From: Candidatus Kaiserbacteria bacterium CG10_big_fil_rev_8_21_14_0_10_49_17
Lineage (GTDB): Bacteria > Patescibacteriota > Minisyncoccia > Phycocordibacterales > JABMNX01
Direction of reading: 5' to 3'
Assembly (NCBI GenBank): GCA_002778575.1
Contig: PFBJ01000003.1
Coordinates: 11,057 to 75,056, forward strand
Length of the DNA stretch: 64,000 nucleotides
Shown here: piece by piece, positions 1 to 64,000 of the stretch
Numbering within the stretch: the stretch's first letter is position 1
Layout: every line of letters begins with the position of its first letter
Notes under the pieces: model-generated
Databases searched by the model: none
Seen by the model: the letters and a program-made list of their open reading frames with translations, nothing else
Told to the model about the DNA's origin: nothing
Position numbers and translations under genes: made by a program

Positions 1-104
1 TCATCCGCCTTTTTAGGACGCTCAATAAGGCGGGTGGAGCCACTCTCATCAAGGCGAATGAGCAACGCTTTTCCGGAAGCTGATTTCGGATACGAAATGT
101 TCAT
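1..104 (-). CDS. hypothetical protein, N-terminal fragment running off window (MNISYPKSASGKALLIRLDESG...)
   Basis: ATG at 102-104 one nt after aspS stop; reading frame open to window edge; no homology recognised. Confidence 0.3.
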   Translation of the reverse strand, partial: MNISYPKSASGKALLIRLDESGSTRLIERPKKAD

Positions 105-105
105 A

Positions 106-1437
106 TTATTCAGAGAGCTGTGTATCAATACGATTCATGTCACGCGGGAACAGTGTTGCCTCCTTAACATTTCGTATTCCCAGCATTTTGGCCGTCAGCC
201 GTTCAAGACCTGTTGCGCATCCTCCATGCGGTGGCATGCCGAACGCAAACGCTTGAAGGTAGAAACGAAAGGCATTCGGGTCGAGATTCCACTTTTGCAT
301 ATTCTTAAGTAATTGCTCGTATGAATGGATGCGCTGGCCGCCGGTTGTTATCTCTACGCCTCGGAAAAGGAGATCGAAACTTTTTGTAAAACCGGGGGTT
401 GATTCATCTTCATACGTGTAAAACGGCCGTTTTGACACCGGGTAGTGCGTCACGTAGATGAAGTCGGAGTTATGCTTTTCTCGTGCATACTCACATAGAG
501 CCTCTTCGTGTGCGGGTGAGAGATCAGGCTCACCGACACAGTCCTCATCAGTACGCTCCGTAACAATTTCCTGACCTTCAGCAAGCGTAACCACCGGAAT
601 GTCATCAGGAATGGCAGGAGCAGAGACATTGAAACGCTCTAAAACATCGCTGTGTCGCTCAACAAGTGCATTTCGGTACGCGCGGATAAGCTCCGTCAAA
701 ATCGCCATAACATCGCGATGGTCTTCTATAAAGCCAAGCTCAAAATCAAGAGATGAGTACTCATTTAGGTGTCGACTCGTTGCGTGCGGCTCAGCGCGGA
801 ATACTTTTGGGGTGGCAAAAACCCGCTCATAAATACCTACCAGTATTTGCTTGTAAAGCTGTGGGGATGTTGCAAGATATGCACTTCGATCATTGAAGTA
901 ATCAAGTCGAAAAACGTTGGCACCACCCTCAGCGTCCCCGCCAACAATTGCCGGAGCCTGGAATTCTGTAAAGTCGCGCGCGCGGAGTTGTGTGCGGAAT
1001 GTCTCGATGAGGGTTTCCTGCACTTTAAAAATGTCGCGCCCTCGCTGTGTTCGAAGTGTTAAGGGGAGGTAGTTGAGATATGTATCGATGTTTAGCTCTG
1101 CGTCAATGTCAAAGGGAAGCTCGGCTGCCTCGGAAAGTACGGTAATGTTCATAACCTCAAGTTCCAAGTGCCCTAATGCCGCATCCGGATGTATCATTTT
1201 TTCAGGTCGCTCATTCACCTTTGCGGTAACTGTAATGACCCACTCGGGACGAATGGTATCTGCAAGTGTGTGCGCCTCTGTATGATTTGGAAGTGCTACT
1301 GCTTGCACCTCCCCGCTTCTATCCCGCAAATCAAAAAAAATAAGTTTGCCATGATCACGACGGGTGGAAACCCATCCGGCAACAGTGACCTCCTTACCGA
1401 TATGTTCGCCAATGTCTTTGATACGTATTCGTTCCAT
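106..1437 (-). CDS. aspS: aspartate--tRNA ligase, archaeal/eukaryal-type class II (Asp/Asn-RS family)
   Basis: FFDLRDRSG anticodon-binding region, TSPQLYKQ, class II motif 3 GMPPHGGCATGLERL; start moved to internal MERIRIKDIGEH (1437) to avoid 38-nt overlap with trpS. Confidence 0.85.
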   Translation of the reverse strand: MERIRIKDIGEHIGKEVTVAGWVSTRRDHGKLIFFDLRDRSGEVQAVALPNHTEAHTLADTIRPEWVITVTAKVNERPEKMIHPDAALGHLELEVMNITVLSEAAELPFDIDAELNIDTYLNYLPLTLRTQRGRDIFKVQETLIETFRTQLRARDFTEFQAPAIVGGDAEGGANVFRLDYFNDRSAYLATSPQLYKQILVGIYERVFATPKVFRAEPHATSRHLNEYSSLDFELGFIEDHRDVMAILTELIRAYRNALVERHSDVLERFNVSAPAIPDDIPVVTLAEGQEIVTERTDEDCVGEPDLSPAHEEALCEYAREKHNSDFIYVTHYPVSKRPFYTYEDESTPGFTKSFDLLFRGVEITTGGQRIHSYEQLLKNMQKWNLDPNAFRFYLQAFAFGMPPHGGCATGLERLTAKMLGIRNVKEATLFPRDMNRIDTQLSE

Positions 1438-1441
1438 ACAG

Positions 1442-2416
1442 TTATGCAAGCCCCACACCAACCTTTTTTCGAACATCATTTAGTTTTGCTGCGGCTAGCG
1501 GGCGCGCTTGCTCAGCTCCTCGTTGGAGCACCTCTCTGATTTGCGCTCTGTTTTCCATCAATTCAGTATACGCCTCACGCATTGGTGTGATGAATGCTTT
1601 CATATTTTCAAGTAGTATCTCCTTGGACTCCTTATATCCAATACCTCCCTCTCGATATCGTTTTTCCAATTCCGGCAACTGTTCCCTGCTAAATAAACGA
1701 TGGTATGCAAACACAGTGTCCGTATCAGGGTCTTTGGGTTCATGGACGTCCTTCGAGTCAGTGACAATGCCTTTCACTAACTTCTCAAGCTCAGAGTCAA
1801 AAGCAAACAGCGGAATAGTATTTCCATAACTTTTACTCATTTTTTGACCATCCGTTCCGATAAGCGTGGCCACCTCTTCAGGGATGATACCCTTTGGGGT
1901 TGCGAATGTTTCGCCGTACATCCGGTTAAACTTTTCTGCAATATCCCGAGCGTATTCAATATGCTGCTGCTGATCTTTTCCAACCGGAACAACAGTGGCA
2001 TCGTACATAAGTATGTCAGCCGCCATAAGTATTGGGTAGTCAAATGTGCCAACGCTAATTTCCTTATTCTTTGCTTCAGCATCCTTAAACGCGTGGGCGC
2101 GCATCAGATACGGCATTGTGGTAATGCAATTGAATATCCACGCAAGCTCCATATGTTCAGGTATATCCGATTGTTTAAATAGTATTGTCTTTTCAGGATT
2201 AATACCTGCCGCAAGGTATCCTGCCGCAACGTGGTAGATGCTCTCCCGGAGCCGTTCAGCATCATACGTCGTTGTTAGTGAATGGTAGTCTGCAATAAAA
2301 ATGAAGCTCTCATACTCCTCCTGGAGAGCTAATTGCTGTTGCATAGCTCCAAAGTAGTTGCCTATATGCAACGTGCCGGTTGATTTAATACCCGAAACAA
2401 GGCGTTTCTTCCCCAT
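1442..2416 (-). CDS. trpS: tryptophan--tRNA ligase
   Basis: class I HIGH-like TLHIGNY and KMSKS motifs, TrpRS-specific N-terminus. Confidence 0.9.
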   Translation of the reverse strand: MGKKRLVSGIKSTGTLHIGNYFGAMQQQLALQEEYESFIFIADYHSLTTTYDAERLRESIYHVAAGYLAAGINPEKTILFKQSDIPEHMELAWIFNCITTMPYLMRAHAFKDAEAKNKEISVGTFDYPILMAADILMYDATVVPVGKDQQQHIEYARDIAEKFNRMYGETFATPKGIIPEEVATLIGTDGQKMSKSYGNTIPLFAFDSELEKLVKGIVTDSKDVHEPKDPDTDTVFAYHRLFSREQLPELEKRYREGGIGYKESKEILLENMKAFITPMREAYTELMENRAQIREVLQRGAEQARPLAAAKLNDVRKKVGVGLA

Positions 2417-2505
2417 AGTCGCTTTATCGTACCAGAGAAAAAGGCCGAATTAAAGGCCACGGTTGGTACGACCTCGCCTGCCACACTCTCTGCACAGTAT
2501 TAGGA

Positions 2506-2540
2506 TATATCAAAACACTGTGCACTTCGAAAAGAAGTGC
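2506..2540 (-). terminator. putative rho-independent terminator downstream of histidine kinase
   Basis: GCACTTC-gaaaa-GAAGTGC hairpin followed on minus strand by CAGTGTTTTG. Confidence 0.4.
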
Positions 2541-2560
2541 GAAACAGTAAGAGCGTACTA

Positions 2561-4180
2561 TTAGGACACCAGAGGTAATTCGAAACAGAAGCGCGAGCCC
2601 TTCCCTTCTCCATCGGATTCAGCCCAGATCTTTCCTTTGTGCGCCTCTATCATTTCTTTCGCAACGTAGAGCCCGAGGCCGGTACCAGAGACATTTACCT
2701 CATGCGCATTCCGCGCGCGAACAAATTTATCAAAAAGCTTCAGGCCGGTCTCGTGTGAAAAGCCGATACCGGTATCAGATATAATGACACGCGCGGTTCG
2801 GCCGGTACTAAGCCTGCATACTGATACACTAATAGATCCCTTTGACGTATATTTTATCGCATTGTCAATCAAGTTCGTGAGCACGTGCTTTATTTTCCCA
2901 AGGTCGGCACGTACTGTATATGGCCCGGTATCGTCAGTTTGGAATGTGAGTGTCAGATTCTTATTCTTCGCGACAGGTATTTGCTCCTCAACAGATTTCT
3001 TCGACAAATCCGCCAAATCAAAATCTTGCATCTCATACTTCATACGGCCTTGTTCGATTCGAGACACATTAAGGAAATCCTCGACCGATTCGGCCATAAG
3101 CCATCCAGACTCGTATATTCGTTCAACCGCCTCTCGCACCCCTTCGCTTACTTTTCCGTATGTTCCTTCAAGAATCATAGAGGCATAGCCCGTCATAGAC
3201 GTGAGAGGACTGCGAAGTTGGTGGCTTGCGATTGAGACAAATTCACTCTTTAGCCTATCGAGTTCACGGAGTCGCACATTTGCTTTCTCAAGCTGTTTTG
3301 TAAGCCGTTCCAATTCCTCCCGCTGTTCAACTTCACGGTACACACTCCTCATCAACAGGTATCCGAGAATAGCAACAAGAGCAATCAGAACAACCCGAAG
3401 AATTAGCTGCGTAGTCGTCTCCGCTAGGAATAGCTCAACGACCAGGAATGAGAGAATAGCAAATGCGAAAACTTCCGTCGCAATGAGTTTTAAGTTAAAT
3501 AATTTAAAGCGGACAATGGCATAAAAGATAAATCCAACGTAGAAAAAGGTGGAAAAATTCGCGAGCCAGTTGATTTTAAAATATCCAAACCACGGAAGGA
3601 TAAGGTTGCTTACCATTCCAATTGAAGATGCGATAAGAACACCGAGAAACAGCGTGAGTGTCCGTTTTCGAAACGCTGGATTTCTTGATTTCAGATACGC
3701 AAAGAAAAGAAGTGAAAGTGCAATGGAGAAAAAAATTAAAAAGTGTGACGCGTATAGTAAGTACCCGTACCCAAACACCACAACCTTCTCGCCAACTGGC
3801 GGTACCGAAACCGCAACAACTACAGATGCGGTAAAATACGTCAGAAGCCCCAATGCGCACGCCGAACCGTACGCAAGGAGCGGAATGATGCGCGTAACTG
3901 AGACAATCTCTCGTACGTACTGCGTGACAAAGTGGAGAAAAAAGACTGGAATAAAAAGCGCTGCTATGTGGTGAAGACGCGTCAGTGCGAGCAAGTGCTC
4001 AACGTCCTGAAGATAGCGGTAGTAGATAATACCCGCGGACCACGTCACTATAGCAACTACAATCAATGTGAACGTGCGATTGGCTGGCGCAGAGTGTGAG
4101 GTTCGCTGAAAAAATACAGCGAGCGCCAAAAATATATTTAAGACGATAATACTCGTCAGTAAAATGTTTATTATGTCCAT
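2561..4180 (-). CDS. sensor histidine kinase with N-terminal multi-TM (about 7 TM) sensor domain
   Basis: HisKA H-box SHQLRSPLTSMTGYAS, HATPase_c N/G boxes (NLIDNAIKYT, DTGIGF, GTGLGL); paralog of 56368-58443. Confidence 0.9.
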   Translation of the reverse strand: MDIINILLTSIIVLNIFLALAVFFQRTSHSAPANRTFTLIVVAIVTWSAGIIYYRYLQDVEHLLALTRLHHIAALFIPVFFLHFVTQYVREIVSVTRIIPLLAYGSACALGLLTYFTASVVVAVSVPPVGEKVVVFGYGYLLYASHFLIFFSIALSLLFFAYLKSRNPAFRKRTLTLFLGVLIASSIGMVSNLILPWFGYFKINWLANFSTFFYVGFIFYAIVRFKLFNLKLIATEVFAFAILSFLVVELFLAETTTQLILRVVLIALVAILGYLLMRSVYREVEQREELERLTKQLEKANVRLRELDRLKSEFVSIASHQLRSPLTSMTGYASMILEGTYGKVSEGVREAVERIYESGWLMAESVEDFLNVSRIEQGRMKYEMQDFDLADLSKKSVEEQIPVAKNKNLTLTFQTDDTGPYTVRADLGKIKHVLTNLIDNAIKYTSKGSISVSVCRLSTGRTARVIISDTGIGFSHETGLKLFDKFVRARNAHEVNVSGTGLGLYVAKEMIEAHKGKIWAESDGEGKGSRFCFELPLVS

Positions 4181-4183
4181 ACG

Positions 4184-5341
4184 TTACAGAGCACGTAGCG
4201 TTCGGGCAGTTGCAATGTGCTCCTTGGTGTACTGAAGTCGGTAGTTTTGGAACTCTCCGGTTGAGAAGCCTAACTGCGTTGCGAGCGACGCGAGTCGCTC
4301 TACTTCATTAAAATCGATTTTCATCAATTCTCCTACATTGTAATGGTCTTTTGCATTACTTGCAGTAAGAATTATCACCTCCGCAAGACAACTGTAAATA
4401 TCTGTTCGGTGCTGTAAACCGATGTTTATGTTTACCTGTACTGATTCTGTGTGTACCGCTCCACCCTCAAGCACCAGAATATCCGGGCGCGATTCAATTA
4501 CTTTTGGATCAACATTAACCGGTTTTGCATCATCAACTACCAGTGCCCCGTGTTTAATGTGTTCAGATTTTAGAAAAGCGTCTGTCCTGTTTGTTGCTAT
4601 AACGATTATTTCAGATTGTGAAGCGGATTCTACCTCAGTGGAAATCTCAACTGACACACCATTTTGTATCTCATTGAGGTACGTCTTTAGCGCCGTTAAG
4701 CGACTCTCTTTTCGTGCAAGGTCAACCAAGTTGAATTTCGTGCACCCCCGATGCGCAAGAATTTGTGCAGTAGCAGAGCCGATTGATCCAGCTGCACCAA
4801 TTATAGAAATATGGGCGTTTTTTGCATCAATTTCGAGTGCCTCAGCACCGCGCATAACCAAATCAGAGACATTATGAGCGGTAAAAAGCCGTCCGGTGAC
4901 AATGTGGGCTTTTGTGTGTCCAATCAAGTCCTTTCCACCGCGTGTTAAAGAAGCTGAAAGAGCACCGAGGCCGACGTACTGTGCTCCTCGTTTCTCAGCT
5001 AACCGAACAGCTCGAATGAAGCTTTTCCGAGCAGCCTCACGATTATTCACCAGCATATCCGGCGTTATTGGTGAAGAAATCATCCACCCATTAAGCGGCA
5101 CGCCATCACTAAGTGTGCGAGCCCCGGTGATATTGGTAATAGTTACCGGCCAGAAAATGTAAAGCAAAAAAAACTTAACAACTGCGGCAGGTAATAGACG
5201 CATAAACGGGTACATGGTGTACACATCATTGATGTCCCGCGGATGGATGATGAATGCAAATCCCGTTCTCTTTTTCCCAGGAAGAAAACGCTCAAGCAGA
5301 AGGTCATAAAAAGCGCGCGGAATGTGTAGCATTTTTTTCAT
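4184..5341 (-). CDS. NAD(P)-dependent oxidoreductase of the acyl-ACP reductase (AAR)/shikimate-DH-like family
   Basis: Rossmann GAAGSIGS; FAFIIHP, VGLGALSAS, IVTGRLFTAH, EGGAVHT blocks align with cyanobacterial AAR FGLIGH, ISALGGFTS, TTGNTHTA, DGGYPKN. Confidence 0.65.
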   Translation of the reverse strand: MKKMLHIPRAFYDLLLERFLPGKKRTGFAFIIHPRDINDVYTMYPFMRLLPAAVVKFFLLYIFWPVTITNITGARTLSDGVPLNGWMISSPITPDMLVNNREAARKSFIRAVRLAEKRGAQYVGLGALSASLTRGGKDLIGHTKAHIVTGRLFTAHNVSDLVMRGAEALEIDAKNAHISIIGAAGSIGSATAQILAHRGCTKFNLVDLARKESRLTALKTYLNEIQNGVSVEISTEVESASQSEIIVIATNRTDAFLKSEHIKHGALVVDDAKPVNVDPKVIESRPDILVLEGGAVHTESVQVNINIGLQHRTDIYSCLAEVIILTASNAKDHYNVGELMKIDFNEVERLASLATQLGFSTGEFQNYRLQYTKEHIATARTLRAL

Positions 5342-5353
5342 ACACGAGTGTTA

Positions 5354-6052
5354 TTACTGAATCTCATTTGGGGATTCAAGGGCATAGATTGCTTTTACTA
5401 ATCTCTCCGACACTTCACGATACTCCTTGACTCCAAGAGTGTTTGGCATGCCGGTTAGGAAGTAACGTGCCGGCCTTGGTTTTCCAAAATGAACAGACAC
5501 CCTGTGCTTCCGTGAGAAAAATCTGCCTGGGCTCATTCCTGCAGAATTTTTAACATAGACAGGGACTACGGTTGGGCGTACTGCGGCAATCAGGTACCCG
5601 ATACCGCCACGCGCTTTTGCACTCTTTCCATCAAATTTATCATCTCCGGCCTGCGGGAAAACACAAAACGTATACCCCCTCTTTAGCAATAAAACGTGGT
5701 CAGATAATGTTTTTGAATAATTCTGGAGTCCGCCGGGCGCGACTGGCGCTCCCCAAAAACGAAAGAACGGCTCAGAGAGCACATACTTTCTCCACCCTTT
5801 CCACTGATAAACGCTTTGACTGCGCGAAATCCAAAGTAGCGGATTGTGACGCGATACCATCGGAAATGCGCCCCGTATAAATACCGGATCAAACTGATTT
5901 GGATGATTCGAAACAAATATCGTTGGTTTTTCTACGCCCCGAATATTCTCGCGGCCGTAAACCGTAAAGTGAGTAAAGAAATAAATGAGAATTCGCCCCG
6001 GTATCCATGCAAGAGCTTGGACAACCCCAGGCACTATCCCGTAGAGACTCAT
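5354..6052 (-). CDS. plsC: 1-acyl-sn-glycerol-3-phosphate acyltransferase (lysophospholipid acyltransferase)
   Basis: acyltransferase motif I SNHPNQFDP, motif III FPQAGDD; start placed at internal Met giving TAATG overlap with upstream gene (alternative start 6094). Confidence 0.8.
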   Translation of the reverse strand: MSLYGIVPGVVQALAWIPGRILIYFFTHFTVYGRENIRGVEKPTIFVSNHPNQFDPVFIRGAFPMVSRHNPLLWISRSQSVYQWKGWRKYVLSEPFFRFWGAPVAPGGLQNYSKTLSDHVLLLKRGYTFCVFPQAGDDKFDGKSAKARGGIGYLIAAVRPTVVPVYVKNSAGMSPGRFFSRKHRVSVHFGKPRPARYFLTGMPNTLGVKEYREVSERLVKAIYALESPNEIQ

Positions 6053-6522
6053 TAAATGAAAAACAGACTTACCAATGGGAGTAAAAAGAGCCACCGACCG
6101 TACGCTTCCGCTGAAAACACCCCATCAATAGTGGTACCAAAATCGTAAATATCACCTAATGGCACAGCAACATAGCTTACTGTAATGAGAGCAATGCTAA
6201 TTGTTGCCCCTAAAATTGCTGCGGTCATTACTCGCCGATTCCCACTTTCAAGAGCCAAACCAAATGCCCGCTTTAACAACCAGTAAAAAGCTCCGAGTGT
6301 CACTGCGAAAAGCGCCGGGTATGCGTATGCTCCGAGTGAATCGGTAATAATCGTCAGCGGGCCAAGAACATACGCAAATATAGCGGCCGCGTAAACGCTC
6401 ACGAGGAGCAAAATGCCGCGATTCCGGCCAAACTTCCACACAAACGCCGCGGCAAGCAAAAAAACACCGGCAATAACGATACTGTCCGATGATACTCCCA
6501 ACATTTCCGCGAGCGCATTCAT
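6052..6522 (-). CDS. hypothetical integral membrane protein (4-5 TM)
   Basis: hydrophobic throughout; translationally coupled between dnaJ and plsC. Confidence 0.55.
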   Translation of the reverse strand: MNALAEMLGVSSDSIVIAGVFLLAAAFVWKFGRNRGILLLVSVYAAAIFAYVLGPLTIITDSLGAYAYPALFAVTLGAFYWLLKRAFGLALESGNRRVMTAAILGATISIALITVSYVAVPLGDIYDFGTTIDGVFSAEAYGRWLFLLPLVSLFFI

Positions 6523-6523
6523 A

Positions 6524-7588
6524 CTAGATTCCTTCCTCCTTCAAATCTTCGATGAGTTTTTTTGCCCGTTTCGACAATTTTTTCGGCATTGAAACTCGTA
6601 TACGGACTAGTATATCACCTCGACCAACTCTATTAGGAACTCCTTTTCCACGCACGCGCAACACATCACCAACTGAAACCCCCGCTGGAATCTTTAGGTT
6701 AACGACACCATCAAGAGTCTGGAGTGAATATTCGCCTCCGAGGAGCGCATCTGATAATTTTACGGAGAGGTCCGTGTATAGGTTGTTTCCCTCCTTGCGG
6801 AATGTCGGATGCGGCTCGACGTGCACCTTGACGTACAAATCTCCTGTCGCTCCTCCGGCGATTGCTTCACCCATGCCTGAGAGCCTGATCATTTCTCCAT
6901 CATTAATACCTGCTGGAATTGAGACGGTTATTTTTTCCTCCTTTCGATGCGCGCCCTCACCATGACATGTTTCGCATTTTTCCTTTGGCACCTCACCTTT
7001 CCCGTGGCACTTCGGACACAGTCTCGTGCTTGTAAATGTCCCGAGAATAGATGAGCGAGTTTCGTGCAATTGCCCCTTTCCATTACATGTTGCACACTCC
7101 ACCATTGCACTTCCCTCTTTTGCTCCGCTTCCCGCGCACGTCTGACAAAGTGATGTCTTTGTAATCAGCACAGTCCTCTCCGCGCCAAATACCGCATCCT
7201 TAAATGGGATAGATATATCTATTGAGATGTCATGTCCGCGTGACTCGCGACGCCGACCTCCGCCGAAAAATTCTCCAAAAATGTCTCCGAGATCGAATTC
7301 AACACCGCCGTGCCCGCCAAAACCGGAAAAATCAAAACCGCCGAAGCCGCCGTGAGACTGAGCTCCTGTTCCGCCAGCGAAAACGTGTCCGTATGCATCG
7401 TACTCTGAACGCCGCTTTTCATCTGAAAGCACCGCGTACGCCTCGCTTACTTCTTTAAATTTTCCTTCATCACCCTCTTTCTTATCAGGGTGATACTGGT
7501 GTGCGAGTTTTCGAAATGCTTTTTTTATCTCCTCTTTGCTTGCGGTACGATTAACGCCAAGAATTTTGTAGTAGTCCTTTTGGTTCAT
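6524..7588 (-). CDS. dnaJ: molecular chaperone DnaJ
   Basis: J-domain HPD (YHPDKK), G/F-rich linker, four CxxCxGxG zinc repeats. Confidence 0.95.
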
Positions 7589-7625
7589 GCTCTCCTATTG
7601 TACGGAGAAGTTGTTGCTTGGCAAC

Positions 7626-9524
7626 CTAGTCACTTCCTTTCTCGTCATCCTTCTTCTCTTCCGTACTGTCTGCGTCGCTCACTGATCCCTCTCCTGCTGA
7701 ATTTTCTGACGCAGTATTTGTCTGTGTGTGCCCCATGCTCTCGCCGATTTTCTGCATTGCTGCTGAGAGAGCCTCGGTTTTACTCTTTATTGCCGTTATA
7801 TCTTCTCCCTCTTTTACTCCTGTCAGTTCAGTGATGCATGATTCGACATCACTTTTTACATCTGAGGAAAGTTTTTCTCCCGCGTCTGATAGAGCACGCT
7901 TTGCAGTGTAGATGAGCTGTTCTGCAAGATTACGCGCCTCCGCAAGCTCTTTCTTTTTGGAATCCTCGCCCGCGTGCTCCTCGGCGTCCTTCTGCATTCG
8001 TTCAATATCTTCTTCACTGAGTCCTGAGGATGCCTCGATTCGAATAGATTGCTCTTTACCGCTGGTCTTATCCTTTGCAGTAACATTGAGAATTCCATTT
8101 GCGTCAATGTCAAATGAGACATCAACTTGCGGGGTACCGCGCGGTGCCGGTGGAATACCATCGAGAATAAACCGACCGAGGCTTTTATTGTCAGCCGCCA
8201 TCGCGCGTTCACCCTGAACAATGTGCACTTCGACACTCGTTTGGTTGTCTGCAGCTGTTGAAAATGTCTGAGATTTGCTCGTTGGGATGGTCGTATTGCG
8301 CTCAATGAGTTTCGTTGCAACTCCTCCCATAGTTTCAATGCCGAGAGAAAGCGGAATAACATCAAGCAAGAGAATGTCCTTTACGTCTCCCTGTAAAATT
8401 CCCGCCTGAATTGCGGCTCCAAGCGCCACCACCTCATCTGGGTTAATTGACTTGTTCGGCTCTTTCCCAAACAACTCCTTTACGCGCGAAACAATTACAG
8501 GCATTCGCGTTTGGCCGCCAACAAGAATAATCTCATCAATATCGCCAATGGAGAACGGTGACGCCTCAATTGCGCGTTTTGTTATCTCAATTGAACGGTC
8601 AATGTACTCCTTTGCAAGTTCCTCAAGTTTTGCGCGCGTAAGCTTCAGAAGGAGGTGTTTTGGTCCGTCTGCATCTGAGGTGATAAATGGAATATTAATC
8701 TCGCTTTCAGTTGCCGTTGAAAGTTCGATTTTCGCCTTTTCCGCGGCTTCATCGAGTCGTTGCAGTGCAAGCGGATCTTTTGAAATGTCGATCCCACTCT
8801 CCTTTTTAAATTCTTCGATAATCCACTTTACGACATGCTGGTCAATGTCGCGTCCTCCCATGTGGCTATCGCCGTCAGTGGACTTCACCTCAATAACATC
8901 ATCGCCAACTTCAAGCACCGAGACGTCAAACGTCCCGCCGCCGAAGTCGTAGACAACAATCTGCTCGTCTTTTTTCTTATTGAATCCATACGCAAGCGCG
9001 GCGGCAGTTGGCTCATTAATAATGCGCTTGACGTCAAGACCGGCAATTTTACCTGCGTCTTTTGTGGCATTTCGCTGGGCATCATTGAAGTATGCGGGCA
9101 CGGTAATAACTGCTTCTGTGATCTTCTCGCCAAGTTTTGCTTCCGCATCGCTTTTAAGCTTCTGTAAAATCATTGCGGACACTTCTTCAGGACGATAGGT
9201 CTTGCCACCGAGTGTAATTTCAACACCGCCGCCTGATGCCTCAGCAATCTCATACGGGACAGTCTCGCGGTCTCGAACCACAGCCGCATCATCGAAGCGA
9301 TGCCCCATAAATCGTTTGATGCCGTAAATAGTGTTCTTAGGATTTGTCACTGCTTGGCGACGCGCCAGGACACCAACGAGTCGTTCCCCTGTCTTTGAGA
9401 CAGCAACAACCGACGGAGTTGTCCGATTACCTTCCGCATTTTCAATAATTGTTGGTTCGCCTGCACTGACAGCTGCCATTGCAGAATTGGTTGTTCCAAG
9501 GTCAATTCCAAGTATTTTTCCCAT
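7626..9524 (-). CDS. dnaK: molecular chaperone DnaK (Hsp70)
   Basis: [16 protein letters not shown], full-length Hsp70 with acidic C-terminus. Confidence 0.97.
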
Positions 9525-9525
9525 A

Positions 9526-10113
9526 TTATTTACTTACACCAATAATGACTTGTGCTGGACGCAGTACACTCTCTCCCATCACATATCCCTTCTTTAAAAC
9601 TGAAACAACTGTGTTCTCCTGCTCACTCGGGACACTTTGGCTTGAGAGCGCTTCGTGCAGCGAGGTGTCAAATTTATCGCCCACCTCCCCGTATGGCGCG
9701 ACATTGTACAGAGCGAGCGTTGTCGTAAGCAGAGAGTGGATATGTTCCACACCAGCTCGCCACGCACCGTCAACTGAATGCCACGCTTCACTGTTAATCG
9801 CCATATCAAAGGCATCAAGCGCAGGAAGAAATGAAAGCAGTACGTCTTGTACTATTCGCTCTCTTTCCTTTTCCTTGGCTAACACTTCAGCCTTTCTGGC
9901 ATTGACGACCTCCGCTTGAATCCTCTGCCATCCATCGAGGTACTCTGCTCGTTCTTTTTGGCACTCCTTTAGTTTTTTTCGCAGTTTCCGGAGCGTATCT
10001 GCAGCAGATTCCCCTTCTTCTTCGAAATGTATGTCATCATTATGCACTACCTCCTCTTCTGTGTCAATTTTTTTGTTTATCTTCTTTTTGTCCATACGAT
10101 ATAAACAGACCAC
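9526..10113 (-). CDS. grpE: nucleotide exchange factor GrpE
   Basis: GrpE coiled-coil plus C-terminal beta domain; directly upstream of dnaK. Confidence 0.85.
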
Positions 10114-10160
10114 ATGCCACGTATAGTGACTTGATTAGAAATGAAGCACCGATGCACTCT

Positions 10161-10550
10161 TTACCGCTTGCTCCACTGAGGCGCTCTGCGCGCTTTTCGC
10201 AAGCCAAATTTCTTTCGCTCCTTCATGCGCGGATCCCGCTTGAGGTACCCCGCAAGTTTAAGCTCCTTTCGAAGCTCGGCATCATACTTTAGAAGCGCCC
10301 GAGCAATACCGTGCCGGATAGCTTCAGCTTGCGCTGAGATACCGCCGCCAAAAACTTTCGCAGAAACGCTAAAATGCGCATCGGTTTTCTGAAATGGCTG
10401 AAGGACTGTCGTCATAAGCTCTGCGGTTGGCAAATACTCCGCAAGCGGCTTCCCATTTATCAGCACTTCAGATTTTTTTGCAGGCGTAATACGCACGCGC
10501 GCTATTGCGGTTTTTCGTCGTCCTACTGCTTCTAGATATTTCTCTGCCAT
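10161..10550 (-). CDS. rpsI: 30S ribosomal protein S9
   Basis: GGGISAQAEAIRHGIARAL...RRAPQWSKR C-terminus. Confidence 0.95.
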   Translation of the reverse strand: MAEKYLEAVGRRKTAIARVRITPAKKSEVLINGKPLAEYLPTAELMTTVLQPFQKTDAHFSVSAKVFGGGISAQAEAIRHGIARALLKYDAELRKELKLAGYLKRDPRMKERKKFGLRKARRAPQWSKR

Positions 10551-10551
10551 A

Positions 10552-10968
10552 TTATTCAGTGATTGTAAGTCGCTTCATGCGCGGCTTTCGTAGTCGGTTC
10601 CCTGGGAGCATACCGTAGACGGCACGCTTGAGCAATTCACTGTGCCCGCGCCGTGCAGCAAGTTTTGCCGCGCTCTCTTTGCGCAAGCCTCCCGGGAAGC
10701 CTGTGTAGCGGGTATAGATTTTTCCATCGGCCTTTCGCTGAGGGAGATCAATTTTTGAGACATTCGTAACTGTCACCTCAACGTCTGCAACAACATGCTT
10801 TTCAAAATCTGGCATATTTTTGCCCATGAGAATATGCGCTATCTCTGTAGCGAGGCGCCCAACCTTTCTACCTGTCGCATCAATTTCATACTTCACACCA
10901 GTAGAAGACGCTCCGGTTGCGTCTCGGGTCTTACTATCATTTTTGCTGTTTGTGTTTGTTTCTGTCAT
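10552..10968 (-). CDS. rplM: 50S ribosomal protein L13
   Basis: GRLATEIAHILMGK, GFPGGL; short N-terminal extension. Confidence 0.92.
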   Translation of the reverse strand: MTETNTNSKNDSKTRDATGASSTGVKYEIDATGRKVGRLATEIAHILMGKNMPDFEKHVVADVEVTVTNVSKIDLPQRKADGKIYTRYTGFPGGLRKESAAKLAARRGHSELLKRAVYGMLPGNRLRKPRMKRLTITE

Positions 10969-11010
10969 ATACGTATCGTGCGCACAAGTTTCTAATGGCT
11001 AGTGTGTTTC

Positions 11011-11364
11011 TTATACAAACTCAATAATTGCCTCAGAGCGAGCATCTGAACCGCTGGCACCGAGCTTTGTAATGCGCGTGTACCCGCCTGAGCGATCAGC
11101 ATACTTCGGTGCCACTGTTTCAACAAGCCTTACAACCGCATCGGACTCGCCTCCGAGTCGTTTCGCTACAAGTCGGCGAGAAAAGAGTGAGTTTTTATTG
11201 GCAAGCGTAATAAGACGTTCAATGAATGGTCGGAGCTCCTTTGCTTTTGCTTCGGTTGTCTTTATCCTCTCTTGGAGAATCAGAGCACGAGAAAGAGAAC
11301 GTAAAAGTGCCGTGCGTTGTTTACGCACTCGCCCAAATACACGTCCTTTCTTATGGTGCTTCAT
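11011..11364 (-). CDS. rplQ: 50S ribosomal protein L17
   Basis: MKHHKKGRVFGR...TTEAKAKELRP. Confidence 0.93.
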   Translation of the reverse strand: MKHHKKGRVFGRVRKQRTALLRSLSRALILQERIKTTEAKAKELRPFIERLITLANKNSLFSRRLVAKRLGGESDAVVRLVETVAPKYADRSGGYTRITKLGASGSDARSEAIIEFV

Positions 11365-11369
11365 ATGGC

Positions 11370-12344
11370 TTATCGTAGCGTTACTCCGAAGTTTGAAAGT
11401 GAACGCTTAATTTCCTGGAGCCCTTTTTGCCCAAGACCTTCAAGCGCAAGGATGTCCTCCTCTCGTTTGCGAACAAGACCGCCGACTGTACGGATATTCG
11501 CATCAGTAAGCGCGTTGACGGTACGCGTTGAGAGCTCTAGTGAGTCTATACGCGTCTTGAGGAACTCCTTATCTATTTCCTGCGGGCGTTCCTCCTGCGA
11601 GCTTGCAATTGCCTCTTTCTCGTCTTCATCCTGCGGCAATTCGATTTCCTCCTCTTTAAAGCCGACAATTGCGCGCAGCTGATGAATCATAATATCGATT
11701 GAACGCTCGAGTGCTTCCTTTGAAGTGAGGGTTCCATCCGTCTCGATAAAAATACGGAGGCGATTAAAGTCAGTTCGGTCGCCAACACGCATGTTTTCAA
11801 CTTCGTAATTCACGCGACGAATAGGTGTAAAGACCGCATCAAGTGCAATTGCCCCGATATCGACTCGGTCCTTCTGGAGAATCTCTTTTGCGACATACCC
11901 GAGCCCTTGTTCAACCGTTAATTCCATTTCAAATGGAGTACCCTTTCCGGTCACCTCAACAATGTGCTGATCAGGATTAAGTATTTCAACTTGGCCCGGC
12001 GCATCTATATCTCCTGCTGTAACAGTTTTCGGTCCTTTAACTGAAAGCTTAAGCACTGCCGGCTCATCAGTGTTCATCTTAATGCGCACCTTTTTAAGGT
12101 TAAGAAGGATTGTTATCACGTCCTCCTTCACGCCTTCTATGGTTGAAAACTCGTGAGCGACACCCTCGATCTTAACTGAAGTAATCGCTGCGCCTGGAAG
12201 AGATGAGAGGATAATTCGGCGAAGCGAATTACCGAGTGTGTGGCCATATCCAGAGTGAAGGCCGTCAATCTCATACGTGCCAGAAAAGTCCTCTTCTGAC
12301 ACGATGCGTGGCTTGGATGGGAGCGCTACATTATAGTCCGACAT
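11370..12344 (-). CDS. rpoA: DNA-directed RNA polymerase subunit alpha
   Basis: alpha NTD dimerisation region and CTD (LELSTRTVNALT HhH). Confidence 0.93.
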   Translation of the reverse strand: MSDYNVALPSKPRIVSEEDFSGTYEIDGLHSGYGHTLGNSLRRIILSSLPGAAITSVKIEGVAHEFSTIEGVKEDVITILLNLKKVRIKMNTDEPAVLKLSVKGPKTVTAGDIDAPGQVEILNPDQHIVEVTGKGTPFEMELTVEQGLGYVAKEILQKDRVDIGAIALDAVFTPIRRVNYEVENMRVGDRTDFNRLRIFIETDGTLTSKEALERSIDIMIHQLRAIVGFKEEEIELPQDEDEKEAIASSQEERPQEIDKEFLKTRIDSLELSTRTVNALTDANIRTVGGLVRKREEDILALEGLGQKGLQEIKRSLSNFGVTLR

Positions 12345-12371
12345 AATAATTATATTAAAAGTGAATAAATA

Positions 12372-12986
12372 TTAACGACTGTAATACTCAAGTACTTGCG
12401 TAAGGTCAAAATGCGTATCTGGAGCGCTGTATTGTGGAAGCTCCTTGACGGACCCCGTTAACTTCTTTGCGTCAAATGAAACCCATGACGGCGCACTGTA
12501 ATCAGCAAGGCGCTCATGAAGTCCTGCAAAAACGGTTTTCTGAGCGCTGCCTGAACGAACGGTAATTGTCTCACCGGTACGGGTTGAATATGATGGAATA
12601 GTTACCTTTCGGCCGTTTACGCAAATGTGTCCGTGCGAGACAAGCTGGCGAGCCATACGCCGCGTCGGTGCAAGTCCAAGACGATACACAACCGAATCAA
12701 GACGCATCTCAAGCTTCCGGTAAAGTGTGGTGAGCGGGTCAGTACCGCGCGTTTTCAGCGCCTCAGTGACATACCGAGTAAGCTGCTTTTCAGAAATACC
12801 ATAGGTGTACCGCACCTTCTGCTTTTCAAGCAACTGCCTGCCGAAGTCTGAAAGAGCCCGCGGGCGTCGGCCGGTGCGTGCATTTTTTCGGCGTGCCTCT
12901 GAGAGCGCAAACTTTTGACTCTGTGTTTTTTCAAACACTTCCGCTCCCAGACGTTTCGCAATTTTATATTTTGATTTAACTATCAT
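12372..12986 (-). CDS. rpsD: 30S ribosomal protein S4
   Basis: S4 domain [31 protein letters not shown]; start moved to MIVKSKYK to abut rpsK. Confidence 0.9.
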
Positions 12987-12990
12987 ATTT

Positions 12991-13425
12991 CTATACTCGT
13001 CGCGGCTTCGGCGGTCGCGGACCGTTAAACGGTACAGGTGTTGTGTCCTGAATCTTAGTAACTCCGATACCCTTCCCCGCGAAACCTCGCAATGCTGACT
13101 CGCGGCCAGACCCCACACCCTTAATAACAACCTCTACATTCTTTACTCCTATTGAAGCGGCTTTTTCACCAACGAGCTCGCCAACCTTTGCCGCTGCAAA
13201 CGGGGTACCCTTTCGGGCGCCCTTAAATCCAAGAGCGCCGCTTGATGACCACGCAACGGCGCCTCCAGCCGTGTCAGTGAGAACTACTTTCGTATTATTG
13301 TATGTTGCCTCAATATGAAGACGGCCGGTATCCATCTTTCGTTTTATTGTACGCGCCAACGATCGAGATTTTAGTCCCTCATTTACCTGGCCGCCGCTTT
13401 TTTTGATGATTCTCTTCTTTCCCAT
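12991..13425 (-). CDS. rpsK: 30S ribosomal protein S11
   Basis: TPFAA...GRESALR...[15 protein letters not shown]. Confidence 0.93.
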
Positions 13426-13426
13426 A

Positions 13427-13807
13427 CTACTTCTTCTCTACCTTACGGCGTCCGGATGTCATAGTCTTTCGAACATTTCCTCGAACGGTGCGAGAATTTG
13501 TCTTCGTTCGCTGGCCGCGGCTTGGGAGCTGTCGTGCATGCCGTGAGCCACGGTACGCGGCTATGTCTTTCAACCGTTTTATATTTCCACTTTTCTCGCG
13601 CTTCAGTTCTCCTTCAATCGTAAAACTCTCTACCCGCTCTCGAATTGCATTCTCCTCGTCTGTGGAAAGGTCTTTTGGACGCTTTCCAGCATCAATATGT
13701 AAACTATTAAGAATTTCAAGCGCACGCGGGCGGCCAACACCGTATAGTGCGGTGAGACCTATTTCCAGACGCTTGTCCTCCGGGATTGTAATTCCAGCAA
13801 TGCGCAT
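13427..13807 (-). CDS. rpsM: 30S ribosomal protein S13
   Basis: MRIAGITIP...YRGSRHARQLP. Confidence 0.93.
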   Translation of the reverse strand: MRIAGITIPEDKRLEIGLTALYGVGRPRALEILNSLHIDAGKRPKDLSTDEENAIRERVESFTIEGELKREKSGNIKRLKDIAAYRGSRHARQLPSRGQRTKTNSRTVRGNVRKTMTSGRRKVEKK

Positions 13808-13809
13808 AC

Positions 13810-13923
13810 TTATCCTTGCCGCTGTTTATGCCGAGGGTTACTGCACAATACATAGAGCCGCCCTTTGCGGCGTACTGTCTTGCAATTGCTGCAGATTGGC
13901 TTAACAGATGCTTTAACTTTCAT
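13810..13923 (-). CDS. rpmJ: 50S ribosomal protein L36 (37 aa, [37 protein letters not shown])
   Basis: hand-translated from minus strand; C-x2-C...C-x4-H zinc ribbon; sits in canonical infA-rpmJ-rpsM position; below ORF-track length cutoff. Confidence 0.88.
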
Positions 13924-13980
13924 ATGACAAACAGAAAAAAGCGCTGTATGCGTAGAGGGCCTAGAACTCAATCGTAATCT

Positions 13981-14199
13981 CTACAAGCGCCTCACGATAC
14001 GACCTTTTCCGCCGTACGGCTCGAGCTCCACTGCTACTGTGTCGCCAACGAGCACTTTAATTCGATGCATCCGCATCTTTCCTGAAAGGTAGGTGAGGAT
14101 TTGCTCCCCATTTTCAAGTGTCACCCGAAAAAGCGTATTCGGCAGGGCCTCGTCGACCGTACCGTTGACTGCTTCGGGTTTGCTTTTATCCTCTACCAT
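13981..14199 (-). CDS. infA: translation initiation factor IF-1
   Basis: S1-like OB fold [13 protein letters not shown]...GKMR...GRIVRR; start set to MVEDKSK (72 aa). Confidence 0.9.
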
Positions 14200-14243
14200 C
14201 AGGCTCTCGTATCCTACCAGCGCTCTTTCCAATCGTCAAGTCG

Positions 14244-15497
14244 CTACTTGGTTAATTCAAGCGTTATGTCCGATGGATCATCAGGAAATGTTCCTCGCCA
14301 AAACGGGCGGAGGATAACCTCAGCTTTCTCAATACTTGGGTAACCTGAAAGAATAGTCGGCAGAGCCCCTTTCGCTTTCCCAGCAAGATCACGCAGAAGT
14401 TGGTCAGTATCAAATAGCCACGTTAGTGTTGTGTTGCCGGAAAGTGAAAAAGCAAACTCGTCAGCCTCCCACGGCTTTGCACCATCAGCAACTGTAAGAC
14501 TGAGCGCTGAAACGTCCGCACTGACCGAGTCGTCGCTTTTAAATTCAGCTATTGTATTCCGAGCAAGAAATGACGCGAATTCTCCCTCTGGGAAAAGTAC
14601 GGCATAGAGGGTGCCGCTTTGAATAAGACGCGCTCCATCGCCGTCAGCTACTGCCCGTGTTTCGGAATATTCAATCATCGTTGCGCCAGAAACCAATACA
14701 AATCCGTCTGGAATTTGATTCACGATTGATGAGAGGAGCGCCGACTCAAGTGCCTCCTTTAATTCCGCGGTCTTTGCTTCCTTCACGGATTCATCAACTA
14801 CCGCTTGCACACCGACAAATCCTCCAGTGATAGGCGTTTTGCTTCGGGCGTAGAAATGGTCGTATCGGTCATCACCTTTCAGTCCTGGAATTGTAAAATC
14901 AGTCAGTCCGGTGTTGTATTCCTCGCCGGGTTCGTCTGCAAATACTTCTACTTCAATACTTCCCGGCACAACAGCTCCGTTTTCGGTCTTCTGTCCCGGA
15001 ACTGTAACCGACTCTTCAATACGGTAAATACGCCCGTCTGGAGATTCAAATCGAGTGTTTTTTATCAATCGCTGTGGTGTTTTGCTGTAGTCATTGTAAA
15101 TAACGATAAAACCGCTGGCTTTATTCTCAACCTCTTCTTCGCCCGTTGCCTCCACAGTCACTGATTCCTCTTGTGTAATTGTGGCAATTTCATAACCTAA
15201 TTCCTCAAAGCCTGGGTTTTTATACGCACGAAACGTTCCTTCAACAAAACTGCTTCGCTCTTTTGGAGTTACGACAATTTTGGCTCCTGAAAATACATAT
15301 GAAAGGCCGAGCGCGAGCGCTGCCACAGAAATAAGCGCCACAAGCCAGAGACCCCATCGGCTTTTCCGCGCAGAATGCCCATTCGCACTGTCCGCGGCAA
15401 CTCTTTGTGCCCGCATCGGGCGGCGAGAGTCTGAAACTGTCACCTTTCGAATTGACCGCTTCTCTGGTGGTACGATATCTTCTGCATCATTCGCCAT
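14244..15497 (-). CDS. hypothetical bitopic membrane protein (basic cytoplasmic N-term, one TM, about 340-aa extracytoplasmic domain)
   Basis: single TM WGLWLVALISVAALALGLSYVF; immediately downstream of actin-like ATPase; start ambiguous (15497 or 15533). Confidence 0.6.
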   Translation of the reverse strand: MANDAEDIVPPEKRSIRKVTVSDSRRPMRAQRVAADSANGHSARKSRWGLWLVALISVAALALGLSYVFSGAKIVVTPKERSSFVEGTFRAYKNPGFEELGYEIATITQEESVTVEATGEEEVENKASGFIVIYNDYSKTPQRLIKNTRFESPDGRIYRIEESVTVPGQKTENGAVVPGSIEVEVFADEPGEEYNTGLTDFTIPGLKGDDRYDHFYARSKTPITGGFVGVQAVVDESVKEAKTAELKEALESALLSSIVNQIPDGFVLVSGATMIEYSETRAVADGDGARLIQSGTLYAVLFPEGEFASFLARNTIAEFKSDDSVSADVSALSLTVADGAKPWEADEFAFSLSGNTTLTWLFDTDQLLRDLAGKAKGALPTILSGYPSIEKAEVILRPFWRGTFPDDPSDITLELTK

Positions 15498-15507
15498 AGT
15501 CACTCTA

Positions 15508-16674
15508 CTATACCACAGGTTTATTTTTTTCAACCGCTCTTATTCGTTTGGCAAACAGGGCCCCAACCGCAAGAAATGGGTCTTCTTTTACGCTCTTACC
15601 CTTAAACGTGCAGAATTCACAGATCCGATTCGCTGTTAAAAGTTCCGGTGAAAATGCCTCACCAGTCAGTGTAAATGCTCCAAAATCAATTCGTGAGGTA
15701 AGTTCCGCCAACCACAACCCGATTGAGCCGTCACACGCCAGAAGCAGGAAATTTGGCAGTCGTTTTGTCTCTGAAAGCTTGCCGACTGATGACCCGAATT
15801 GCTTTATCCACTTCTGCGCGACTGTCTCGATGCTCTTTTGCACCGTAGAGTCTTCTTTCTGTGTTCCAGACACGCCAAGCGAGAGTCTCGATAGCGACTC
15901 TTCCGGAGTTGTTCCAAGAAGTTCTGCCAAATCGCGGGCAATTGAATGCTTGCCGTACGGAAATGTTACATAATTTGAAAGTATATCTCCGCGGACAACA
16001 CCGATATCCGACACCTCCCCCGTCACATCCATTAGTAGGAAGTCTGATTGCTCGAATACGTCTCGTGCGGTGAGGAAAAACGGGAGAATGAATGAATTGT
16101 AGGAAACAGCCGTCTCCCCAAACTGTTCATCAAATACCCGCTCAAGCGAAGAGTGAAATGCGGTGTCCATATACCCCACCGCAAGGGATAGCGCGATGTG
16201 TTTCGCTTTCTTCTTCTCGGGATTCGCCGTCGGGTATCCGTTTAGCAATACCTGCATCGAAAACTCTTCCGTCTGATCCACGCCGGCCGCAGTCTCTGCA
16301 GCTTTTTCAACGATTTCAGCGCGGGCGCTCTCCAGCAGGGTTTTAATATACGCATCAGTAATGTCTTTCGGCTCATCGTGCTTTGCTTCAATTGACGCTG
16401 TTTCAATGTGCACCCACGGCGACGCGGACATGCATACAATTCTTGAAAATTGATTCACCTGCTCATCGGCAAGCGCTTTGATAAGACGCTCTGATACCAC
16501 CCGGACTGTCTCTGCTGTCTTCTTTTCAAGCGTCTTTGCGTCAAGCACTTCAGTTAGCGTAAGCGGTACTCGTGTTGTGTATGTAATGTGCGGTTGTGTA
16601 TCACCGTCTAACACTACCAGTGCACCCGCGACCGAAGCGCTCCCAATATCAAATAATGCGACGTACTCTCGCAT
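15508..16674 (-). CDS. actin-like ATPase, FtsA/PilM family
   Basis: phosphate-1 FDIGSASVAG, phosphate-2 MDVTGEVSDIGVV, FPYGKHSIARDLAELLG and LLLACDGS adenosine motif; alternative start 16707. Confidence 0.7.
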   Translation of the reverse strand: MREYVALFDIGSASVAGALVVLDGDTQPHITYTTRVPLTLTEVLDAKTLEKKTAETVRVVSERLIKALADEQVNQFSRIVCMSASPWVHIETASIEAKHDEPKDITDAYIKTLLESARAEIVEKAAETAAGVDQTEEFSMQVLLNGYPTANPEKKKAKHIALSLAVGYMDTAFHSSLERVFDEQFGETAVSYNSFILPFFLTARDVFEQSDFLLMDVTGEVSDIGVVRGDILSNYVTFPYGKHSIARDLAELLGTTPEESLSRLSLGVSGTQKEDSTVQKSIETVAQKWIKQFGSSVGKLSETKRLPNFLLLACDGSIGLWLAELTSRIDFGAFTLTGEAFSPELLTANRICEFCTFKGKSVKEDPFLAVGALFAKRIRAVEKNKPVV

Positions 16675-16748
16675 TTCTTTTTTATTTCGGTGGAGAAACA
16701 CAAACATTCTCTACAGTATACGGTCTACGTATCGAATTGCACAGATAA

Positions 16749-18623
16749 TTATTCCAGTACTGCCTTTACGCGGCGCACGCCAGCTGACGATGATTCCTCC
16801 TTCACGATTTTAAATACGCCGGTAATTTCATTCGTATTTGATACATGCGGTCCACCGCAGAGCTCGCGAGACCACACCACCCCATTGGCGTCTCGTAGCG
16901 TATACACTTTAACTACCTCCGGATATTTCTCCCAGAAGCTCCCCTCGACGCCCTCAGCTTTTGCTTGTTCCTTTGGCATTTCCTCAATTGTCATTTCTGC
17001 CTGCGCCTTGATTGCGTCATTGACATACTGTTCAACCTTATCGAGCGTCTCTCGGTCTACTTTTTCAGGATACGTAAAGTCAAAACGCGTACGTTCGGTA
17101 GTAATATTTGATCCCGCCTGGTGCACATCCTCACCGAGGTATTTTCGCAGTCCTGCAAGCAGTAGGTGTGTTGCGCTGTGGTACATGGTTGTCTTCTCTC
17201 CGCCGTCGGCGAGTCCGCCCTTAAATTTCTGCTCCGCTCCCGCACGCGAGAGCGCTTGGTGCTTCTCCATTTCGCTGCGAAACCCCTCCATATCGACAGT
17301 GATGCCCCTCTCAGCAGCAAGCTCGAGCGTCAGTTCAATTGGAAAACCGTGTGTTGTAAAGAGAACAAACGCATCACGTCCAGAAATATTCTCACCGGAG
17401 CGCTTTTCAAATTCTTTAAGTCCGCGCTCGACTGTTTTTCTGAATCGCGCCTCTTCTTCTTCAATATTTTTCTGTATTACGTCTTTCTGCGCGCGCAGAT
17501 TTGGATACTGCGCTTCGTACTGCTGTATCACAATTGGCACGAGAGTGTGGAGCGTATGCGGCTCCATTTCGAGCGTATCCATCTTCAGTACAGCTCTCCG
17601 CAGTAGCCGTCGAACAAAATACCCTTGCTCTGTATTTGACGGAACGACACCGTCTCCAATCATAAATACCGCCCCGCGAAAGTGGTCCGCAACAATTCGA
17701 AATGCCGCGCTTTCTTCCTCATTTTCACCGTACACTTTACCGGAAAGCGATTCGATTTCAGTAATAATGCCGTAGAGAGAGTCAATGCAAAACACATCTG
17801 AGACATCATTCGCAGCTGCAACAATTCGCTCGAGCCCTCCGCCGAAATCGACATTTTGCTGTGGCAGCTTTTCAAATGAACCGTCGCTTTTTTTAATGTA
17901 CTCCATAAAAACAGAGTTGCCGATTTCCATAAAACGCCCGCAATCGCAATTCGGGTGGCAGTGCTCGCCGAATGCCGTGTCGTGTGCTGTTCCAAAGTCA
18001 TAAAAAACCTCGGAATCCGGACCACCGGGCTCCCCCGCCGGCATTTTCTCCGGAGTCCCAGAGCGACTCCACCAATTTTTCTTTGCCTCATAGGCAAATA
18101 TGCGCTCCCCTTCCCGCATGCCGCGCGCATACCCGTCTGCCTCAGTTCCTATATCGACGGCAATCGCGTCAATTCCCTCTTCCTTAAAGATGCGCTTCCA
18201 TATCTCAATTGATTCTTCATCTTTTGTTATGCCGAGTTTCTCATCGCCGCTAAATACCGTGACGTAAAGTTTTTGCGGGTCAAGACCGATTTCCTTTGTA
18301 AGAAATTCAAAAAACCACGGTAACTGTTCTGACTTGAAATAGTCACCGAGCGACCAGTTGCCAAGCATTTCAAAAAAGGTTGTGTGGCGATTGTCACCAA
18401 CCTCTTCTATATCTTCTGCTCGAAATGATTTTTGTGAATCAACAAGACGCACACCGGATGGATGTTTTTCTCCCAGTAGGTACGGCAGAAGCGGCTGCAT
18501 GCCGGAACTGGTGAAAAGTGTTGTCGGATCATTCTCCGGCACGAGCGGCGCTGACGGTATTTCACTATGCTCTCGCGCTTTAAAAAATTCGAGATATGTG
18601 TGGCGAACTTCCGCTGTTGTCAT
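16749..18623 (-). CDS. alaS: alanine--tRNA ligase, short form (catalytic plus editing domains, no C-Ala domain)
   Basis: N-terminal AlaRS block FTSSGMQ...FEMLGNWSLGDYFK, editing HxxxH...CGGPH; start at MTTAEV gives ATGA overlap with upstream small gene. Confidence 0.9.
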   Translation of the reverse strand: MTTAEVRHTYLEFFKAREHSEIPSAPLVPENDPTTLFTSSGMQPLLPYLLGEKHPSGVRLVDSQKSFRAEDIEEVGDNRHTTFFEMLGNWSLGDYFKSEQLPWFFEFLTKEIGLDPQKLYVTVFSGDEKLGITKDEESIEIWKRIFKEEGIDAIAVDIGTEADGYARGMREGERIFAYEAKKNWWSRSGTPEKMPAGEPGGPDSEVFYDFGTAHDTAFGEHCHPNCDCGRFMEIGNSVFMEYIKKSDGSFEKLPQQNVDFGGGLERIVAAANDVSDVFCIDSLYGIITEIESLSGKVYGENEEESAAFRIVADHFRGAVFMIGDGVVPSNTEQGYFVRRLLRRAVLKMDTLEMEPHTLHTLVPIVIQQYEAQYPNLRAQKDVIQKNIEEEEARFRKTVERGLKEFEKRSGENISGRDAFVLFTTHGFPIELTLELAAERGITVDMEGFRSEMEKHQALSRAGAEQKFKGGLADGGEKTTMYHSATHLLLAGLRKYLGEDVHQAGSNITTERTRFDFTYPEKVDRETLDKVEQYVNDAIKAQAEMTIEEMPKEQAKAEGVEGSFWEKYPEVVKVYTLRDANGVVWSRELCGGPHVSNTNEITGVFKIVKEESSSAGVRRVKAVLE

Positions 18624-18877
18624 TGAATAATTTCTATTAGCTGAAATGCGCCAGAGCTCCACGGCGTAAAGCCGTAAAAGAGAACCTCAAGCGTATACCC
18701 AAGTACCATAAACAAAATACCAAGAAGCGCCAAATTTCTCTCTCGCCGCATTTCATTGAGCACCTTCCGGTCTATTCTGTGCTCTTTTACAATGCGCCAG
18801 TGCACCATTACGACCGTAAGGCCGAGTATAATCTTTCCGACAGTGCCTATGGTAAGTCCCCAAAATAGCAGTGACAT
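18620..18877 (-). CDS. small membrane protein (2 TM, 85 aa)
   Basis: two hydrophobic helices; stop overlaps alaS start (ATGA) indicating coupling. Confidence 0.55.
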   Translation of the reverse strand: MSLLFWGLTIGTVGKIILGLTVVMVHWRIVKEHRIDRKVLNEMRRERNLALLGILFMVLGYTLEVLFYGFTPWSSGAFQLIEIIQ

Positions 18878-18883
18878 GTCTGC

Positions 18884-18918
18884 AGTATACCATTTTTAAC
18901 TGCACAAAATGGTATACT
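18884..18918. promoter_or_regulatory. 13-bp perfect inverted repeat AGTATACCATTTT-n9-AAAATGGTATACT containing divergent extended -10 elements (TGGTATACT on each strand)
   Basis: seen directly; each TATACT lies 7-10 nt upstream of the flanking start codons (18877 minus, 18928 plus), implying leaderless transcripts. Confidence 0.55.
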
Positions 18919-18927
18919 CGCCACTAT

Positions 18928-20193
18928 ATGATGCAATTACATTCAAAAACACTGCCAAACAAACTACGAATCCGAGTGGTCGAGATGCCAGGGAGCAACG
19001 CCGTCACATCGCTTGTTCTTGTCGGGGCGGGCTCGCGGTATGAAGAAAAGGAAATTTCCGGAATATCGCATTTTCTCGAGCACATGTTTTTTAAGGGCGG
19101 AGAAATATACACAACTCCAAAAATGGTAAGCGAGACTATAGACGCACTCGGCGCTGAATGTAACGCATTTACCAGTAAGGAATTCGTTGGGTATTACGTA
19201 AAGAGCGGAAAGCGCCATCTGGATACGAGCCTCGACGTGCTCAGTGACATGCTTATTTCCGCAAAGTTTCCTCCGGAAGAAATAGAAAAGGAGAGGGGCG
19301 TTATTCTTGAAGAAATGGCGATGTACCTTGATTTGCCTATGTATCAGGTCGGGTGGGATTTTGAAAATCTTCTTTTTGGAGACCAGCCTATCGGCCGAGA
19401 TGAAATCGGAACAAAAGAGCTTATCACAACTGTTACGCAACAGGACTTTTTTGACTATAAGAACGCGCTCTACACGCCTGAGAATACAGTCATTATTCTG
19501 GCGGGCGCTGTCACCGAATCCGATATCGCACGAATAGAAAAGCACTTTGCATTCGAAAATGGCGTACGGAGCAAAAATGCGCTTGCATACGATCCGGCTC
19601 TTGCGAGCGAGCGCTTCTCAATTCGGATACGCCCGACTGAGCAGTACCACCTCCACTTCGGCGTCGTTGGACTCTCTCTGCGCGACGAGCGGTATCCAGT
19701 GCAGCTTCTGCTTTCAACGATACTCGGCGGAAACATGTCCTCACGAATGTTCCAACACGTCCGTGAAGCGCTTGGTCTGTGCTACTCCATCCGCACCAGC
19801 TCAACTGGCTACACCGATGTCGGTGTTCTTACCACTCGTGCGGGCGTAAAACTTGGAAAAGTTCATGATGCTCTTGCGGCAATTCGGTACGAGTACGACC
19901 GCGCGGCGCAGGAAGGAGTTACAGAAGAAGAACTGCGAAAAGCGCAGAGCTACCTGTGCGGAAAAGAAGATCTTCAGACCGAGGACACGGAGCAGGTAGC
20001 ACTCCACTACGGGCTCAATCAGCTTCTTCATGAACGCGATGAAAGCTTCGAGGATTTAAAGAAAAAAATAAATGCGGTCACAACAGACCAGCTCAATAGT
20101 CTTGCCACGGAGTTATTTGCGCCAGAGCGTTACAATCTTGCACTTATTGGACCGGACATAGACGACGCCAAGGCCCGTGAAGCTATTTCCTAG
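18928..20193 (+). CDS. M16-family zinc metallopeptidase (pitrilysin/insulinase-like)
   Basis: inverted zincin motif HFLEHMFFKG plus downstream E; start placed at MMQLHSK rather than ORF-track 18871. Confidence 0.85.
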   Translation: MMQLHSKTLPNKLRIRVVEMPGSNAVTSLVLVGAGSRYEEKEISGISHFLEHMFFKGGEIYTTPKMVSETIDALGAECNAFTSKEFVGYYVKSGKRHLDTSLDVLSDMLISAKFPPEEIEKERGVILEEMAMYLDLPMYQVGWDFENLLFGDQPIGRDEIGTKELITTVTQQDFFDYKNALYTPENTVIILAGAVTESDIARIEKHFAFENGVRSKNALAYDPALASERFSIRIRPTEQYHLHFGVVGLSLRDERYPVQLLLSTILGGNMSSRMFQHVREALGLCYSIRTSSTGYTDVGVLTTRAGVKLGKVHDALAAIRYEYDRAAQEGVTEEELRKAQSYLCGKEDLQTEDTEQVALHYGLNQLLHERDESFEDLKKKINAVTTDQLNSLATELFAPERYNLALIGPDIDDAKAREAIS

Positions 20194-20612
20194 TGAAGCG
20201 TAATGAGGAGCGCTCCGGCTACCATAAGAAGTGCCCCAAGAAGCGCTTTCCACCCAAGCGCTTCACCCAGAAACAGTGCCGCAAGGAGTACGACAAAAAC
20301 AATTGAGAGCCGGTCAATAGCGACGACGCCTGTCGCTTGGCCTGTTTTTAATGCAAAGAAATAGAAAAGCCACGAAAGCGCACCCGCAATACCTGCCGCG
20401 AGTATAAGGAGCCACTCCCGCGAGCCAAGACCGATAATGGAAAAGCCGTCAAATTTTTTCAGAAACACACTGACAATGACAAGAAAGCCGGCCATGATAA
20501 TAGCCCGAATTGTCGTTGCAAGCGTCGAGTCAAGGTTTTGCAGCCCAAGTTTTGCAAAAATTGCAACCAGCGCCGCCATGAGTGCCGAGAGAAATGCATA
20601 GAGAAGCCACAT
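20190..20612 (-). CDS. EamA/DMT-superfamily small membrane transporter (single EamA domain, 4 TM)
   Basis: four TM helices, EamA-like pattern. Confidence 0.6.
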   Translation of the reverse strand: MWLLYAFLSALMAALVAIFAKLGLQNLDSTLATTIRAIIMAGFLVIVSVFLKKFDGFSIIGLGSREWLLILAAGIAGALSWLFYFFALKTGQATGVVAIDRLSIVFVVLLAALFLGEALGWKALLGALLMVAGALLITLH

Positions 20613-20621
20613 ATGTATATC

Positions 20622-21197
20622 TTATCGCAACGATTCAAGGAAACTCTTATACTCGTCGAATGTTTCGTTTAGACGGACTCGAAGCGGATGTTCGCCCAGT
20701 TTCTCAGAGATAATAGCAACGAGTGCGCCATATACGTATATTCTGTCATCAATGTTTCCTGAGAACTGATTCTTAAAATCATCGGGATGCCCGCTGAATT
20801 CCCTGATAGCATTTGAAAAATTATGTATCTTATCCGCTGCAGCGACAATAGCAGACTCCAGTGGGGCTTTTTGTAAATTTTCCCCATACGCTCGGCGGCT
20901 CTTTTCCCACTCAGTTGCGCCTATCGCTTGCGGAATCGTAACACCAAGTACGATGTTCTTCACTCGCGCGCCGAATTCTTCTTCTATCTCTTCAGGCAAA
21001 ATATTCGTGTCTTCCACTATGTCGTGGAGGAGCGCGGCAATAATGACATCTTCTTCAGTGCAGTATTCGCTCACTATCCACGCAACTGACACGAGGTGGG
21101 TGATGTAGGGGGTCTTCTTTTCTCCTTTCCTATACTGCCCCTCGTGCACTCTGGCAACTTTTTCAAGCGCTTTCTCAATTTCAGGAGTGAAATGCAT
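20622..21197 (-). CDS. HD-domain phosphohydrolase, (p)ppGpp-hydrolase-like (RelA/SpoT HD family)
   Basis: HxxxH...LLHDIVEDT metal-binding signature. Confidence 0.75.
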   Translation of the reverse strand: MHFTPEIEKALEKVARVHEGQYRKGEKKTPYITHLVSVAWIVSEYCTEEDVIIAALLHDIVEDTNILPEEIEEEFGARVKNIVLGVTIPQAIGATEWEKSRRAYGENLQKAPLESAIVAAADKIHNFSNAIREFSGHPDDFKNQFSGNIDDRIYVYGALVAIISEKLGEHPLRVRLNETFDEYKSFLESLR

Positions 21198-21223
21198 ATA
21201 TAGAGAGCATCATACCATACGCA

Positions 21224-21931
21224 ATGAATGACTTGAGAATGGTGTACACTGCCCGTATGGCACATGCCGACATAAAACTGGCTCCCGAGTGGAAGGTGCT
21301 TTTAGCCGCAGAATTTACTGCACCGTATTTTACAGAGTTGGCTGAGTTGGTTCGCGCAGAATACCTTACACATACGGTCTTTCCTCCTCCGAAATACATT
21401 TTCCGCGCACTTGATTTAGTGGCGCCGTCTGACGTAGCGGTAGTCATCCTTGGGCAAGACCCGTACCACACCCCTGGTGTCGCTGACGGACTCGCATTTT
21501 CAACAGGAAGCAAGAATCGCATTCCGCCATCACTTGCAAATATCTTTAAAGAAATAGAAAGCGAGTTTGCTGTGCCGTGCATACAGAATCCGGATCTAAC
21601 TCGGTGGGCGAACCAAGGAGTACTGCTTCTTAATGCGTCGCTCTCGGTACGCTCTGGCGAGGCAAATTCACACGCTCTGTACGGGTGGCACACATTTACC
21701 GATGCAATTATCAAATCCCTATCGGAAAATTACTCACATATTGTTTTTATGCTCTGGGGCACGTTTGCAGGGAAAAAAGAGGTGCTCATTGACTCACATA
21801 CGCACTTGGTATTGAAATCGGCTCACCCATCACCGCTCTCCGCGCATCGAGGTTTTTTTGGAAATGCGCACTTTACGCGGGCGAATGCCTATCTAATTAA
21901 AAACGGAAAGAAACCTATTGACTGGAGGTAA
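21224..21931 (+). CDS. ung: uracil-DNA glycosylase, family 1
   Basis: GQDPYH water-activating loop, HPSPLSA leucine-loop motif; true start may be internal (MAHADIK, about 21257). Confidence 0.9.
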   Translation: MNDLRMVYTARMAHADIKLAPEWKVLLAAEFTAPYFTELAELVRAEYLTHTVFPPPKYIFRALDLVAPSDVAVVILGQDPYHTPGVADGLAFSTGSKNRIPPSLANIFKEIESEFAVPCIQNPDLTRWANQGVLLLNASLSVRSGEANSHALYGWHTFTDAIIKSLSENYSHIVFMLWGTFAGKKEVLIDSHTHLVLKSAHPSPLSAHRGFFGNAHFTRANAYLIKNGKKPIDWR

Positions 21932-22175
21932 GTGCTCCTTCATTTCTTAGAAGCGTTGCTTTCTCGCCCCGCAGGCCATTGTAGCCGCCAAGTGTTCCAT
22001 TCGCGCGGATGACCCTATGACACGGCACACGTTTATCAGTATTGTTTTTCATTACCACCCCCACTGCTCGCGCCGCGCGCGGGCTTCCCGCACGTGCTGC
22101 CACCTCGCCATATGAGAGCGTCTTCCCTTCTGGAATCCCGCGCACTATTGCCACCACTCGCTCAGTAAAATCCAT
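21915..22175 (-). CDS. ogt: methylated-DNA--protein-cysteine methyltransferase DNA-binding domain protein (MGMT C-terminal domain only)
   Basis: PCHRV active-site motif, about 86 aa stand-alone domain. Confidence 0.8.
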   Translation of the reverse strand: MDFTERVVAIVRGIPEGKTLSYGEVAARAGSPRAARAVGVVMKNNTDKRVPCHRVIRANGTLGGYNGLRGEKATLLRNEGALTSSQ

Positions 22176-22176
22176 A

Positions 22177-23043
22177 TTAGAACAATGATCCAGTATCTGT
22201 GGCGCTGGACTGTGGCGGCACATCTAATTTTGGTTGCGCCGCGGAGTATCGCTCCTGGAGTTTTTTGCCAGCGTACTTTCGGTAGGTGCAGTAGTCACAC
22301 TCCGGGTGCGCGTCCGGTATATTCTCGCTATCAAGACACTCTTTAATGCGAAGCAGTGTTGGTTCTATCCATGATCCGTCTCCCGTATACGGAATGAGTG
22401 TTACCTCAAAAATGAGTTTTCCGTCGAATGCTTTCTCATCCTTGCTTGCATTCGCATAGACAAAGTAACCCGTATCAGAGACGCGAAAACCATTCTGCCT
22501 CAAAAGCCACTGGTATACTTCCATCTGGCGTTTGTAGCCGTCCTGCCAATCTTTATTTAACTCCTCAATTTTCTCATCCTTGCTCGTTGACTTGTAGTCA
22601 ACGACCAGCAATTCTTCTTCGGGGGTCACCCACACGTCATCCACCGCACCTGAAATAGTAAATCCGGTCTTTTTATGCGTGCACTCTATCCCCTTAAAAT
22701 TTTCCCGCCAAATGTCCAGCTTGCTATGAGCAAATGGAATTGCATGTATGCCGTACTGCTCCATGAGCGGGTGCGCCGTTTTATCCGCCCGGTGAATATC
22801 GAACTCTTTTTTAAGCAGTGCATCAACCGCGCTATTGAGTGCGAATGGGTACCCAGGCGGACGGGCGGTTCCGAGCTTATTGTCGAGGTAGAAGCACCGC
22901 GGACACTCAACAAAAAGATCAATCTTTGAACGGGAGAGGCGCCACCGAGGGCCGCCATAATTCCAATCCGCTTTCCTGTCGGGCTTGTAGTATGAACTCA
23001 TGCATCGCAGTATACCACTGCTCACACTCTCACAAAATCCCAA
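22177..23043 (-). CDS. PD-(D/E)xK nuclease with 4-Cys Fe-S cluster (Cas4/RecB-like exonuclease family), no CRISPR context
   Basis: N-terminal CPRC, core VVDYKS (D-x-K), C-terminal CDYCTYRKYAG three-Cys motif. Confidence 0.7.
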   Translation of the reverse strand: MGFCESVSSGILRCMSSYYKPDRKADWNYGGPRWRLSRSKIDLFVECPRCFYLDNKLGTARPPGYPFALNSAVDALLKKEFDIHRADKTAHPLMEQYGIHAIPFAHSKLDIWRENFKGIECTHKKTGFTISGAVDDVWVTPEEELLVVDYKSTSKDEKIEELNKDWQDGYKRQMEVYQWLLRQNGFRVSDTGYFVYANASKDEKAFDGKLIFEVTLIPYTGDGSWIEPTLLRIKECLDSENIPDAHPECDYCTYRKYAGKKLQERYSAAQPKLDVPPQSSATDTGSLF

Positions 23044-23046
23044 CCG

Positions 23047-23547
23047 CTACTCGCCCTCTTCCTCTTCAATCCGCACAGGCGTTTTCTTTGCAGAGTCTGT
23101 CCACGCTTTCAGTCTGTCTTCAATAAACCAAAGCGCTGTGAAGGCCAAGAGCGCGAGGAGTGCTGAGAAAATGGCGATCGCATAGAGTCCAAAACCAATA
23201 GCAATACCGATTCCTGACGCAACCCATAACCCCGCCGCGGTCGTGAGCCCCCTGAGCTCATCTCCTCGGAAGATAATGATTCCCGCTCCGATAAATCCGA
23301 TACCGGTAATAATCCCAGCAACAACACGCATCGGGTCGAAATTTACCAGACCCAAGTACGAATGCGTTACTTGAATTCCAATAACCGTAAAGAGGCATGA
23401 GCCGAGAGAGACCAGTGCAAATGTTCGCGAGCCGGCCCGTTTCCCTGCGACAACAGAGCGTTCTGTTCCCAGCAAGAGGCCGAGCAGGAGCGCGAGGCTA
23501 AGCTGGCCAAAGACGATGAGTAACGAAGCCGGTACGAATGGTTCCAT
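23047..23547 (-). CDS. mgtC: MgtC/SapB-family membrane protein
   Basis: MgtC N-terminal signature LLGLLLGTER, 4-5 TM. Confidence 0.8.
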   Translation of the reverse strand: MEPFVPASLLIVFGQLSLALLLGLLLGTERSVVAGKRAGSRTFALVSLGSCLFTVIGIQVTHSYLGLVNFDPMRVVAGIITGIGFIGAGIIIFRGDELRGLTTAAGLWVASGIGIAIGFGLYAIAIFSALLALLAFTALWFIEDRLKAWTDSAKKTPVRIEEEEGE

Positions 23548-23565
23548 TACGGAAAGTATAGCATA

Positions 23566-23594
23566 TTGACTCCCGTCAACCTGATTTGTATGTT
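23566..23594 (+). promoter_or_regulatory. sigma-70-type promoter: -35 TTGACT, 17-bp spacer, -10 TATGTT with upstream TG
   Basis: near-consensus hexamers 30-55 nt upstream of ATG 23623, followed by AAGGAG RBS. Confidence 0.6.
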
Positions 23595-23622
23595 TAAAAC
23601 GGCATAGAAGAAGGAGTGCGTG

Positions 23623-23982
23623 ATGAAAATCCGCTTAACTGAAGAAAATCAAGGCGACTTTTGCGGTTGGAAAATCGTACTGATGGAATCCGGAGGCGCC
23701 ACGCGTGGTGAATTTGGCGGACTGAAGGAGGGAATGCTTGGGGCGAAAATCCTTTCTTACAAACCCGGAACCAAGGAGCTGTACAACGAGGTGACGGGAA
23801 AGTGGGAGCCGGCAGAGTGTATCCTCAATGACTTCGAGGGTCCCGCAACAAGCTCTATGCTTGAGTTTCATCAGGGCGATGGTGGAATTCTCTGTATGGG
23901 CATTCCGTATATCGGTCCCTGCTACCTCGTGCCTCCCGACGTAGAACTTTCTCTCCCCTCGCGAAAGATGTTCTGCGATTAG
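23623..23982 (+). CDS. hypothetical small protein (120 aa), orphan plus-strand gene
   Basis: strong promoter, AAGGAG RBS 6 nt upstream, double terminator downstream; no recognisable domain. Confidence 0.6.
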   Translation: MKIRLTEENQGDFCGWKIVLMESGGATRGEFGGLKEGMLGAKILSYKPGTKELYNEVTGKWEPAECILNDFEGPATSSMLEFHQGDGGILCMGIPYIGPCYLVPPDVELSLPSRKMFCD

Positions 23983-23987
23983 AGCTA

Positions 23988-24012
23988 AAGGCGCCCTCTG
24001 GGCGTCTTTTTG
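23988..24012 (+). terminator. rho-independent terminator
   Basis: AGGCGCCC-tct-GGGCGTCT hairpin followed by TTTTT. Confidence 0.75.
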
Positions 24013-24015
24013 TAT

Positions 24016-24055
24016 AAAAAAATCGACTCAGTCAGGTGACTGAGTCGATTTTTTG
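24016..24055. terminator. bidirectional rho-independent terminator
   Basis: A7 - ATCGACTCAGTC-aggt-GACTGAGTCGAT (12-bp perfect stem) - T6. Confidence 0.8.
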
Positions 24056-24074
24056 GGCTCATATAAGCCGTTTT

Positions 24075-24638
24075 CTAATTTGTTCGAAATGCACTCATAA
24101 GAGGAGCTCCGCCGGCCCCAAGAGCTGGGAAATCTGTATCGAGTGAGAATTCTCTATCGCCATTGTCTTGGTAAATGACGGCAAAATAGAGAGCATTTGC
24201 TGTTGTGCCGCGAAGCAACTCAACAACGACGTTTTCATGCACTCCCGCCTCAAGACGTGCCGCTCCGAGAGCATTACCGATTTGATTATCACTGCCTTCA
24301 TGAATGACAACCCATCCGGTTTCTTGTAATTCAACCTTTCGGACAGTAACGCTCATACCCGCAGGTTGATTTGAAACTGCGATCGCGGAATTACTTGTCA
24401 GCACTGGCGCTGACCCGCTTCCTGAATCTGTATCTCCTGATACATCGGGATTCACACCTGAGCCAATGAGCCCTGAATCACCTGATTTTATGTCACTATC
24501 ATCATCAATTACCGCGGTATCATCTGTGCGGCTCTCTGCGCTTTCGCTCTTTGGGCCAAGGTAAAGCCACGTAAGCGCTGATCCGATGAGAAGACCAGTG
24601 ACGAATAGCGCACCAAATTTGACATACTGATTATTCAT
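24075..24638 (-). CDS. hypothetical secreted/membrane-anchored protein (N-terminal TM, acidic Ser/Asp-rich linker)
   Basis: signal-anchor FGALFVTGLLIGSALTWLYLG; no known domain. Confidence 0.55.
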   Translation of the reverse strand: MNNQYVKFGALFVTGLLIGSALTWLYLGPKSESAESRTDDTAVIDDDSDIKSGDSGLIGSGVNPDVSGDTDSGSGSAPVLTSNSAIAVSNQPAGMSVTVRKVELQETGWVVIHEGSDNQIGNALGAARLEAGVHENVVVELLRGTTANALYFAVIYQDNGDREFSLDTDFPALGAGGAPLMSAFRTN

Positions 24639-24681
24639 GTTCTTTTCTGATTTTTATTACTTACAAAAAAGTTGGCCTATT

Positions 24682-25533
24682 TTACATTGCTACACCGCTT
24701 GTGCACAAGTCCTGAGCTTCTCGCATTGCTTCCGCGGCTTTCTCGGGTGTTATGCCGTGCTCCGTAAGAACACTTGCGCCCGCCTTAATTGAGCGACACA
24801 GAACAAGTTTGTCTTCAAGTAGTCGCTGTTTTTCCGACTCTGAGAGCGTTGTGAGGCACGTAATAGGGTGCAGACCTGTTTCTGAAACAAGATCCTGTAA
24901 ATTGCCGCTTTCCGGGTAATTCCAGCCGATAAGCGTCAGCCCGACACACTTTCCGTATTCAATTGCATTACCGGTAAATTTTGTATTCGTAATGAGCATC
25001 CCGCGCTCAATGTGCGCTTCTCCCTCTACTTTCGGAGCTTCGGCTAAATCAATAAAGCGCGCCCGCACGTACAGCGCTACCTTTAGGTCGGTTTTCATCC
25101 CGGGACTGTTATGAAATTTTACCTCGGCACCAAATGCATCATCAGCTGACGTCGCGATAAGATCCACCTCGTGTTCAGCGCACTTTCCGTTTGTGATAAC
25201 TCCCGTCATGACGTCGTAGCCTTTCGCGCGGAAAATTTCACTTACGAAATCCTCAAACGGAAAACCGGACGGGCCGAGCGCTAGGATTGCCCGCTTCAGT
25301 GAATAGCGTGCCGCAACGGGACGCACCTCTTTCTCCCGTAAATAATTAAATGCTCGTGAGTAAATTTCTTGAGTCGACATGCCGTCTTTCATTTCAGAAA
25401 CCACCTGCGTTGTTATTTCCGCAATAGTTTTCTCTCCCGCGCCTGCCCGGGTAAGAGAGCGCTTGAGCTTTTCCGGATCAAACGGCTCCCGCTCTCCATC
25501 AGCTTTAACAATTGTGACGCTTTTTTTCTCCAT
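24682..25533 (-). CDS. ATP-cone domain fused to Mrr-type PD-(D/E)xK restriction-endonuclease-like domain
   Basis: N-terminal ATP-cone (VTIVKADGEREPFDPEKLKRSL...), then FEDFVSEIFRAKGYDV...EVDLIA...AEVKF (D...ExK) matching Mrr_cat. Confidence 0.65.
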   Translation of the reverse strand: MEKKSVTIVKADGEREPFDPEKLKRSLTRAGAGEKTIAEITTQVVSEMKDGMSTQEIYSRAFNYLREKEVRPVAARYSLKRAILALGPSGFPFEDFVSEIFRAKGYDVMTGVITNGKCAEHEVDLIATSADDAFGAEVKFHNSPGMKTDLKVALYVRARFIDLAEAPKVEGEAHIERGMLITNTKFTGNAIEYGKCVGLTLIGWNYPESGNLQDLVSETGLHPITCLTTLSESEKQRLLEDKLVLCRSIKAGASVLTEHGITPEKAAEAMREAQDLCTSGVAM

Positions 25534-25546
25534 ATGTGTATCTTAT

Positions 25547-26623
25547 CTAATGTCTCGTTGTATCACTAGTCGCAATTATGCCTCCACCGAGACACTCACC
25601 GTCTTTGTAGAGTACTAACGACTGTCCCGGGGAGGGTTTCTCTGCGGATTCAGCAAGCGAAACAGACGAGTCCTCTATAACTGCCCTCCGGAGCGCTCCT
25701 CGATGCCGGGTACGCGCGTCTGCCTCTCCGTGCGGTACCTCGCGAATCCAATGCGTATTTTCAAGTGTAATGCTTTCTGCTGCTGTCTCTTCAGGAGACC
25801 CACTTCGGACCGTAATGGTATTTTTTTCAATATCTTTCGCGATAACGAAATGAGCGCGCTCATCTGTCTTTTGCGACGTGACCGTAAAGCCGTGCCGCTG
25901 CCCGTACGTATAGAGTATTGCCCCTTCGTGCTCCCCAATAACAGCTCCGGCTTCATTTAAAACAGCTCCGCTATTCGTGGGAATATACTGTCGTATGAAG
26001 TCTCGTATTTCCACATCTCCAATAAAACAGAGACCTTGGCTTTCAGAACGCGTGGCACTGGGAAGTCTGTGTTCTACTGCGTACGCACGCACTTCATCCT
26101 TTGTCATTGCGTAGAGTGGAAAGAGCGAACGAGAGAGCTGCTGCTGCGTAAGTGTCCACAGAAAGTACGTCTGGTCCTTTGTTTTATCCTTTGGTTGTAA
26201 AAGCGCATACGCGCCTTCTTTTTCCTCAACTGCCCCATAGTGGCCAGTTGCTATGGCATCCGCGCCTTCTGCAAGCGCATAGTCAAGAAAAGCTCCGAAT
26301 TTAACCGACCGGTTGCACATCACATCAGGATTTGGAGTGCGTCCCGCGGTGTATTCAGCTATCAGGTAATCTATAACTTCTTTTTTGTACACATCGGAGA
26401 GATCGAGTGTTTGAAATGGGATTTCAAGGTGTGCGGCACTGCGAAGAGCAGCCGCTCTATCTTCTTCCCATGTGCAGTGTATAAACTCCGGTTGCCAAAT
26501 TTTGATAAAAACGCCCACAACCGCGTATCCCTGATTTTTGAGAATGTGCGCGGCAACAGAAGAATCGACCCCGCCCGAGAGTCCGACAAAAATTGTTTTC
26601 TGTGTATCACTCATCACTGCCAC
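25547..26623 (-). CDS. mnmA: tRNA-specific 2-thiouridylase MnmA
   Basis: PP-loop VGLSGGVDSSV, catalytic Cys residues. Confidence 0.92.
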   Translation of the reverse strand: MAVMSDTQKTIFVGLSGGVDSSVAAHILKNQGYAVVGVFIKIWQPEFIHCTWEEDRAAALRSAAHLEIPFQTLDLSDVYKKEVIDYLIAEYTAGRTPNPDVMCNRSVKFGAFLDYALAEGADAIATGHYGAVEEKEGAYALLQPKDKTKDQTYFLWTLTQQQLSRSLFPLYAMTKDEVRAYAVEHRLPSATRSESQGLCFIGDVEIRDFIRQYIPTNSGAVLNEAGAVIGEHEGAILYTYGQRHGFTVTSQKTDERAHFVIAKDIEKNTITVRSGSPEETAAESITLENTHWIREVPHGEADARTRHRGALRRAVIEDSSVSLAESAEKPSPGQSLVLYKDGECLGGGIIATSDTTRH

Positions 26624-26646
26624 AATACACGAGAGCGTGGCAAATG

Positions 26647-27660
26647 CTAATTAACATAGAGTGCCTTCTTTCTTTTATGCTCCTCAAACGTTCGAGAAAA
26701 GTACGTCACACCGTTTCTATCAGCCAAGTAGTAGAGGTAGTTACTCTCAATCGGCTCAGCTGCGGCAATAATCGATTCGATAGACGGACTGCCGATCGGC
26801 GTCGGTGGGAGCCCTTTGTGCTGGTATGTGTTATACGGCGACGAGGCGTCAGCGAGCTCGGCTTTGGTAATATCGTATGTACCCTTCCCGTTTATGTAAC
26901 GGAATGTCGCGTCAACCTGAAGCGCCATATCAATATCCAACCGATTCCATAACACGCTGGCTATACGTCGCTTTACCTCAAAATCATGCGCCTCTCGTTC
27001 AAGTATTGACGCCATTATGACAATATCCTCCACGGAGCGCCCTGAAGCTCCAAGCCGCAATGCAATATCTTCAATGCGCGCGAAGAACGTACCGCGCAAA
27101 ACCGAGACGACTTCATCTGCCGTAGTGCTTGGCAGAAAGTGGTACGTATCAGGGTAGAGGTACCCCTCAAATTGCGTGGCAATCTGCGTAAAGCGTTCCG
27201 CGTCGAAGCGAGGCAGTACACTCTGTAACTGTTGCGCCATCTCTGCCACTGTTGACCCCTCTTCAATCCTCACTGTAATGGTATCAAGCCCGTACTCTCC
27301 GCGATTCATTCTCCACGCAAGCGCAAGTACGTTTTCCCTTGTGTCGAGATAGTAATCTCCTGCTATGACTTTTCCTCCGAAAAGAAGTGCGGCTGCTTTA
27401 AACACCGTAGCTGACTGGATAATGCCGTTTTCTTTCAGTAGTGATGCAGTACTGCCAATTGTCCCGCCGCTTTTAACGGTAATGACGTGTTGCGTAGGAA
27501 ATGTATGCGGCGGCGCAATGAGCGTTGAATATGTCAGTGAGATAAGAAAAAGAACCGCAACTGCAAAAAGTGCGGCAGTTTCTCTATTGCGATTGTGTCG
27601 CATCCATGTATGAAGTCGCTCATGCCTTGAGCGCATTTTTTCTATTAGCACGCGCATCAT
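26647..27660 (-). CDS. mltG: endolytic murein transglycosylase MltG (YceG-like)
   Basis: N-terminal TM, YceG domain, conserved YYLADRNGVTYFSRTFEEH region. Confidence 0.82.
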   Translation of the reverse strand: MMRVLIEKMRSRHERLHTWMRHNRNRETAALFAVAVLFLISLTYSTLIAPPHTFPTQHVITVKSGGTIGSTASLLKENGIIQSATVFKAAALLFGGKVIAGDYYLDTRENVLALAWRMNRGEYGLDTITVRIEEGSTVAEMAQQLQSVLPRFDAERFTQIATQFEGYLYPDTYHFLPSTTADEVVSVLRGTFFARIEDIALRLGASGRSVEDIVIMASILEREAHDFEVKRRIASVLWNRLDIDMALQVDATFRYINGKGTYDITKAELADASSPYNTYQHKGLPPTPIGSPSIESIIAAAEPIESNYLYYLADRNGVTYFSRTFEEHKRKKALYVN

Positions 27661-28988
27661 GTCGGGAGATTTGTGGGCGCGCCGCCGGTCGTGCTTGGGA
27701 TACGGCGAAGTGCGGGGGCCGATACAGCCTCGCCAGGGAAGTGATAGAGAGTCGCAAGCTCTTCCGTATTAAGCACGAAGTGCGGAGTCTCGTACGGCGG
27801 GTAAAACCACGAACGCCGTTTATACGCGTCAATGATTGCCGCTTTCATTTTGTTTTTCTTTCTATCCTTATAGTCCTGCCACGGATAGCTGAATGCCGTA
27901 AACCACCCCGTCGGAGCAAACCCATTGAGTAAATCATCATTTAATTGCTTTAGTGAGATGGTAAGCGCAGGAATATTCGAAGCATTGAAATTCTCCTTCT
28001 TTGCAATATAAATACCACGAATACCCGCATCAAAACCGGGCTTGCTGATACTCCGTTCGATTGCCTCGAGTTGCAGTTTCTGGCCGAATGTAGGATTTGG
28101 AAAACCTGGAAATTCTTGCCCTGGATATTGCGGAGAAGATTCTTCACGAATTTTCTGAATCATCGCTTTCGCCTCGTCCTTCCATGACACATACCCGCCA
28201 AACGGCCCCCACCCAGCATCTTTTTTAAAGCGTTTGTCTTCCGATAGCTTGTCTTTATTTTGACGAATCAGTATCTGAAACCACAGCTGCTCCCCGGGCC
28301 CCATTCGGCCGAGAAATTCGAAGAAACCGGCCATTGGGTCAATTTTATATTCTTCTTTCGGATCTTTATCGAGACCGTAGTCAACGTACGTACGAATCGG
28401 GAGGGCGTCTTCTTTGGTGAGTTTAAAATCGCACCCCCACACATTCATCGTTTCAACATTAAATTCTACGAATTTTGTATAGTCCTCAACTTCAGTTATC
28501 TGCACGTTCGGGTACTGCCCGTATATTTGCGCCTCAACAATGTCTTGTAAGAAACGCCGAGTCCAAATAAAGAAATGAATTTCTCCTTCAATGGAAGCTA
28601 TTTCAAGCGAGAACCACGGACGCACTCTTCCCTCCAGCCATCTGTTGATAAATGTTGCCTCTCCCATGCCAAGATGAAAATTGGTGAGGACCGTTTCCAT
28701 TGCTTTTGGTGATTTTGAAATTTCCTGGGGAAGCCGGATCTCCAGCAATACGTATTCCTGAGAGTTGATAAATTTCGTTCGAATGTATGTTTTCCACATT
28801 CCCCAAAACACAAACAGCAGCACTACCGGAAGCCATAACGGAGAGAGCGCGAGTATGCCGCGAAAGACGGAACCGAGGAGCGACGGGGAGAGGTACGTAA
28901 TAACCGAGAGTATGATGACAAGCACCGGTACCAAGACGGTAGTCGGTGAAAACCCGAATTTATCTGCAAGGTTAACGAGCCATTGCAT
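27657..28988 (-). CDS. hypothetical membrane protein (3 N-terminal TM plus about 330-aa soluble domain)
   Basis: 4-nt overlap with mltG start suggests co-transcription/coupling; no known domain. Confidence 0.55.
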   Translation of the reverse strand: MQWLVNLADKFGFSPTTVLVPVLVIILSVITYLSPSLLGSVFRGILALSPLWLPVVLLFVFWGMWKTYIRTKFINSQEYVLLEIRLPQEISKSPKAMETVLTNFHLGMGEATFINRWLEGRVRPWFSLEIASIEGEIHFFIWTRRFLQDIVEAQIYGQYPNVQITEVEDYTKFVEFNVETMNVWGCDFKLTKEDALPIRTYVDYGLDKDPKEEYKIDPMAGFFEFLGRMGPGEQLWFQILIRQNKDKLSEDKRFKKDAGWGPFGGYVSWKDEAKAMIQKIREESSPQYPGQEFPGFPNPTFGQKLQLEAIERSISKPGFDAGIRGIYIAKKENFNASNIPALTISLKQLNDDLLNGFAPTGWFTAFSYPWQDYKDRKKNKMKAAIIDAYKRRSWFYPPYETPHFVLNTEELATLYHFPGEAVSAPALRRIPSTTGGAPTNLPT

Positions 28989-29057
28989 ATTGCATCAATA
29001 ATACAGCATTGCCTGCTCTTTGGCTTCTCTTTACTGACCCCTCAGTGGGAATAGCTA

Positions 29058-30092
29058 TTAGGCGAGAGTGTAACGGCCGTCTTTGCCGCGCGCAAAAACA
29101 CTCGAATCCTGAAGATTCACAAGAATTGTATTGTCCTTCACGTATCGCTCCTTTCGAACGCGGTCAATAATTTCATCGCGAGTCAGTGGCCCTTCATTCT
29201 TCAAAATCTCACGGATAACTTCCTTTACAACGCCAGTCGAATAGCCCCACTCAGAAAGTGCGTAAAGTCCGCGGCCGACAAGTACAAAACGGTCGTCTTT
29301 AATAAGTTCATTGTGGCACGTAGCCGTATGTGCTCGACGATTGAAGAGTTCATTGATAGCCTTTGCAACCTCTGTAAAGTGCATCGGTGAGCCGTGTCGC
29401 TTAATTGCCAAGTATGCGTAGTCCCGCATGCCTTTTGCACGGACGTTCGGACTTGCCGCAAGCCCCCACTCCCCGAGCGGGTTTTGCCCAATACCCTTTG
29501 ACAGCGAGAGCCATCGGCGAAGTATTTCTTCATCGCGGTAACGTTGGTTAAGATCGCGAAGTTCTGAAAGAAATGTATCGAACAGTTCGGACTCCGGAAT
29601 TAAATCGTCATCACCAAGATTTTTGTATACCGAGCGGAGTGCGTTTTGGACTTGCTCTGCCAATTTTTCATCCGTGTACCAACGGTGTGCAAATTCTGAA
29701 TCTTCCTTTTTTCGAGTAAATTGATTCCCAAGCACTAGAAGAAAGTGTATGTGATTCCGTGTGCTCTCATCCTTTGCGACGGATGCGAGGAGGCTTTCCT
29801 CTGAAATGACGCCTCCGAGGGAGTCAACATACTCCGCCAGTGCCGCAAATGCTGCCGCTTCATTTTCAAATGCCTCGGATTTCTGGATTGTCGCAATAGC
29901 GTAATTTTCAATCTGTCGTACTCGCTCACGCGTAATGCCGTACCGCTTGCCAATCGCTTCAAGCGTGAGGGGATCGGTCTTATCTCCAAGACCGTAGCGC
30001 GCAATGAGTACTTCTCGGGCACGGTCCGGTAGAGCGGCGAGGAGTCGCTTCGTTACCGCTTTTGGTTTAAGTGATGAAATTACGGTTGCCAT
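29058..30092 (-). CDS. DNA-binding protein with N-terminal sigma-70 region-4-like HTH and two C-terminal HARE-HTH domains
   Basis: LTLEAIGKRYGITRERVRQIE (sigma r4.2-like); RFVLVGRGLYALSEWGY and a second PLTRDEIIDRV...SVFARGKDGRYTL winged-helix matching HARE-HTH RFVRVGRGxFALxEW. Confidence 0.6.
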   Translation of the reverse strand: MATVISSLKPKAVTKRLLAALPDRAREVLIARYGLGDKTDPLTLEAIGKRYGITRERVRQIENYAIATIQKSEAFENEAAAFAALAEYVDSLGGVISEESLLASVAKDESTRNHIHFLLVLGNQFTRKKEDSEFAHRWYTDEKLAEQVQNALRSVYKNLGDDDLIPESELFDTFLSELRDLNQRYRDEEILRRWLSLSKGIGQNPLGEWGLAASPNVRAKGMRDYAYLAIKRHGSPMHFTEVAKAINELFNRRAHTATCHNELIKDDRFVLVGRGLYALSEWGYSTGVVKEVIREILKNEGPLTRDEIIDRVRKERYVKDNTILVNLQDSSVFARGKDGRYTLA

Positions 30093-30151
30093 TGCGCATC
30101 TAATTAATATGTACTCCCATTTGTATCACTTACTTTCACCCCCGTCAAGCC

Positions 30152-32533
30152 TTAGACGACAAAATTTATCAATCGTCCGGCGACAAAAACTGTCCGTTTT
30201 ATTTCTTTGCCATTTAGGTACGCGGCAACATTACTTACTGCCTTCGCTTGCTCTATCGCCTCTTGCTCGCTTACCCCGCTTTTAAGCGTTATGGTCCCTC
30301 GAACCTTCCCATTCACCTGGACTGCGTACGGCGCGCTTTCTTGCGCGAAGGCATCGGCGTCATACTGAGGCCACGGCGCAGAGTGGATTGAGCCTTCCTC
30401 TCCGATTTTCTCCCACAATTCTTCAGTCATGTGTGGGGCAAACGGAGCAAGAATACGGATGAAGGTACTCCATTGCGCGCGCGATAGAGGCGCGCTCTGT
30501 AGCGCGTTGAGGCAAATCATTAACTGGCTGATTGCTGTATTAAATTTTTGCGACTCAATATCGTCGCCGACCTTTTTTACTGTATAGTGCAGCACACTAT
30601 CAGCAGTGGCATTTGCTTCATCTCCAACTGATGCCTGCAAACGCCACACTTTTTCAAGAAAACGCCGTACACCCGAAATATTTTGCGTGCTCCACGGCTT
30701 CATGTCCGCAAGCGGTCCCATAAACATCTCATACATGCGTACCGCGTCTGCCCCGTACTGGTCAACGACGTCATTCGGATTTACAACATTGTTAAGTGAC
30801 TTGCTCATCTTGCGTCCGTCTTCCGCAAGAATGGTTCCTGGATGGCGAAGTTTCAAAAAAGGCTCTGAAAATGAAATATACCCGAGGGTATGTAGCACCT
30901 TTGTAAAAAAACGGGCATAGAGGAGATGCAGTACTGTGTGTTCCGCCCCACCTACGTAGAGATCAACTGGCAGCCATTTTTTTATTTGTTCTGCTGATGC
31001 AAATGCCTGCTCATTATGCGGGTCGGCAAAGCGGAAAAAGTACCATGAAGAACACACAAACGTATCCATTGTATCTACTTCCGGGGTCCACCCCGTACCA
31101 AATATCTTTTCCGTACGTGCATGCAATTCTTTTGAGCGCGAAAGCGGCGAATACCCTTTCGGCTCAAAATCGACATCAGTGGGAAGCAGCCACGGCAAAT
31201 GCTCTTCCGGTATTGGATGCGGATTGCCCTCAGGATCGTAGACAATAGGAATGGGCGCACCCCAGTATCGCTGACGACCAATGAGCCAGTCGCGCAGGCG
31301 ATACGTTGTCTTCATGTGTCCACCCACCATCTCGGTAATGGCAGATTTCGCTTGAAGCGACTCCATTCCACTACATGTTCCCGAATTCTTTAGTATTCCA
31401 TTTCCGGTAAATGGAGCAGGCGCGTCTGTGCGCTCAATAACTTCCCGAATTGCGCAATTATACTTTTTTGCAAATTCCCAATCGCGTTCGTCGTGAGCCG
31501 GCACCGCCATAATTGCACCTGTACCGTAGTGTCCAAGCACATAGTCGGCAATAAAAATGGGTATTTCTTCCTTCGTGGCGGGATTTATTGCCATTACTCC
31601 CTCAAGCCGTACGCCGCTTTTCTCTTTGCCCTCAGCAGAGCGTTCTATGTCAGACTTGCTTGCCGACTCCTTTACATATGCCGCTACTTCATTCCAATTT
31701 GTTATGTCACCCTTCAGTAGATCAAGAAGCGGGTGCTCGGGCGCCATGACCATATAGGTTGCACCATAGAGCGTATCAGGCCGTGTTGTAAAAACCGTAA
31801 TGACCTCCGTTTCTTTGCCGACAATTGGGAACTGCAGCTCAGCTCCCTCGCTTTTCCCAATCCAATTGCGCTGGTTCGTAATTGTTGATTCCGGCCAGTC
31901 AACCAAATCAAGGTCCGCATCAAGCGCTTCAGCGTAGTCGGTAATCTTAAAGAACCACTGCATCATGTTGCGCTTCTCAACAACTGCACCGGAGCGTTCC
32001 GCCGTACCGTCGGCGAGCACCTGTTCATTGGCAAGCACTGTCTGGTCAATTGGATCCCAGTTAACCGGTGCGTCCTTTTTGTATGCAAGATTATTTTTAT
32101 ACAGCAACAAGAAAAACCACTGTGTCCACTTATAGTACTCCGGCGTATGTGTGCCTATTTCCCTGCTCCAGTCGTATGAAAGACCGAGTCGTTTAATCTG
32201 CTCAATAAAATTTTTTATCGATGAATCTGTCGTCTCCTTCGGATGAATTCCTGTTTTGACTGCATAATTTTCCGCGGGCAACCCGAATGCGTCCCACCCT
32301 ATTGGGTGGAGGACATTGTAGCCGCGCATTCGCAGGTAACGGGTATAGATATCTGTCGCTGTGTAGCCTTCGACATGACCGACATGGAGACCCGCGCCCG
32401 ATGGGTACGGGTACATATCAAGCACGTACCGCTTCTCTTTTTCCGAATCCTCGTCAGCCGCGTAGAGCTGTTCTTCTTCCCACCGCTGCTGCCACTTCGA
32501 CTCTACACCGCTATGGTCGTATGAATTCTTCAT
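30152..32533 (-). CDS. leuS: leucine--tRNA ligase
   Basis: HVGHVEGY (HIGH), KMSKS, CP1 editing insertion. Confidence 0.95.
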   Translation of the reverse strand: MKNSYDHSGVESKWQQRWEEEQLYAADEDSEKEKRYVLDMYPYPSGAGLHVGHVEGYTATDIYTRYLRMRGYNVLHPIGWDAFGLPAENYAVKTGIHPKETTDSSIKNFIEQIKRLGLSYDWSREIGTHTPEYYKWTQWFFLLLYKNNLAYKKDAPVNWDPIDQTVLANEQVLADGTAERSGAVVEKRNMMQWFFKITDYAEALDADLDLVDWPESTITNQRNWIGKSEGAELQFPIVGKETEVITVFTTRPDTLYGATYMVMAPEHPLLDLLKGDITNWNEVAAYVKESASKSDIERSAEGKEKSGVRLEGVMAINPATKEEIPIFIADYVLGHYGTGAIMAVPAHDERDWEFAKKYNCAIREVIERTDAPAPFTGNGILKNSGTCSGMESLQAKSAITEMVGGHMKTTYRLRDWLIGRQRYWGAPIPIVYDPEGNPHPIPEEHLPWLLPTDVDFEPKGYSPLSRSKELHARTEKIFGTGWTPEVDTMDTFVCSSWYFFRFADPHNEQAFASAEQIKKWLPVDLYVGGAEHTVLHLLYARFFTKVLHTLGYISFSEPFLKLRHPGTILAEDGRKMSKSLNNVVNPNDVVDQYGADAVRMYEMFMGPLADMKPWSTQNISGVRRFLEKVWRLQASVGDEANATADSVLHYTVKKVGDDIESQKFNTAISQLMICLNALQSAPLSRAQWSTFIRILAPFAPHMTEELWEKIGEEGSIHSAPWPQYDADAFAQESAPYAVQVNGKVRGTITLKSGVSEQEAIEQAKAVSNVAAYLNGKEIKRTVFVAGRLINFVV

Positions 32534-32656
32534 ATAGTAATTGACAGATACTCGCAGTTACTTCTGCATACGGAGCAAAAACCATCTCTTGTCCCGTAGC
32601 CACTCGTCCGCAGACGAGTGTGGTACTGGGATGGTCATACCGCTCTTCCATAGCAT

Positions 32657-33601
32657 CTAGTCCTTAAATACCGGAAATTTTTCTGGGTCAATAGTTCGAG
32701 TAAAGCACTGGAGTCCTGCGTCATGCATCCAGAACTCACTCTCAAATGAGTACCGTGCCACGGAGAGTAACACCGGCTTAACGGCGCCCTCTTGAAATCC
32801 CGTGCTTTGCTGATTGAATGTTGCGCACAGTTTAAATTCAAGCGCTCCGACTTTTTCATATGTGTACGCAAATCCATCTTTTGCTTGTGGGTCCGTTGGC
32901 ACAATGGAGCCGACGAGCGGATCTTCAAGCGCTTCGAGCGTCTCCGGAAGCACTTTCTTTTGCTGATAGTAATTGAGTACTTGGTACTGAATATTTTGCA
33001 GATCATTTACCTTCTGCGAATCATAACGGAGTTCGCGCTGTGTTGCTGGGGTTCCCATGATAAAGAACCCTCCAATAACCGAAGCGAGAATGACAGCCGA
33101 GACAATCCACATAATGAGCTTTGAGTACCCTTCATTCCTCTCCCAGACGCCTCGCATATCAAGGAAGTAGTAAACAAAAATGTCACCGATAACCACAAAT
33201 ACTGCGAGCACCTTAAGGAGAAAGCCTGCCGTGAGTTCTTCACCCCCAAGAAACGCATTAATGAGGACTATGAGATCAATGATAATAGTGGCTCCAGCAA
33301 CAAAGAGCGTAATGAATATGAGCCACCGACGAATACCGAGATCGCGTTTCGCGGGATTTTTTCGAATGTCCTGATTAAGTACCCGCGTGAGAAGAATGTA
33401 AACTGGAAAGAGCACCACAAGTGCCGCTATCGCGAGGCGAATGCCGGTTGAATAGGGGTCAGAGTAAGCAAGCGGATCCTTAAAGGCAACGTCAATATAC
33501 TCAAAATAAAGAGCAAGGAGGCTGATGGTACTCACATAGAGTGTCACCATTGCAGCGAGCCAGAGAAAGAAATCTTTCGGAGACATTTTTATTTTTTCCA
33601 T
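32657..33601 (-). CDS. hypothetical integral membrane protein (about 6 TM plus C-terminal soluble region)
   Basis: hydropathy only. Confidence 0.55.
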   Translation of the reverse strand: MEKIKMSPKDFFLWLAAMVTLYVSTISLLALYFEYIDVAFKDPLAYSDPYSTGIRLAIAALVVLFPVYILLTRVLNQDIRKNPAKRDLGIRRWLIFITLFVAGATIIIDLIVLINAFLGGEELTAGFLLKVLAVFVVIGDIFVYYFLDMRGVWERNEGYSKLIMWIVSAVILASVIGGFFIMGTPATQRELRYDSQKVNDLQNIQYQVLNYYQQKKVLPETLEALEDPLVGSIVPTDPQAKDGFAYTYEKVGALEFKLCATFNQQSTGFQEGAVKPVLLSVARYSFESEFWMHDAGLQCFTRTIDPEKFPVFKD

Positions 33602-33636
33602 ACGCCGATTCTACAATGATTTCGTACGATTGTACA

Positions 33637-34734
33637 TCAAATGCGAAATTCAATTACATCCCCGTCTTTGACACAGTAGGTCTTGCCCTCGGTACGGACC
33701 CACCCCTTCTCTCTCGCCGCGGCGTATGAGCCTGCCTCAAGAAGTTTCTCGCAATGAATCACTTCTGCGCGAATGAATGTATCGCGAAAATCAGAATGAA
33801 TGGCGGCGCCCGCAGTCGGCGCGCTGCTGCCTCTCTTTACAGTCCACGCGCGCGTCTCTGTCTTGCCAGTTGTAAAGAATGTAATGAGATCAAGCAATTC
33901 GTACCCGCTGCGAATAAGCGTATCAATACCGTCATCCATCACGCCGAACTCCCGCCTGAATGTTTGCTTTTCTTCACTCCCGACGTCTGAAAGCTCGTGC
34001 TCTACCCCCGCGTCAACGGCAACCCATTTCGCATTCATGCGCTTCAAAAAATCGGTTAGCCGCTTCATGCGTTCCCCCGCCTCATCGTCGATATTTAAGG
34101 AACCGCTTTTTTTATTTAGTACATAGAGAATCGGCTTCATCGAAAGGAGGTGCAGTGACCGCACAATCGGAAGCTCTTCTTTGGAAAATTCAATACTCGA
34201 CGCCAGCTTGCCTGACTCAAGGGTCTGGCTGAGCCGCGTAAGGACGTCTTCTTCGGCACGTGCGTTTTTATCCCCTTTCTTAAGGTCGCCTTTAATATTC
34301 TCGTACCGCTTCGATACGGTGGCAAAATCGGCCATAATAAGCTCGAGATTGATGACTTCAATATCATTTGTCGGCTCAACCTCGCCGTGCACATGCGTAA
34401 TGTCGGTGTCATCAAAAATCCGCACAACCTCTGCTATTGCATCGACTTCACGAATATTTGCAAGAAATTGATTACCAAGCCCCTCACCTTCTGACGCGCC
34501 CTTGACAAGGCCGGCAATGTCAACAAATTCGATTGCTGTCGGAATGGTTTTTTCTGACTTGGAAAATTCGCTTAACTGGTTAAGACGCGCATCAGGCACG
34601 GCAACAACGCCAACCGAAGGGTCAATGGTACAAAAGGGAAAGTTTTCCGCCGGAACTGCTTTTTTTGTAAGCGCGTTAAACAGCGTGGATTTCCCCACAT
34701 TCGGCAAACCAACAATTCCTATGGATAACGACAT
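33637..34734 (-). CDS. ychF: redox-regulated ATPase YchF (Obg-family GTPase)
   Basis: G1 GLPNVGKST, TGS domain at C-terminus. Confidence 0.93.
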   Translation of the reverse strand: MSLSIGIVGLPNVGKSTLFNALTKKAVPAENFPFCTIDPSVGVVAVPDARLNQLSEFSKSEKTIPTAIEFVDIAGLVKGASEGEGLGNQFLANIREVDAIAEVVRIFDDTDITHVHGEVEPTNDIEVINLELIMADFATVSKRYENIKGDLKKGDKNARAEEDVLTRLSQTLESGKLASSIEFSKEELPIVRSLHLLSMKPILYVLNKKSGSLNIDDEAGERMKRLTDFLKRMNAKWVAVDAGVEHELSDVGSEEKQTFRREFGVMDDGIDTLIRSGYELLDLITFFTTGKTETRAWTVKRGSSAPTAGAAIHSDFRDTFIRAEVIHCEKLLEAGSYAAAREKGWVRTEGKTYCVKDGDVIEFRI

Positions 34735-34791
34735 ATTGACGCACTGATACTACTGTGTTTCTCTTCAATCAGCAATGCTCTTACTACGGGG

Positions 34792-35121
34792 GTGGTGATG
34801 CTTTCACCGAATGCCGAGTGGGTCACTCGACGAAGCCAATTTTGGTTTCGAGGATTTATCGCGCTGACACTCTTCTATTTTCTTCTCAGCGGAGGCGTGG
34901 TTATGTGTGCGCCCGTTCGTGAGATGTTTTCGATTCTCTCAATGGCAACAACCGCTCTTGCTGTCGCATACGGAGCGCTCTCATCGGTACTCCGTGACGC
35001 GTACAGGAAAAACGCTCTCCCTGTCTATCTGGAAGATGAGCTTGAAATGCCGGAAGCCATGTCCATTAGCTTCGCTGTCGTGACAGTCATTCTCATTGCA
35101 TTTGCATTTCTTGCTTCATAG
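34792..35121 (+). CDS. small hypothetical membrane protein (3 TM)
   Basis: hydropathy; followed by GC-rich hairpin. Confidence 0.45.
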   Translation: MVMLSPNAEWVTRRSQFWFRGFIALTLFYFLLSGGVVMCAPVREMFSILSMATTALAVAYGALSSVLRDAYRKNALPVYLEDELEMPEAMSISFAVVTVILIAFAFLAS

Positions 35122-35139
35122 GCCCCGCACTGCGGGGCC
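35121..35139. terminator. GC-rich hairpin GGCCCCG-cactg-CGGGGCC between convergent genes
   Basis: 7-bp perfect GC stem; weak T-tract. Confidence 0.45.
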
Positions 35140-35143
35140 TTGC

Positions 35144-35734
35144 CTATTCTCCCGCACGCCCCAGCTGGTGTACTTCGCGTTGCCACAAATCGCGCTTTGC
35201 ATCACTCACTCGCTCTGACGGCCCTAAGCAGGTAATCTTCACTGGCGAGAAGCCGGCAAATTCAAGAATTCCCTTGCGGATTTCATTGCTGTAATCACCG
35301 TACTTAAGCCGTGTCTCCATACCACTGTGCGATCCGGCAACGATAATGACTCGCGCGCTTTTTCCTTTAAGGTGCTGGATACGTTTTTTAGTCTCTTTGT
35401 CGAAATTAAATGCAAATCCAGGAATCCATGCTCTATCAAAAAAACCTTTCAGAAGGGCAGGCATCGTATTCCACCAATTCGGATAGACAATAACAAAGTG
35501 GTCAGCCCACTGTATGTTCTTCTGTATCGTAATCAGATCCGGCTCCAGTTCCTGTATTACCTTATAGCCCTTATGGAGAATTGGATCGAATGTTATATCA
35601 CCGAGATTAACCCGACGCACTTCATGCCCTGCCTCTTTCGCCCCCTCTTCATAAGCCTTTGCAAGAGATTCTGAATATGTTTCAGAATCAGGGTTGCCGA
35701 GGAGTATAAAAATTTTCTTTTTCTTTTTTGCCAT
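35144..35734 (-). CDS. NAD(P)H-dependent FMN oxidoreductase, flavodoxin-like fold (quinone reductase/KefF-like)
   Basis: KIFILLGNPDSETYS, NWWNTMPALLKGFFDR pattern of Flavodoxin_2 family; start moved to MAKKKKK. Confidence 0.75.
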   Translation of the reverse strand: MAKKKKKIFILLGNPDSETYSESLAKAYEEGAKEAGHEVRRVNLGDITFDPILHKGYKVIQELEPDLITIQKNIQWADHFVIVYPNWWNTMPALLKGFFDRAWIPGFAFNFDKETKKRIQHLKGKSARVIIVAGSHSGMETRLKYGDYSNEIRKGILEFAGFSPVKITCLGPSERVSDAKRDLWQREVHQLGRAGE

Positions 35735-35833
35735 GGTCACACTGTTATGAGTAAGTCTCTGTAGTGTACCATGCATGAAAAACGGGACCGTAGCCCCGTT
35801 TTTCATTACACACCTACCCGAGTATAGAGACGC

Positions 35834-36343
35834 TTACCGCGGGTATTTCTTACGAAAGCGAAGCCGGAGCAATTCAAGCACGCCGGCAACTATAAAAATC
35901 GCGACGATGTACCCAAGAAGTGCCTCAGTAAATGAAATTGGTGCATGCCTCCATGCTCCGAGGATTGTCGCTCCCCACCAGGAAGTAAATGAGATGGCGG
36001 AACCAAGCCAAAATGGAATGAGGCGACGCGTCAGCAGGACTGCATTGATAACGATTGCAAGGACCATAATATCCTTCACCCATACTTTTCCGGAGGTAAG
36101 CGGCCATATATTTCCCTCGACGAATACCCACCACGCAACAAGAGCAAAACCGGAGAGAAGAACGAGTAACGTTCCAATGCGAATCATAAAGTAATTCGCA
36201 TGCATCATCCGCTTTTCATCTGCTGAAACGACGCCGTCCTTAAGCGCGGTGAAAGAAAATATCTCCGCGAGCGTGGCACCACCTGTACCGAGGACTGCTC
36301 CGATAATATGTACCCACACGAGTAGTATATGGAGGTCTGGCAT
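35834..36343 (-). CDS. hypothetical membrane protein (5 TM)
   Basis: hydropathy only. Confidence 0.5.
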   Translation of the reverse strand: MPDLHILLVWVHIIGAVLGTGGATLAEIFSFTALKDGVVSADEKRMMHANYFMIRIGTLLVLLSGFALVAWWVFVEGNIWPLTSGKVWVKDIMVLAIVINAVLLTRRLIPFWLGSAISFTSWWGATILGAWRHAPISFTEALLGYIVAIFIVAGVLELLRLRFRKKYPR

Positions 36344-36358
36344 GTTTCGTATTATACC

Positions 36359-36586
36359 CTACTGAGACAGTGCTTTTGAGAGCTCTTCCTTGTGCGACTG
36401 CATAACCTCCATCATTGCGCTCATTTGATCTTTCCCTGTCGCGGTTTTTGCTTGAATCTCTTTCGCAATTGTTTCAAATAATTCCGGATTTGCTTCAATT
36501 GCTTTAATGAATTGCTCCTGCTGTTCCTTTGGCACCCCTTTCATTTTTGAGGCAACCATTTTACGAATGAAAAATTCTTTAAACAT
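36359..36586 (-). CDS. small hypothetical helical protein
   Basis: ORF only; start uncertain. Confidence 0.35.
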   Translation of the reverse strand: MFKEFFIRKMVASKMKGVPKEQQEQFIKAIEANPELFETIAKEIQAKTATGKDQMSAMMEVMQSHKEELSKALSQ

Positions 36587-36648
36587 ATAAAAGTAGTGTA
36601 GTACGCAAAAGTAGAAATGGAAAATGCCACCCGGAGGTGACACTTTCC

Positions 36649-36684
36649 AGTGTAGTCACCGGAGCAAGCTCCAATGACTACACT
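36649..36684. promoter_or_regulatory. 10-bp perfect inverted repeat AGTGTAGTCA-n16-TGACTACACT upstream of efflux operon
   Basis: seen directly; core AGTGTAGT/ACTACACT shared with hairpin at 48170-48207. Confidence 0.45.
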
Positions 36685-36820
36685 CCAAACGTATCATGCA
36701 CAGTATCGTTTTGCAAGAGTTTGCAAAGGTGCTGTGGATAAATGCGATCCTAATCCGAATAATTCCCTCTACAAAGCCAATTTTGACAAATTGTGTATTT
36801 TAATGTACTTTTATCCAGCT

Positions 36821-38476
36821 ATGTTGAAGAAAATCCTTACCTACCCGCGGGCAGGGCTCCGTTTTATACGGAACAATAAAAAAGTATCACTACCCGCTAT
36901 CGGACTTATTGTAATTCTCATAATTGCCGGACTTGTATCTGGCGGGACTCACGCAGACGTACCGAATGGAAAGGTTATTAAACGATCTGTCGAAGTTCGA
37001 TCAGTAGCTGAACTCTCAAATGACAAGACGCCTCTCTCCCTCACCGGTCGCGTACGCTCCCAAACTGAGGCAAATCTCTACACCGAGCGCTCGGGTGAAG
37101 TCACCGGCGTTTACCGTACTGTTGGTGATTTTGTATACGCCGGAACAGTTATAGCTGAGATTTCCAATACGTCTGAACGGGCAGCTGTTTTTCAAGCCGA
37201 AGGTGCGGTCGAGCAAGCACAAGCCGCGCTCCAAAAGGTTCAAAGCGGCGCTCGGTCTGAAGAAATTTCTATTCTTGAAATTAATCTGCGCAATGCGAAT
37301 GAGTCATACCAAACTGCCTTGACTAGCGCTCTTAATACTCTCCTTTCCGCGTACGCCACAATTGACGACGCTATTTTGCGCCGTTCTGACCAGGCATTCT
37401 CAAATCCGCGCCTGAGCAATCCAACATTTAATCCTCCTCTCCCCGATTCACAACTCGCAATTACGCTTGCCAATGACCGACTTGCCATTCAATCCATTCT
37501 TGCGCGCCACGCAGTAGCCAGCGCGACTATTTCTGGTGATGAGAGCATAGAAGGTGAATTGGCTAAAACAGCTGAAGATGCCCGTTTTGTTAAGGGATTT
37601 CTTGACGATTTGGTGTATGCTCTTAACCGAGCTATCACATCCTCATCCGTAAGCAGCACTGACATCGACGCATTTCTTGCAGATGCAACGACTGCGCGTA
37701 GTAACGTACAGTCAGTACTAAGTGCGCTTTCAACGGCGCAGTCGACAATCGAGACAAAACGCGCCCTGCTTGAGGTTGCGGAAAAAAACCGCGACCAGGC
37801 AATTAGCGGTGCCCGCAGTGAAGACATTGCAAGTGCTGAGGCTACGTTAAAGCAGGCGCTTGGGACGCTGCGTGTTGCTCAGGCAAACCTTGCAAAAACA
37901 CTGATACGCACGCCAATTAGCGGAACGCTTAATACGCTTTCGATTCAGCAGGGCGACTTCGTGTCCGCGCAGGTTCCTGCCGCAACTGTTTCAAATAACT
38001 CTGCTTTAGAGATACAGACATATATCACCCACGCTGACCGAGAAGACATTGCCGTAGGGTCGGACGTAACCATTGAGGGACGCTACAAGGGGGTTGTAAC
38101 CAGCATCGCGCCGGGCCTTGACCCGATTACCCGTAAAATTGAAGTGCGTATTGGCCTCTCTGATACTGAAACCGAACTAGTGCACGGAGATTCGGTTCGT
38201 ATGTCAGTAAGCCGCGCCGCGAAAGTTGCCGATGCAAGAGAGAGCACTACAGCTGATCAATTTAGTATCCCAATTTCAGCGCTGAAAGTTGAAACTGATC
38301 GAGTTCTCGTATTTACCGTGGATGAAGACCGAACACTCGTTGAGCATACCGTTAAGGAGGGAGCTCTTCTGGGGGAGAAAGTGATTATTCTTGAAGGTCT
38401 TTCCCCTGAAATGGAAATTGTACTGGATGCCCGCGGTCTTGTTGCCGGAGATAGCGTCGTCCTAGTAGAGCGGTAA
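36821..38476 (+). CDS. efflux transporter periplasmic adaptor subunit (HlyD/membrane-fusion protein family) with long coiled coil
   Basis: N-terminal TM, extended coiled coil, beta-barrel/MP domains; start set at MLKKILTYP preceded by AT-rich region. Confidence 0.8.
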   Translation: MLKKILTYPRAGLRFIRNNKKVSLPAIGLIVILIIAGLVSGGTHADVPNGKVIKRSVEVRSVAELSNDKTPLSLTGRVRSQTEANLYTERSGEVTGVYRTVGDFVYAGTVIAEISNTSERAAVFQAEGAVEQAQAALQKVQSGARSEEISILEINLRNANESYQTALTSALNTLLSAYATIDDAILRRSDQAFSNPRLSNPTFNPPLPDSQLAITLANDRLAIQSILARHAVASATISGDESIEGELAKTAEDARFVKGFLDDLVYALNRAITSSSVSSTDIDAFLADATTARSNVQSVLSALSTAQSTIETKRALLEVAEKNRDQAISGARSEDIASAEATLKQALGTLRVAQANLAKTLIRTPISGTLNTLSIQQGDFVSAQVPAATVSNNSALEIQTYITHADREDIAVGSDVTIEGRYKGVVTSIAPGLDPITRKIEVRIGLSDTETELVHGDSVRMSVSRAAKVADARESTTADQFSIPISALKVETDRVLVFTVDEDRTLVEHTVKEGALLGEKVIILEGLSPEMEIVLDARGLVAGDSVVLVER

Positions 38477-38477
38477 T

Positions 38478-41400
38478 ATGTATTATTTTTGGAGTTTTTT
38501 CCTGAAGAAACGCAGCTTCTCATATCTTTTTATAGCGGCGCTCGTTGTCTTCGGCAGTGCGGCTGTTTTTACGATTCCAAAGGAAAATGCTCCGGAGGTA
38601 AAGGTGCCCATTGCAATTGTCTCAACAATACTCCCTGGAGCAACCGCAGAGACTGTAGAGAAACTGGTTACAAACAAAATTGAGGACGCAATTGCAAACC
38701 TCGAGGATATTAAGTCAATCACATCAACTTCCCGAGAGGGCATTTCTGGCATCGTAGTTGAATTTGACGCAAAGGCTGACATCGAGACATCGGTGCAGGA
38801 CCTTAAGAATGAAGTTGATACCGTGGCACCGCAACTGCCAAATGAAGCTGAAGACTCAACAGTTACGAAGCTCTCCTTTGTGGACCAGCCGGTCCTCACC
38901 GTTGCTATTTCTGGCGACTTGCCTGCACCTGAATTTTTTGCATTAGCCGATTCGCTTGAACGTGAGTTAAAAGCGCTCGCCGGCGTCTCTGACGTACACA
39001 TAGCAGGTAAGCGTGAGCGTGAAGTGCAGGTAATCGTAAGCAAAGAAGCGCTTGCCACCTACGGCCTCACGCTTTCGCAGGTGACCGCTGCAATTGCAGG
39101 TGCTAATACGACACTCCCTATCGGCAGTATTACCGTTAATGATATTGAATACAACGTAGAATTTGCGAGCGACGTTACGGATCCTTCAGAAATCGCTGAC
39201 CTTGCAATCCTTTCCACTCCAAATGGTAGTCCTATTTATGTCCGCGATGTCGCATTTGTTTCAGACAGTTTCGAGAAGACCCGCACATTCTCACGTATCT
39301 CAATTGACGGCTCTCCGAGTGAAAACGCTCTTTCATTTAATATTTTCGCGAAGTCAGGTGGAGATATTACAGACGTTTCCGCACACGTTCGCGCGCACCT
39401 TACCGCACTACAGGAGCCTGGGAGCCTTCTTGAGGGAGTCACTGTCCTTGTCGTTTTTGATGCAGGAGAATTTCTAAAGCGAGACCTCCTCACGCTCGTT
39501 TTCTCCGGCCTTCAAACAGTAGCACTTGTTATGATTATTCTCTTCCTCACAATCGGGTGGCGTGAAGCGCTCGTCGCCGGTGCCGCAATTCCTCTTTCAT
39601 TTCTCATTGCATTTATTGCTCTGGAGGCAACCGGAAACACAATAAACTTTGTTTCTCTTTTCTCGCTCATTTTAGCAGTGGGTATCTTGGTTGACTCCGC
39701 AATTGTAATTGTCGAGGGCATACATACCAGAATGAAGCTTCAAATGGACAAAAAGGAAGCGGCGTATGAGACGATCAAGGAATTTTACCTTCCGCTGACA
39801 TCTGGGACTCTCACGACCGTTGCCGTATTTGCCCCGCTCTTTTTGATTTCAGGCATTACAGGCGAATTTATCGCAAGCATTCCGTTTACGATTATTTTCG
39901 TGCTTATGGCTTCGCTCCTTGTCGCGCTCGGTTTTATTCCGCTTATTGCCTCTATCGTCCTGCGGCGGCGCAACATGAGTCGTCTTGAGGAGAGTCAGGA
40001 ACAGTTCACTTCACGACTCCAAAAATGGTACCGGAACGTGCTCGATTCATTTCTTGAGAATAGAAAGAAGCAACGAACGCTCTTTATTTCACTGTCTGTT
40101 GCATTTGTTGTCGCCCTTTCCTTCCCTATTGTTGGAGTCGTACCGGTTATCTTCTTTCCACAGGAAGATATAGATTTCATTGTCGCTGATGTAGAAATGC
40201 CGCAGGGCTCGATTCTCGAGCGAACTGATTTTGAAGCGCGGAAGGTTGAGGAGATTCTGTACGAGGAGCCTGCAATCGATTCATTTGTAACCACAGTCGG
40301 ACAAGCGAGTTCCTTTGGACTTGAGGGGGGCACGACAGAGAAACGTTTTGCCAATGTATTTATTAACCTGCGGACTGACAGAAGCGACACAAGTACCGAA
40401 ATCGTTAATAGGCTTAGGGAATCAACTACTGACATCCACACAGCAAAGGTGAGCGTCTCTCAGCCGTCAAACGGCCCGCCGGGAGGCGCGCCAGTGTCGA
40501 TTTCATTCCTTGGGGATAATCTCGACGATCTTGATCGCGTCGCAAAGCGGGCCGCACAGCTTCTTGAAAGCATCCCCGGAACTGCTGATGTCGCAACCGG
40601 AGCCCGTAACAGCACGACAGAATTTGTACTGACTATCGACAAAGCAAAGGCGACCGAGCTTGGTCTTGATCCACGAACAGTTGCAGAGACACTTCGGACA
40701 GCGGTGTATGGAACAACTGCCACAACGATAAAAAATCAGGAGGGTGACATTGACGTAGTCGTTCGTCTTGATCTTAATGCTGATTTTATTAATCCGCACG
40801 ATACAAACCGCGCGACTATTGATGATATTCGCCAACTCGCAATTGAAACTGCGCGTGGCCCGATACTGCTCGGATCAGTTCTCACCGGCAGTATTAAGAA
40901 AGGCAACCCGACAATTGCTCACGACGACCGCAAGCGCGTTACCACCGTGACCGCACAGCTTGCTGAAGGTGGAAATGCGCTTGCGATTGTTTCAGAGTTC
41001 CAGGACCGCATCGCTGAGCTTTCGCTTGGCGAAGGTATAGTTGCTGATTTTGGCGGAGAGAATGAAGACGTTCAACAGTCATTCCAGGATATGTTCTACG
41101 CCCTCATCATCGGCATGCTGTCAATGTTTGCTATTCTTGTCTTGCAATTTAACTCATTCCGGCATGCGGGATACGTGCTCTCTATTGTTCCGCTTGCACT
41201 TATCGGCATTTTTGCCGGACTCGCTATTACCGGAAAGGCCCTTTCGTTCCCGTCAATTATGGGATTTATAGCGCTTGCAGGAATTGTTGTTAATAACTCA
41301 ATTATCCTCATTGATGTTATTAACACGCTGCGCGCTAAAAATGACGGCGTCGTAACAAAGGAGATTATCATTACCGGTGCAACGGCACGCTTGCGCCCAA

Positions 41401-41576
41401 TTCTCCTTACTGCGCTTACGACTGTCATCGGAATTACACCGCTCATCTTTGCGGCGGAACTCTGGGCGCCACTTGCCTTCTCTATAATGTTTGGCCTTAC
41501 ATTCTCAGTTATTATTACACTCCTCCTTATTCCGGTTATTTACTACCGATGGCCAGGAAACGTCTCTCGTGAATAA
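38478..41576 (+). CDS. RND-superfamily efflux permease (AcrB/HAE family), 12 TM
   Basis: 1032 aa, two large periplasmic loops, conserved RND TM4/TM10 regions. Confidence 0.9.
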   Translation: MYYFWSFFLKKRSFSYLFIAALVVFGSAAVFTIPKENAPEVKVPIAIVSTILPGATAETVEKLVTNKIEDAIANLEDIKSITSTSREGISGIVVEFDAKADIETSVQDLKNEVDTVAPQLPNEAEDSTVTKLSFVDQPVLTVAISGDLPAPEFFALADSLERELKALAGVSDVHIAGKREREVQVIVSKEALATYGLTLSQVTAAIAGANTTLPIGSITVNDIEYNVEFASDVTDPSEIADLAILSTPNGSPIYVRDVAFVSDSFEKTRTFSRISIDGSPSENALSFNIFAKSGGDITDVSAHVRAHLTALQEPGSLLEGVTVLVVFDAGEFLKRDLLTLVFSGLQTVALVMIILFLTIGWREALVAGAAIPLSFLIAFIALEATGNTINFVSLFSLILAVGILVDSAIVIVEGIHTRMKLQMDKKEAAYETIKEFYLPLTSGTLTTVAVFAPLFLISGITGEFIASIPFTIIFVLMASLLVALGFIPLIASIVLRRRNMSRLEESQEQFTSRLQKWYRNVLDSFLENRKKQRTLFISLSVAFVVALSFPIVGVVPVIFFPQEDIDFIVADVEMPQGSILERTDFEARKVEEILYEEPAIDSFVTTVGQASSFGLEGGTTEKRFANVFINLRTDRSDTSTEIVNRLRESTTDIHTAKVSVSQPSNGPPGGAPVSISFLGDNLDDLDRVAKRAAQLLESIPGTADVATGARNSTTEFVLTIDKAKATELGLDPRTVAETLRTAVYGTTATTIKNQEGDIDVVVRLDLNADFINPHDTNRATIDDIRQLAIETARGPILLGSVLTGSIKKGNPTIAHDDRKRVTTVTAQLAEGGNALAIVSEFQDRIAELSLGEGIVADFGGENEDVQQSFQDMFYALIIGMLSMFAILVLQFNSFRHAGYVLSIVPLALIGIFAGLAITGKALSFPSIMGFIALAGIVVNNSIILIDVINTLRAKNDGVVTKEIIITGATARLRPILLTALTTVIGITPLIFAAELWAPLAFSIMFGLTFSVIITLLLIPVIYYRWPGNVSRE

Positions 41577-41608
41577 AAAACAACGGACCAGTTTCTGACC
41601 GGCCCGTT
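41572..41608 (-). terminator. rho-independent terminator for NYN/RNHCP/arginine-kinase transcript (overlaps RND stop codon)
   Basis: AACGGACC...GGCCCGTT hairpin followed on minus strand by TTGTTTTTTA. Confidence 0.55.
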
Positions 41609-41669
41609 AGATAATTCCAACCATATTTCTTCCGTTTGGAATTGAGTGTGTTGGAATGTTGAGACTGTT

Positions 41670-42173
41670 TCAAATCGAATTGACTCGTAAACCAAATACA
41701 CGAAACGCAACACCTTCAAAAGTCGCCAGGACCCGCTCAGCCGTTCGAGCAAAATCTCCATCGCCTGAGACAATAATTACTTCGAGTTTGATATCGCCGC
41801 TGTACACAGTGCGATGGTTCGTGACAGTATACCAGATGTCATCAACTATGAGCCGGTCAACGTCCTTGGCCTGCTCAACAATGAGCGTGAATTCCGCTTC
41901 CTCCGCTTCAAGCACATTGCGTTTTGTAAGGACATCCGCAATGACGTAATTTGGACAGTAGACTCCTGCATGCACAACTTCCGGTTCACATTTTCTTTCC
42001 TTTCGGAGTGTCCGAATAATGTGGTCAAAAAGATTTAGCCAATTGACATCGACAATATCCGTCTTGTCGTGATCTGCTATTGAGAGGCCATCGCGAATGG
42101 AAAGTAGAATGTTCGGTGCATCAACAAAGATCGCCACAGGAAGAACCTGCGGCGGTTTAGCATTTCCGTCCAT
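41670..42173 (-). CDS. NYN-domain (LabA-like, PIN-fold) putative ribonuclease
   Basis: VAIFVDAPNI...IIVSGDGDF acidic residues characteristic of NYN/LabA. Confidence 0.7.
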   Translation of the reverse strand: MDGNAKPPQVLPVAIFVDAPNILLSIRDGLSIADHDKTDIVDVNWLNLFDHIIRTLRKERKCEPEVVHAGVYCPNYVIADVLTKRNVLEAEEAEFTLIVEQAKDVDRLIVDDIWYTVTNHRTVYSGDIKLEVIIVSGDGDFARTAERVLATFEGVAFRVFGLRVNSI

Positions 42174-42235
42174 GTGTTCCTCCGTGTATATGCTATGTGG
42201 AGTAAAACCCAAAACTCATATCAAGTCAACCAATA

Positions 42236-42529
42236 CTACTCCTCTGAGAGGGCGAGTGCGGCATCGTAGTCATCGTTTGGCGCTAGCTTATTCGGCAATG
42301 CATGCCCGCACCGGACACAGCGGTGAATAAGTCTGTGCACACCTGCTTTCTGCTCTAGCGCAATAGGCTCCATCAGCCCGCCGCAATCAGATGCCCTGTC
42401 TCCTGGATGCACGTCAACATGTTTACTCCACAGACACGATGGGCAGTGATTCGTAAAACCGCTGCCAATAACACTTTCACCACAATGCTCACAGATGAAA
42501 TTTTCAACTGTTTTTGTAAAGCGCTTCAT
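42236..42529 (-). CDS. RNHCP-domain zinc-ribbon protein
   Basis: FTNHCPSCLWSKHVD plus CxxC...CxxC. Confidence 0.65.
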   Translation of the reverse strand: MKRFTKTVENFICEHCGESVIGSGFTNHCPSCLWSKHVDVHPGDRASDCGGLMEPIALEQKAGVHRLIHRCVRCGHALPNKLAPNDDYDAALALSEE

Positions 42530-42592
42530 ACTGCAATACTAGCCTTTCAATATGCTGAACAAAAAGGTCGCACACTGTGCGACCTTCTGAAA

Positions 42593-43615
42593 TTATTTTC
42601 GTAACTCCTCCTCTGTAGCTAACCGACGAGCTCCGACATGGAGACCCACGATTGCATCTCTTTCGGAAAGTCCGAGACGCCGTTTGTTGGAAATGTCGTA
42701 GACCCCCCCAACACTCTCGGAATGCTCCCCGTGAATGCCTCGAACCGAAAGTCCGAGGAGTTTTGCGAAATCATCAAGTTCGCCACTTTTCTCGAGCGCA
42801 GGGAGTTTCATATGGAAGCTCGCACGCATTGCCGTTCCAAGGTTTGTTGGACAACTTGAGAGGTATCCAAGCTGTTGTGTGTAGGCAAATGGGACGTTCT
42901 TTTCGATTTCAGAAATCGCACGTACCAGCCTGCTATAGACAGAGAGCAGGTCACCTCCCTGCTCAAGAGAGATAATACGAAGGTGATCTTCCTCATTCAC
43001 CCACACAATGAACTTCTTATCGTTTGAAAGAAAAATGCCGCGTCCTGCCGGCCAGTCCCGATTGACTCCTGCGCTCTCAAGGAAACGATCCCCTTGCTTG
43101 AAGAGCACGTGGTCTTCAATCAGTTTATTTCGTGTTTCCTCATCGAGATCTGCAAGCGAGTGATACGTGCCTGCCAAATCATCAGGAAGCTTTGAGAGAG
43201 CATCAACAACTCGCCGCTCAACTTCCAGACGCTCGTCTAGAGACATTCCTGGCGTTAGCGCAAAACCGTCAAGATTTCGCCCAACACGCGCGCGCGTTGA
43301 GATAACACGATCACGGTAAAGCTCAGCTCCGGTAAACTGCCCCGGCTTGATCGTCATATCCTGCGGGTGTGCAAGAGAATCAACATTTTCAATGTTGTGG
43401 TACTCCGCAATAATGGGACCAAAAAGACCCCAAAACACCTCGTACGATTCAGCATCCGGCGCATAGACGCCGATACTGCTGTCCGGATTTTCAACTCCAG
43501 AGCGTGTAATATCATCAAGGCTAAAGCCTCGATTCGTCTTCGCTCTTCGCAATTCGGATGCAACATCCTCGGTAAAATGCTTGGCTAGAAGTGATTGCTT
43601 GACTGGCATGTGCAT
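42593..43615 (-). CDS. ATP:guanido phosphotransferase, full-length arginine kinase-like (phosphagen kinase with N-terminal helical domain)
   Basis: active-site CPTNLGT, VWVNEEDHLRIIS, N-domain ESYEVFWGLFGPIIAEYH matching metazoan AK not McsB. Confidence 0.85.
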   Translation of the reverse strand: MHMPVKQSLLAKHFTEDVASELRRAKTNRGFSLDDITRSGVENPDSSIGVYAPDAESYEVFWGLFGPIIAEYHNIENVDSLAHPQDMTIKPGQFTGAELYRDRVISTRARVGRNLDGFALTPGMSLDERLEVERRVVDALSKLPDDLAGTYHSLADLDEETRNKLIEDHVLFKQGDRFLESAGVNRDWPAGRGIFLSNDKKFIVWVNEEDHLRIISLEQGGDLLSVYSRLVRAISEIEKNVPFAYTQQLGYLSSCPTNLGTAMRASFHMKLPALEKSGELDDFAKLLGLSVRGIHGEHSESVGGVYDISNKRRLGLSERDAIVGLHVGARRLATEEELRK

Positions 43616-43736
43616 AGGTTTTTTCCTTCTGATAAGTGACCACCGAAGAGTGTACAGTGTATGTGTCTATTTTTCAACTAAGCATCACTAAAATTAAAAA
43701 CCGCTCATGGTGGTGAGATGGGGATTTCTATTCCTC

Positions 43737-44414
43737 TTATTTAACCGCGCTTTCCTTTACCGAGGTGTAGAGAAAATACATGTATGCGACACTAAATGGC
43801 ACCACAAGTATTTGGATAACCACAGAGATTACCTGACCAAGTGCCGCATCCTTCGATGAGAAGAATGCACCAATTCCTCCAAGAATTCCCGATATAAGAA
43901 TAATTACAAGCATTCGGCCAAACACTGCCCACCACCGTCCTTTTACGTATGAATGGCTCTTTTTAAGGGCATCGACGCCTCGCTCACTTTCAAAGAGCAC
44001 AATAAAGACCGCGAGACTAAGATACACTGAGATAATAATTCCTGGAATAATAAGGAGAATAAATCCAACAACCTCAAGAAACCCTACAAGTATAGAAACC
44101 CATAGGAACGAAAGGAAAAGCGGAAATGCCTCTCTAAAATACGTAGTAATTTCTCTCTTCTCGCTATCTCCCACTGCTCGTATAATGGCGATACCTGCGA
44201 GAATCTGCAGAAACGCAAGTGCGAATACCCCGAGTACTGCAAAGAGAGTTATTGTACCTTTACCGCTCGGAAGAGTGACGCTCCCGAAACCAATAACAAG
44301 GGAGAGAAATGCCGGAATGGCAATAATGCCAATAAGAGTCCACAGACGCTCCCGAAACAGAAAAAGTGCTTGGCGCACGAGGTCGCGTACTGAAATTACA
44401 TTACTTTTTCCCAT
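43737..44414 (-). CDS. hypothetical integral membrane protein (6 TM)
   Basis: hydropathy; start moved to MGKSNV to avoid overlap. Confidence 0.5.
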   Translation of the reverse strand: MGKSNVISVRDLVRQALFLFRERLWTLIGIIAIPAFLSLVIGFGSVTLPSGKGTITLFAVLGVFALAFLQILAGIAIIRAVGDSEKREITTYFREAFPLFLSFLWVSILVGFLEVVGFILLIIPGIIISVYLSLAVFIVLFESERGVDALKKSHSYVKGRWWAVFGRMLVIILISGILGGIGAFFSSKDAALGQVISVVIQILVVPFSVAYMYFLYTSVKESAVK

Positions 44415-44463
44415 ACACTTTAGTATAACAAAAAAAGCACCCCGCGCTACGCGCGGGGCTATG

Positions 44464-45279
44464 CTATTTGGGAACAAAAAGTTTTTGGAATTCGCAAAAC
44501 GGCATACCGTAATTGAAGCCGGGGTCAAAGTCTTGCAGACGTTTTTCTCTATCGTTGTATCTGACATTCTGATTGAAGTCGATGAATGCAACGAGCGCAA
44601 AACGGCCATTTTGAGCACTGTGCGGTGTCGGTCGCACGCAGTGGCACAGTGCCTTTAGTGCGCCGCCGGAGCGGTACTGCAATCCCATGCTTGGAAAAAT
44701 GACTGTTTTTTCTCCAGAGAGCGTCCACGGGTGCCAGTGCCGATCAAATCCGTAATATTCCCCTCCTTCCTGATTTTCATAAAGATGCAAGGTAAAATCG
44801 CCTCGATCCACATGCGGGTACGCAAGCATTGCCTCGCCGAAATAGTGAAGGTAGCGAAACGTCCAGCGCTTGTGGGAGGCACGCACTTCACTTTCAAAGC
44901 CAGAAAGATTGAATTCCTTCTCGACTGCATGCGCAAATTCCCCAACAAGCGGTACCGACTCTCTAATGAGGTTAGAGACGGCATCAATGAAGCGGAACCC
45001 CCTTTTCTCATGAACTCCGTCGGCACAGCTCCACAAAACCGGCAACTGCTCCTCAACAACGTGGAACATCTCTTTCGAGTCAGAGCGCGTTCCTGCATCA
45101 TTGCGGAGCATATACCCAAAGTCGTTGGCTCGATCACCCTTAGAAAACTGGCGCTTTTTCTCTTCGGGCAATGTGCAGAAAGCCTGCCACGAAGCGACCG
45201 CCTCTTCAACCGAAGCGCGGAGTGCTGTGGGGTACGGTACCTCCACCATCCCCTTCGTTGCCAAAGCAGACACATCCAT
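44464..45279 (-). CDS. 2-oxoglutarate/Fe(II)-dependent oxygenase, IPNS/PcbC-like
   Basis: HVD...H facial triad (YPHVDRGDF, LCHCV) and RFALVAF (RxS-like); strong GGAGGA RBS before MDVSAL. Confidence 0.6.
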   Translation of the reverse strand: MDVSALATKGMVEVPYPTALRASVEEAVASWQAFCTLPEEKKRQFSKGDRANDFGYMLRNDAGTRSDSKEMFHVVEEQLPVLWSCADGVHEKRGFRFIDAVSNLIRESVPLVGEFAHAVEKEFNLSGFESEVRASHKRWTFRYLHYFGEAMLAYPHVDRGDFTLHLYENQEGGEYYGFDRHWHPWTLSGEKTVIFPSMGLQYRSGGALKALCHCVRPTPHSAQNGRFALVAFIDFNQNVRYNDREKRLQDFDPGFNYGMPFCEFQKLFVPK

Positions 45280-45398
45280 TTTTTCCTCCACTGCTGATTT
45301 TCTTTTTGTAGAGTACCAAAATACGCGATGGAAAGAAGATTGACACAAATGAAAGATGGCGTACTCTTCTCATGGATACCAACTACTGGAGAGTAAAG

Positions 45399-46118
45399 AT
45401 GGGTTTTCGTTTGCAGTTGCCGATTTACCTTCCGACTCAGGGAGATGTATTGCCGTCAACACATCTGGCGAAACACGAGTTCTATGTCTGGCAACTTATT
45501 CGCTCACTAAGCGGAGCTGTGCGGTGGCCTGGAGCACACGGCGACTCACCAACACCGTCACAGACAGCAGACAATTGTATGTTTTCCTGGATACTGGGAA
45601 AATATCAAGAGATGTTGCAAAGCATTACTCGAGATGACATTGCGCCTCCGTTTCGCATTGATATCAAACCAAAGCCTCACGAATATAATGACCGGAGCTT
45701 AAAGGAGTTGTATGCTCAGTCGGTACGAGTGCTTATGCACGCCGGTTACTCTGGATGCATTGACCCTGTTCGCATCGGGACAGAAGATACATATCCAATG
45801 CCTGATGTAATGCTTGATCACAACCAAGCACTCGAGCAACTTGATTGGAAGCGGCTGCGCTTCGCCTACCGCTTCAGCAATGCTCCAGCATTTACTGATG
45901 ATCTGCCATTACTGTGGGTGCCAACTCGGCGCGTTGCCCGATGGTGGGAAGAAATGATTGATGGGAAACCATCAAAAACGCAAGAAATTCTAAAGTCAGA
46001 TGCACTGTCCTTACGAATTGCTCGCGCCAGACTCGCCTACATGAAAGAGTGGGGTAAAGTTAGAGCCCGTGTTCTTCTCGATTTTCATCCGATTTTCACC
46101 CTCTGTATGGTGCCCTAA
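45399..46118 (+). CDS. hypothetical protein
   Basis: ORF with GGAG RBS at second ATG (alternative start 45372); strong terminator downstream. Confidence 0.5.
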   Translation: MGFRLQLPIYLPTQGDVLPSTHLAKHEFYVWQLIRSLSGAVRWPGAHGDSPTPSQTADNCMFSWILGKYQEMLQSITRDDIAPPFRIDIKPKPHEYNDRSLKELYAQSVRVLMHAGYSGCIDPVRIGTEDTYPMPDVMLDHNQALEQLDWKRLRFAYRFSNAPAFTDDLPLLWVPTRRVARWWEEMIDGKPSKTQEILKSDALSLRIARARLAYMKEWGKVRARVLLDFHPIFTLCMVP

Positions 46119-46129
46119 AAATATTCTAG

Positions 46130-46159
46130 ATCAGCCCGCATTCAGCGGGCTGATTTTTT
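46130..46159 (+). terminator. rho-independent terminator
   Basis: ATCAGCCCGC-attca-GCGGGCTGAT 10-bp stem plus T6. Confidence 0.8.
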
Positions 46160-46250
46160 CTGCACTCACGCATCACCTTAACGTTGCGTCGAGATGTGCC
46201 CGACAGCCTGCGCAGGCATCTTGCAAAATACCCCTGCCTCACATCACTAC

Positions 46251-46283
46251 AAAAACATCACACTATTTCTGTGTGATGTTTTT
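46251..46283. terminator. bidirectional terminator hairpin
   Basis: AAAACATCACAC-tatttct-GTGTGATGTTTT 12-bp perfect stem flanked by A and T runs; terminates the minus-strand tRNA transcript. Confidence 0.7.
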
Positions 46284-46292
46284 GTGACGATG

Positions 46293-46329
46293 TGGACCAA
46301 ACCGGAATTGAGCCAGCGACCTCCTGAGT
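46293..46329 (-). pseudogene. tRNA 3'-half remnant (anticodon-loop position 37 to discriminator), 31/37 identical to 3' half of adjacent tRNA-Ala
   Basis: ACTCAGGAGGTCGCTGGCTCAATTCCGGTTTGGTCCA; no 5' half or foldable anticodon stem. Confidence 0.6.
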
Positions 46330-46330
46330 A

Positions 46331-46376
46331 ATTGCACCCTAACAAAATGAGATGATCGAGTTTGATTACACTGTGG
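46331..46376. repeat. left arm of about 46-bp imperfect inverted repeat flanking tRNA-Ala
   Basis: reverse complement of 46449-46496 with two substitutions and a short indel. Confidence 0.6.
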
Positions 46377-46447
46377 ACCCGACTGGAATCGAACCAGCGA
46401 CCTCCTGAGTGCAAAACAGGTGCTCTAGCCAACTGAGCTACGGGCCC
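46374..46447 (-). tRNA. tRNA-Ala (anticodon UGC)
   Basis: cloverleaf folds; anticodon loop UUUGCAC; G3:U70 alanine identity pair; TTCGATT T-loop; no encoded CCA. Confidence 0.9.
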
Positions 46448-46448
46448 A

Positions 46449-46496
46449 CACTGCAATCAAACAATTTTGTTCATCTCATTTTGTTAATGTGCAACG
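46449..46496. repeat. right arm of inverted repeat flanking tRNA-Ala (also the tRNA leader region)
   Basis: CACACTGCAATCAAAC...CATCTCATTTTGTTAATGTGCAA. Confidence 0.6.
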
Positions 46497-46506
46497 CAAA
46501 ACGTTC

Positions 46507-46586
46507 GACAGTCTCCCGGACTGTCTCACCCCTAGCCAATGAAGCCACGGGCCATCTACATAAATGAACTTACAACACGTAAGTTC
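46507..46586 (-). other. two perfect hairpins (GACAGTC-tcccg-GACTGTC; GAACTTAC-aacac-GTAAGTTC) plus TATAAT box between ddl and tRNA-Ala
   Basis: seen directly; possible ddl terminator plus tRNA promoter/leader structure. Confidence 0.4.
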
Positions 46587-46605
46587 ACACGAGTGAAATT
46601 ATACC

Positions 46606-47574
46606 CTACTTCCCCCTTCTGGCAAGTACAATGACATGCTCGAGCAATTCAGGGAGCGAGCTTCCTGCTGCAGTGAGCGCTTGTACAAGCGGCGCCTCTT
46701 GGGAAAGTGACGGAAGCGTGTTGGTCTCCAAAAAATACACTCCTCGCGGGGAGACGATAAAATCTGATCGGGAGTAATGCCGGGCGCCGAGCGCGCGATG
46801 TATGCAAAGTGCCGCATCCTGCAGTTCTTGTTTTATGCCGTGTGAAAATGTGCTTGGACAGTGTCCAATTGCCAAGCCGCAGCCTTTAAGCTCTGGTGTG
46901 ATTATCATCTCTCCCTGCGGGCGCACAATTTCAACCGGAAGCGTTTGGTAGTACTCCTCACCTCGAAAACCATCAATGACGCCCACGGTTGCCTCCGGAC
47001 CTCGGATATACTCCTCAATCAGCACCTGATTTGAGTGCGTGAAGGCCCGCGCAATACTCTCTGCCAGATCGGTATACCCGTAGGCAACTGAAGTACCTAT
47101 AGATGATCCGCGAGCAACCGGTTTTACCACCACCGGCATTGGGAAACTTCGAAATAAATCAAGTAGTCGCTTTTCATAGTCTTCTGAGACTCGAAATACG
47201 ATACACTGTGGTGTCCGCAACCCCGCTTCTACCGCACACTCTTTTGCCCGCACCTTGTGCATTGCTAGTGCTGATGCAAATGCATCCGAGCCGGTATATG
47301 GTACAGAAAGCTTTTCAAGAATTCGCTGTACAGTCCCATCCTCCCCGTATTCACCACAAAGAGCATTGAGCGCAACATCAACACCATGAAGTGCCCGCTC
47401 TGGAGTAGTTGGCACGCCGCGCATATGCCACACACCATCTCGGTCAATAAAGATATCGCGTACCTGATACCAATCGGTAGTAAGTGAACGGAGTACGTGC
47501 GCACCGCTTCGAAGCGACGTATCGTATTCACTTGAAGGTCCTCCTCGAAGAACGCCTACAGAGAGCTTTGCCAT
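46606..47574 (-). CDS. ddl: D-alanine--D-alanine ligase
   Basis: ATP-grasp; N-terminal VGVLRGGPSSEY; start moved to MAKLSV. Confidence 0.9.
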   Translation of the reverse strand: MAKLSVGVLRGGPSSEYDTSLRSGAHVLRSLTTDWYQVRDIFIDRDGVWHMRGVPTTPERALHGVDVALNALCGEYGEDGTVQRILEKLSVPYTGSDAFASALAMHKVRAKECAVEAGLRTPQCIVFRVSEDYEKRLLDLFRSFPMPVVVKPVARGSSIGTSVAYGYTDLAESIARAFTHSNQVLIEEYIRGPEATVGVIDGFRGEEYYQTLPVEIVRPQGEMIITPELKGCGLAIGHCPSTFSHGIKQELQDAALCIHRALGARHYSRSDFIVSPRGVYFLETNTLPSLSQEAPLVQALTAAGSSLPELLEHVIVLARRGK

Positions 47575-47628
47575 TACATACAGTATACCAAAGCAAAGCC
47601 CGCCGTGCGTGTGCACGGCGGGTGGGAA

Positions 47629-48066
47629 TCACCAATCCTTGAGTACTTTTCCAATACTCTGGGTTATCTCTAGAAATTGTGAGACCACTGTTGTGTAGGC
47701 ATCTTCGATTTCGGCCTCAATATACTCAGAAATAGTCTCTTCCCGTAACTGATCTTCGGAAAGAACAAGATAACGTTCTCTCTGTGGGACTCCCGCAATT
47801 ATTCCCTTGGCCGGGGAGTATAAATCCTCATCAAGCCCATAATTCGGTGGATGCGGAATAAGACTTTGCAAGCTCACGACAACCTTAAACTCCCAATGTG
47901 ACGCCCAATCAGACCAATGCTGCCGATCCGGGCGACGAATGTGGATCACCTCTACGCTTTTGCTTTTCGTTTCTGGAATACACGCAAGCGCATCCCCCGC
48001 GGCTGCAAAACAAATGCCGGGAAATTCGCTTTTTCGCTCCCACTCCACAACGATTTTCGCACTCAT
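47629..48066 (-). CDS. hypothetical protein
   Basis: ORF only. Confidence 0.45.
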   Translation of the reverse strand: MSAKIVVEWERKSEFPGICFAAAGDALACIPETKSKSVEVIHIRRPDRQHWSDWASHWEFKVVVSLQSLIPHPPNYGLDEDLYSPAKGIIAGVPQRERYLVLSEDQLREETISEYIEAEIEDAYTTVVSQFLEITQSIGKVLKDW

Positions 48067-48169
48067 CAGGAACTCCCTTCACTTGAGGTCCCAGACCTCT
48101 GTCATTGCTGCCGCCACCCACGACAACAGCTGCCTGGAGAATATCAACTCGTAAACAATTCTGCAACTA

Positions 48170-48207
48170 CTTCCACTACACTGGAAGCATTTTCAGTGTA
48201 GTGGAAG
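48170..48207. promoter_or_regulatory. 14-bp perfect inverted repeat CTTCCACTACACTG-n10-CAGTGTAGTGGAAG
   Basis: seen directly between uvrC and downstream gene; shares AGTGTAGT core with 36649-36684. Confidence 0.45.
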
Positions 48208-48234
48208 TGAATAATTGATTCTGCCGAGGTAGTG

Positions 48235-49464
48235 CTACGAGCGCCTTCGCAAGCGCGTGCGATGCCAATTAATCGCAAAACGGTGCGCCTCGCTGTTTGC
48301 TAAAAGCACCGCCCTTTCATGCTCGCGCGCGAGCGCGCGATTTCCCTGAAACTCGCGCGGGCGGTGCCGCTCGTCTTTTACAACGCCAACTACCGGAATG
48401 CCAATTCCGTACTGTTTTAATACCGCTTGAGCCGCATGTACTTGCGCCTTCCCGCCATCTACCACAATCAGTTTCGGAAATGGCCACTCACTGTGCCCCA
48501 ATCGCCGAAGAAGCACTTCAGTGAGTCCCGCGACATCGTTGTTCACATCACGGCTGATTTTAAATTTTCGATACTCGCTCTTTTTCGCTTCACCACCCTC
48601 AACTACCGCCATGACGCCCACAACCTCTGCACCAGACGTGTGCGCAATATCATACGCTTCAATGCGATAGTCGCTTCCCGCTTTCCCGTATTCCTTAAAT
48701 TCATTTTTTATGAGCGATACGTCTTGAATATGTGAAAGGACGAATATCTGCCGCTTTAGCGCCTCCGCGTTCTCAAACTGCTCATTCTTTGCGTATGCGT
48801 TCATCTCCTTTTCAAGCTCAGCGAGAAGCTTCTTCTTTTTCCCGGAAAGAAATAGCGCAAGGTGCTTGATCGTTTTGCGGTACGCACGTTTATTCAACTC
48901 ACGCGGGTACACACCAATTTGCTGATTAAATACGAGTTTTTTTCTTTGCCGATCGCTCATATCGCTATCAATCGGAAACGGAGTGTCGAAATACGGGAAC
49001 AATTTCCGGATTATTTTCATCGCTTCCTTAAATTGCAATCCGTGCGGGTATGGACCAAAAAGATGTGTTGCCCCTACTTCTGCCACTTTCTTTTCAAGTT
49101 CCTTCCCGCGAACCGCAAGCACGCGGGGAAACTCTTCACCAGTAATGACAATGTAGTTGAAGCTCTTATCGTCTTTGTCCCGCGTATTGTACGGTGGCAG
49201 ATATCGCTTAATAAGATTTGCTTCGAGAATGAGTGCCTCGAGAACAGAATCAGTCTCCACGTATTCAACACTTTTTGCCTCTGCTACCATCTTCACGATA
49301 GCCGGCCCCCGTGTCTCAATAAGGTCTTTTGAAAAGTAAGAGCGAACGCGACTCTTAAGCGATGTGGCTTTCCCGACATAGAGGAGTTTTCTGCGCGCAC
49401 CGCGAAAGAGGTACACGCCCGGTGCATCAGGTAATGAAAACTGCTCCAGTTCCTCTTTCAGCAT
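48235..49464 (-). CDS. uvrC: excinuclease ABC subunit C, short form lacking C-terminal (HhH)2 domain
   Basis: GIY-YIG GVYLFRG...LYVGKA, UVR domain, RNase-H-like endonuclease VVDGGKAQ. Confidence 0.85.
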   Translation of the reverse strand: MLKEELEQFSLPDAPGVYLFRGARRKLLYVGKATSLKSRVRSYFSKDLIETRGPAIVKMVAEAKSVEYVETDSVLEALILEANLIKRYLPPYNTRDKDDKSFNYIVITGEEFPRVLAVRGKELEKKVAEVGATHLFGPYPHGLQFKEAMKIIRKLFPYFDTPFPIDSDMSDRQRKKLVFNQQIGVYPRELNKRAYRKTIKHLALFLSGKKKKLLAELEKEMNAYAKNEQFENAEALKRQIFVLSHIQDVSLIKNEFKEYGKAGSDYRIEAYDIAHTSGAEVVGVMAVVEGGEAKKSEYRKFKISRDVNNDVAGLTEVLLRRLGHSEWPFPKLIVVDGGKAQVHAAQAVLKQYGIGIPVVGVVKDERHRPREFQGNRALAREHERAVLLANSEAHRFAINWHRTRLRRRS

Positions 49465-49498
49465 AGAATGAGCGTACTGTCTTCAAGAGAGAATGCAA

Positions 49499-50980
49499 CT
49501 ATCGTTTCTTTTGAATTAGATTTTGAAAGTTTATTCCCTTCCGTCGCAGTACGATTCCGGCGCCAATCACAAGGAGTACCAGACAGCTAAGGGTGATTAA
49601 GACGCTTTGCGCAAATGGACTGAAAATACTGACACTCGTAGAACACGGCGCCCCCACAAGCGACTCGCACCGGTATGTATTAAACAGCTCTACTGGTTCA
49701 TGTCCCTCATTTTTGAGTTTTGCGTATACACCGAATGACTGCAGTCCTGAGACACCGTTAAGCAGTTCGATAAATTCCTTCATAGGCGACGGAATCACCT
49801 CCCGAATGCGCACGGTATCACGCACTCGCCCATCCGGCTCTGAAATCGCAATGTCCACGGTTGTAAACCCGGTCGGCTCGCCGCGCTGCTCCAGACACAC
49901 CACGACATTGCTTTTTGCGGTTAGTGGGTAAGAGTCGACGCCGAGGTAGCGTATCGCGGGATATGCGCCGCGGTATTGGTAAAACCGAACAATGTAAAGC
50001 GAGTGCGCCCCTCCCCACGAAACATCAAAAACAATTGAGTGCAATCCCGGTGCTCGAGTGCTTACTGAAATAGTCTGATTCGCATGCGCGTCAGGTCCTA
50101 AAAGTAAATTGCTAGGCCCGTCAGACGCATCAAGCAGGTACGTTGTTCCAAATGTGCCGCCACTGTAGTGCTTCCACGACACGCTAACCTCCTGCGATTC
50201 GTTACTAGTAAGCGTATTGTCGATCGGAATAGTAACGGTTACCTCTTCTTGCTCCGGCGCTTCAACTACAGCACCCACGCCCGCATACGGCTCACCTGCA
50301 AGGGTTACAGTACTTCTATCTACATACACACCGCGCGAAGGACCAGAAATCTTAAACGGCACATACCCAACTGAAGAATTGTCCGAATACGGAGTGCCGA
50401 TAATGTGAAATGCTCCTGAGGCAATGAGCTCAACTGCCGTGTAGTAGTCTCCCGCCACAGTTCCCCGCGGGACTACCCAAAGAAATGAAAGTGATTCAGA
50501 CTCTCCGTGTTGTAGTGAAAAATTTTTGGGCAAGTACCACTCCTCAACTATATGATCTCCGAAACGTCGTCGCATATTCTCATCCGGCTCTTTCCTGAAT
50601 ATCCGAATGCGAATGTGTGAGTCCGGAATCGGGTACGGACTGTGATTCTGTATACTTCCGGAAAATGAAATGCTCTCGTACGGCTCATACACGTCCTTCT
50701 CCGTTTGCAGGTCAACCGAGACAGCGCGCCAGTCTTCTGTGCATGCCCGTACCGGACTATTCTTTTCAGCTGTTGCTGTGTGCGGGACAATATCAATACG
50801 CTCTTCCGCGCTCTTAGGAATAATGAAACCCCGTCCTTCAAAAAGCTCAACTGGATACTGGAGTGCCCCGCGTGGCGGGACAGGTGCCCCGTCTTTTATT
50901 TCAAGCGGGGGCAGTGTCTCTTGCGCGTGCACAGCTGTTGCAAAGACAAGGAAAGGAATGATAAGGAGAAATTTTTTCAT
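49499..50980 (-). CDS. secreted cell-surface protein with cleavable signal peptide and C-terminal TM anchor plus basic tail
   Basis: MKKFLLIIPFLVFATAVHAQE signal; C-terminal LITLSCLVLLVIGAGIVLRRKG. Confidence 0.6.
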   Translation of the reverse strand: MKKFLLIIPFLVFATAVHAQETLPPLEIKDGAPVPPRGALQYPVELFEGRGFIIPKSAEERIDIVPHTATAEKNSPVRACTEDWRAVSVDLQTEKDVYEPYESISFSGSIQNHSPYPIPDSHIRIRIFRKEPDENMRRRFGDHIVEEWYLPKNFSLQHGESESLSFLWVVPRGTVAGDYYTAVELIASGAFHIIGTPYSDNSSVGYVPFKISGPSRGVYVDRSTVTLAGEPYAGVGAVVEAPEQEEVTVTIPIDNTLTSNESQEVSVSWKHYSGGTFGTTYLLDASDGPSNLLLGPDAHANQTISVSTRAPGLHSIVFDVSWGGAHSLYIVRFYQYRGAYPAIRYLGVDSYPLTAKSNVVVCLEQRGEPTGFTTVDIAISEPDGRVRDTVRIREVIPSPMKEFIELLNGVSGLQSFGVYAKLKNEGHEPVELFNTYRCESLVGAPCSTSVSIFSPFAQSVLITLSCLVLLVIGAGIVLRRKGINFQNLIQKKR

Positions 50981-50981
50981 A

Positions 50982-52751
50982 CTAAAATTCTTCAAAATCT
51001 GGAATCAACCCTACCGTTATCGAATCTGACACGTCCCCTTGGGCGCTTTCGCACACAATAGTAAACGTACTTTTTTGGTCAACGCGAACGCTTGTCGTCC
51101 CGTCCCACTGCGTAAGATTGTTTGACTGCCGACGCACGATACCAGGTCCGCTTAATTCGCAAGAATTTTTTGTAATATCGACTGCCGACCACGACAAGAC
51201 AATACTGTCACCAGCTCGTATGAGCGAATCCGCCGGAATGACCGCTATATCAACGGTCGGCGAGGCCACATACACCTCAACCGAATCTTCTGCCGGCGAC
51301 CCAATACCGGAGCACAGAATTCGATACACCGTACTCGGAGCACTTGGTACTACAACAAGCCCTGTACTGTTATGCGTCTGTCCGCCGGTTGAGAATCCTG
51401 CTCCGCTGCAGCTGCTTGCATTGTTGCTGCTCCACGTAAGCAGCGCGGATTCTCCGTCAGATACAGTCGCAGAGTTTTCACCGTTCACACGAAGGTCAAC
51501 CGAAACAGGCAGAGCCGGATTGATAGTAATGTTGTGCGTACTCCACGCTGAACGGTTCCCTATTTCATCCTCTGCAAGCGCCTGAAACGTGTAAGAGCCG
51601 GCGGATCCCCACCCGTATGAACTGTCTCCACTTGACCCAGATGAGACATACCCACTTGAGGGGACCCACTCATCAACTGAAGCGTTCTCGTCCCAGTCGA
51701 TACCGTATCGCAGCGTGTCTCCATCCGGGTCGGTTGAAAGAAACGTAAACTGTGTCAGTACCGACGGGTAACTGCTTGCCGCGCCGCTAATGACTGGTGG
51801 TGTCGGTGCGCTATTTGGCGTTTTCGCGTCACCGACGAACACAATACTCTGCGCGGGCACTGCGACTGAAAAAGCGCCGGATTCTCCAACGCGCCGCATC
51901 GGAGTATTGCTTCCCGCACAAAATGGATTGTTGACTGTCTCTGAGTATGTGCCAACCGGTATGGTAACGTCCCAAAAACGAATGGTCAGACGCTTTGTGA
52001 TTATGTCTCTGCTGTCATAGCGATAGTAAAAGTGTCCATCGACTGGCTCAAAGGTGAATCGAGACTCAATTGACCCTGGGCTGGTAACAGTACAAACAAA
52101 ACCAGTCGAATCGCACGAAAGCCCCGCACTGCCATTATGCTCAACACTCATGACCGGCTCATCGAGTGAAAGAGACGCATACACATCGCGACCTCTGGTA
52201 GTACCGAGGTATTCACTGGCAGGACATGTACTGTCTGCTTTCTCCTGTGCTGTTGATTGGCGAGGAGACGGCGGATTTAGCCACACAGTGTAGTAGAGAT
52301 TGTACTCAACACCCACAAAGTTGTCCGGTCCGGCATATGGAGTATTAAATGTTGAATCAATGACCGCTCTGGGTTCCCAATGCCCATTGAAGGTGCCTGG
52401 AACACTACTACTGGACCAGGTAATGTTTGAATCTGACAGCGGGCGAGGACGAAATTCTATAACCTGTCCAACAGAAACATCAGCATTTTGCGGAAGCGGC
52501 TGCTGTGTCGCGGTATCGATAACATCAACGTAGTACTGAACTGAGACAGTCGGACTGGTCAGGAAATCTGCAGTCTGCCATCCGCCGGGGTATGTTGTTG
52601 CATTCCAAATCTGATACCAATAATAAATTGGGTTTTCAAATTGAATTGAGCCGGGAATTGTACTGCTCCAAGAAGCAGAGAGAGCGTGCGCAGAAAATGG
52701 CGCAGAAAAAAGCAGTACGCATAAAACTAAACCGCGCCACACTGTTTGCAT
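50982..52751 (-). CDS. secreted protein with PKD/Ig-like repeat(s)
   Basis: signal peptide VLCVLLFSAPFSAHA; DPDGDTLRYGIDWDENAS PKD-like motif; 1-nt spacing to downstream surface-protein gene. Confidence 0.6.
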   Translation of the reverse strand: MQTVWRGLVLCVLLFSAPFSAHALSASWSSTIPGSIQFENPIYYWYQIWNATTYPGGWQTADFLTSPTVSVQYYVDVIDTATQQPLPQNADVSVGQVIEFRPRPLSDSNITWSSSSVPGTFNGHWEPRAVIDSTFNTPYAGPDNFVGVEYNLYYTVWLNPPSPRQSTAQEKADSTCPASEYLGTTRGRDVYASLSLDEPVMSVEHNGSAGLSCDSTGFVCTVTSPGSIESRFTFEPVDGHFYYRYDSRDIITKRLTIRFWDVTIPVGTYSETVNNPFCAGSNTPMRRVGESGAFSVAVPAQSIVFVGDAKTPNSAPTPPVISGAASSYPSVLTQFTFLSTDPDGDTLRYGIDWDENASVDEWVPSSGYVSSGSSGDSSYGWGSAGSYTFQALAEDEIGNRSAWSTHNITINPALPVSVDLRVNGENSATVSDGESALLTWSSNNASSCSGAGFSTGGQTHNSTGLVVVPSAPSTVYRILCSGIGSPAEDSVEVYVASPTVDIAVIPADSLIRAGDSIVLSWSAVDITKNSCELSGPGIVRRQSNNLTQWDGTTSVRVDQKSTFTIVCESAQGDVSDSITVGLIPDFEEF

Positions 52752-52816
52752 GTGTTTTAGTATACCGCAGAGGTACGCTGTCATAGCTATTTCTGTGGGA
52801 AAAGAAACACCCGCCG

Positions 52817-53131
52817 CTATGCGGCAGGTGTTTTGATTTCCCCGTTTTGGACTGCAACCCACAGTCGCTTTACACGATACGAGAGAATGCCCGTCTGACA
52901 AAAAAATTGATACTCGTTTCTTATTTTTGAACGTGTTGAGGAATTGCGCAGTGCACTCATACCGATAACATGCCCTTCAGCCGCTATAAATATACCGAGT
53001 GTGCTCTTTACCTGAGGACAGAGGTGTTTTCGAACAATACGAAGCACACTATAAGCTCGTGAGGTATACTCCCCAAACTCTCCAAAAGTTTGCTTCGCAA
53101 TGAGCGCGCGCAACGGTGGTTTCTTTCTCAT
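52817..53131 (-). CDS. small basic hypothetical protein
   Basis: ORF with AAAGGGG RBS; no homology. Confidence 0.3.
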   Translation of the reverse strand: MRKKPPLRALIAKQTFGEFGEYTSRAYSVLRIVRKHLCPQVKSTLGIFIAAEGHVIGMSALRNSSTRSKIRNEYQFFCQTGILSYRVKRLWVAVQNGEIKTPAA

Positions 53132-53176
53132 GGTACCCCTTTACACTGGAGAACTTCTCTAAAGCGTAATGATACC

Positions 53177-55774
53177 CTACTTCGCTCTTTTAGTTTTCCC
53201 CAACATTTTTTTCAAATACGTTCCGGTGTATGAGTGCGTAACGTTTGCAATTTCTTCTGGTGTCCCTTTCGCGACCACTGTCCCGCCACCGACTCCCCCT
53301 TCCGGACCAATATCAATGCAGTAATCAGCGCTTTTTATAACATCGAGATTGTGCTCTATCACCACGACAGTATTTCCGCGCCGGACAAGCTCTTGGAGAA
53401 TTTCAATAAGTTTCGCCACATCCTCATAGTGAAGACCGATTGTTGGCTCATCAAGCAAGTATATGCTTTTTTGCACGTGCGGGCGGTACAGCTCAGATGC
53501 GATTTTTACGCGCTGTGCTTCCCCGCCAGAGAGCGTCGTCGCGCTCTGCCCAAGCTCAAGATAGCCAAGCCCTACATCGCATAGCGTCCGCAATCGGTCC
53601 GATATGGCGGGAATGTCATTGAAGAACTCGAGCGCTTCCTCAATTGTCATGTGGAGCACTTCATGTATATTCTTCTTGCGGTATGTCACTTCAAGGGTTT
53701 CTTTAGTAAACCGCTTTCCATTGCAGACGTCACACTCCACATAGACGGTTGGGAGAAAGTGCATTTCAACTGCAATCATTCCATTTCCTTGGCACGCCTC
53801 ACATCGCCCGCCTTTTACATTGAAGGAAAATCTCCCCGGCTTCCATCCGCGGGCACGCGCTTCAGAGCTTGCCGCGAAAAGGTCCCGAATATGGGTAAAA
53901 GCCCCTGTGTAGGTAGCAGGGTTTGAGCGCGGTGTGCGTCCGATTGGCGACTGGTCAATCAGTATCGCGCGCCCGAGGTACTCTGTCCCTTCAAAACGGG
54001 CACAGTTGAATGTCTTATTGTTTTTGTATTTCCTGTCAAACCGCGCACGAAGGTTTTTATGGAGAATCTCGTACATAAACGATGATTTCCCGGAACCGGA
54101 AACCCCAGTAATCGCAACGAGGCGGTTTAGTGGGACATCAACATTCATGTTTTTAATATTGTAAATTCCCCCTCCGCGAATTTTTATGGCACCTTTCGGA
54201 CTCGTTCGTCGCTCGTCCGGAATTTCAATTTCTCTATCCCCCCGTAAATAATCAAGTGTCACGGAGCCGGATGTATTTTTCTTTGCGGTTAGTAGCTTCT
54301 CGAGCCAATCTGCGACAACTATTTCTCCCCCGTGCACCCCTGCTCCTGGGCCAATGTCAACGAGATAATCTGACGCGTAAATCGTGTCCTCGTCATGCTC
54401 AACAATGACAATGGTATTCCCCAAATCACGCAAGTTGGTAAGTGTTTTGATAAGCAAATCATTGTCTCGCTGGTGGAGGCCAATAGTCGGCTCATCGAGC
54501 ACATAGAGCGCTCCTACCAAGCCGCTGCCAAGCTGGCTTGCAAGACGAATACGTTGTGCCTCTCCGCCAGAGAGCGTATTTGCCCGCCGATTTAATGTCA
54601 GATACTCAATACCGACATCAAGCATAAACTGCAAACGGCTTTCAATTTCACGCACTATTGCGGCAGAAATTTCTTTCTGTTTTTTTGTGAGCTTCAGTCC
54701 CTTAAGGAATGCGTGGGCTTCAGCTATTGAGAGGTCAGTGAACTGAACAATATTTTTCCCGTGTTGCGGATCGCCGCCAAGGTATACCCGCAGCGCTTCC
54801 GGTCGCAGACGCGCACCGCCGCACACATCGCACACTTCACTGCCGAAGTAGTGCTTGGTGCCAAGCCCGTTGCATTCCGGACACGCACCGTACGGCGAGT
54901 TGAAGGAAAAGAGTCGCGGTTCTACTTCCGGAAAAGAAGAACCGTCTTCCGGGCAAATAAACTTTGCCGAGAATACTTTCTCGATTCCATCCGCGCCCTC
55001 TATCTTTACGAGACCGTCACTCTCTTTAAGAGCCAATTCTATTGCCTCAGAGAGCCGCTCCCGCGCACTTTGCTTATCCTTTTCAAATTCACTGAGAAAA
55101 ATTTCATCAACGATTATATCAATATCGTGCTTTTTTGTTTTTGCAATCGTGATCCGTTCGCGGAGTCTCTGTTCAGCTCCATCAATCTTCACTTTCTCGT
55201 ACCCTCGACCAAGGAAGTCATAGAGCAGTTGGTAGTACTCTCCTTTCCGACCCACCACAACCGGAGCGAGCACCTTTAGCTTCTGCACTGAGTATTTTGC
55301 TCCAAGTATCTCTTTTTCGCTCTTATTTAAATTGTCTTTCTCGATCGTGGAGAGGATGCTGTTCATTATTTCTTCATGGGAAAGCTTCTCGATTGGCGTG
55401 TCATGATAAAGACAGTACGGTTGGCCGACTCGCGCGTAAAGTATGCGGAGGTAGTCATATATTTCAGTAATAGTTGCAACGGTTGAGCGGGGATTATTTG
55501 ACCGGCTTTTCTGGTCAATAGAAATTGCTGGAGAGAGACCGGAAATTTCATCAACATCCGGCTTTTGCATCTGACGAAGAAATTGCCGCGCATAGGACGA
55601 CAGTGATTCTACGTATTTCCGCTGCCCTTCAGCAAAAATGGTATCAAATGCCAATGAGGATTTACCGGAACCAGAAAGACCAGTAAAAACCACCATCTTA
55701 TTGCGTGGTATTTCCAGATCAACATTTTTTAGATTGTGGGTCTTTGCCCCTTTAATGCGTATTGATTCCTCCAT
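53177..55774 (-). CDS. uvrA: excinuclease ABC subunit A
   Basis: two ABC ATPase modules ([19 protein letters not shown]), zinc fingers CxxC, signature LSGGEAQR. Confidence 0.97.
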
Positions 55775-55952
55775 CTCACTAGAGATAGGTTGCCCTTAAG
55801 CAACCGTTTACATAAGCACTTATTGAATATATTCCTTATTCTTTTAGCAATGGTCTGTGTGACCCCCGCGCAACCATCGCATGTAATGGGCCACGCAAGC
55901 CTTCGACCCCTGCGTGGTGGTAGGGGGTTGTGTATGGAGTATAGCAGAGAGG

Positions 55953-56384
55953 CTACGCACTGTCTCTAAGCGCTTTGCTATCTGTCTCTGCCGGCATTTC
56001 TTCGGATTGTGCCGAAAGTTCACTCTCGATGGTACGGACAACATCATCGAGAGTAAGTGTTGCTTTAATCAAAAACTTTTTTGCTCCCAATTCTTTTCCT
56101 TTTTCCAGATCGCTTTCCTGCCCAAGGTTCGAAAGGACAATGACTGGAATTTGCTTGAGTATCGGACTGCTTTTTACCTGCCGTAAGACTTCAAAACCGT
56201 CAACTCCCGGGAGCAGAATATCAAGCAGTATGACATCGGGCTTATTATCCTTGAGTATTTCAAGCGCCTCCTCACCAGTGCGTGCATGCATGACGTAATA
56301 CGAGCTGCCGCCAAGCTTGCGCAGCAAGAGGTCAGAGAGAAGCTTATCGTCTTCTACAACGAGTATGTTATTCCGGCTTGCCAT
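55953..56384 (-). CDS. stand-alone response regulator receiver (CheY-like)
   Basis: DD...D57 (ILLDILLPGVDG)...T...K receiver residues; no output domain. Confidence 0.85.
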   Translation of the reverse strand: MASRNNILVVEDDKLLSDLLLRKLGGSSYYVMHARTGEEALEILKDNKPDVILLDILLPGVDGFEVLRQVKSSPILKQIPVIVLSNLGQESDLEKGKELGAKKFLIKATLTLDDVVRTIESELSAQSEEMPAETDSKALRDSA

Positions 56385-58443
56385 TTGGGTTAAGTGGAAG
56401 GGTTACTGAGAATGTGGTCCCGACGCCTTCCTCAGAGTGTACCACAATTGTGCCGTTATGATTATCTACAACGCTTTTCGTAATGAAAAGTCCGAGCCCT
56501 GAACCGTCTGTAAACATTTGTGTCGCTTTTCTAGAGCGGAAAAATTTTTCAAAAAGGCGCTTCTGTTCTTCCTTGGGAATACCAATACCGCTGTCAGTTA
56601 CCGAAATTCCAATGCCACCTTTTTCCTTTGAAACTGAAAGCGAGACCATGCCACCCTTTTGGGTGTATTTAATAGCATTATCAACAAGGTTGTTGAGCAG
56701 GATTGAGATTTTTTCCGGATCGAACATAAATTCCGGCACATCCGCATCAACAGTTGCGCTGAATTTAACACCTTTTTGCTCAGCAACTCCCGCAAAGCCG
56801 TTTCGCACCGACTCAACCAGCGGGTGTATATCTCCTTTACTAAACTGGTAATCAAAGCGTTCATCTGAAATGCGCGCGACATTGAGGAAGTCATTTACCA
56901 GCTGCACCATTTCCGCCGCGCGCGCATCACCGCTTTCAACAACCTCTTTCTGGTCTTTATTGAGTTTTCCCAGCTCTCCGCTGCGCAGAATGTTAAATAC
57001 CCAGCGCAAACCTGAAACTGGCGTGCGGAGCTGGTGAGCGGCGATTGTAATAAATTCGTTTTTTGAACGCTCTATTGCTTTTTCCCGTGTCACATCACGA
57101 ATAAGCACCAGTTCACCTTTTCGCGTTCCTAATTTAAACGGTAACCTCTGAACTTGAATTTCCCTTTCATGGGGATAGGTAATAGTAAGCTCAGCGCTGC
57201 CGCTTGCGGGGAGGGGTTCCGCCGCGCTTTCTCTCTCCTCTTTTGGTTTTGCGGAGAGCGCCGCCGCCAAAGACTGGTACGCTTTTTCTTTTCCCCACTC
57301 GGCAACCTTTTTCCCCGTGACCTCCTCTCTCGTAATACCGAGCAAAATCTCTGCCGTGCTGTTTATTCGCTCTATCACCTCGCCGGCAGAAAGCTCAATA
57401 ATACCGACGGGGAGATTCTCAATTATTGTTTCAACGTGAATCTTTTCATCCGCAAGCTCCCCCGTTCGTTCCGCCACTTTCTCTTCCAATGTCTCATTCA
57501 AATCACGTAAATTCGCTGACACCCGCTCAAGTTCTTCTCGCTGCGTTACTTCATGCAAGACAGAACGAATAAGAAAAATCCCGAGAACAATCGTCGCGAC
57601 CAAAAGTGCGATATCGGGAAGGGCATCGGTAAGCGTCGGGGCAAGTAGTACTCGGAAAAACAGCAAACCCCAAAGAGCAAAAATGAAGACCTGCGTCGCA
57701 ATAAGGCGAATATTGAAAAGCTGGTGGCGCAGGATTGCGTAGGTCACGCCAAAAGCAAATATCGGCCCGGTGAGAAAAGTGACGAAGAGCGACACGTAGT
57801 CATTCGCACCGTACCCATACCACGGTCCGTACCCGGCAAGCCGTGTCATGACAGGTATCTCAAGCGCAAGGATCATCAGGAGTCCCATTATTCTCGCTTC
57901 TTTGCTCTTGCCGGTTCGCCACAAGAGGAACATCACAAAAAACGAAAAGAGCACGGCAACAACAAAGAAACCGATAAAGTAAATGAGGTACGGCCCTGCT
58001 TCAGGTGTGAGCTGTATCGCCGGGGACTCGGTAAGCTTTCCGATAAGGTAATTCGTACCGGTAATATCGCTTAGAAACGGCAAAAGAAAGAGCGCATCAA
58101 TCGCAACAAGCGCGTACGCAATATCGCGCATGACCTTATTAGCCGGCTTAAACTTCTCGTATACAACAATTGAAAAGAGAATCAGCGCAGCAATAAATGG
58201 AATACTGAATGCTTGTGAGACAGTACGGTAGAGGAGCGCGAGCCACAGATCGTCCGTCGTACTGTAAAGAAATGCGAAAAGGTTTATGAGGCCTCCAAAT
58301 AGCGCGAGAGTTGCATAACGTCTTGCAATCGGGTCCCGATACGCCGTGGTTACGAGGAAGAAGAATGCAATTGCAAGGACAAAGAAAAGAAAGCCAAATG
58401 AAATGGCTTGTATATCAGCAGGAGTAAGGTTTAAGAAACTCAT
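56368..58443 (-). CDS. sensor histidine kinase, multi-TM sensor plus PAS plus HisKA plus HATPase_c
   Basis: H-box AAHQLRTPVSGL, N/G1/G2 boxes; N-terminal TM region paralogous to 2561-4180 kinase. Confidence 0.9.
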   Translation of the reverse strand: MSFLNLTPADIQAISFGFLFFVLAIAFFFLVTTAYRDPIARRYATLALFGGLINLFAFLYSTTDDLWLALLYRTVSQAFSIPFIAALILFSIVVYEKFKPANKVMRDIAYALVAIDALFLLPFLSDITGTNYLIGKLTESPAIQLTPEAGPYLIYFIGFFVVAVLFSFFVMFLLWRTGKSKEARIMGLLMILALEIPVMTRLAGYGPWYGYGANDYVSLFVTFLTGPIFAFGVTYAILRHQLFNIRLIATQVFIFALWGLLFFRVLLAPTLTDALPDIALLVATIVLGIFLIRSVLHEVTQREELERVSANLRDLNETLEEKVAERTGELADEKIHVETIIENLPVGIIELSAGEVIERINSTAEILLGITREEVTGKKVAEWGKEKAYQSLAAALSAKPKEERESAAEPLPASGSAELTITYPHEREIQVQRLPFKLGTRKGELVLIRDVTREKAIERSKNEFITIAAHQLRTPVSGLRWVFNILRSGELGKLNKDQKEVVESGDARAAEMVQLVNDFLNVARISDERFDYQFSKGDIHPLVESVRNGFAGVAEQKGVKFSATVDADVPEFMFDPEKISILLNNLVDNAIKYTQKGGMVSLSVSKEKGGIGISVTDSGIGIPKEEQKRLFEKFFRSRKATQMFTDGSGLGLFITKSVVDNHNGTIVVHSEEGVGTTFSVTLPLNPNGKPE

Positions 58444-58562
58444 CTATGCCTCTAGTATAGGCGTAAATACGCTGAGGTGTGGCATGGACTGTGGACATGC
58501 GACTCGTTTCAATTCAGCAATGTATGTACACTTAAGGCACTAGTAAATTAATTATTTTCAAC

Positions 58563-58763
58563 ATGTTACGAATGAACCATCGCTTTTTCGTACTAATTGC
58601 AGGACTGATCTTCCTTGGTGTGGGCATCTTGCATGGAGCACGAATTTTCTACGGATGGAGCGCTATGATTGGTCCGTGGGTTGTGCCAATATGGGTCTCA
58701 ATGCTCGCGGTCTTTATCGGCTTTATTATGGCAATTGCAGCCATCCGAGACTTTTTGCGATAA
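58563..58763 (+). CDS. small membrane protein (2 TM, 66 aa)
   Basis: ORF only. Confidence 0.3.
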   Translation: MLRMNHRFFVLIAGLIFLGVGILHGARIFYGWSAMIGPWVVPIWVSMLAVFIGFIMAIAAIRDFLR

Positions 58764-58813
58764 GACGTTACCGCAAAGCAAGGAGTAACCGCGCCAATAG
58801 GCGCGGTTACTCA

Positions 58814-59050
58814 TTACCTCTTACCGGCAATGTTTTCTCTGCCGAGAACATCTTCACTGAATTCTGTAAAACACGTATCGCAGGACACGGAGGTGGTAAA
58901 AATATACTCAGGCGGTCCGCCAATCTTTGTGCTAAAATCAAACGCTTTTAGCTGCGGGGTAGACCGAGTGACTATGTAGCCGTCACAGTGTACATGCGGA
59001 CACGGAATATCCGTGGTTTTCACAATTGGAGAGAGGTTTGAAGATTTCAT
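58814..59050 (-). CDS. small Cys/His-rich hypothetical protein
   Basis: CPHVHCDG...CDTC possible zinc site. Confidence 0.3.
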   Translation of the reverse strand: MKSSNLSPIVKTTDIPCPHVHCDGYIVTRSTPQLKAFDFSTKIGGPPEYIFTTSVSCDTCFTEFSEDVLGRENIAGKR

Positions 59051-59097
59051 GCATATCTCCTCTCAAAGATTCTGCCTGCAGGAAGTGTAGCAATTGC

Positions 59098-61104
59098 TTA
59101 TTTTTCTTCAAGCGCGCGGATTTCATCACGAATAATGGCCGCGGTTTCAAAATCAAGCACCTTCACCGCTTCTTCCATTTGTCGGCGTTTTTCCTTTATA
59201 AACTTCTTTGGGGCTTTTTTGTACAGCTCCCTCTCGACTGACAGAAGCGTGGTGACAGCTTTTTGGTGCTCGCTCTTAAGTTGCTCTGTTATATCTTTGA
59301 TCGCCTTCTTAATCGTCGTTGGTGTGATGCCGTGCTCTTTATTGTATGCAATCTGTTTCTCCCGCCGCCTATTTGTCTCTTCTATTGCCCGTTCCATCGA
59401 ACCGGTCATTTCATCCGCGTATAAAATGACCCTGCCCTTCACATTGCGCGCCGCCCGCCCAATGGTTTGCAAGAGGCTTGTCTGTGAGCGCAGGAACCCC
59501 TCCTTATCAGCATCGAGTATTCCAACCAGTTCCACTTCAGGAAGATCGAGGCCTTCGCGCAAGAGGTTCACGCCGACGAGCACGTCAAAATGCCCCTTGC
59601 GAAAATCAGTCAAAATAGTGATGCGGTCTATGGTTGTAATATCACTGTGAAGGTACTCTGCCTTTATATCTCTCTCTTTCAGAAAATCTGCTAAATCTTC
59701 GGCCATTTTCTTTGTGAGCGTTGTAGTGAGCACTCGTCCGCCGCCACGCACTGTTTTTACCGCCTCCTCAATAAAGTCCTCAACTTGACCAGGGTATGAA
59801 CTCGAACCAATTACTGGTCGTATATCAATTTCCGGATCAATGAGACCGGTCGGTCGAATGATTTGCTCTACCGGTGTGCCTGAGTGCTCTAATTCATACG
59901 GTCCGGGGGTTGCGGAGGTGTAAATGCACTCCCCGATTCGCGCTTCAAATTCATCAAACTGCAGCGGCCGGTTATCAACTGCAGACGGCAAACGAAAGCC
60001 GTGCAGAACAAGCGTCTCTTTACGCGAGCGGTCACCTGCATACATGCCGCCCAGCTGCGGAATGGTCACATGCGATTCATCAATAACAGTGAGAAAGTCA
60101 GGCTTTCCGTCTTTTGTATGTGGAAAATAGTCAATCAGTGTATACGGCGGCTCGCCCGGTTTGCGCCTATCGAAGTGCCGGGAGTAATTCTCAATACCAT
60201 TACAGTAGCCGATCTCCCGAATGAGCGCTAAATCGTGATTCGTGCGGCGCTTCAGTCGCTCCGCCTCAAGCACGTTCCCCATTTTCTCCAAATCCGCCAA
60301 ACGTTCCTTTAATTCAGCCTGTATGTCTTTCATTGCAACATCGCGTTCTTCCTCGGGCGTGACATAGTGTTTTGCGGGAAAAAGAAAGAAAGTATCGTGC
60401 TCACCGACAACTGCACGCGATATGCCATCAATTTCGGTGATGTGTGCGATTTTTCCGTCAATAAGTTCAATGCTGTAAATAACCTTTTCATTTGTCGGCA
60501 TTATTTCAATTCGATTTCCAACCGCCCGAAAGGTGCCGGGAGTAAGGTCGGCATTTGTTCTCTCAAAGTAAATGTTGACGAGTCGCCGTAAAAAGTCAGA
60601 CCGAGGGAGGTCTGCGCCTTTTTCGATTCTCATGTGTACACGTTCATACTCCTCAGGAGAGCCGAGGCCGTAAATGCACGACACTGACGCAACGACAATG
60701 ACATCCTCTCGCGTGAGAAGTGCTTGTGTGGTGGCGTGGCGAAGGCGCTCTATCTCCTCATTTATCTGCGCTTCTTTTTCAATATAGGTGTCCGAAACCG
60801 GTAAATATGCTTCCGGTTGATAGTAGTCGTAGTAAGAAACAAAGTAGTGCACTGCTGCGTCGGGGAAAAATTCTCGATACTCTTGCGCAAGCTGTGCGGC
60901 GAGCGTTTTATTGTGTGCAATAACGAGCGTTGGCTTCCCAATTTGTTCAATAACATTTGCAATAGAAAAAGTCTTTCCGGTGCCCGTTGCACCCAAAAGT
61001 GTTTGGTGGCGCCTGCCAGCCTCTACCCCTTTAACGAGCGCCTCTATTGCCTTTGGCTGATCCCCTTGGGGCGTAAATTCTGATTTGATTTTAAGCTTTG
61101 CCAT
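59098..61104 (-). CDS. uvrB: excinuclease ABC subunit B
   Basis: helicase motifs GATGTGKT, DESH; beta-hairpin; C-terminal UVR domain; start at MAKLKIK. Confidence 0.96.
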   Translation of the reverse strand: MAKLKIKSEFTPQGDQPKAIEALVKGVEAGRRHQTLLGATGTGKTFSIANVIEQIGKPTLVIAHNKTLAAQLAQEYREFFPDAAVHYFVSYYDYYQPEAYLPVSDTYIEKEAQINEEIERLRHATTQALLTREDVIVVASVSCIYGLGSPEEYERVHMRIEKGADLPRSDFLRRLVNIYFERTNADLTPGTFRAVGNRIEIMPTNEKVIYSIELIDGKIAHITEIDGISRAVVGEHDTFFLFPAKHYVTPEEERDVAMKDIQAELKERLADLEKMGNVLEAERLKRRTNHDLALIREIGYCNGIENYSRHFDRRKPGEPPYTLIDYFPHTKDGKPDFLTVIDESHVTIPQLGGMYAGDRSRKETLVLHGFRLPSAVDNRPLQFDEFEARIGECIYTSATPGPYELEHSGTPVEQIIRPTGLIDPEIDIRPVIGSSSYPGQVEDFIEEAVKTVRGGGRVLTTTLTKKMAEDLADFLKERDIKAEYLHSDITTIDRITILTDFRKGHFDVLVGVNLLREGLDLPEVELVGILDADKEGFLRSQTSLLQTIGRAARNVKGRVILYADEMTGSMERAIEETNRRREKQIAYNKEHGITPTTIKKAIKDITEQLKSEHQKAVTTLLSVERELYKKAPKKFIKEKRRQMEEAVKVLDFETAAIIRDEIRALEEK

Positions 61105-62314
61105 AATACTTTGTAAGGAATTCTTGCCGGTACTCTCGGAATGTACCATCTAGCAGTGAGGCGCGAATGCGAGCCAGTAACTGCATCATGAAAAACAGAT
61201 TATGTTCTGACGCCAGCACCGCACCGAGCATTTCACGACTGCGAAAAAGGTGCGCGAGGTATGCCTTTGAGTACGTTTTCCCTACTTCGCTTCCGGTCTC
61301 TTCATCAAGCAGCGTATGGTCAGTACGATACCGCGCATTCAGTATATGTATTTCGCCTCGCGCAGTATAGAGAGTGCCGGTACGCGCAAGTCGAGTCGGC
61401 GCGACGCAGTCAAATGTATCTATACCGTGTTCGACTCCGTCAAAGAGGTCTCTCGGTTCGCTGCCGATACCGAGAAGGTGTCGCGGCTTTTCCATCGGGA
61501 GGATGGTATTAACACGCGCTAGTGACGCGTCGAGGTCTTTCTTTGAAAATGAACCGCCGATACCGAATCCATCAAAATCCATGCCGGCAATTACTTTTGC
61601 GCTCTCTTCGCGCAAGTGAGCAAACCTGCCGCCTTGGACAATACCAAAAAGCGCCTGTCTTCGCGCGGAATCAATATTCCTTTTATGCGAGAGGAGCGAG
61701 CGTTTTGCCCAGCGGTGCGTGCGCTCCATTGCTTCTTTTTGGTACGCCTCATCAGCTGTCGGTGACGTGCACTCATCAAATGCAAAAATAATATCGGCTC
61801 CAAGCGCGTGTTGGATTTCCATGGAGCGCTCTGGGGTAAAGCGGTGTAGTGAGCCGTCGAGGTGTGAGGTAAACGACACCCCGTCTTCATCAATAATGGC
61901 AAGTTTGCCGTGACTCTGCGCCAGTTCCTTGTTGTATGGCACGAGTGCCTCATCCGCGTCGACGTCTCTTTCAAATTTATTTATTCCTTTTCCAAATCCT
62001 GCGCCAAGCGAGAATACTTGGAATCCTCCCGAGTCGGTAAATGTCGGGCCGCTCCAATTCATAAATGAACCTATGCCGCCCGCCTCTGCTACAACTTTCT
62101 CACCCGGCTCTAGGTAGAGGTGGTAGGTATTACCGAGCACTGCCTGCACGCCAATGCGCGAAAGCGTTTCCGTCGAGAGGCCTTTGACTGTCGCTTTTGT
62201 CCCGACGGCAATAAACGCCGGCGTTTTAATGGTGCCACGGGCAGTCGAAAGCTCCCCGGCACGCGCACGCGTGCCGTGGAGCGTTTCCACTATCTCGAAG
62301 GAAAACGAGCTCAT
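61091..62314 (-). CDS. tgt: queuine tRNA-ribosyltransferase
   Basis: TIM-barrel Tgt, zinc site CxCxxC...H, catalytic Asp region. Confidence 0.92.
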   Translation of the reverse strand: MSSFSFEIVETLHGTRARAGELSTARGTIKTPAFIAVGTKATVKGLSTETLSRIGVQAVLGNTYHLYLEPGEKVVAEAGGIGSFMNWSGPTFTDSGGFQVFSLGAGFGKGINKFERDVDADEALVPYNKELAQSHGKLAIIDEDGVSFTSHLDGSLHRFTPERSMEIQHALGADIIFAFDECTSPTADEAYQKEAMERTHRWAKRSLLSHKRNIDSARRQALFGIVQGGRFAHLREESAKVIAGMDFDGFGIGGSFSKKDLDASLARVNTILPMEKPRHLLGIGSEPRDLFDGVEHGIDTFDCVAPTRLARTGTLYTARGEIHILNARYRTDHTLLDEETGSEVGKTYSKAYLAHLFRSREMLGAVLASEHNLFFMMQLLARIRASLLDGTFREYRQEFLTKYYGKA

Positions 62315-62349
62315 TCCCTCAAGCGTAACTATTTTACAACTCTTGGCAA

Positions 62350-62823
62350 CTACTCTATGCCAAGCAATTCCACTTCAAAGACAAGGGTTTCTTTTTGTAG
62401 CGGATGTCCGGCTACCGCGCTGTAGGCAAGCGATGAAGGAATAACAAGCTTGCGTACGCCACCAACCTTCATACCAACAACGCCTTGCTCCCACCCTGCG
62501 ATCACGCTTCCTGTGCCCAGAGTAAATGAGAAGGGTTCCCCGCGGTCCTTCGAGCTGTCGAACTTCTGTCCGTTTGTAAGTGTACCGACATAGTGAACTG
62601 AGACGGTGTCTCCGGCTTTCGCCTCGCTACCGGTTCCCTCCTGTATGTCAGTTATGTGCAGCTGATTTACAGTTGCACTGTTTTCTTCTGTATCTACCAT
62701 AGGTGCTTCAGTTACGGTTGTACCAGCTGACCGCATCTGTGCTCGCAAAAGCGCGAAGCCAAAAACAATAACAACCAATACAAGCGCTCCAATCAATAGT
62801 AATCGTCGTGCCGAATCGGACAT
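62350..62823 (-). CDS. FKBP-type peptidyl-prolyl cis-trans isomerase, membrane-anchored
   Basis: GDTVSVHYVGTLTNGQKFDSS...GWEQGVVGMKVGGVRKLVIP. Confidence 0.9.
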   Translation of the reverse strand: MSDSARRLLLIGALVLVVIVFGFALLRAQMRSAGTTVTEAPMVDTEENSATVNQLHITDIQEGTGSEAKAGDTVSVHYVGTLTNGQKFDSSKDRGEPFSFTLGTGSVIAGWEQGVVGMKVGGVRKLVIPSSLAYSAVAGHPLQKETLVFEVELLGIE

Positions 62824-62824
62824 A

Positions 62825-63280
62825 TTACTCCGCTACCACGCGCGTGTAGGTTAGTACCCCGCCGCGATCAAGGTAAATAAGTGCGAGCGAGCCTGCGGTC
62901 ACTTCCGCAATTGAGAAGTAATACGCCTCTTCACCGTCAACGATCTTCAGGTATATCGCTCCGGGAATAGCCGGCACGGGTTCATTGCCAACTTCGGTAA
63001 AGACGTTCCAGCTGCCGCCGGAAATTTCCTCGCCGTCATACACTTCAGAAAGCGTTCCATCAGCATTGAAAATGCGTACCGACTTTTCGTCATCGGTTGA
63101 CTGCCACGCTCCGACAAGCCCGGCTTCGATCGCTTCAGTCGACTGTTCAGTATCTGCGCTCGTATCACTCGCTGCTGGAGCGGCTACGTTCTGACTTCCC
63201 CCAGGAATGCCAAAGTATAGAAACCCGACTGCCGCAATAGCGATAAGCACAATAACAATAAGAATTGGATGTGTTTTCAT
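62825..63280 (-). CDS. hypothetical secreted/anchored protein
   Basis: N-terminal TM/signal; acidic domain. Confidence 0.5.
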   Translation of the reverse strand: MKTHPILIVIVLIAIAAVGFLYFGIPGGSQNVAAPAASDTSADTEQSTEAIEAGLVGAWQSTDDEKSVRIFNADGTLSEVYDGEEISGGSWNVFTEVGNEPVPAIPGAIYLKIVDGEEAYYFSIAEVTAGSLALIYLDRGGVLTYTRVVAE

Positions 63281-63330
63281 ATCTATTACTAAGACTGCTA
63301 ATTAATCGGAGTATACCGTTAAACGGAGTC

Positions 63331-63417
63331 TTAGAAAAGGTGTAGCGCGACACCGAAAAAGAGGTAGAACACAAGAAAGACAACGACAAGGAGGACGATA
63401 ATAGGTGGATGTTTCAT
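63331..63417 (-). CDS. putative 28-aa hydrophobic micropeptide (MKHPPIIVLLVVVFLVFYLFFGVALHLF)
   Basis: hand-translated; ATG immediately follows TspO stop (TAAATG). Confidence 0.3.
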   Translation of the reverse strand: MKHPPIIVLLVVVFLVFYLFFGVALHLF

Positions 63418-63822
63418 TTAATTGAGAAAGAAAATTGTAATTTGAAGCACTGTTGCAAATGTACCCCACAGGAGGTACGGGAGAAGAAGAATGAAGAGCA
63501 GCTTAGACACTCGCCACGCGTACCACTGAAGAAGCGCCACTGTGGCAAGCACAAAGAGAATATCAAGTGACGCCCACAACTCGCCTGGAAGCAACAATTG
63601 CAACGGCGTGAAGACAATGTTGCCTATCATATTAAGAACAAGAATAAGAAAGAGCTTCCAGTCTGCGCGTTTTTTATATACGAGGTAGAGGATGTATACG
63701 GCGGCAAGCGCGATAAGCGGGTAGATAATCCCCCACGCAAGTCCAAATACCCATTCCGGCGGTGCAAAAAATGGCTTGGTAATGGCTGTGTAGTATTCTT
63801 GGTACCCCATTGCGTATTCCAT
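63418..63822 (-). CDS. tspO: TspO/MBR family tryptophan-rich sensory protein
   Basis: FFAPPEWVFGLAWGIIY and PYLLWGTFATVLN TspO signature helices. Confidence 0.8.
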   Translation of the reverse strand: MEYAMGYQEYYTAITKPFFAPPEWVFGLAWGIIYPLIALAAVYILYLVYKKRADWKLFLILVLNMIGNIVFTPLQLLLPGELWASLDILFVLATVALLQWYAWRVSKLLFILLLPYLLWGTFATVLQITIFFLN

Positions 63823-63823
63823 G

Positions 63824-64000
63824 TTAGCTCGTTTTATTTTTGAACTCCTCGGTAAAAATATCCGCAAGCGTTACGAGCGGGAAAGTAACACTCTGCACTC
63901 CCGCCGCATACGGCGCAACGTGGTACGGAGAGAAAAAGAACTGTATTGTATCTCCTGAAATAACGAAGCCTTCAAAGTTCTCTTGCACCGGTTCCGTACC
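63824..64000 (-). CDS. hypothetical protein, C-terminal fragment entering window (..PYHVAPYAAGVQSVTFPLVTLADIFTEEFKNKTS)
   Basis: open frame from window edge to TAA at 63824-63826, 1 nt before tspO start. Confidence 0.35.
   Translation of the reverse strand, partial: GTEPVQENFEGFVISGDTIQFFFSPYHVAPYAAGVQSVTFPLVTLADIFTEEFKNKTS

Follow-up and report, generated by a model that had tools for sequence, protein, structure and literature searches.

On balance, we favor the view that two adjacent genes from Candidatus Kaiserbacteria (CPR/Paceibacteria) encode a conserved two-component membrane-spanning module that is specific to the Paceibacteria (Parcubacteria). One component would be a third paralogue in the FtsA/PilM branch of bacterial actins, distinct from the canonical FtsA of Parcubacteria (encoded by ftsZ) and from their PilM (encoded in the pilus operon). 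The other would be an N-in membrane protein whose external domain resembles a phage baseplate wedge. We saw this genome over 64 kb of one contig, and we call that whole stretch of DNA the window.

To our knowledge, the 1C-bearing branch of bacterial actins has two characterized members, FtsA and PilM. If a third paralogue does exist across the lineage and has a partner to itself, then the design of an actin that clamps a membrane tail has been put to use again with another external module, in this case a baseplate-wedge-like protein without any phage context. With this partner, the baseplate J fold family would also gain a membrane-anchored representative from outside the viruses, which is relevant to how baseplate components arose. 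The pair is widespread and fixed in position, yet both genes are annotated merely as hypothetical, and a literature search found no account of the pair. (Nelson and Stegen's core-gene table, which we tried as another route to it, does not include the locus tags adjoining infA.) Paceibacteria are uncultured, reduced, ultra-small, and probably episymbiotic, and as far as we know, their envelope biology is almost unknown; a conserved and probably constitutively expressed transmembrane module is a concrete target in it.

The two genes and their genomic context

The features of the pair are listed in Table 1. A first-pass annotation of this DNA had the coordinates of both genes right, and both lie on the minus strand. 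It described the partner gene as 10 nt away or overlapping, which matches its two possible starts: the ATG lies 10 nt past the stop codon of the actin-like gene, and only the alternative TTG at 15,533 would give an overlap. We take the first ATG of the actin-like gene to be its true start because the N-terminal peptide that follows is conserved in relatives.

Table 1. Coordinates of the gene pair and its features within the window
Feature	Position	Strand	Remarks
Actin-like protein gene (FtsA/PilM clade)	15508..16707	-	399 aa; NCBI COU17_00275, "hypothetical protein"
N-terminal Phe/Lys-rich peptide MFVFLHRNKKE	16675..16707	-	Family consensus M-[SGA]-F-[FS]-[SL]-F-x-K-K-K; candidate membrane-binding peptide
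Phosphate-1 loop DIGSASVAG, residues 20-28	16624..16650	-	D, G, S, A, and S invariant (37 sequences)
1C (SHS2-type) insert domain, residues ~99-181	16165..16413	-	Bounded by conserved ASPW and LNGYxTxxP motifs; secondary structure from the model
Phosphate-2 loop DVTGEVSD, residues 227-234	16006..16029	-	Aligns with FtsA DIGGGTMD
Degenerate adenosine-motif position LLLACDGS	15724..15747	-	[A/S]-D, not GG, in the family alignment
Last helix of the actin-like fold, DPFLAVGALFAKR	15544..15582	-	Protein stops 11 residues further on
Bitopic membrane partner gene	14244..15497	-	417 aa from ATG; identical to NCBI COU17_00270, "hypothetical protein"
N-terminal cytoplasmic peptide EDIVPPEKRSIRKV	15441..15482	-	Family [FL]xD[IV]xPPxxRSIRxI (alignment of 60 relatives); proposed docking peptide for the actin-like protein
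Single transmembrane helix WGLWLVALISVAALALGLSYVF	15291..15356	-	N-in; helix 48-68 in the model, hydrophobic segment at residues 48-69
Extracytoplasmic domain, residues 71-417	14247..15287	-	Baseplate wedge J/gp47-like
Central beta-barrel, residues 126-227	14817..15122	-	Most conserved part: QRLIKNTRF...FYARSKTxMTGGF

These are real genes under selection. The partner family has more than 1,451 word-search matches, with relatives in at least 441 species genomes, and a cutoff of E ≤ 1e-3 gives 4,317 representatives of the actin-like family. In 79 of 85 loci, the gene immediately upstream of the partner, in the same orientation, is the actin-like gene. Of the six loci that differ, three lie at a contig end, so the genes are adjacent in 79 of the 82 informative loci. 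The other three (L044, L078, and L079) have no neighboring actin-like gene despite having room for one upstream. We checked whether the partner's tail motif (described below) is lost where the adjacent actin-like gene is missing, and it is not: these partners keep it. Perhaps the motif has another purpose, or perhaps the actin-like gene has been relocated.

The surroundings of the pair are also conserved. The gene alaS is upstream in 61 of 68 loci and infA is downstream in 66 of 76, and the most divergent relatives keep this synteny. The full order is alaS-pair-infA-rpmJ-rpsM-rpsK-rpsD-rpoA-rplQ, all in the same direction. The housekeeping genes of this block are closely spaced as well as co-directional, and the position of the pair among them suggests a constitutive envelope function. 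A scan of positions 13,300 to 19,000 for promoters and terminators gave nothing that exceeded chance; one of the terminator calls falls within rpmJ. No defense model in PADLOC matched.

An actin-like protein related to FtsA and PilM

Judged by its sequence, the actin-like protein is not a canonical FtsA or PilM. Its match to Pfam's FtsA model (PF14450, SHS2_FTSA) has an E value of 0.16 and a score of 12.7 bits, versus a cutoff of 31.8, and a weak match to FtsA is found in 13 of 37 relatives. Neither the FtsA nor the PilM model from NCBIfam matches it, and PilM_2 (PF11104) matches neither it nor any of the 37 relatives. All of its single-sequence matches in Pfam and NCBIfam (FtsA, gp25, and TssE) are below threshold. 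Although a baseplate-like partner made gp25/TssE attractive as an identity for this protein, we rejected it: the match occurs in just 1 of 37 family members and lies on the helical 2B subdomain. Searching PDB with phmmer gave nothing for the actin-like protein or for the partner.

The actin-like protein aligns with E. coli FtsA, which has subdomain 1C, over 333 of 383 residues; for actin-fold proteins outside the FtsA/PilM clade, only about 220 to 260 residues align. In the profile alignment, the family's NGY..nP falls on "G--IKNP" of FtsA, and the predicted 2B subdomain is a three-helix unit. The protein thus shares with FtsA an actin fold in which 1C (SHS2) replaces 1B, and it shares with PilM this fold without a C-terminal membrane-targeting helix. 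That helix is absent across the family: in 109 relatives that were matched by a regular expression for the last helix, the tail beyond it has a median length of 8 residues and ranges from 2 to 21 residues in 104 of them (the other five values are mis-hits of the expression), which leaves no FtsA-type linker and amphipathic helix.

The first-pass annotation reported both phosphate loops and the adenosine motif of this clade. The two loops are indeed there, and they are invariant or nearly so across the family; the phosphate-2 loop takes the form DVTGExTD, with an invariant E at the third G of the FtsA motif. The adenosine motif is not canonical. At the strand-helix turn of this motif, FtsA and PilM are expected to have GG, and the actin-like family has [A/S]-D instead. 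In the model, the region around LLLACDGS forms a strand (residues 309 to 314) followed by a helix (316 to 328), and we equate it with the GG of FtsA and PilM because of where it falls in the predicted fold rather than through a structural alignment of individual residues. Given the degenerate motif, nucleotide binding by the actin-like protein is only putative.

The N terminus has a feature of its own. Among 147 relatives with a locatable DIGS motif, 117 have an extension of 14 to 24 residues before it, and the consensus in Table 1 was derived from these 117. By analogy to the N-terminal amphipathic peptides of other bacterial actins, this Phe/Lys-rich peptide is a candidate membrane binder.

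A membrane-anchored partner with a baseplate-like external domain

The model and the sequence both indicate that the partner is an N-in bitopic protein. All of 60 relatives have one hydrophobic segment, and K and R are more abundant on its N-terminal side in 51 of the 60. In the AlphaFold2 model of the partner (pLDDT 89.3), residues 1 to 44 are disordered. These results agree with the first-pass description of a basic tail (we count 11 K/R versus 6 D/E), a single transmembrane segment, and a 340-residue external domain, which we find to have about 347 residues.

The disordered tail begins with a strongly conserved peptide that may dock to the actin-like protein. A strict regular expression for it matches in 58 of 85 loci, and most of the listed loci that fail still have a shorter variant centered on D-[IVM]. 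Across about 1.06 Mb of related DNA, no other open reading frame carries the motif. Its distance from the transmembrane helix is mostly about 40 to 85 residues across the partner family. Variants of this motif show no evident correlation with variants at the N terminus of the actin-like protein.

The external domain (about 350 amino acids, mostly beta) resembles the phage baseplate wedge protein J/gp47 and the barrel of GlxA, as seen from structural matches and weak sequence similarity. With the baseplate J/gp47/gp6 proteins it has in common a multi-domain fold that includes the central beta-barrel. The likeness is one of domain content and not of overall shape, since TM-scores from Foldseek against baseplate proteins are low, about 0.2. 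Relative to this family (baseplate J/gp47/T4 gp6 core/TssF, including Mu gp47, 9KI1, and cyanophage A-1(L) gp31, 8KEA), the partner has a different domain arrangement, is anchored in the membrane with a cytoplasmic tail, and is encoded in a chromosome with housekeeping synteny and without sheath, tube, or other wedge genes nearby. With GlxA, a radical copper oxidase from Streptomyces lividans (PDB 4UNM; PF21110), only the barrel of about 135 to 148 residues is common; the partner does not have the copper-oxidase propeller domain.

The first-pass annotation had considered an FtsQ-like or a PilN-like partner, and comparing folds led to the baseplate-like domain and the GlxA barrel instead. PilN and PilO, which consist of a short coiled coil and a ferredoxin-like periplasmic domain in about 170 to 220 amino acids, are absent from the structural matches and Pfam hits of this 417-residue protein. 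Similarly, Pfam and the structural matches give no sign of a SPOR domain or of the POTRA and FtsQ-beta domains that FtsQ/DivIB has outside the membrane.

No link to division or pilus genes

Neither the window nor 86 related loci (about 1 Mb) contain the tubulin signature of ftsZ, and the Walker A motif of PilB/T and the prepilin motif are absent from them as well. Scanning nearly all of the window's open reading frames of at least 150 amino acids with Pfam gave no matches to FtsZ, PilB/T, or prepilin. A contig that we reached via one protein at the end of the window has no ftsA, ftsZ, or pil genes. The pair is flanked by alaS and infA, with no linkage to dcw/ftsZ or to pilMNO(PQ), pilB, pilC, or pilin genes. 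The earlier impression of a pair that matches neither ftsQ-ftsA nor pilM-pilN has held up, and the search for ftsZ or pilB/pilC that came with it was negative in these sequences.

Parcubacteria have genes for both of the known proteins elsewhere: ftsA (COG0849) is beside ftsZ in 15 of 17 genomes, and pilM (COG4972) is within the pilus operon in all 17 (PMC4508563, Table S1). For this reason, we consider a third paralogue, paired with a partner of its own, more likely than a divergent FtsA or a divergent PilM.

Proposed model and alternative explanations

FtsA and PilM hold their bitopic partners by short N-terminal cytoplasmic tails, which bind in the cleft between 1A and 1C (PMC7613929). By analogy to PilM-PilN and FtsA-FtsN, the actin-like protein, which has no FtsA-type C-terminal helix, would reach the membrane by clamping the N-terminal peptide of its partner in this cleft, and its own Phe/Lys-rich peptide may assist. 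Oligomers that it forms on the cytoplasmic side of the membrane would then position or cluster the baseplate-like domains outside. The role in the envelope may be in division, in organizing the wall or the surface layer, or in cell-cell attachment. More tentatively, we propose an envelope-spanning apparatus that is new to description, in which a dedicated third FtsA/PilM-type actin forms filaments or rings inside the cell, and these organize, through the membrane, a cellular, membrane-anchored homologue of the wedge protein of contractile-injection-system baseplates on the outside. If so, a bacterial cytoskeletal protein would here be joined to a "phage-like" structural module in a new combination, and the apparatus might support cell-surface architecture, division, or host-cell attachment.

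Could the pair belong to a known system after all? It seems unlikely to be a real but very divergent FtsA whose partner takes the role of FtsQ/DivIB or FtsN, that is, a division module that moved out of the dcw cluster. The fold with 1C is that of FtsA, but compared with FtsA-FtsN and FtsA-FtsQ(DivIB) (PDB 7Q6D, 7Q6I, and 1E4F), the C-terminal amphipathic membrane-targeting helix is missing, the gene is not beside ftsZ or in a dcw cluster, Parcubacteria have a separate ftsA, and the partner has no POTRA, FtsQ-beta, or SPOR domain. We give slightly less weight to a divergent PilM/PilN pair forming the inner-membrane alignment subcomplex of a type IV or competence pilus. The architecture would fit: the ATPase gene comes first, its actin-like product has no C-terminal membrane anchor, and the bitopic protein encoded next has a conserved cytoplasmic peptide at its N terminus; also, type IV pili are among the core genes of Parcubacteria (PMC4508563). 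However, PilM-PilN of the type IVa pilus (Thermus thermophilus, PDB 2YCH) differs from this pair in several ways. The pair is not linked to pilO/P/Q, pilB/C/T, or pilin genes, and none of the loci has pilB, pilC, pilT, pilO, or a pilin gene close by. The actin-like family has no PilM_2 match and has [A/S]-D in place of the adenosine GG, and the partner's tail is longer than PilN's and carries a different motif. The external domain is large and baseplate-J-like instead of the small coiled-coil and ferredoxin-like fold of PilN, and pilM already has its place in the pilus operon of Parcubacteria.

Two other explanations seem very improbable, and about equally so. If the partner were a baseplate J gene left over from a prophage or a contractile injection system, its adjacency to the actin-like gene would be meaningless. 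Its structural and weak sequence likeness to baseplate wedge proteins points that way, as does the weak gp25/TssE match of the actin-like protein, but that match is confined to the one family member and to a helical subdomain. Furthermore, the pair occupies one fixed position in a housekeeping block in 79 of 85 loci, relatives occur in at least 441 species, and the partner has a transmembrane anchor and a conserved cytoplasmic tail. We found no sheath, tube, spike, gp25/W, gpI/gp7, or other baseplate genes among the window's larger open reading frames or the called genes of five related contigs, and no relative of the partner in a scan of viral contigs or in phage genomes (by tblastn). Alternatively, the actin-like protein could be an enzyme from another actin-fold clade, such as a sugar kinase, a Ppx/GppA phosphatase, or an Hsp70-like protein, with an unrelated partner. 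Weak Pfam matches to Ppx-GppA in 9 of 37 relatives favor this, and a profile-to-PDB search found GppA at E = 0.007, within the first 47 residues only.

The two-component module that we favor follows the same general principle as MreB-RodZ and GspL/EpsL, in which a cytoplasmic actin-fold protein is coupled or fused to a bitopic adaptor with an external domain.

Genes and synteny of the pair

The first-pass annotation had described an actin-like ATPase and a bitopic membrane partner at 14244-16707, and two co-directional ORFs on the minus strand are indeed found there. We take the ATG at 16707 to be the true start of the actin-like gene because the first 11 residues (MFVFLHRNKKE) are part of a conserved N-terminal peptide. 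The two genes had been said to lie 10 nt apart or to overlap: the ATG at 15497 confirms the gap, but the overlapping ORF requires a TTG at 15533 that is unnecessary for the partner's start. The pair is about 41 nt from alaS and about 44 nt from infA, and beyond rpmJ the co-directional genes continue with rpsM, rpsK, rpsD, rpoA, rplQ, rplM, rpsI, grpE, dnaK, and dnaJ. A promoter and terminator scan around the pair gave no signal exceeding chance. The alanyl-tRNA synthetase is short, as it is at related loci L001-L004, L087, and L088 (596-655 amino acids); tRNA-synt_2c and tRNA_SAD are the sole Pfam domains listed for it.

When one genome for each of 185,579 species was scanned, relatives of the partner were found in at least 441 genomes. 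The best 80 of these 441 are all from Patescibacteria: Kaiser-, Campbell-, Taylor-, Wolfe-, and Zambryskibacteria, "Paceibacterota," and metagenome-assembled genomes with a generic Saccharibacteria label. With five loci from earlier look-ups, these gave 85 loci. The actin-like gene lies directly upstream of the partner on the same strand in 79 of them; three of the exceptions are at a contig end, and in the other three (L044, L078, and L079) the partner directly follows alaS and retains its tail motif (for example, QDVTPPKRSIHDIP). At these three loci, the actin-like gene may be elsewhere in the genome or lost. Upstream, alaS is present at 61 of the 68 loci with room for it, and infA and rpsM are downstream at 66 of 76. 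Even the most divergent actin-like relatives (P0150 and P0157) retain the arrangement, within a longer syntenic block: ATP-cone/Mrr_cat, PD-(D/E)XK nuclease, MGMT-like DNA_binding_1, UDG and/or HD, peptidase, alaS, the pair, and infA. This long-range order, seen in the window and at L087 and L088, holds even in distant relatives.

Features of the window and of related loci (window positions unless a locus is named)
Feature	Position	Strand	Length (aa)	Remark
rpmJ	~13810..13923	minus		
infA	13981..14199	minus		
Partner gene	14244..15497	minus	417	identical to COU17_00270
Actin-like gene	15508..16707	minus	399	identical to NCBI "hypothetical protein COU17_00275" (Candidatus Kaiserbacteria bacterium, CG10 (Crystal Geyser) series)
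gp25/TssE weak match	15813..15950	minus		residues 253-298 of actin-like protein
alaS	16749..18662	minus	637	
Long-range synteny	~18800..25600			
ORF	27657..28988	minus	443	no Pfam match
Sigma70 region 4/HARE-HTH/DUF3320	29058..30092	minus	344	
HlyD family, then AcrB/RND	36674..41576	plus	600; 1,032	
ATP:guanido phosphotransferase	42593..43615	minus	340	
ORF	49499..50995	minus	498	no Pfam match
ORF	50982..52901	minus	639	no Pfam match
Small ORFs before actin-like gene	L004 5479-5958			
Small ORFs before actin-like gene	L005 192-671			
Partner without adjacent actin-like gene	L044 5950-7266			
Partner without adjacent actin-like gene	L078 2636-4054			
Partner without adjacent actin-like gene	L079 5965-7233			

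The actin-like protein

As a single sequence, the actin-like protein matched FtsA in Pfam at E = 0.16, nothing relevant in NCBIfam, and nothing in the PDB (by phmmer). Its homologues are quick to diverge: searching a word index recovered 9 proteins and searching with a profile recovered 36. When 1.84 billion cluster representatives were searched exhaustively with a profile, there were 4,317 matches at E ≤ 1e-3, of which 2,065 had E ≤ 1e-30. The actin-like protein is fast-evolving: across a common set of genomes, its median identity to the window protein was 27.5%, as compared to 40.4% (partner), 49.6% (AlaRS), and about 67% (S13 and RpoA).

An AlphaFold2 model from a 37-sequence input, covering residues 12-399 (the query began at Met12), was confident (pLDDT 91.7, pTM 0.90). 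Its structural scores were 25.0 to E. coli FtsA (7q6d, 333 residues aligned), 24.3 to Thermotoga maritima FtsA, 23.9 to both Staphylococcus aureus FtsA and Myxococcus xanthus PilM, and 23.8 to Thermus thermophilus PilM, as compared to 16.6 or less for sugar kinases, ParM, EutJ, MreB, Hsp70, and Ppx (about 220-260 residues aligned). The additional residues in the alignments represent the 1C/SHS2 insert (residues ~99-181). By sequence, the family profile matched PDB entries for FtsA (E = 2.8e-5) and for PilM (E = 0.004). The structure scores, the insert, and the profile matches together place the modeled protein in the FtsA/PilM clade, as first proposed, and not with the sugar kinases or Hsp70. 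A segment of the protein also matched two other models weakly, baseplate wedge gp25 in Pfam (E = 0.0014) and TssE in NCBIfam (E = 0.023), which is intriguing given the baseplate-J-like neighboring gene, yet we judged this to be chance: it was seen in 1 of 37 members and falls in helical 2B.

The protein did not match the curated FtsA and PilM models of Pfam and NCBIfam. Among the 37 relatives, 13 had weak Pfam matches to FtsA, 9 had weak matches to Ppx-GppA, and none matched PilM_2. The protein stops 11 residues past the last helix of the fold (DPFLAVGALFAKR), and the median tail in the family is 8 residues. Thus, unlike FtsA, it lacks the defining C-terminal linker and amphipathic membrane-targeting helix. 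Of the nucleotide-binding motifs originally reported, phosphate-1 (DIGSASVG) and phosphate-2 (DVTGExTD, aligned to DIGGGTMD of FtsA) are conserved, but the adenosine motif is not as described: at its strand-helix turn, the family has [A/S]-D (LLLACDGS in the window protein) where FtsA and PilM would presumably have GG. Nucleotide binding is therefore uncertain.

Most actin-like relatives begin with a Phe-rich and then Lys-rich peptide, with the consensus M-[SGA]-F-[FS]-[SL]-F-x-K-K-K (from the 117 sequences with an extension among the 147 with a locatable DIGS motif). Because other bacterial actins have N-terminal amphipathic peptides, this is a possible membrane-binding element. In the subclade of L004 and L005, the actin-like protein lacks the peptide, and two small ORFs (65 and 74 amino acids, no Pfam match) lie between alaS and the actin-like gene.

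The membrane partner

The partner is far better conserved than the actin-like protein, with more than 1,451 matches. The best 120 of these are 40-52% identical, and none of the 120 has a functional name. In the partner's model (pLDDT 89.3), residues 1-44 are a disordered tail, residues 48-68 form one helix, and residues 71-417 fold into a compact, mostly-beta ectodomain. Each of 60 aligned relatives has exactly one hydrophobic segment, with an excess of K+R on its N-terminal side in 51 of the 60, which indicates an N-in, bitopic protein; the window's partner has 11 K/R and 6 D/E in its tail. The predicted topology agrees with the basic cytoplasmic tail, single transmembrane segment, and external domain of the first-pass annotation.

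Residues 126-215 match the GlxA beta-barrel (PF21110, E = 7e-9), as do 47 of the 60 relatives. Foldseek matched the partner to the baseplate wedge proteins gp31 of phage A-1(L) (E = 9e-7) and gp47 of phage Mu (E = 1.3e-5), both with probability 1.0, and nearly the whole ectodomain is collinear with the best of these matches (357-384 columns). PHROG 6 ("baseplate wedge subunit") matched at E = 2.7e-4, and the partner of a divergent relative has a weak precomputed match to Pfam's Baseplate_J. However, TM-scores to the wedge proteins are just ~0.2, so the domain arrangement differs. FtsQ/DivIB/POTRA, PilN, and PilO were not among the Foldseek matches listed. Given these matches, the partner is neither FtsQ-like nor PilN-like; it has the baseplate-J fold and a membrane anchor.

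The partner's extreme N-terminus is strongly conserved and reads [FL]-x-D-[IV]-x-P-P-x-x-R-S-I-R-x-I (residues 6-19 of the window's partner, EDIVPPEKRSIRKV). A variable basic linker follows this motif, and mostly ~40-85 residues separate the motif from the transmembrane helix. The strict pattern is present at 58 of 85 loci, and most of the remaining loci listed have a shorter variant centered on a D-[IVM] pair. The motif was not found in other ORFs in ~1.06 Mb of related DNA.

A possible mechanism and the alternatives

In FtsA and PilM, the 1A-1C cleft binds the short N-terminal cytoplasmic tails of the bitopic proteins FtsN and PilN (PMC7613929). By analogy, the actin-like protein would dock on the partner's N-terminal peptide, its Phe/Lys N-terminus may aid membrane binding, and its self-association at the inner membrane face would organize the baseplate-like ectodomains outside. 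This mechanism rests on the folds assigned to the two proteins, the lack of a C-terminal anchor, the N-in bitopic partner with its conserved N-terminal peptide, and the gene adjacency (79 of 85 loci). Three points weigh against the model or make it less certain: the partners at L044, L078, and L079 retain the motif although the actin-like gene is not next to them; we saw no covariation between variants of the partner's tail and of the actin-like N-terminus; and the adenosine site is degenerate. We consider the structural and comparative facts to be solid; the clamp is plausible, and could about equally well prove wrong. That the pair keeps its place among closely spaced, co-directional housekeeping genes suggests a role in the envelope, and a constitutive one.

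The pair would work most like PilM/PilN and FtsA/FtsN, yet, as first suspected, it fits neither system. Signatures of FtsZ (tubulin), PilB/T (Walker A), and prepilins are absent from the window and from all 86 related loci, and when nearly all of the window's ORFs of at least 150 amino acids were scanned against Pfam, no ftsZ, pilB, pilT, or prepilin genes were found. In Nelson and Stegen's core-gene table for 17 Parcubacteria, ftsA (COG0849) is present in 15 genomes, with locus tags that adjoin ftsZ and differ from the infA locus, and pilM (COG4972) is present in 17, amid pilB and pilC tags (PMC4508563). An annotated ftsA is expressed in Paceibacteria (PMC9938205). Judging from these other genomes, the simplest reading is that the window's gene is a third paralogue in the FtsA/PilM clade, and not the cell's FtsA or PilM. 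That the pair is a divergent but true FtsA with an analogue of FtsQ or FtsN is unlikely, given the missing C-terminal membrane helix, the lack of linkage to ftsZ, and the separate ftsA of Parcubacteria. A divergent PilM/PilN seems slightly less probable again: the genomic context and the partner's fold and size argue against it, and Parcubacteria have a separate pilM. We give very little credence to the partner being a remnant of a prophage or CIS, as it has a transmembrane anchor and housekeeping synteny across hundreds of species, other tail genes are absent, and no viral relatives were found.

Our literature searches turned up no description of the pair, nor did the database names that we saw. 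In this pair, the actin-like protein would be coupled to an external fold that neither FtsA/FtsN nor PilM/PilN had been associated with before.

Other genes in the window

The ATP:guanido phosphotransferase (N-terminal PF02807, E = 8e-24; catalytic PF00217, E = 7e-71) is an arginine-kinase-like phosphagen kinase and not of the McsB type, which is unusual in a reduced CPR genome. A HlyD-family membrane-fusion protein and a full-length AcrB/RND transporter (E = 1.5e-193) form a tripartite-pump-like pair; this lineage is generally regarded as monoderm. Two of the three ORFs without Pfam matches overlap by 14 nt and are located between uvrC and uvrA. Finally, one protein combines Sigma70 region 4, HARE-HTH, and DUF3320, domains that are unusual to find together in a factor related to sigma or associated with RNAP.

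Follow-up and report, generated by a model that had tools for sequence, protein, structure and literature searches.

The closest described counterparts of this locus are the leaderless promoters of the class designated group C by GeneMarkS-2, in which the Pribnow box lies 6–8 nt from the start (PMC6028130), and the promoters of Deinococcus, for which a '-10 region adjacent to ORFs' has been reported (PMC12340547). The group C promoters of Mycobacterium, Streptomyces and Deinococcus-Thermus share with the present locus a Pribnow-type box 6–9 nt before the ATG and the lack of a Shine–Dalgarno (SD) sequence, and here as there many first-in-operon genes use the box and operon-internal genes use an SD sequence or coupling (PMC6028130, PMC12340547). 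The locus differs from these examples in its host, which belongs to the CPR/Patescibacteria, in its local consensus TGGTATACT with a strong TG extension, and in being known from sequence alone. Parcubacteria often lack the anti-SD motif (PMC9297842). Within the literature searched, no description of leaderless architecture in CPR, Patescibacteria, Saccharibacteria or Parcubacteria was found beyond mentions in reference lists, and the only CPR transcription start site (TSS) set found was that of Nanosynbacter lyticus.

Extended -10 (TGn) promoters, including those with the Gram-positive TRTGn '-16 region', also resemble the locus in placing TG one base before TANNNT with no recognisable -35 element, and the R of the TRTGn motif is featured here at -17 (ATGG). 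The hexamer consensus is TATACT and not the usual TATAAT, and promoter function is assumed from the letters only. As in classical divergent promoters, two outward promoters occupy one short intergenic region, but the arms of this region are identical over 13 nt. In the Warman/Grainger bidirectional promoters, which have a shared or overlapping -10, the divergent TSSs are separated by 18 bp or, also commonly, by 10 or 23 bp (PMC12825309). These promoters are similar to this locus in combining symmetry with divergent transcription and in allowing polymerase competition (PMC12825309), whereas two distinct boxes are present here and about 50 bp lie between the predicted TSSs. Palindromic repressor operators likewise form a dyad between divergent genes that covers the -10 boxes; in this locus, however, the half-site is the general promoter consensus, the symmetry is not kept in orthologous regions and no regulator is located nearby. 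Set against these systems, the palindrome is best explained as two separate -35-less extended -10 (TGnTATACT) promoters of the sigma-70 type that stand back to back as part of the ordinary architecture of the genome, a reading to which we assign a probability of about 0.72.

Anatomy of the divergent control region

The window, which is the whole 64,000-nt stretch of DNA analysed, contains an alaS operon and an M16 peptidase gene that diverge from a common intergenic region (Table 1). The sequence from 18884 to 18918 reads AGTATACCATTTT-taactgcac-AAAATGGTATACT and forms a perfect inverted repeat with 13-nt arms and a 9-nt spacer, as the preliminary description had stated, with complementarity at 13/13 positions (100%). 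The extended -10 element that had been claimed for either strand is also found, since both arms contain TGGTATACT and present TGgTATACT, which takes the extended -10 form TGnTANNNT, with A as the second and T as the sixth base of the hexamer. GTATAC is an internal palindrome within each arm. The outward-pointing hexamers are 23 bp apart, the centre-to-centre distance of the two boxes is 29 bp, and 50 nt lie between the two divergent ATGs. Each box had further been placed shortly before a start codon, and the distances agree with this. The minus-strand hexamer TATACT has its last base at 18884, ahead of GCAGAC (6 nt) and the ATG at 18877. The plus-strand copy extends to 18918, ahead of CGCCACTAT (9 nt) and the ATG at 18928, which is directly abutted by a second ATG at 18931.

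Table 1. Positions in the window of the palindrome elements and of the genes on either side
Feature	Position	Strand	Details
alaS	16749..18623	-	624 aa; PF01411/PF07973; without SD sequence
Small hydrophobic protein	18620..18877	-	85 aa; ATG 18877 6 nt past hexamer; without Pfam match
Left arm	18884..18896	-	Minus strand AAAATGGTATACT; extended -10, TG 18892-18891, hexamer TATACT 18889-18884; candidate promoter of the small-membrane-protein/alaS operon
Spacer TAACTGCAC	18897..18905	.	9 nt; position of spacer and -35 regions for both promoters
Right arm AAAATGGTATACT	18906..18918	+	Extended -10, TG 18910-18911, hexamer TATACT 18913-18918; candidate promoter of the M16 peptidase
M16 (pitrilysin-family) peptidase	18928..20193	+	PF00675/PF05193; ATGATG doublet 18928/18931, 9 or 12 nt past hexamer

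No -35-like hexamer was identified in the spacer (18897–18905) and the promoter scanner gave no -35/-10 pair; a spacing of 17 bp leads to the hexamer CCATTT, which has 0/6 matches to TTGACA. Terminator-like sites are absent from 18700–19100, and an intrinsic terminator or transcribed hairpin was rejected on the grounds that the stem is AT-rich and without a T-run and that the flanking genes diverge. Rfam and tRNA scans of the window returned nothing near the palindrome, the sole match being a tRNA-Ala at 46373–46447.

Both arms are credible as extended -10 promoters, and the reading of leaderless promoters is well supported, if indirectly. As each box sits just before a start codon, both mRNAs are probably almost without a leader. 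Sigma regions 2 and 3 of the RNA polymerase holoenzyme would recognise each TGGTATACT, the DNA would melt from the A at -11, and initiation would follow 7–8 nt downstream. For the minus-strand box, the A of ATG 18877 is position 7 after the hexamer and is preceded by C, which makes it an ideal predicted TSS. An mRNA initiated at this base would be truly leaderless and would encode the 85-aa membrane protein, with the translation of alaS coupled via the ATGA overlap. For the peptidase on the plus strand, the gap of 9 nt means that the ATG begins at position 10 after the hexamer, where initiation is not preferred, and a start at approximately A18926–A18928 would leave a leader of 0–2 nt before the M16 peptidase ATG. 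Within this range A18926, at position 8, is probably favoured, in which case the predicted mRNA would carry a 2-nt leader and would not be strictly leaderless. Ribosomes would then start on the 5'-terminal AUG without an SD interaction. Of the leaderless mRNAs that had been proposed for both sides, the one on the minus strand fits the predicted TSS, and strict leaderlessness of the M16 peptidase mRNA is uncertain. With the boxes 29 bp apart, two polymerases probably cannot sit together, and the promoters may therefore compete. Since both predicted transcripts are leaderless or nearly so, the 50-bp control region leaves no space in which a regulator could bind outside the boxes.

Start codons, box spacing and conservation

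The 85-aa protein has a 100% identical counterpart, a hypothetical protein, in a Candidatus Kaiserbacteria MAG and is conserved among homologues with 49–70% identity; the N-termini of homologues read M[SD]LLFWG. The alaS ATG overlaps the stop codon of the small ORF (ATGA, 18623–18620), and the two ORFs also overlap in the related loci L082, L091 and L093. Given the ATGA overlap and the lack of an SD sequence, translation of alaS is probably coupled to that of the leaderless small ORF. For the M16 peptidase, 88 of the 120 homologues are 420 aa in length and start with M[KQ][LI]H aligned to the ATGATG doublet at 18928/18931. These N-termini, together with the position of the Pfam domain, exclude a peptidase start at GTG 18871, which would place the motif inside the coding region and which had been named as one of the findings that would speak against the leaderless arrangement. 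The SD motif score is 0 at 18877, 18928 and 18931. Standard gene callers misplace starts at this locus: the gene call in P0001 begins the peptidase at ATG 18985, giving 402 aa instead of 420/421 aa and leaving out 19 N-terminal residues that are conserved in 88/120 homologues, and two calls begin inside the -10 box. No DNA-binding domain or transcription-factor gene was found among the eight neighbouring proteins.

The motif TGGTATACT is the promoter consensus of the genome, with six exact copies in the 64 kb and, at up to one mismatch, 22 observed copies against 7.0 ± 2.2 expected (0/100 shuffles reach 22). Across the window promoters TG/TGG are the only informative positions upstream of the hexamer and no -35 information was detected. 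AAAA was also considered as part of this consensus and rejected, as A is only weakly enriched at -7/-6. When the gap between TANNNT and ORF-opening ATGs is counted in the window, a peak is observed at 7 nt (19 vs a background of about 4–5), and the stricter TA[TCG]A[CAG]T provides 14 matches at 6–9 nt from the ATG and almost none at other gaps. The same gap peak is exhibited by approximately 600 kb of related CPR loci from which the M16 gene was left out (39 vs 16.4 ± 4.2 and 21 vs 6.2 ± 2.4). A search for further box-then-ATG arrangements had been proposed as a check on the leaderless reading, and both sequence sets provide them in a peak at 6–9 nt, within which the palindrome gaps of 6 nt (minus) and 9 nt (plus) fall. 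The peak is specific to ATG, as GTG/TTG starts have no 6–9 nt box peak. A start-adjacent box is present in about 20–25 of the 59 window genes, and several of these boxes are located directly 3' of terminator-like hairpins (47574, 44414). An excess of the loose TANNNT-N7-ATG motif is also found inside ORFs (six weak cases), so the loose motif has some background; the 'internal ATG' negative control was contaminated by two genuine starts and retains a small residual excess of weak hexamers. A -10 box near the ATG is the default expression architecture of this Kaiserbacteria-labelled CPR genome and its relatives, and not a device specific to the locus.

For both genes, a -10 box located 6–10 nt before the ATG is kept in relatives. 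The M16 orthologues in many CPR MAGs have TATAAT, TACACT or TAGACT 6–9 nt before the ATG, and the boxes before the ATGs of the small-gene orthologues are TGCTACAAT-N8, TGCTATACT-N10, TGTTATACT-N9 and TATACT-N7. The 82%-identical L081 keeps TGGTATACT-N9-ATGATG, and its whole left arm, spacer and AAAA are gone. In the 63% relatives L082 and L001 both boxes are kept, the extended palindrome is absent and the intergenic arrangement is conserved at about 48 nt. The extended dyad is also absent from L089, L090, L091 and L093. A spacing of 21–23 bp between the boxes is common to orthologous loci only, and a fixed inter-box geometry as a general rule for divergent leaderless pairs was rejected. No relatives between 82% and 100% identity were found, and the sequences of the three independent samples do not differ over 3.2 kb (100% identity) and are uninformative on population variation.

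L081 also contains an ORF remnant with a 41-bp-deletion junction (CAGTG|...|GTATACT vs AAGTGGTATACT) that fits a decayed small-protein gene. BLASTP analysis of the remnant showed no similarity, and the decay of the gene after a 41-bp deletion is speculation. A metagenome scan for the same arms with spacers of 5–13 nt identified four contigs (spacers of 6, 6, 12 and 8 nt). These were rejected as homologues of the palindrome, as their contexts are unrelated, their GC content ranges from 37 to 67% and two of the matches lie within a much longer palindrome.

Origin of the symmetry and alternative explanations

Between 9 and 10 of the 13 arm positions are genome promoter consensus, and the four extra AAAA/TTTT positions, which are non-consensus A:T pairs, are lost even in L081. 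Using the position-specific frequencies of the 21 other start-adjacent promoters in the window, the probability of two independent promoters being identical over 13 nt is approximately 2e-5, and the best of the 231 other promoter pairs is identical at 11/13 positions. The perfect 13/13 symmetry exceeds the expectation for two independent promoters, and something beyond 'two consensus boxes' acted. Most probably it arose recently in this lineage as a by-product, for which the candidate causes are an inverted duplication, template-switch quasi-palindrome correction, or two housekeeping promoters converging on an optimal box. Two opposed -10 boxes automatically make a quasi-palindrome. That the dyad is under selection as a symmetric control element, serving as the site of a CPR global regulator or as a supercoiling- or cruciform-sensitive switch, is quite unlikely. 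If it were so, the alaS operon and the M16 peptidase would fire in mutual exclusion or in coordination from a 50-bp region that holds only two leaderless promoters, and the -10-containing palindromes at other window promoters (36644–36689 and 48169–48208) would point to a general CPR strategy in which regulation is built into the promoter boxes.

The preliminary description had regarded the palindrome as a shared operator-like symmetric site, and a dimeric transcription factor bound to the 13-9-13 dyad over both -10 boxes could co-regulate the alaS operon and the peptidase. The overlap with both -10 elements is the classical position of a repressor, the dyad symmetry runs 4 bp past the promoter consensus, identity at 13/13 positions is unlikely for independent promoters, and two more palindromes in the window contain the -10-like TACACT, which indicates that symmetric promoter sites recur here. 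The operator claim was nevertheless not upheld and this explanation is improbable, as the arms are mostly promoter consensus and the symmetry does not persist: it is absent in L082 and L001, where both boxes stay, as well as in the small-gene orthologues L089, L091 and L093, and L081 still keeps its peptidase promoter without the left arm, spacer and AAAA. There is no adjacent regulator gene among the eight neighbouring proteins, the dyad has no second copy in the 64-kb window, where matches to the arms are ordinary single promoters, and the occurrence of identical arms in unrelated metagenome contigs with spacers of 6, 8 and 12 nt is incompatible with a fixed dimer geometry. The symmetric sequence, the divergent transcription and the GTATAC inside each arm could also suggest one pseudo-symmetric promoter of the Warman/Grainger type, with a shared or overlapping -10 that fires both ways. 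The geometry is different here, with two separate hexamers at a distance of 23 bp and about 49–51 bp between the predicted TSSs, and the opposite-strand reading of each arm is TATACC, which is without the essential T at -7; a promoter of this type is extremely improbable.

Transcription could instead originate farther upstream in the neighbouring gene, which would leave the boxes inactive and the palindrome as a 5'-UTR hairpin or as functionally irrelevant. A TANNNT hexamer (TATGGT, 18849–18854) is present upstream on the plus strand, and the P0001 call places the peptidase start elsewhere. However, the residues skipped by that call are conserved, a hairpin-bearing leader would remain without an SD sequence, no terminator-like T-run is present, and the 6–9 nt -10 peak of the genome and lineage would be left unexplained along with the box-to-ATG distance in orthologues, so that inactive boxes are unlikely. 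Divergent transcription generates negative supercoils between promoters, as established for divergent pairs such as ilvY-ilvC, and an AT-rich palindrome that extrudes a cruciform or eases melting could couple both promoters to superhelical density. Folded as single-stranded DNA, the 50-nt spacer between the ATGs is predicted to form a hairpin of good stability for its length (-10.9 kcal/mol, z = -5.6, 200 shuffles). With 13-bp arms and a 9-nt loop the palindrome is, however, short for cruciform extrusion in vivo, it is not kept in relatives, and a structural role of this kind is very unlikely.

Probable leaderless expression in the lineage

When the palindrome is read as two back-to-back leaderless promoters, it is largely demystified: it consists of two standard promoter boxes and no new regulatory device. 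The architecture itself is a known one (GeneMarkS-2 group C, Deinococcus-like), of which the locus is an ordinary example from a lineage for which the literature searched contains no such description. Its minimal 50-bp divergent control region is a possible compact bidirectional expression part. As gene callers misplace starts at such genes, systematic N-terminal errors are probably present in CPR proteomes. The pattern seen in the Kaiserbacteria-labelled genome and in the approximately 600 kb of related CPR loci, a -10 box 6–9 nt before an ATG without a -35 element and often without an SD sequence, is the mark of abundant leaderless genes, and it fits the anti-SD loss reported in many Parcubacteria.

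The inverted repeat and its flanking genes

The preliminary description had placed a palindrome with two downstream ATGs between divergent genes, and it is correct in coordinates and content, since the repeat, its arms and both start codons were found as it gave them (see table). Read on the minus strand, the left arm is AAAATGGTATACT, with GCAGAC and ATG 18877 after it, and on the plus strand CGCCACTAT lies between the right arm and ATGATG 18928/18931. Folding of the region as single-stranded DNA gives -10.9 kcal/mol (z = -5.6). A terminator scan of the site region found none, which excludes a terminator at the site, and a generic sigma-70 scanner found no -35/-10 pair there.

Features of the window and -10-like boxes of orthologous loci
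Feature	Position	Strand	Sequence or description
Inverted repeat	18884-18918		AGTATACCATTTT-TAACTGCAC-AAAATGGTATACT; perfect 13-nt arms, 9-nt spacer
85-aa hydrophobic ORF	18620-18877	minus	opens at ATG 18877
M16 peptidase (421/420 aa)	18928-20193	plus	opens at ATGATG 18928/18931
Near-palindrome between divergent genes	36644-36665 / 36668-36689		22-nt arms, 82% complementary; TACACT on both strands (TTCCAGTGTAGTCA ... TGACTACACTCCAA)
Palindrome between co-directional minus-strand genes	48169-48208		18-nt arms, 94% complementary; inward-facing TACACT boxes
Intergenic palindrome	24017-24054		perfect 18-nt arms, AAAAAATCGACTCAGTCA/TGACTGAGTCGATTTTTT
Inverted repeat adjoining tRNA-Ala	46240-46294		24-nt arms, 88% complementary
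tRNA-Ala	46373-46447		
HD-domain and UDG genes	21197 / 21257	divergent	59 nt between ATGs; minus TGGTATGAT-N11-ATG, plus TGTACACT-N6-ATG
Boxes of M16 orthologues	loci L020; L037; L033 and L040; L016		TGATATAAT-N8; TGGTATAAT-N9; TACACT-N6; TATAGT-N8
Boxes of small-gene orthologues	loci L089; L091; L093		TGCTACAAT-N8; TGCTATACT-N10; TGTTATACT-N9

Among the M16 homologues, 88 of 120 are 420 aa long with the N-terminus M[KQ][LI]H.K.L.NGL, aligned to MMQLHSKTLPNKL at 18928/18931, and the Pfam M16 domain starts at residue 20 of the peptidase. These positions exclude a start at GTG 18871, which the preliminary description had named as the outcome contrary to its reading. A 402-aa call of the identical peptidase from a JGI sample (ATG 18985) is an under-call, as the homologue N-termini fit the earlier ATGs. 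The closest relatives of the peptidase are all CPR/Patescibacteria MAGs. Homologues of the 85-aa protein begin with M[SD]LLFWG, and at 100% identity it matches a hypothetical protein from 'Candidatus Kaiserbacteria bacterium CG10_big_fil_rev_8_21_14...'. The stop codon of the small ORF overlaps the start of alaS, which has no SD, as ATGA (18623-18620). This overlap between the small membrane ORF and alaS is constant, being ATGA in the window and 14 nt in relatives (L082, L091, L093); for this reason, and because alaS lacks an SD, the predicted leaderless small ORF may be a coupling cistron for alaS translation. At 624 aa the AlaRS of the window is short, with the tRNA_SAD domain at its end.

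Start-adjacent boxes in the window and in relatives

The extended box TGGTATACT is not special to the 18884-18918 site, as the 64 kb hold 6 exact copies and 22 with at most one mismatch, against 7.0 +/- 2.2 in shuffles. Copies at 47582, 23009, 44422, 23555 and 15507 likewise have a long-ORF ATG 7-9 nt downstream, two of them directly after terminator-like hairpins. When every window ATG opening an ORF of 80 codons or more was taken, the gap from the hexamer TANNNT to the ATG peaked at 7 nt, with 19 cases over a background of ~4-5, and the stricter TA[TCG]A[CAG]T gave 14 matches at gaps of 6-9 nt and next to none at others; no gap peak was found for GTG/TTG starts in the window. Information upstream of the hexamer is confined to TG/TGG, with no -35 signal and no AAAA in the consensus of the window promoters. 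A start-adjacent box precedes about 20-25 of the 59 window genes, clear GGAGG-type SD motifs occur in a smaller set, and many operon-internal genes have neither. The loose TANNNT also lies exactly 7 nt before in-frame ORF-internal ATGs in 6 weak cases (19315, 39906 and 28334 among them) against ~1.9 expected, which could reflect chance, codon composition or internal promoters. In the HD-domain/UDG pair, UDG starts at 21257 and not at its first ATG, 21224; the resulting 224-aa form is also the one called in L081.

In many CPR MAGs the M16 orthologue has a -10-like hexamer placed 6-9 nt ahead of its ATG. The closest relative, L081 (82% protein identity), retains TGGTATACT-N9-ATGATG and lacks the left arm, spacer and small gene, with GAAG in place of AAAA. 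In the more distant L082 and L001 (63%) the divergent pair is retained with ~48 nt between ATGs and boxes TATACT-N7-ATG (minus) and TGCTATTAT-N8/N7-ATG (plus), and no extended palindrome was found in either. The boxes of the small-gene orthologues are present regardless of the upstream neighbour, and L090 retains the divergent M16 gene with TAGAAT-N7-ATG. The gap peak recurs at 6-8 nt in a histogram over ~600 kb of related loci from which the M16 gene was left out (L001-L055 at gap 6, 39 against 16.4 +/- 4.2; L056-L080, 21 against 6.2 +/- 2.4). From these sequence comparisons, the box-next-to-ATG arrangement is therefore judged conserved and general, and the palindrome not.

One ENA sample contains both L081 and an identical copy of the window. 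At 2836-3000 of L081 the small gene and the minus-strand promoter are absent, and the junction there, AAGTGGTATACT, is what would remain if 41 bp were deleted from the window sequence between two TG sites. No protein similarity could be shown for the L081 ORF remnant. In L081 a separate TGGTAGCAT box lies 13 nt upstream of the alaS ATG.

RNA polymerase holoenzyme would use sigma regions 2 and 3, and no -35 contact, to bind either TGGTATACT. For the minus-strand gene, the A of ATG 18877 is position 7 after the hexamer and is preceded by C, and initiation at this ideal Y-1/R+1 would yield a truly leaderless mRNA, with alaS presumably translated by termination-reinitiation at ATGA. For the plus-strand gene, A18926 is position 8, preceded by T, and the A of the ATG is position 10, so that a leader of 0-2 nt is likely. 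With 29 bp between the hexamer centres and about 49-51 bp between the predicted TSSs, a polymerase on one promoter would extend upstream over the -10 of the other, making competition between the two promoters plausible.

Origin of the perfect symmetry

Given the position frequencies of 21 other start-adjacent window promoters, two independent promoters would be identical at 13/13 positions with P of about 2e-5, and the best match among 231 other promoter pairs is 11/13. The symmetry thus statistically exceeds that of two consensus boxes. The preliminary description had proposed a shared operator-like symmetric site, which is improbable: the symmetry is absent in every relative compared, and no DNA-binding domain was found among the 8 neighbouring proteins. 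When metagenomes were scanned for identical arms separated by 5-13 nt, four contigs from unrelated organisms (GC 37-67%, no tblastx similarity) were found, in one of which an arm lies 7 nt before an ATG; their spacers of 6, 6, 12 and 8 nt argue against a fixed dimeric binding site. A cruciform or supercoiling role for the palindrome is less probable still. Transcription from further upstream, with the palindrome transcribed as a hairpin, is improbable and would leave all the positional statistics unaccounted for.

The preferred reading is that the perfect symmetry arose recently, through a neutral or nearly neutral change. Two opposed -10 boxes automatically make a quasi-palindrome, and either its correction by template switching or a small inverted duplication could perfect it; alternatively, both housekeeping promoters may have converged on an optimal box. 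Sequences of this population from three independent samples agree at 100% and therefore offer no variation to analyse. The locus is ordinary for its genome, save for this unexplained, non-conserved perfect symmetry.

In two GC-rich (65-67%) arm-bearing contigs, L085 (2387-2418) and L086 (2224-2255), the arms lie within a far longer perfect palindrome (...GATTAAACAGGGAC AGTATACCATTTTCAGCTGAAAATGGTATACT GTCCCTGTTTAATC...), at the contig end in one of them. Candidate explanations of this longer palindrome are a hairpin end, the terminus of a mobile element and an assembly artefact. Within the window, the 36.6-kb near-palindrome is flanked by a small ORF without a Pfam match (ATG 36586 or GTG 36643) and an HlyD-like/AcrB RND efflux operon, with ATG 36674 in its right arm and GGAG at its centre. 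Candidate readings of it are a genuine operator and a further symmetric promoter pair. The palindrome at 48 kb is built from the same motif, TTCCAGTGTAGT, whose four copies in the window are exactly these two palindromes. The 24-kb palindrome looks like a bidirectional terminator.

Known leaderless systems and start annotation

Actinobacteria and Deinococcus-Thermus are well known to have leaderless genes whose -10 boxes adjoin the start and are often of the extended type; no description of them in CPR/Patescibacteria was found in the literature searched. The window architecture is that of GeneMarkS-2 group C, in which first-in-operon genes have a Pribnow box 6-8 nt from their start (PMC6028130). 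The same architecture was demonstrated by experiment in Deinococcus-Thermus as 'the -10 region adjacent to ORFs' (PMC12340547). The many non-SD starts fit the report by Tsurumaki et al. that only 48% of Parcubacteria have a detected anti-SD motif (PMC9297842). The bidirectional promoters of Warman and colleagues share or overlap their -10 elements, with TSSs 18, 10 or 23 bp apart (PMC12825309), and the present site differs from them in the wider separation of its hexamers and predicted TSSs.

Automatic calls misplace the starts of predicted leaderless genes at the window peptidase, in L082 (3001-4281) and in L089 (187-468), and for the protein calls P0004 (426 aa) and P0123 (93 aa) the called start ATG falls within the TGCTAT.../TGCTACAAT -10 box. 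Such mis-calls at predicted leaderless genes imply systematic N-terminal annotation errors in CPR MAGs.

Follow-up and report, generated by a model that had tools for sequence, protein, structure and literature searches.

To our knowledge, experiments have so far assigned ATP-cones only to the regulation of ribonucleotide reductases (RNRs) and of their repressor NrdR. A gene that joins such a nucleotide sensor to a predicted nuclease in a single polypeptide raises the question of what the nuclease does for its host and what the sensor controls. One gene of this kind lies in the window, that is, the whole stretch of 64,000 nucleotides analysed here, which comes from a Paceibacteria-like CPR bacterium and is of housekeeping character, with genes for LeuRS, YchF, AlaRS, RpoA, a sigma70/HARE-HTH protein, YceG/MltG and MnmA; its RNA complement consists of one tRNA, with no further Rfam match in the window. 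The initial annotation recognized the fusion and likened it to anti-phage effectors. Here, the preferred reading is that of an adenine-nucleotide-gated single-chain nuclease devoted to housekeeping nucleic-acid turnover and tied to the energy or nucleotide status of the cell, a proposal whose chances we consider evenly balanced. The evidence on architecture, family, genomic context and defence is presented below, and the competing explanations are discussed where it bears on them.

Domain architecture and conserved residues

The features of the locus are compiled in Table 1. The open reading frame starts with ATG, contains the motifs quoted in the initial annotation and encodes a genuine fusion of sensor and nuclease, both Pfam domains passing their gathering scores. 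The ATP-cone announced for the N-terminus (PF03477) scores 48.9 bits against a cut-off of 25.8 (E = 9.6e-13) and the Mrr-type nuclease core (PF04471) 28.3 bits against a cut-off of 21 (E = 2.1e-6), so that the domain search suggested as a check of the fusion matched both profiles. The third domain (PF22357, AF1548-like_C) reaches 16.7 bits in this copy, below its gathering score of 23.9; it is recorded in many homologues, and the alignment with the crystal structure 1Y88 covers the same region of this protein. This (HhH)2-type domain is a probable non-specific nucleic-acid-binding module. The AlphaFold (AF2) model of the 283-aa protein is confident (pLDDT 92).

Table 1. Position of the ATP-cone nuclease gene, its domains and its neighbouring features in the window
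Feature	Position	Strand	Basis and remarks
mnmA (tRNA 2-thiouridylase)	25547..26623	-	Pfam; 13 nt upstream of the ATP-cone nuclease gene
ATP-cone / PD-(D/E)xK nuclease / (HhH)2 protein gene, complete, 283 aa	24682..25533	-	ORF list, Pfam, 4,894 homologues, AF2 model
ATP-cone domain, aa 7-82	25288..25515	-	
Cone-nuclease junction, aa 73-97	25243..25317	-	Column entropy; RYsLKrAilaLGPSGFPFEdFV, ends in the catalytic-helix Glu94
Mrr_cat / AF1548-type PD-(D/E)xK core, aa 90-201	24931..25266	-	
Active site	E94 25252-25254; D124 25162-25164; E137 25123-25125; K139 25117-25119	-	
C-terminal AF1548-like (HhH)2-type domain, aa 223-275	24709..24867	-	
DUF7282 protein gene	24075..24638	-	Pfam, E = 1.5e-18; 43 nt downstream of the ATP-cone nuclease gene, last before the terminator
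Bidirectional intrinsic terminator cluster	23987..24054	.	Sequence and folding

Conservation was followed in two alignments, A2 with 40 diverse sequences and A3 with archaeal, CPR and Bacteroidota members. Glu94, Asp124, Glu137 and Lys139 are invariant in both; the four-residue PD-(D/E)xK site is intact and nuclease activity is predicted. Further invariant residues are Arg159, Asp162, Asn183, Trp204, Pro207 and Pro223. The most conserved stretch of the family is the junction between cone and nuclease, whose column entropy in A2 (1.31 bits) is below that of every other region, the catalytic strands included; the top-conserved 12-mer, LGPSGFPFEDFV (aa 86-97), includes Glu94.

The cone has the four-helix plus beta-hairpin fold of this domain, and its Lys10 and Gly13 are invariant, and Lys22 nearly so, in alignments spanning all groups. 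In the alignment with the cone of Escherichia coli NrdA, whose nucleotide-contact residues we take to be K9, R10, E15, K21, T55 and K91, equivalent positions are occupied by K10, E16, K22, T54 and K80. The equivalent of NrdA R10 is Ala in the present protein and A, S, T or N across CPR, DPANN, Bathyarchaeia and Bacteroidota; Archaeoglobi keep KRDG. Most of these contact positions are kept, and the cone may bind adenine nucleotides. However, the K-R-D-G hairpin canonical for the cones of RNRs and NrdR is replaced by K[AST]xG in the cones of CPR, DPANN and Bacteroidota type, so that the ligand could differ from ATP/dATP.

Structurally, this cone is most similar to the cones of NrdR, and NrdR is also the best NCBIfam match of the protein. 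It could accordingly be imagined as an NrdR-like regulator, whose nuclease fold would only bind DNA and repress nucleotide-metabolism genes in response to ATP/dATP. We regard this as highly improbable. The match lies far below the cut-off (TIGR00244, 21.2 bits versus 124.65) and concerns the cone part only, the protein begins directly with the cone hairpin and has no zinc ribbon, the invariance of four catalytic residues across Archaea, CPR and Bacteroidota is unexpected for a DNA-binding relic, and no RNR gene is adjacent in any locus examined. The missing zinc ribbon and the TIGR00244 score far under its cut-off likewise exclude an NrdR paralogue. In comparison with class I/III RNRs and NrdR, the predicted output is a nuclease and not a reductase or a zinc-ribbon DNA binder.

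Nor is the protein a restriction enzyme of Mrr type (type IV), since the reader domain Mrr_N is lacking: no Pfam match to this winged-helix domain was found in it at E <= 1. Unlike Mrr, MspJI, AspBHI and similar enzymes, it has neither Mrr_N nor an SRA-like reader of modified DNA, and its N-terminus is an ATP-cone instead. Also unlike the type IV and modification-dependent enzymes, the ATP-cone nuclease gene is not found in restriction-modification or defence contexts.

Relation to AF1548 and the structure 1Y88

Residues 96-275 match AF1548, a structural-genomics protein of Archaeoglobus fulgidus (PDB 1Y88), with E = 1.2e-29, and the agreement in sequence and fold over the nuclease and C-terminal domains places the protein in the AF1548 family. 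What has been published on AF1548 is computational: a D/E/K triad led to its prediction as a restriction endonuclease in 2007 (PMC1821046), and a census of PD-(D/E)XK proteins groups it with Mrr_cat/COG1787 with no mention of a cone (PMC3424549). The database protein nearest to AF1548 (99% identical) has 265 aa and all three domains, and its gene overlaps the upstream MscS gene by 35 nt on its own contig. Codon 92 of this homologue is GTG and directly precedes the first native residues of the crystallised chain. In 1Y88, native sequence starts at chain residue 24, residue 23 being a Met that is not encoded in the contig of the homologue, and the alignment of the 199-residue chain with the family profile begins only at position ~90. 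From the 99%-identical homologue, we infer that AF1548 was probably annotated from an internal GTG. The only solved structure of the family thus appears to lack both the cone and the Glu-bearing first helix (LGPxGFxFE); the crystallised chain and the present protein have in common the nuclease and C-terminal domains.

Family size and distribution

Far from being a peculiarity of this genome, the fusion is how members of a very large family are normally built, and the copy in the window is an ordinary orthologue. A word-indexed search returned 4,894 relatives. Among 1.84 billion cluster representatives searched exhaustively by HMMER, at least 1,234 clusters (50% identity) were found at E <= 1e-3 and 439 at E <= 1e-30. 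Nearly all of the best 150 clusters have 264-311 aa and match from end to end, the exceptions being one of 221 aa and three of 324-403 aa. Carriers number at least 593 GTDB species genomes, in a scan made with alignment A1, and at least 556 metagenome stretches. Within the CPR, members occur in Kaiserbacteria, Pacebacteria/Paceibacteria and Campbell-, Yonath-, Zambryski- and Wolfebacteria; archaeal members belong to Archaeoglobi, Nanoarchaeota, Aenigmarchaeota, Korarchaeota, Bathyarchaeia and Altiarchaeales. Other members come from several orders of Bacteroidota, with one copy on a chlamydial plasmid.

Since members are already labelled 'ATP cone domain-containing protein' or 'restriction endonuclease' in databases, the fusion as such is catalogued. 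The statement that it is not a characterised system agrees with the literature searched, which links no ATP-cone to a nuclease or to phage defence and contains no study of the ATP-cone nuclease family. The family is mostly vertically inherited in tiny-genome bacteria and archaea. A different mode is seen in Bacteroidota, where copies are 84-99% identical across orders and sit inside copper/silver-resistance islands; this high identity, together with the island location, indicates that the module is horizontally mobile there.

Transcription unit and conserved synteny in CPR bacteria

In the window, the mnmA-nuclease-DUF7282 unit is separated from a convergent ORF (23620-23982) by a terminator cluster composed of a perfect 17-bp hairpin (24017-24054) flanked by A and T runs and of a GC hairpin (23987-24009), with folding z-scores of -7.6 on the minus strand and -7.0 on the plus strand. 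These terminators were missed by an automated scan and were found by reading and folding the sequence. They are strongly structured, but they do not bound a patch of hypothetical genes as the initial annotation had it; they lie between two convergent small ORFs. The 13-nt and 43-nt gaps around the ATP-cone nuclease gene are unstructured, without a hairpin in the gap towards mnmA. The position of the terminator and the unstructured gaps make (yceG)-mnmA-nuclease-DUF7282 the likely transcription unit, and the nuclease gene is probably co-transcribed with mnmA.

This arrangement is widespread in related bacteria. Three long contigs share the order sigma70/HARE-HTH, DUF8128, YceG, MnmA, nuclease, (DUF7282/MgtC), PDDEXK_1, MGMT-type and UDG, despite an ATP-cone nuclease identity of only 52-56%. 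Among 83 related CPR loci, 73 have mnmA immediately upstream of the nuclease gene in the same orientation, and the other upstream genes are YceG (64), DUF8128 (59) and the sigma factor (54); downstream genes comprise MgtC (48), the Cas4-like nuclease (46), MGMT-type (35) and DUF7282 (15). With a mean identity of 50.6%, the nuclease equals MnmA (47.5%) in conservation and surpasses YceG (41.5%). Its identity across loci correlates with that of MnmA and YceG (Spearman 0.37-0.39) and not significantly with that of other neighbours; this modest correlation weakly supports vertical co-inheritance. Because synteny is generally high in CPR genomes, the position next to mnmA may be functionally meaningless.

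The repair genes conserved downstream bring to mind a nuclease of DNA repair or recombination that acts together with them, structure-specific or damage-directed, in which the cone would link cutting to dNTP availability so that DNA is cut only when repair synthesis is possible. Such a function is unlikely on present evidence. MgtC or DUF7282 intervenes before the repair genes, which are not adjacent outside the CPR, where the contexts point instead to nucleotide catabolism or transport, and Geoglobus has a separate Hjc 2 kb away. Resolution of Holliday junctions as the primary role was rejected, as archaea that carry the gene also have Hjc; a PF01870 profile match in a protein acting as the sole resolvase of its genome, the pattern that would mark an Hjc, was not found.

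Lack of support for a role in phage defence

The proposal of an anti-phage effector corresponds to a model of abortive infection in which the cone would sense when ATP/dNTP pools collapse or become distorted during phage infection and would trigger non-specific DNA cleavage. The evidence speaks against it on several counts, and we consider it improbable. In PADLOC-DB 2.0, the only match of the protein is PDC-S02 at noise level (E = 0.008, about 13.4 bits). Ten proteins were tested with PADLOC, including eight neighbours within about 5 kb and the RND transporter at 38478-41576, and no defence system was found among them. The only defence-relevant match was the solitary Cas4-like PD-(D/E)xK nuclease; matches to QueC and MzaA, given by MnmA and the sigma factor, are incidental and due to shared domains, and no Cas10 or CD-NTase model matched among the neighbours tested.

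Relatives were likewise absent from 2.9 million viral contigs (IMG/VR scan) and from 50,697 phage genomes (tblastn), and the family is missing from PHROGs, where only RNR cones match. Plasmid carriers amount to two among 72,556, and the mobile copies of Bacteroidota and Chlamydiota sit in metal-resistance or catabolic islands, not in defence islands. The fixed, housekeeping synteny in the CPR, conservation at the level of core genes and the near-absence from viruses and plasmids characterise a vertically inherited core gene and not a defence gene; in this genome, too, the gene is predicted to be a vertically inherited core gene outside any defence island. Examination of the neighbourhoods of homologues, also suggested in the initial annotation, revealed a conserved non-defence context, which comes close to the nucleotide-metabolism operons of NrdR paralogues envisaged there as the alternative without coinciding with them.

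CRISPR type III and CBASS effectors (Can1/Can2, Card1, Cdn1, Cap4 and NucC) share only the nuclease fold with the present protein, whose sensor is an ATP-cone and not a CARF or SAVED domain. These effectors rely on a dedicated second messenger, whereas the presumed ligand here is a primary metabolite, the context is housekeeping and there is no cyclase or CD-NTase partner. The protein would nevertheless resemble them in operation, as a ligand-gated PD-(D/E)xK nuclease whose sensor is unusual.

Genomic contexts outside the CPR

Outside the CPR, neighbours vary by lineage and many archaeal contexts are unrelated to nucleotide metabolism, but two themes recur, namely nucleotide catabolism or salvage and membrane transport. 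Unbiased neighbour clustering of 80 archaeal-type metagenome loci revealed no universal partner; these loci show lineage-specific synteny with a Glu-synthase-like protein, DJ-1/PfpI and a 218-aa membrane protein.

The first theme is seen in Bacteroidota, where the gene of a beta-CASP/RMMBL metallo-beta-lactamase nuclease is found directly 3' of the ATP-cone nuclease gene and the third position is taken either by an AAA_28 protein or by an AMP-phosphorylase-like protein ('thymidine phosphorylase family') together with a PRPP-synthetase-like protein. The resulting four-gene module (ATP-cone nuclease, beta-CASP/RMMBL nuclease, AMP-phosphorylase-like and PRPP-synthetase-like) is carried by contigs of Cyclobacterium and Sphingobacterium type, a Pontibacter plasmid and a Criblamydia plasmid. 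The ATP-cone nucleases of these carriers are only 49-56% identical, and their partners have co-diverged. Because the module travels horizontally, no more than one or two evolutionary events may lie behind its presence in Bacteroidota and Chlamydiota. In Criblamydia, a cation P-type ATPase, phosphoketolase and glycogen phosphorylase flank it on one side and acetate kinase and glucoamylase on the other.

Bathyarchaeia-type loci display an R15P-isomerase-like gene, an AMP-phosphorylase-like gene and then the ATP-cone nuclease gene, with overlapping ends; in a third locus of this type, the phosphorylase gene is divergent. The AMP-phosphorylase/R15P pathway is an established one in archaea, and its presence in CPR has been inferred (PMC5113843). 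In Bradyrhizobium diazoefficiens, the operon bll3117-bll3116-bll3115 is annotated with the three partner types of the module (phosphorylase-family, PRPP-synthetase-like and MBL hydrolase), a likeness that concerns annotation names only. Together with the phosphoketolase/acetate-kinase operon, bll3117-3115 are FixK2 targets induced at low oxygen (PMC6515984, PMC9104804), and are thus co-regulated with phosphoketolase and acetate kinase, genes that also flank the Criblamydia module. The text of the Bradyrhizobium paper mentions neither an ATP-cone nuclease nor the genes flanking bll3115-3117.

These associations do not extend to the genomic neighbourhood of the copy studied here. Homologues of AMP phosphorylase, beta-CASP nuclease, PRPP synthetase, CorA, MscS and P-type ATPase are absent from the 64-kb window, and salvage partners were found within 8 kb of the gene neither in the window nor in 80 CPR loci; a physiological link to salvage is therefore transferred to the CPR copies by homology, at ~45% identity.

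The second theme involves CorA in Ferroglobus (overlapping), MscS in loci of Archaeoglobus type (35-nt overlap), a P-type cation ATPase that overlaps the gene in Bacteroidota and lies nearby in Criblamydia, MgtC in 48 of the 83 CPR loci and also in the window, and permease-Usp fusions in two Archaeoglobi loci. Membrane transport proteins are thus immediate, often overlapping, neighbours in five separate lineages, a pattern that would suit a nuclease of ion or Mg2+ homeostasis coupled to cation channels and pumps, for instance by degrading ribosomal or other RNA to free Mg2+ and phosphate, or by responding to MgATP instead of free ATP. We hold this to be quite improbable, since the transporter families are unrelated, their substrates differ, and transporter genes are common enough for the pattern to have arisen by chance.

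Proposed mechanism

In RNRs and NrdR, cones mediate nucleotide-dependent switching between oligomers. By analogy with these proteins, exchange between ATP and dATP, ADP or AMP on the cone of the housekeeping nuclease proposed here would either alter oligomerisation or shift the Glu94 helix, and this change would switch cleavage on or off. The very short conserved junction would couple the sensor to the first catalytic helix, which bears Glu94, while the (HhH)2 domain would hold the nucleic acid without sequence specificity. As genomic context suggests, the nuclease may open up RNA or DNA when the adenylate charge falls. The fragments would then pass to exonucleases and enter the NMP salvage-catabolic route (AMP-phosphorylase / ribose-bisphosphate), a route that archaea use and that is also attributed to CPR bacteria.

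A more specific version, possible but rather doubtful at this stage, is that the protein acts as the gated entry enzyme of an unrecognised pathway leading from nucleic acid to energy and salvage products. Low adenylate charge would release the endonuclease, the beta-CASP exonuclease would yield NMPs, and an AMP-phosphorylase-type enzyme would convert them into ribose-1,5-bisphosphate. The ribose could end up in PRPP or pass through pentose-phosphate, phosphoketolase and acetate kinase; archaea and CPR bacteria could instead process it by R15P isomerase and RuBisCO.

Significance for CPR bacteria and archaea

Surveys of CPR genomes should leave this gene out of their counts of defence genes. 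If the nuclease is indeed under control of the cone, an allosteric switch would be extended to nucleic-acid degradation, and a direct molecular link would exist between energy or nucleotide status and the turnover of genome or RNA. If the protein in addition proves to be the entry enzyme of the pathway outlined above, its cone would be the first to control an enzyme that does not serve deoxyribonucleotide synthesis. Members in cultivable Cyclobacterium, Pontibacter, Sphingobacterium and Flavobacterium make the function experimentally tractable.

The family belongs to the core genes of Paceibacteria-type CPR bacteria and is frequent among DPANN and other archaea. Organisms of CPR and DPANN type are thought to depend on scavenged nucleotides, so the function of the family bears on their survival. 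Should the entry-enzyme role be confirmed, the ATP-cone nuclease would provide a core function for the survival of CPR and DPANN symbionts living on scavenged nucleic acids.

Domain architecture and the structural reference of the family

Within the family, only Archaeoglobus fulgidus AF1548 has a solved structure (PDB 1Y88), with a crystallized chain of 199 residues. On an Archaeoglobus-type contig, a gene 99% identical to AF1548 is present at full length; it encodes 265 aa, includes the ATP-cone, and shares 35 nt with the MscS gene lying upstream of it. The gene call behind PDB 1Y88 seems, as judged from sequence, to begin at an internal GTG (codon 92), and the construct would lack both the ATP-cone sensor and the conserved LGPxGFxFE/Glu helix.

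Two subtypes of the cone hairpin (residues 10-13 of the target, the ATP-cone nuclease of the window) are distinguished in the alignments of 40 diverse members (A2) and across archaea, CPR and Bacteroidota (A3). The canonical K-R-D-G hairpin is retained in Archaeoglobi and in one Nanoarchaeota-labelled member, whereas K-[AST/N]-x-G is found in CPR, other DPANN, Bathyarchaeia and Bacteroidota members; cones of the two subtypes may differ in ligand or in stoichiometry. Four cysteines of the target (C118, C196, C246 and C277) are invariant or nearly so in close homologues, and across the diverse set two of them still show conservation of 90% or higher; C118 lies three residues ahead of the H-E-x-D catalytic strand. 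Together, these cysteines might constitute a site for redox chemistry or metal binding.

Genomic neighbourhood

The gene for a cation channel, pump or transporter adjoins the ATP-cone nuclease, often overlapping it, in five separate lineages (see table).

Features around the ATP-cone nuclease and elsewhere in the window. L-numbers designate loci carrying relatives of the target.
Feature	Locus	Position	Strand	Remark
MgtC	window	23047-23547		
CorA	L088	5958-7001		Ferroglobus
MscS	L172	5193-6035		Archaeoglobus-type contig
265-aa ATP-cone nuclease	L172	6001-6798		Archaeoglobus-type contig
P-type ATPase	L084-L087	7390-10011		Bacteroidota
Permease-Usp	L089	4722-6998		
Permease-Usp	L173	6904-9144		
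UDG	window	21224-21931		strand opposite to the Cas4-like/MGMT-type pair
MGMT-type protein	window	21915-22223		102 aa; PCHR motif retained; next after the Cas4-like nuclease
Cas4-like PDDEXK_1 nuclease	window	22177-23043		solitary; matches Cas4 models in PADLOC
Promoter-like site	window	23566-23594		precedes the 120-aa ORF
120-aa ORF	window	23620-23982	+	
Region of the 443-aa protein and the sigma70_r4/HARE-HTH protein	window	27657-30092		
HlyD-type adaptor	window	within 36674-41576	+	600 aa
AcrB/AcrD/AcrF RND transporter	window	within 36674-41576	+	full-length, 1,032 aa; E=1e-193
Four-gene module	L086	10001-14657		
Four-gene module	L075	8019-12634		
Four-gene module	L175	1972-6597		
Four-gene module	L176	7001-11608		

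Downstream of the target, a PDDEXK_1 nuclease is encoded in 46 of 83 related CPR loci and an MGMT-type protein in 35; apart from the Cas4-like nuclease, no protein tested with PADLOC in the window matched a cas model. The 120-aa ORF, which ends at a terminator cluster, has no Pfam or PADLOC match and no tblastn match in the 83 loci (0/83), and has the appearance of an insertion specific to this lineage, placed between the MgtC gene and a DUF7282 gene.

Elsewhere in the window, the 443-aa protein and a sigma70_r4/HARE-HTH protein form a conserved pair upstream of yceG-mnmA (54-59 of the 83 loci). The window copy of the former has no Pfam match, and its syntenic counterparts on three long CPR contigs match DUF8128, weakly in two of the three. 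The HlyD-type adaptor and RND transporter belong to an organism that is apparently a CPR bacterium with a small genome.

The four-gene module and horizontal spread

A conserved module, present in Bacteroidota and on a plasmid of Criblamydia, groups the ATP-cone nuclease with a beta-CASP/RMMBL hydrolase, an AMP-phosphorylase-like and a PRPP-synthetase-like protein; in Criblamydia it is flanked by genes for phosphoketolase, glycogen phosphorylase, acetate kinase and glucoamylase. The three partner annotations recur in a FixK2-controlled, microoxia-induced operon of Bradyrhizobium (PMC6515984, PMC9104804), the likeness residing in annotation names alone.

Nuclease copies are 84-99% identical between Bacteroidota orders, compared through Cyclobacterium, Saprospiraceae, Sediminibacterium, Flavobacterium and Sphingobacterium (L073, L075, L082, L084-L087), and are housed in Cu/Ag-resistance islands with an HMBD P-type ATPase, CusA/CusB, DUF3347, DUF305 and a multicopper oxidase. 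Such identity across orders, combined with this location, indicates at the sequence level that the ATP-cone nuclease has spread horizontally and recently among Bacteroidota, whereas its pattern in CPR is instead indicative of vertical descent.

Follow-up and report, generated by a model that had tools for sequence, protein, structure and literature searches.

A sigma-A-like region 4 followed by four winged helices in a predicted DNA-binding protein family of Patescibacteria, and its operon linkage to DUF8128 and a VirD4-like ATPase

Introduction

TraM (F) and TrwA (R388) are substrate adaptors of T4CPs, the winged helix (wH) of FtsK gamma reads KOPS, and the wH of Streptomyces TraB likewise reads sequence. 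The CPR/Patescibacteria constitute a large share of bacterial diversity, and most of their lineage-specific core proteins are without an assigned role. A survey published in 2025 counted 5,713 VirD4-like T4CPs in 2,918 Patescibacteria genomes, only 148 of them near virB4, in bacteria in which relaxases are rare; the T4CP of one Saccharibacterium was reported to be non-essential, a sigma-like or HTH partner is not mentioned, and the role of these T4CPs was explicitly left open (PMC12102498). Among proteins that act together with RNA polymerase (RNAP), the delta subunit of B. subtilis possesses a HARE-HTH domain, which binds RNAP and not DNA, and an acidic C-terminal region with a net charge of -47 (PMC7749165). 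Here we analyse a gene of a Candidatus Kaiserbacteria genome whose product carries domains resembling those of both sigma factors and the delta subunit, together with its homologues and its neighbours.

Results and Discussion

Domain architecture of the protein

The gene is situated in a window (the whole stretch of DNA that was analysed, 64,000 nucleotides) of the Candidatus Kaiserbacteria core genome, which has a flat G+C and encodes aminoacyl-tRNA synthetases, DnaK/DnaJ/GrpE, RpoA with its own alpha-CTD and ribosomal protein S4. Its close neighbours are leuS, ychF, mltG/yceG and mnmA. The 344-aa product is 100% identical to COU17_00355, a hypothetical protein of a Candidatus Kaiserbacteria MAG. 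The gene and its domains are as follows:

29058..30092, minus strand: sigma-region-4 plus four-winged-helix gene, 344 aa, ATG start
29883..30044, minus strand: Sigma70_r4 domain, residues 17-70 (Pfam E 8.7e-16, 57.6 bits against a gathering score of 24.1)
29907-29933, minus strand: region 4 recognition helix TRERVRQIE, residues 54-62
29676..29858, minus strand: wH1, residues 79-139, acidic and variable (DSSP pattern of the AlphaFold2 model)
29460..29669, minus strand: wH2, residues 142-211 (AlphaFold2 model and hhalign)
29241..29429, minus strand: wH3, true HARE-HTH, residues 222-284, the most conserved part (Pfam PF05066)
29061..29234, minus strand: wH4, HARE-HTH-related and DUF3320-like, residues 287-344 (Pfam DUF3320 and hhalign)

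The sequence-only reading of this DNA had placed a sigma region 4 at the N-terminus, without regions 2 and 3, in front of two HARE-HTH winged helices, and had regarded the product as something other than a canonical sigma factor. The N-terminal region 4, of which LTLEAIGKRYGITRERVRQIE represents residues 42-62, is confirmed by the Pfam match listed above. Neither Pfam nor NCBIfam matched Sigma70_r2 anywhere in the 344 residues, the NCBIfam sigma models (RpoD, RpoS, MzaA and others) match the region 4 segment only and far under their cut-offs, and tblastn of E. coli RpoD regions 2-4 against the window gave a sole match, at 29895-30062, in which the query residues 139-193 are those of region 4. 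Since regions 2 and 3 are absent, the protein is indeed not a canonical sigma factor.

The C-terminal part is richer in domains than had been supposed. One of the two proposed HARE-HTH copies is genuine: PF05066 matches residues 224-282 in two stretches (E 8.7e-9, 36.1 bits against 25.9), so that this profile, like Sigma70_r4, exceeds its Pfam gathering score, and RFVLVGRGLYALSEWGY represents residues 268-284 of this domain. The second copy is a related wH, with a marginal DUF3320 match at residues 285-314 (26 bits against 25). Moreover, the C-terminal pair stands but is an undercount, because residues 76-215 hold two further winged helices, which brings the number of tandem winged helices after region 4 to four. 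An AlphaFold2 model built from 53 homologues is confident (pLDDT 91.2, pTM 0.73) and shows the four in a row after region 4, each with the order alpha1-beta1-alpha2-alpha3-beta2-beta3; the C-terminus of the protein is the folded wH4, with a pLDDT of about 94. Comparison of the segments with hhalign relates wH1 to wH2 (E 1.8e-5), wH2 to wH4 (E 8e-6) and wH3 to wH4 (E 2e-4). The median net charge in the family is +6 for region 4, +5 for wH3 and +5 for wH4, -3 for wH1 and 0 for wH2; in the protein of the window wH4 carries +2 and the whole chain +1.

Kinship of region 4 to the housekeeping sigma factor

The family profile, when compared with PDB sequences, matched sigma region 4 only, and group 1 sigma factors were the closest (E 1e-19). 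In an alignment made by eye with E. coli sigma-70, R24 corresponds to R554, R32 to R562, L44/E45 to L573/E574, T54-R55-E56-R57 to T583-R584-E585-R586 and R59-Q60 to R588-Q589, positions which we take to be -35 contacts from the structure of Taq sigma-A region 4 with -35 DNA. R24, R32, L44, R55, E56, R57, R59 and Q60 are invariant both among close homologues (alignment A1) and among divergent ones (alignment A2, down to 32% identity), E45 and T54 are conserved to at least 90% in both alignments, and the sole difference among the compared sites is the position of sigma-70 K593, which is Y or H in the family. The family alignment, spanning 33-100% identity, contains 23 invariant residues, and the invariant columns cluster in two places, region 4 and the wH3 segment made up of recognition helix and wing (HNELIKDxRFVLVGRGxYAL.EWGY). 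At one of the homologous loci (L071) a full-length RpoD, with regions 1.2 to 4, is encoded as well, at a distance of about 6 kb, and the two proteins have the same recognition helix, VTRERIRQI.

Because the -35-contact positions are invariant and the helix at this locus is identical to that of RpoD, the domain is a paralogue of the housekeeping sigma-A region 4, in a protein that is neither a split nor a canonical sigma factor. The split sigma, in which region 4 would be encoded apart from regions 2 and 3, was rejected since the RpoD of that locus has a region 4 of its own. The region 4 of the family is expected to read the same TTGAC-type hexamer as the housekeeping sigma factor.

The proximity to group 1 sigma factors, apparent from the PDB search as well as from the NCBIfam RpoD models, and the recognition helix shared with the genome's own RpoD also fit a different role, namely that of a general RNAP-associated or promoter-occupying factor of Patescibacteria; an RNAP-associated factor had also been suggested by the sequence-only reading. 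This role is the main rival to the adaptor role that we propose below, and we consider it possible but rather unlikely. Region 4 would then dock on the beta-flap tip of the core enzyme, as its sigma counterpart does, or compete with sigma-A for -35 elements, the HARE-HTH would bind RNAP like the N-terminal domain of delta, and the downstream DUF8128 protein would modulate or sequester the factor in the manner of an anti-sigma. In accordance with this, TIGR04567 links wH3 to the delta subunit (E 1.3e-6), and the binding of delta HARE-HTH to RNAP, not to DNA, counts against a DNA adaptor (PMC7749165). However, the absence of region 2 means that no stable sigma-type binding to the core would be possible, and the protein is without the acidic tail that is the source of delta activity (PMC7749165).

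Distribution and evolutionary rate

A scan with one genome per species shows that at least 556 species encode the family, and a HMMER scan of 1.84 billion cluster representatives (50% identity clusters) gave 601 clusters at E <= 1e-30. Among the best 150 of these clusters full-length sequences (335-380 aa) predominate, accompanied by fragments and a small number of longer proteins. Of the 80 loci inspected, nearly all carry a Patescibacteria/CPR label, with Kaiser-, Taylor-, Nomura-, Niyogi-, Yanofsky-, Uhr-, Buchanan-, Staskawicz- and Moranbacteria among them, and the few oddly labelled MAGs are probably a consequence of bin contamination. Homologues number more than 8000; the best 120 show 63-93% identity to the protein of the window, have a length of about 342 aa and share its domain pair, the HARE-HTH match being precomputed in almost all of them; they are named "hypothetical", "sigma factor-like helix-turn-helix DNA-binding protein" or "RNAP delta subunit". 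Judging by almost all loci inspected, this appears to be an uncharacterised family of predicted DNA-binding proteins specific to Patescibacteria.

In the 38 loci that share the neighbourhood of the window, the median identity to the window protein is 57% for the family, compared with 61% for YchF, 48% for MnmA, 46% for LeuRS, 41% for DUF8128 and 39% for YceG. The family evolves about as slowly as YchF and slower than LeuRS, and its 57% median identity indicates an evolution like that of a core information-processing gene and seems too high for an ordinary local regulator. Such a housekeeping-like rate, along with the spread of the family across Patescibacteria lineages, would also suit the RNAP-associated factor considered above.

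Genomic context and promoter

The sequence-only reading had also considered a regulator of a mobile or defence locus. The window lends this no support: the neighbours are core genes (leuS, ychF, mltG/yceG, mnmA), the G+C is uniform and the only PADLOC match is to the region 4 part of MzaA, and a gene of a defence or mobile island was rejected on these grounds. The idea of mobility nevertheless has a distant echo, since the machinery of DUF8128 and the ATPase described below derives from conjugation.

The 59-bp spacer between leuS and the gene contains the following element, read by eye:

30120..30148, minus strand: promoter-like element, TTGACG, 17 nt, TG-n-TACAAA

This site escaped a scan for consensus promoters owing to the final A of its -10 hexamer. 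TTGAC is found within 120 nt upstream in 72 of the 80 homologous loci, compared with 10.7% of random 120-nt windows, and the family gene probably has a promoter of its own, the element being promoter-like in sequence. Such an arrangement invites the explanation that the protein is an operon-specific autoregulator, which would bind its own TTGAC promoter region and control itself, DUF8128 and the ATPase. The gene is the first of its unit, HTH proteins encoded first in an operon often regulate themselves, and region 4 would be expected to bind the -35 hexamer found there. We nevertheless regard autoregulation as improbable: any sigma-A promoter would show an upstream TTGAC, five domains with 23 invariant residues and a median identity above that of LeuRS are atypical for a local regulator, and the protein and DUF8128 persist together where the ATPase has left the locus.

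DUF8128 and the VirD4-like ATPase

The gene directly downstream encodes the most constant partner of the family:

27657..28988, minus strand: DUF8128 protein, 443 aa (Pfam DUF8128 in precomputed tables), conserved operon partner

A search for co-occurring genes, which the sequence-only reading had put forward as a check, was rewarding: in tblastn with the neighbours of the family gene, DUF8128 comes directly after it in the same orientation at 75 of 83 loci, which span 33-100% identity, and a VirD4-like ATPase adjoins in 33, all of them divergent. Four of the eight loci without DUF8128 (L032, L033, L080, L083) end about 1 kb or less downstream of the gene. The synteny with LeuRS, YceG, MnmA and YchF is retained among close relatives only, while DUF8128 is kept in nearly all loci of 33-40% identity though every other neighbour has changed. 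The gap between the two genes has a median of 69 bp and in several loci is 0 or -1. DUF8128 possesses N-terminal TM helices (about two, as read from the sequence) and a fold like that of the VirB4 N-terminal domain; its profile gave no match among PDB sequences.

In the divergent half of the family the conserved cassette begins with SecD-SecF and the family gene, continues with DUF8128 and in some loci a small TM protein, and ends with a P-loop ATPase. SecD/SecF are conserved upstream in the divergent loci that have SecDF-type ORFs, with SecF immediately upstream in 20. The ATPase is 550-650 aa long, carries TrwB_AAD_bind (E down to 3.4e-13), TraG-D_C and DUF87/HerA domains and ends in a CxxC-x17-CxxC treble-clef zinc finger. 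Its nearest curated families are the VirD4-like CD1115 and TraD, both far under their cut-offs (53.9 against 250, T4CP). For a reciprocal look-up, an independent search supplied three ATPase homologues, and each proved to belong to a triad of family gene, DUF8128 and ATPase, with differing flanks; in one locus (L084) the stop and start codons within the triad overlap. DUF8128 and the ATPase form one ORF of 915 aa in another locus (L075), and a single viral profile, phrog_5156, is matched by DUF8128 in its N-terminal and by the ATPase in its C-terminal part. This fusion and the shared profile indicate that DUF8128 and the ATPase are the two pieces of a split membrane ATPase of the VirB4/VirD4 superfamily.

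These partners bear on the RNAP-associated factor as well. A membrane protein gene just downstream resembles the arrangement of sigma/anti-sigma pairs; however, DUF8128 belongs with an ATPase and has the fold of the VirB4 N-terminal domain, not an anti-sigma domain, and such a factor would leave the tight triad operon unexplained.

An ATPase gene was found neither within 8 kb on either side in the Kaiserbacteria-like loci (L001-L042), where yceG comes after DUF8128, nor in the 64-kb window. None of the best 120 ATPase homologues carries a Kaiserbacteria label, which does not imply that the gene is absent elsewhere in such genomes. Relaxase or VirB channel genes were not seen among the named neighbours or the recurring clusters of neighbouring ORFs, the Pfam scan having covered selected ORFs. 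As regards a possible replacement of FtsK by the module, tblastn with the E. coli FtsK motor as query gave no match in about 1.2 Mb, a sample too small to interpret; FtsK is reportedly mentioned in papers on the saccharibacterium TM7x.

The persistence of the gene and DUF8128 without an adjacent ATPase in the Kaiserbacteria-like clade could alternatively mean that no pumping takes place and that the protein is nucleoid-associated or a chromosome-to-membrane tether, whose wH array coats or bridges DNA and whose partner DUF8128 provides an anchor for segregation or origin positioning. Each chain has three basic domains of a DNA-binding type, the partner is membrane-bound, and one family member has an added DnaA domain IV, a DNA-binding domain, while another is fused to SecF. 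Both fusions, however, are single cluster representatives and possibly gene-calling artefacts, the invariant sigma-like base-reading residues point to sequence-specific and not to bulk binding, and a tether would not account for the ATPase gene that adjoins in the other half of the family. We judge such a tether to be very unlikely.

Proposed role as an adaptor of a membrane ATPase

We tentatively favour a role for the protein as the subunit that recognises DNA, or as an adaptor, in a split membrane ATPase module of the VirB4/VirD4 type that is specific to Patescibacteria. In favour of this are the operon linkage to both partners, the sigma-A-like residues of region 4, the three basic domains, the DnaA domain IV added in one family member and the slow evolution of the protein. 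The first gene of this module would contribute the paralogue of sigma-A region 4 with its four winged helices, the second DUF8128, with the VirB4 N-terminal-domain fold, as an anchor held in the membrane by its N-terminal TM helices, and the third a soluble, VirD4/TraD-like P-loop ATPase with a C-terminal zinc finger. Double-stranded DNA would be bound by the basic region 4 together with the basic wH3 and wH4. The base-contacting residues of region 4 agree with those of the sigma-A of the host, for which reason it would read a -35-like sequence of the TTGAC type; the more acidic and variable wH1 and wH2 may be the surface on which the complex of DUF8128 and the ATPase docks. DNA would thereby be brought to, or oriented on, a membrane-bound translocase, whose purpose might be transfer, uptake or segregation. 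The reading of KOPS by the wH of FtsK gamma would be a parallel, as would TraM and TrwA, accessory proteins of the relaxosome that pass DNA on to a T4CP.

Several observations temper this proposal. Neither a relaxase nor an element resembling an origin of transfer was seen near the module, and the T4CP of one Saccharibacterium was reported to be non-essential (PMC12102498). The protein and DUF8128 are conserved also where no ATPase is nearby, and the function may thus not need that ATPase; the conserved upstream position of SecD/SecF shows that gene order can be kept in these loci even between genes with no obvious tie in function. A more far-reaching version of the proposal, which we consider unlikely as it stands, is that a split VirB4/VirD4 motor has been domesticated, with a duplicated sigma-A region 4 as a selector of promoter-type TTGAC elements in place of oriT or KOPS, and that it captures, orients or moves chromosomal or foreign DNA at the membrane. 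If true, this would be a sigma-domain-guided DNA translocase, and the thousands of orphan T4CPs in CPR genomes would thereby acquire a function.

The combination of domains as such may not be new. Aravind and Iyer (2012) reportedly mentioned HARE-HTH in bacterial proteins with features of both the RNAP alpha-subunit and sigma factors, and the pair Sigma70_r4 and HARE-HTH is already present in public precomputed Pfam tables. Our literature searches found no paper on the family, on the Sigma70_r4 and HARE-HTH combination or on DUF8128, and a search on CPR sigma or delta factors likewise found none on the family. What appears to be undescribed is the four-wH architecture, the CPR-wide conservation and the operon in which the gene stands with those of DUF8128 and an orphan T4CP-like ATPase. 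The family is among the most conserved proteins of its neighbourhood, and in it the promoter-reading domain of the housekeeping sigma factor is re-used in a non-sigma context. Its linkage turns the question of the orphan T4CPs (PMC12102498) into a concrete hypothesis of three proteins. If the protein should instead be bound to RNAP, it would represent a CPR-specific addition to the basal transcription machinery.

Comparison with known systems

In group 1 sigma factors (RpoD/SigA, PF04545) region 4 is C-terminal, whereas in the family protein it is N-terminal; regions 1.2, 2 and 3 are missing and the K593 position differs. Since these three regions are absent, the protein can neither open promoters nor bind core RNAP in the manner of a sigma factor. 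With the delta subunit (RpoE) of Firmicutes the family shares the HARE-HTH signature ...D.RF...G.W.L..W in wH3, which is reflected in the TIGR04567 match; however, residues 221-290 score only 28.5 bits where the cut-off is 42, the HARE-HTH lies inside the chain and not at its N-terminus, the acidic disordered C-terminal region is absent and the lineage is a different one. Identity with the delta subunit was rejected on the basis of the score under the cut-off and the missing acidic tail.

SigO-RsoA of Bacillus subtilis and MzaA resemble the family in having a sigma region 4 outside the standard one-chain sigma factor. In place of a region-2-like partner, as in SigO-RsoA, the neighbour of the family gene is the VirB4-NTD-like DUF8128, and LeuRS or SecF is encoded upstream. 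MzaA (NF041931) is the top match in both NCBIfam and PADLOC, but the former gives 59.3 bits against a cut-off of 800 and covers model positions 644-716 only, the latter (PDLC02203) scores 28.5 bits, on region 4 alone, and the neighbours of the family gene are housekeeping genes. A pair of the ECF/anti-sigma kind was rejected because DUF8128 has a VirB4-NTD-like fold and no anti-sigma domain. The family does not belong to the sigma-70, delta/RpoE, MzaA, SigO-RsoA or ECF/anti-sigma groups, a tested defining feature being absent in each case.

Four consecutive winged helices are also known from the C-terminal domain of SelB and, as extended winged helices, from RPC62/Rpc82 of RNA polymerase III. 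The best Foldseek matches of the model are SelB, RPC62/Rpc82, UFL1-DDRGK1 and Dcc1, over about 280 columns (E 1.3e-4 to 1.6e-3). The TM-scores to these proteins are only about 0.2, which indicates that the domains are arranged differently; they show no sequence similarity to the family, and their biology (RNA binding, eukaryotic complexes) is unrelated.

The systems closest to the adaptor role proposed here are TraM, TrwA, FtsK gamma and TraB. TraM and TrwA are not homologous to the family protein, the putative reader of DNA is in this case a separate protein composed of sigma region 4 and four winged helices, and the ATPase, by contrast with these systems, consists of two parts, a VirB4-NTD-like anchor and a VirD4-like motor. 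By analogy, what the family would share with all four is a sequence-specific DNA-binding module tied to a membrane-anchored ATPase of the FtsK/HerA/VirD4 superfamily, here by a conserved operon.

Distribution and possible fusions of the family

The most likely explanation for the unexpected taxon labels of some members of the sigma-region-4/winged-helix family is contamination of bins or generic naming, and not real presence beyond Parcubacteria-type lineages. Three loci (L009, L035 and L078) and one protein (P0025) come from MAGs labeled as Thermodesulfobacteriota, Spirochaetaceae, Gammaproteobacteria and KSB1. These members are 55-69% identical to the Kaiserbacteria protein, and many further members are found in MAGs labeled "uncultured Candidatus Saccharibacteria". 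Two family representatives, each standing for one cluster, are joined to other proteins: P0162 (552 aa) carries DnaA domain IV at its C-terminus (Bac_DnaA_C, E 1.2e-22), and in P0179 (659 aa) SecF precedes the family protein in one chain. Either could be a genuine fusion or an artefact of gene calling or assembly.

Neighboring genes

In some lineages an ORF of about 170-197 aa, with a TM segment at the N-terminus, is situated between the genes for DUF8128 and the VirD4/TraD-like ATPase.
L049 (homologous locus), 10291-10797: small TM protein; equivalents in L044, L066, L077 and L081
These proteins have no match in Pfam; they may be a fourth component of the module.

The window also holds the following genes.
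2561-4180 (-): 7TM-HisKA histidine kinase
15508-16707 (-): 399-aa ORF
21181-21714 (-): 177-aa ORF
24682-25533 (-): ATP-cone and Mrr-type protein, 283 aa, by domain matches
36674-41576 (+): HlyD-type adaptor and 1032-aa AcrB-family RND pump
The 283-aa protein matches both the ATP-cone (E 9.6e-13) and the Mrr-type restriction-endonuclease catalytic domain (E 2.1e-6), shows a weak likeness to NrdR at its N-terminus, and its gene has retained its syntenic position across 25 related loci. It is an unusual fusion in core-gene surroundings, a nucleotide-sensing nuclease or regulator. Neither the 399-aa nor the 177-aa ORF has a Pfam match at E <= 1e-4. This small CPR genome encodes the RND pair and the histidine kinase, and in the homologous locus L002 such an RND pair adjoins the module.

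Promoter pattern upstream of the family gene

A promoter pattern consisting of TTGAC, about 17 nt and TGATAnAAA recurs no more than 120 nt upstream of the family gene across loci L001-L083.
Window 30120-30148 (-): promoter pattern of the family gene
Within these 120 nt, 72 of 80 loci contain TTGAC; the background frequency is 10.7%. This suggests that sigma-A promoters of CPR retain the classical -35 element together with an extended -10 element whose final base is A instead of T.
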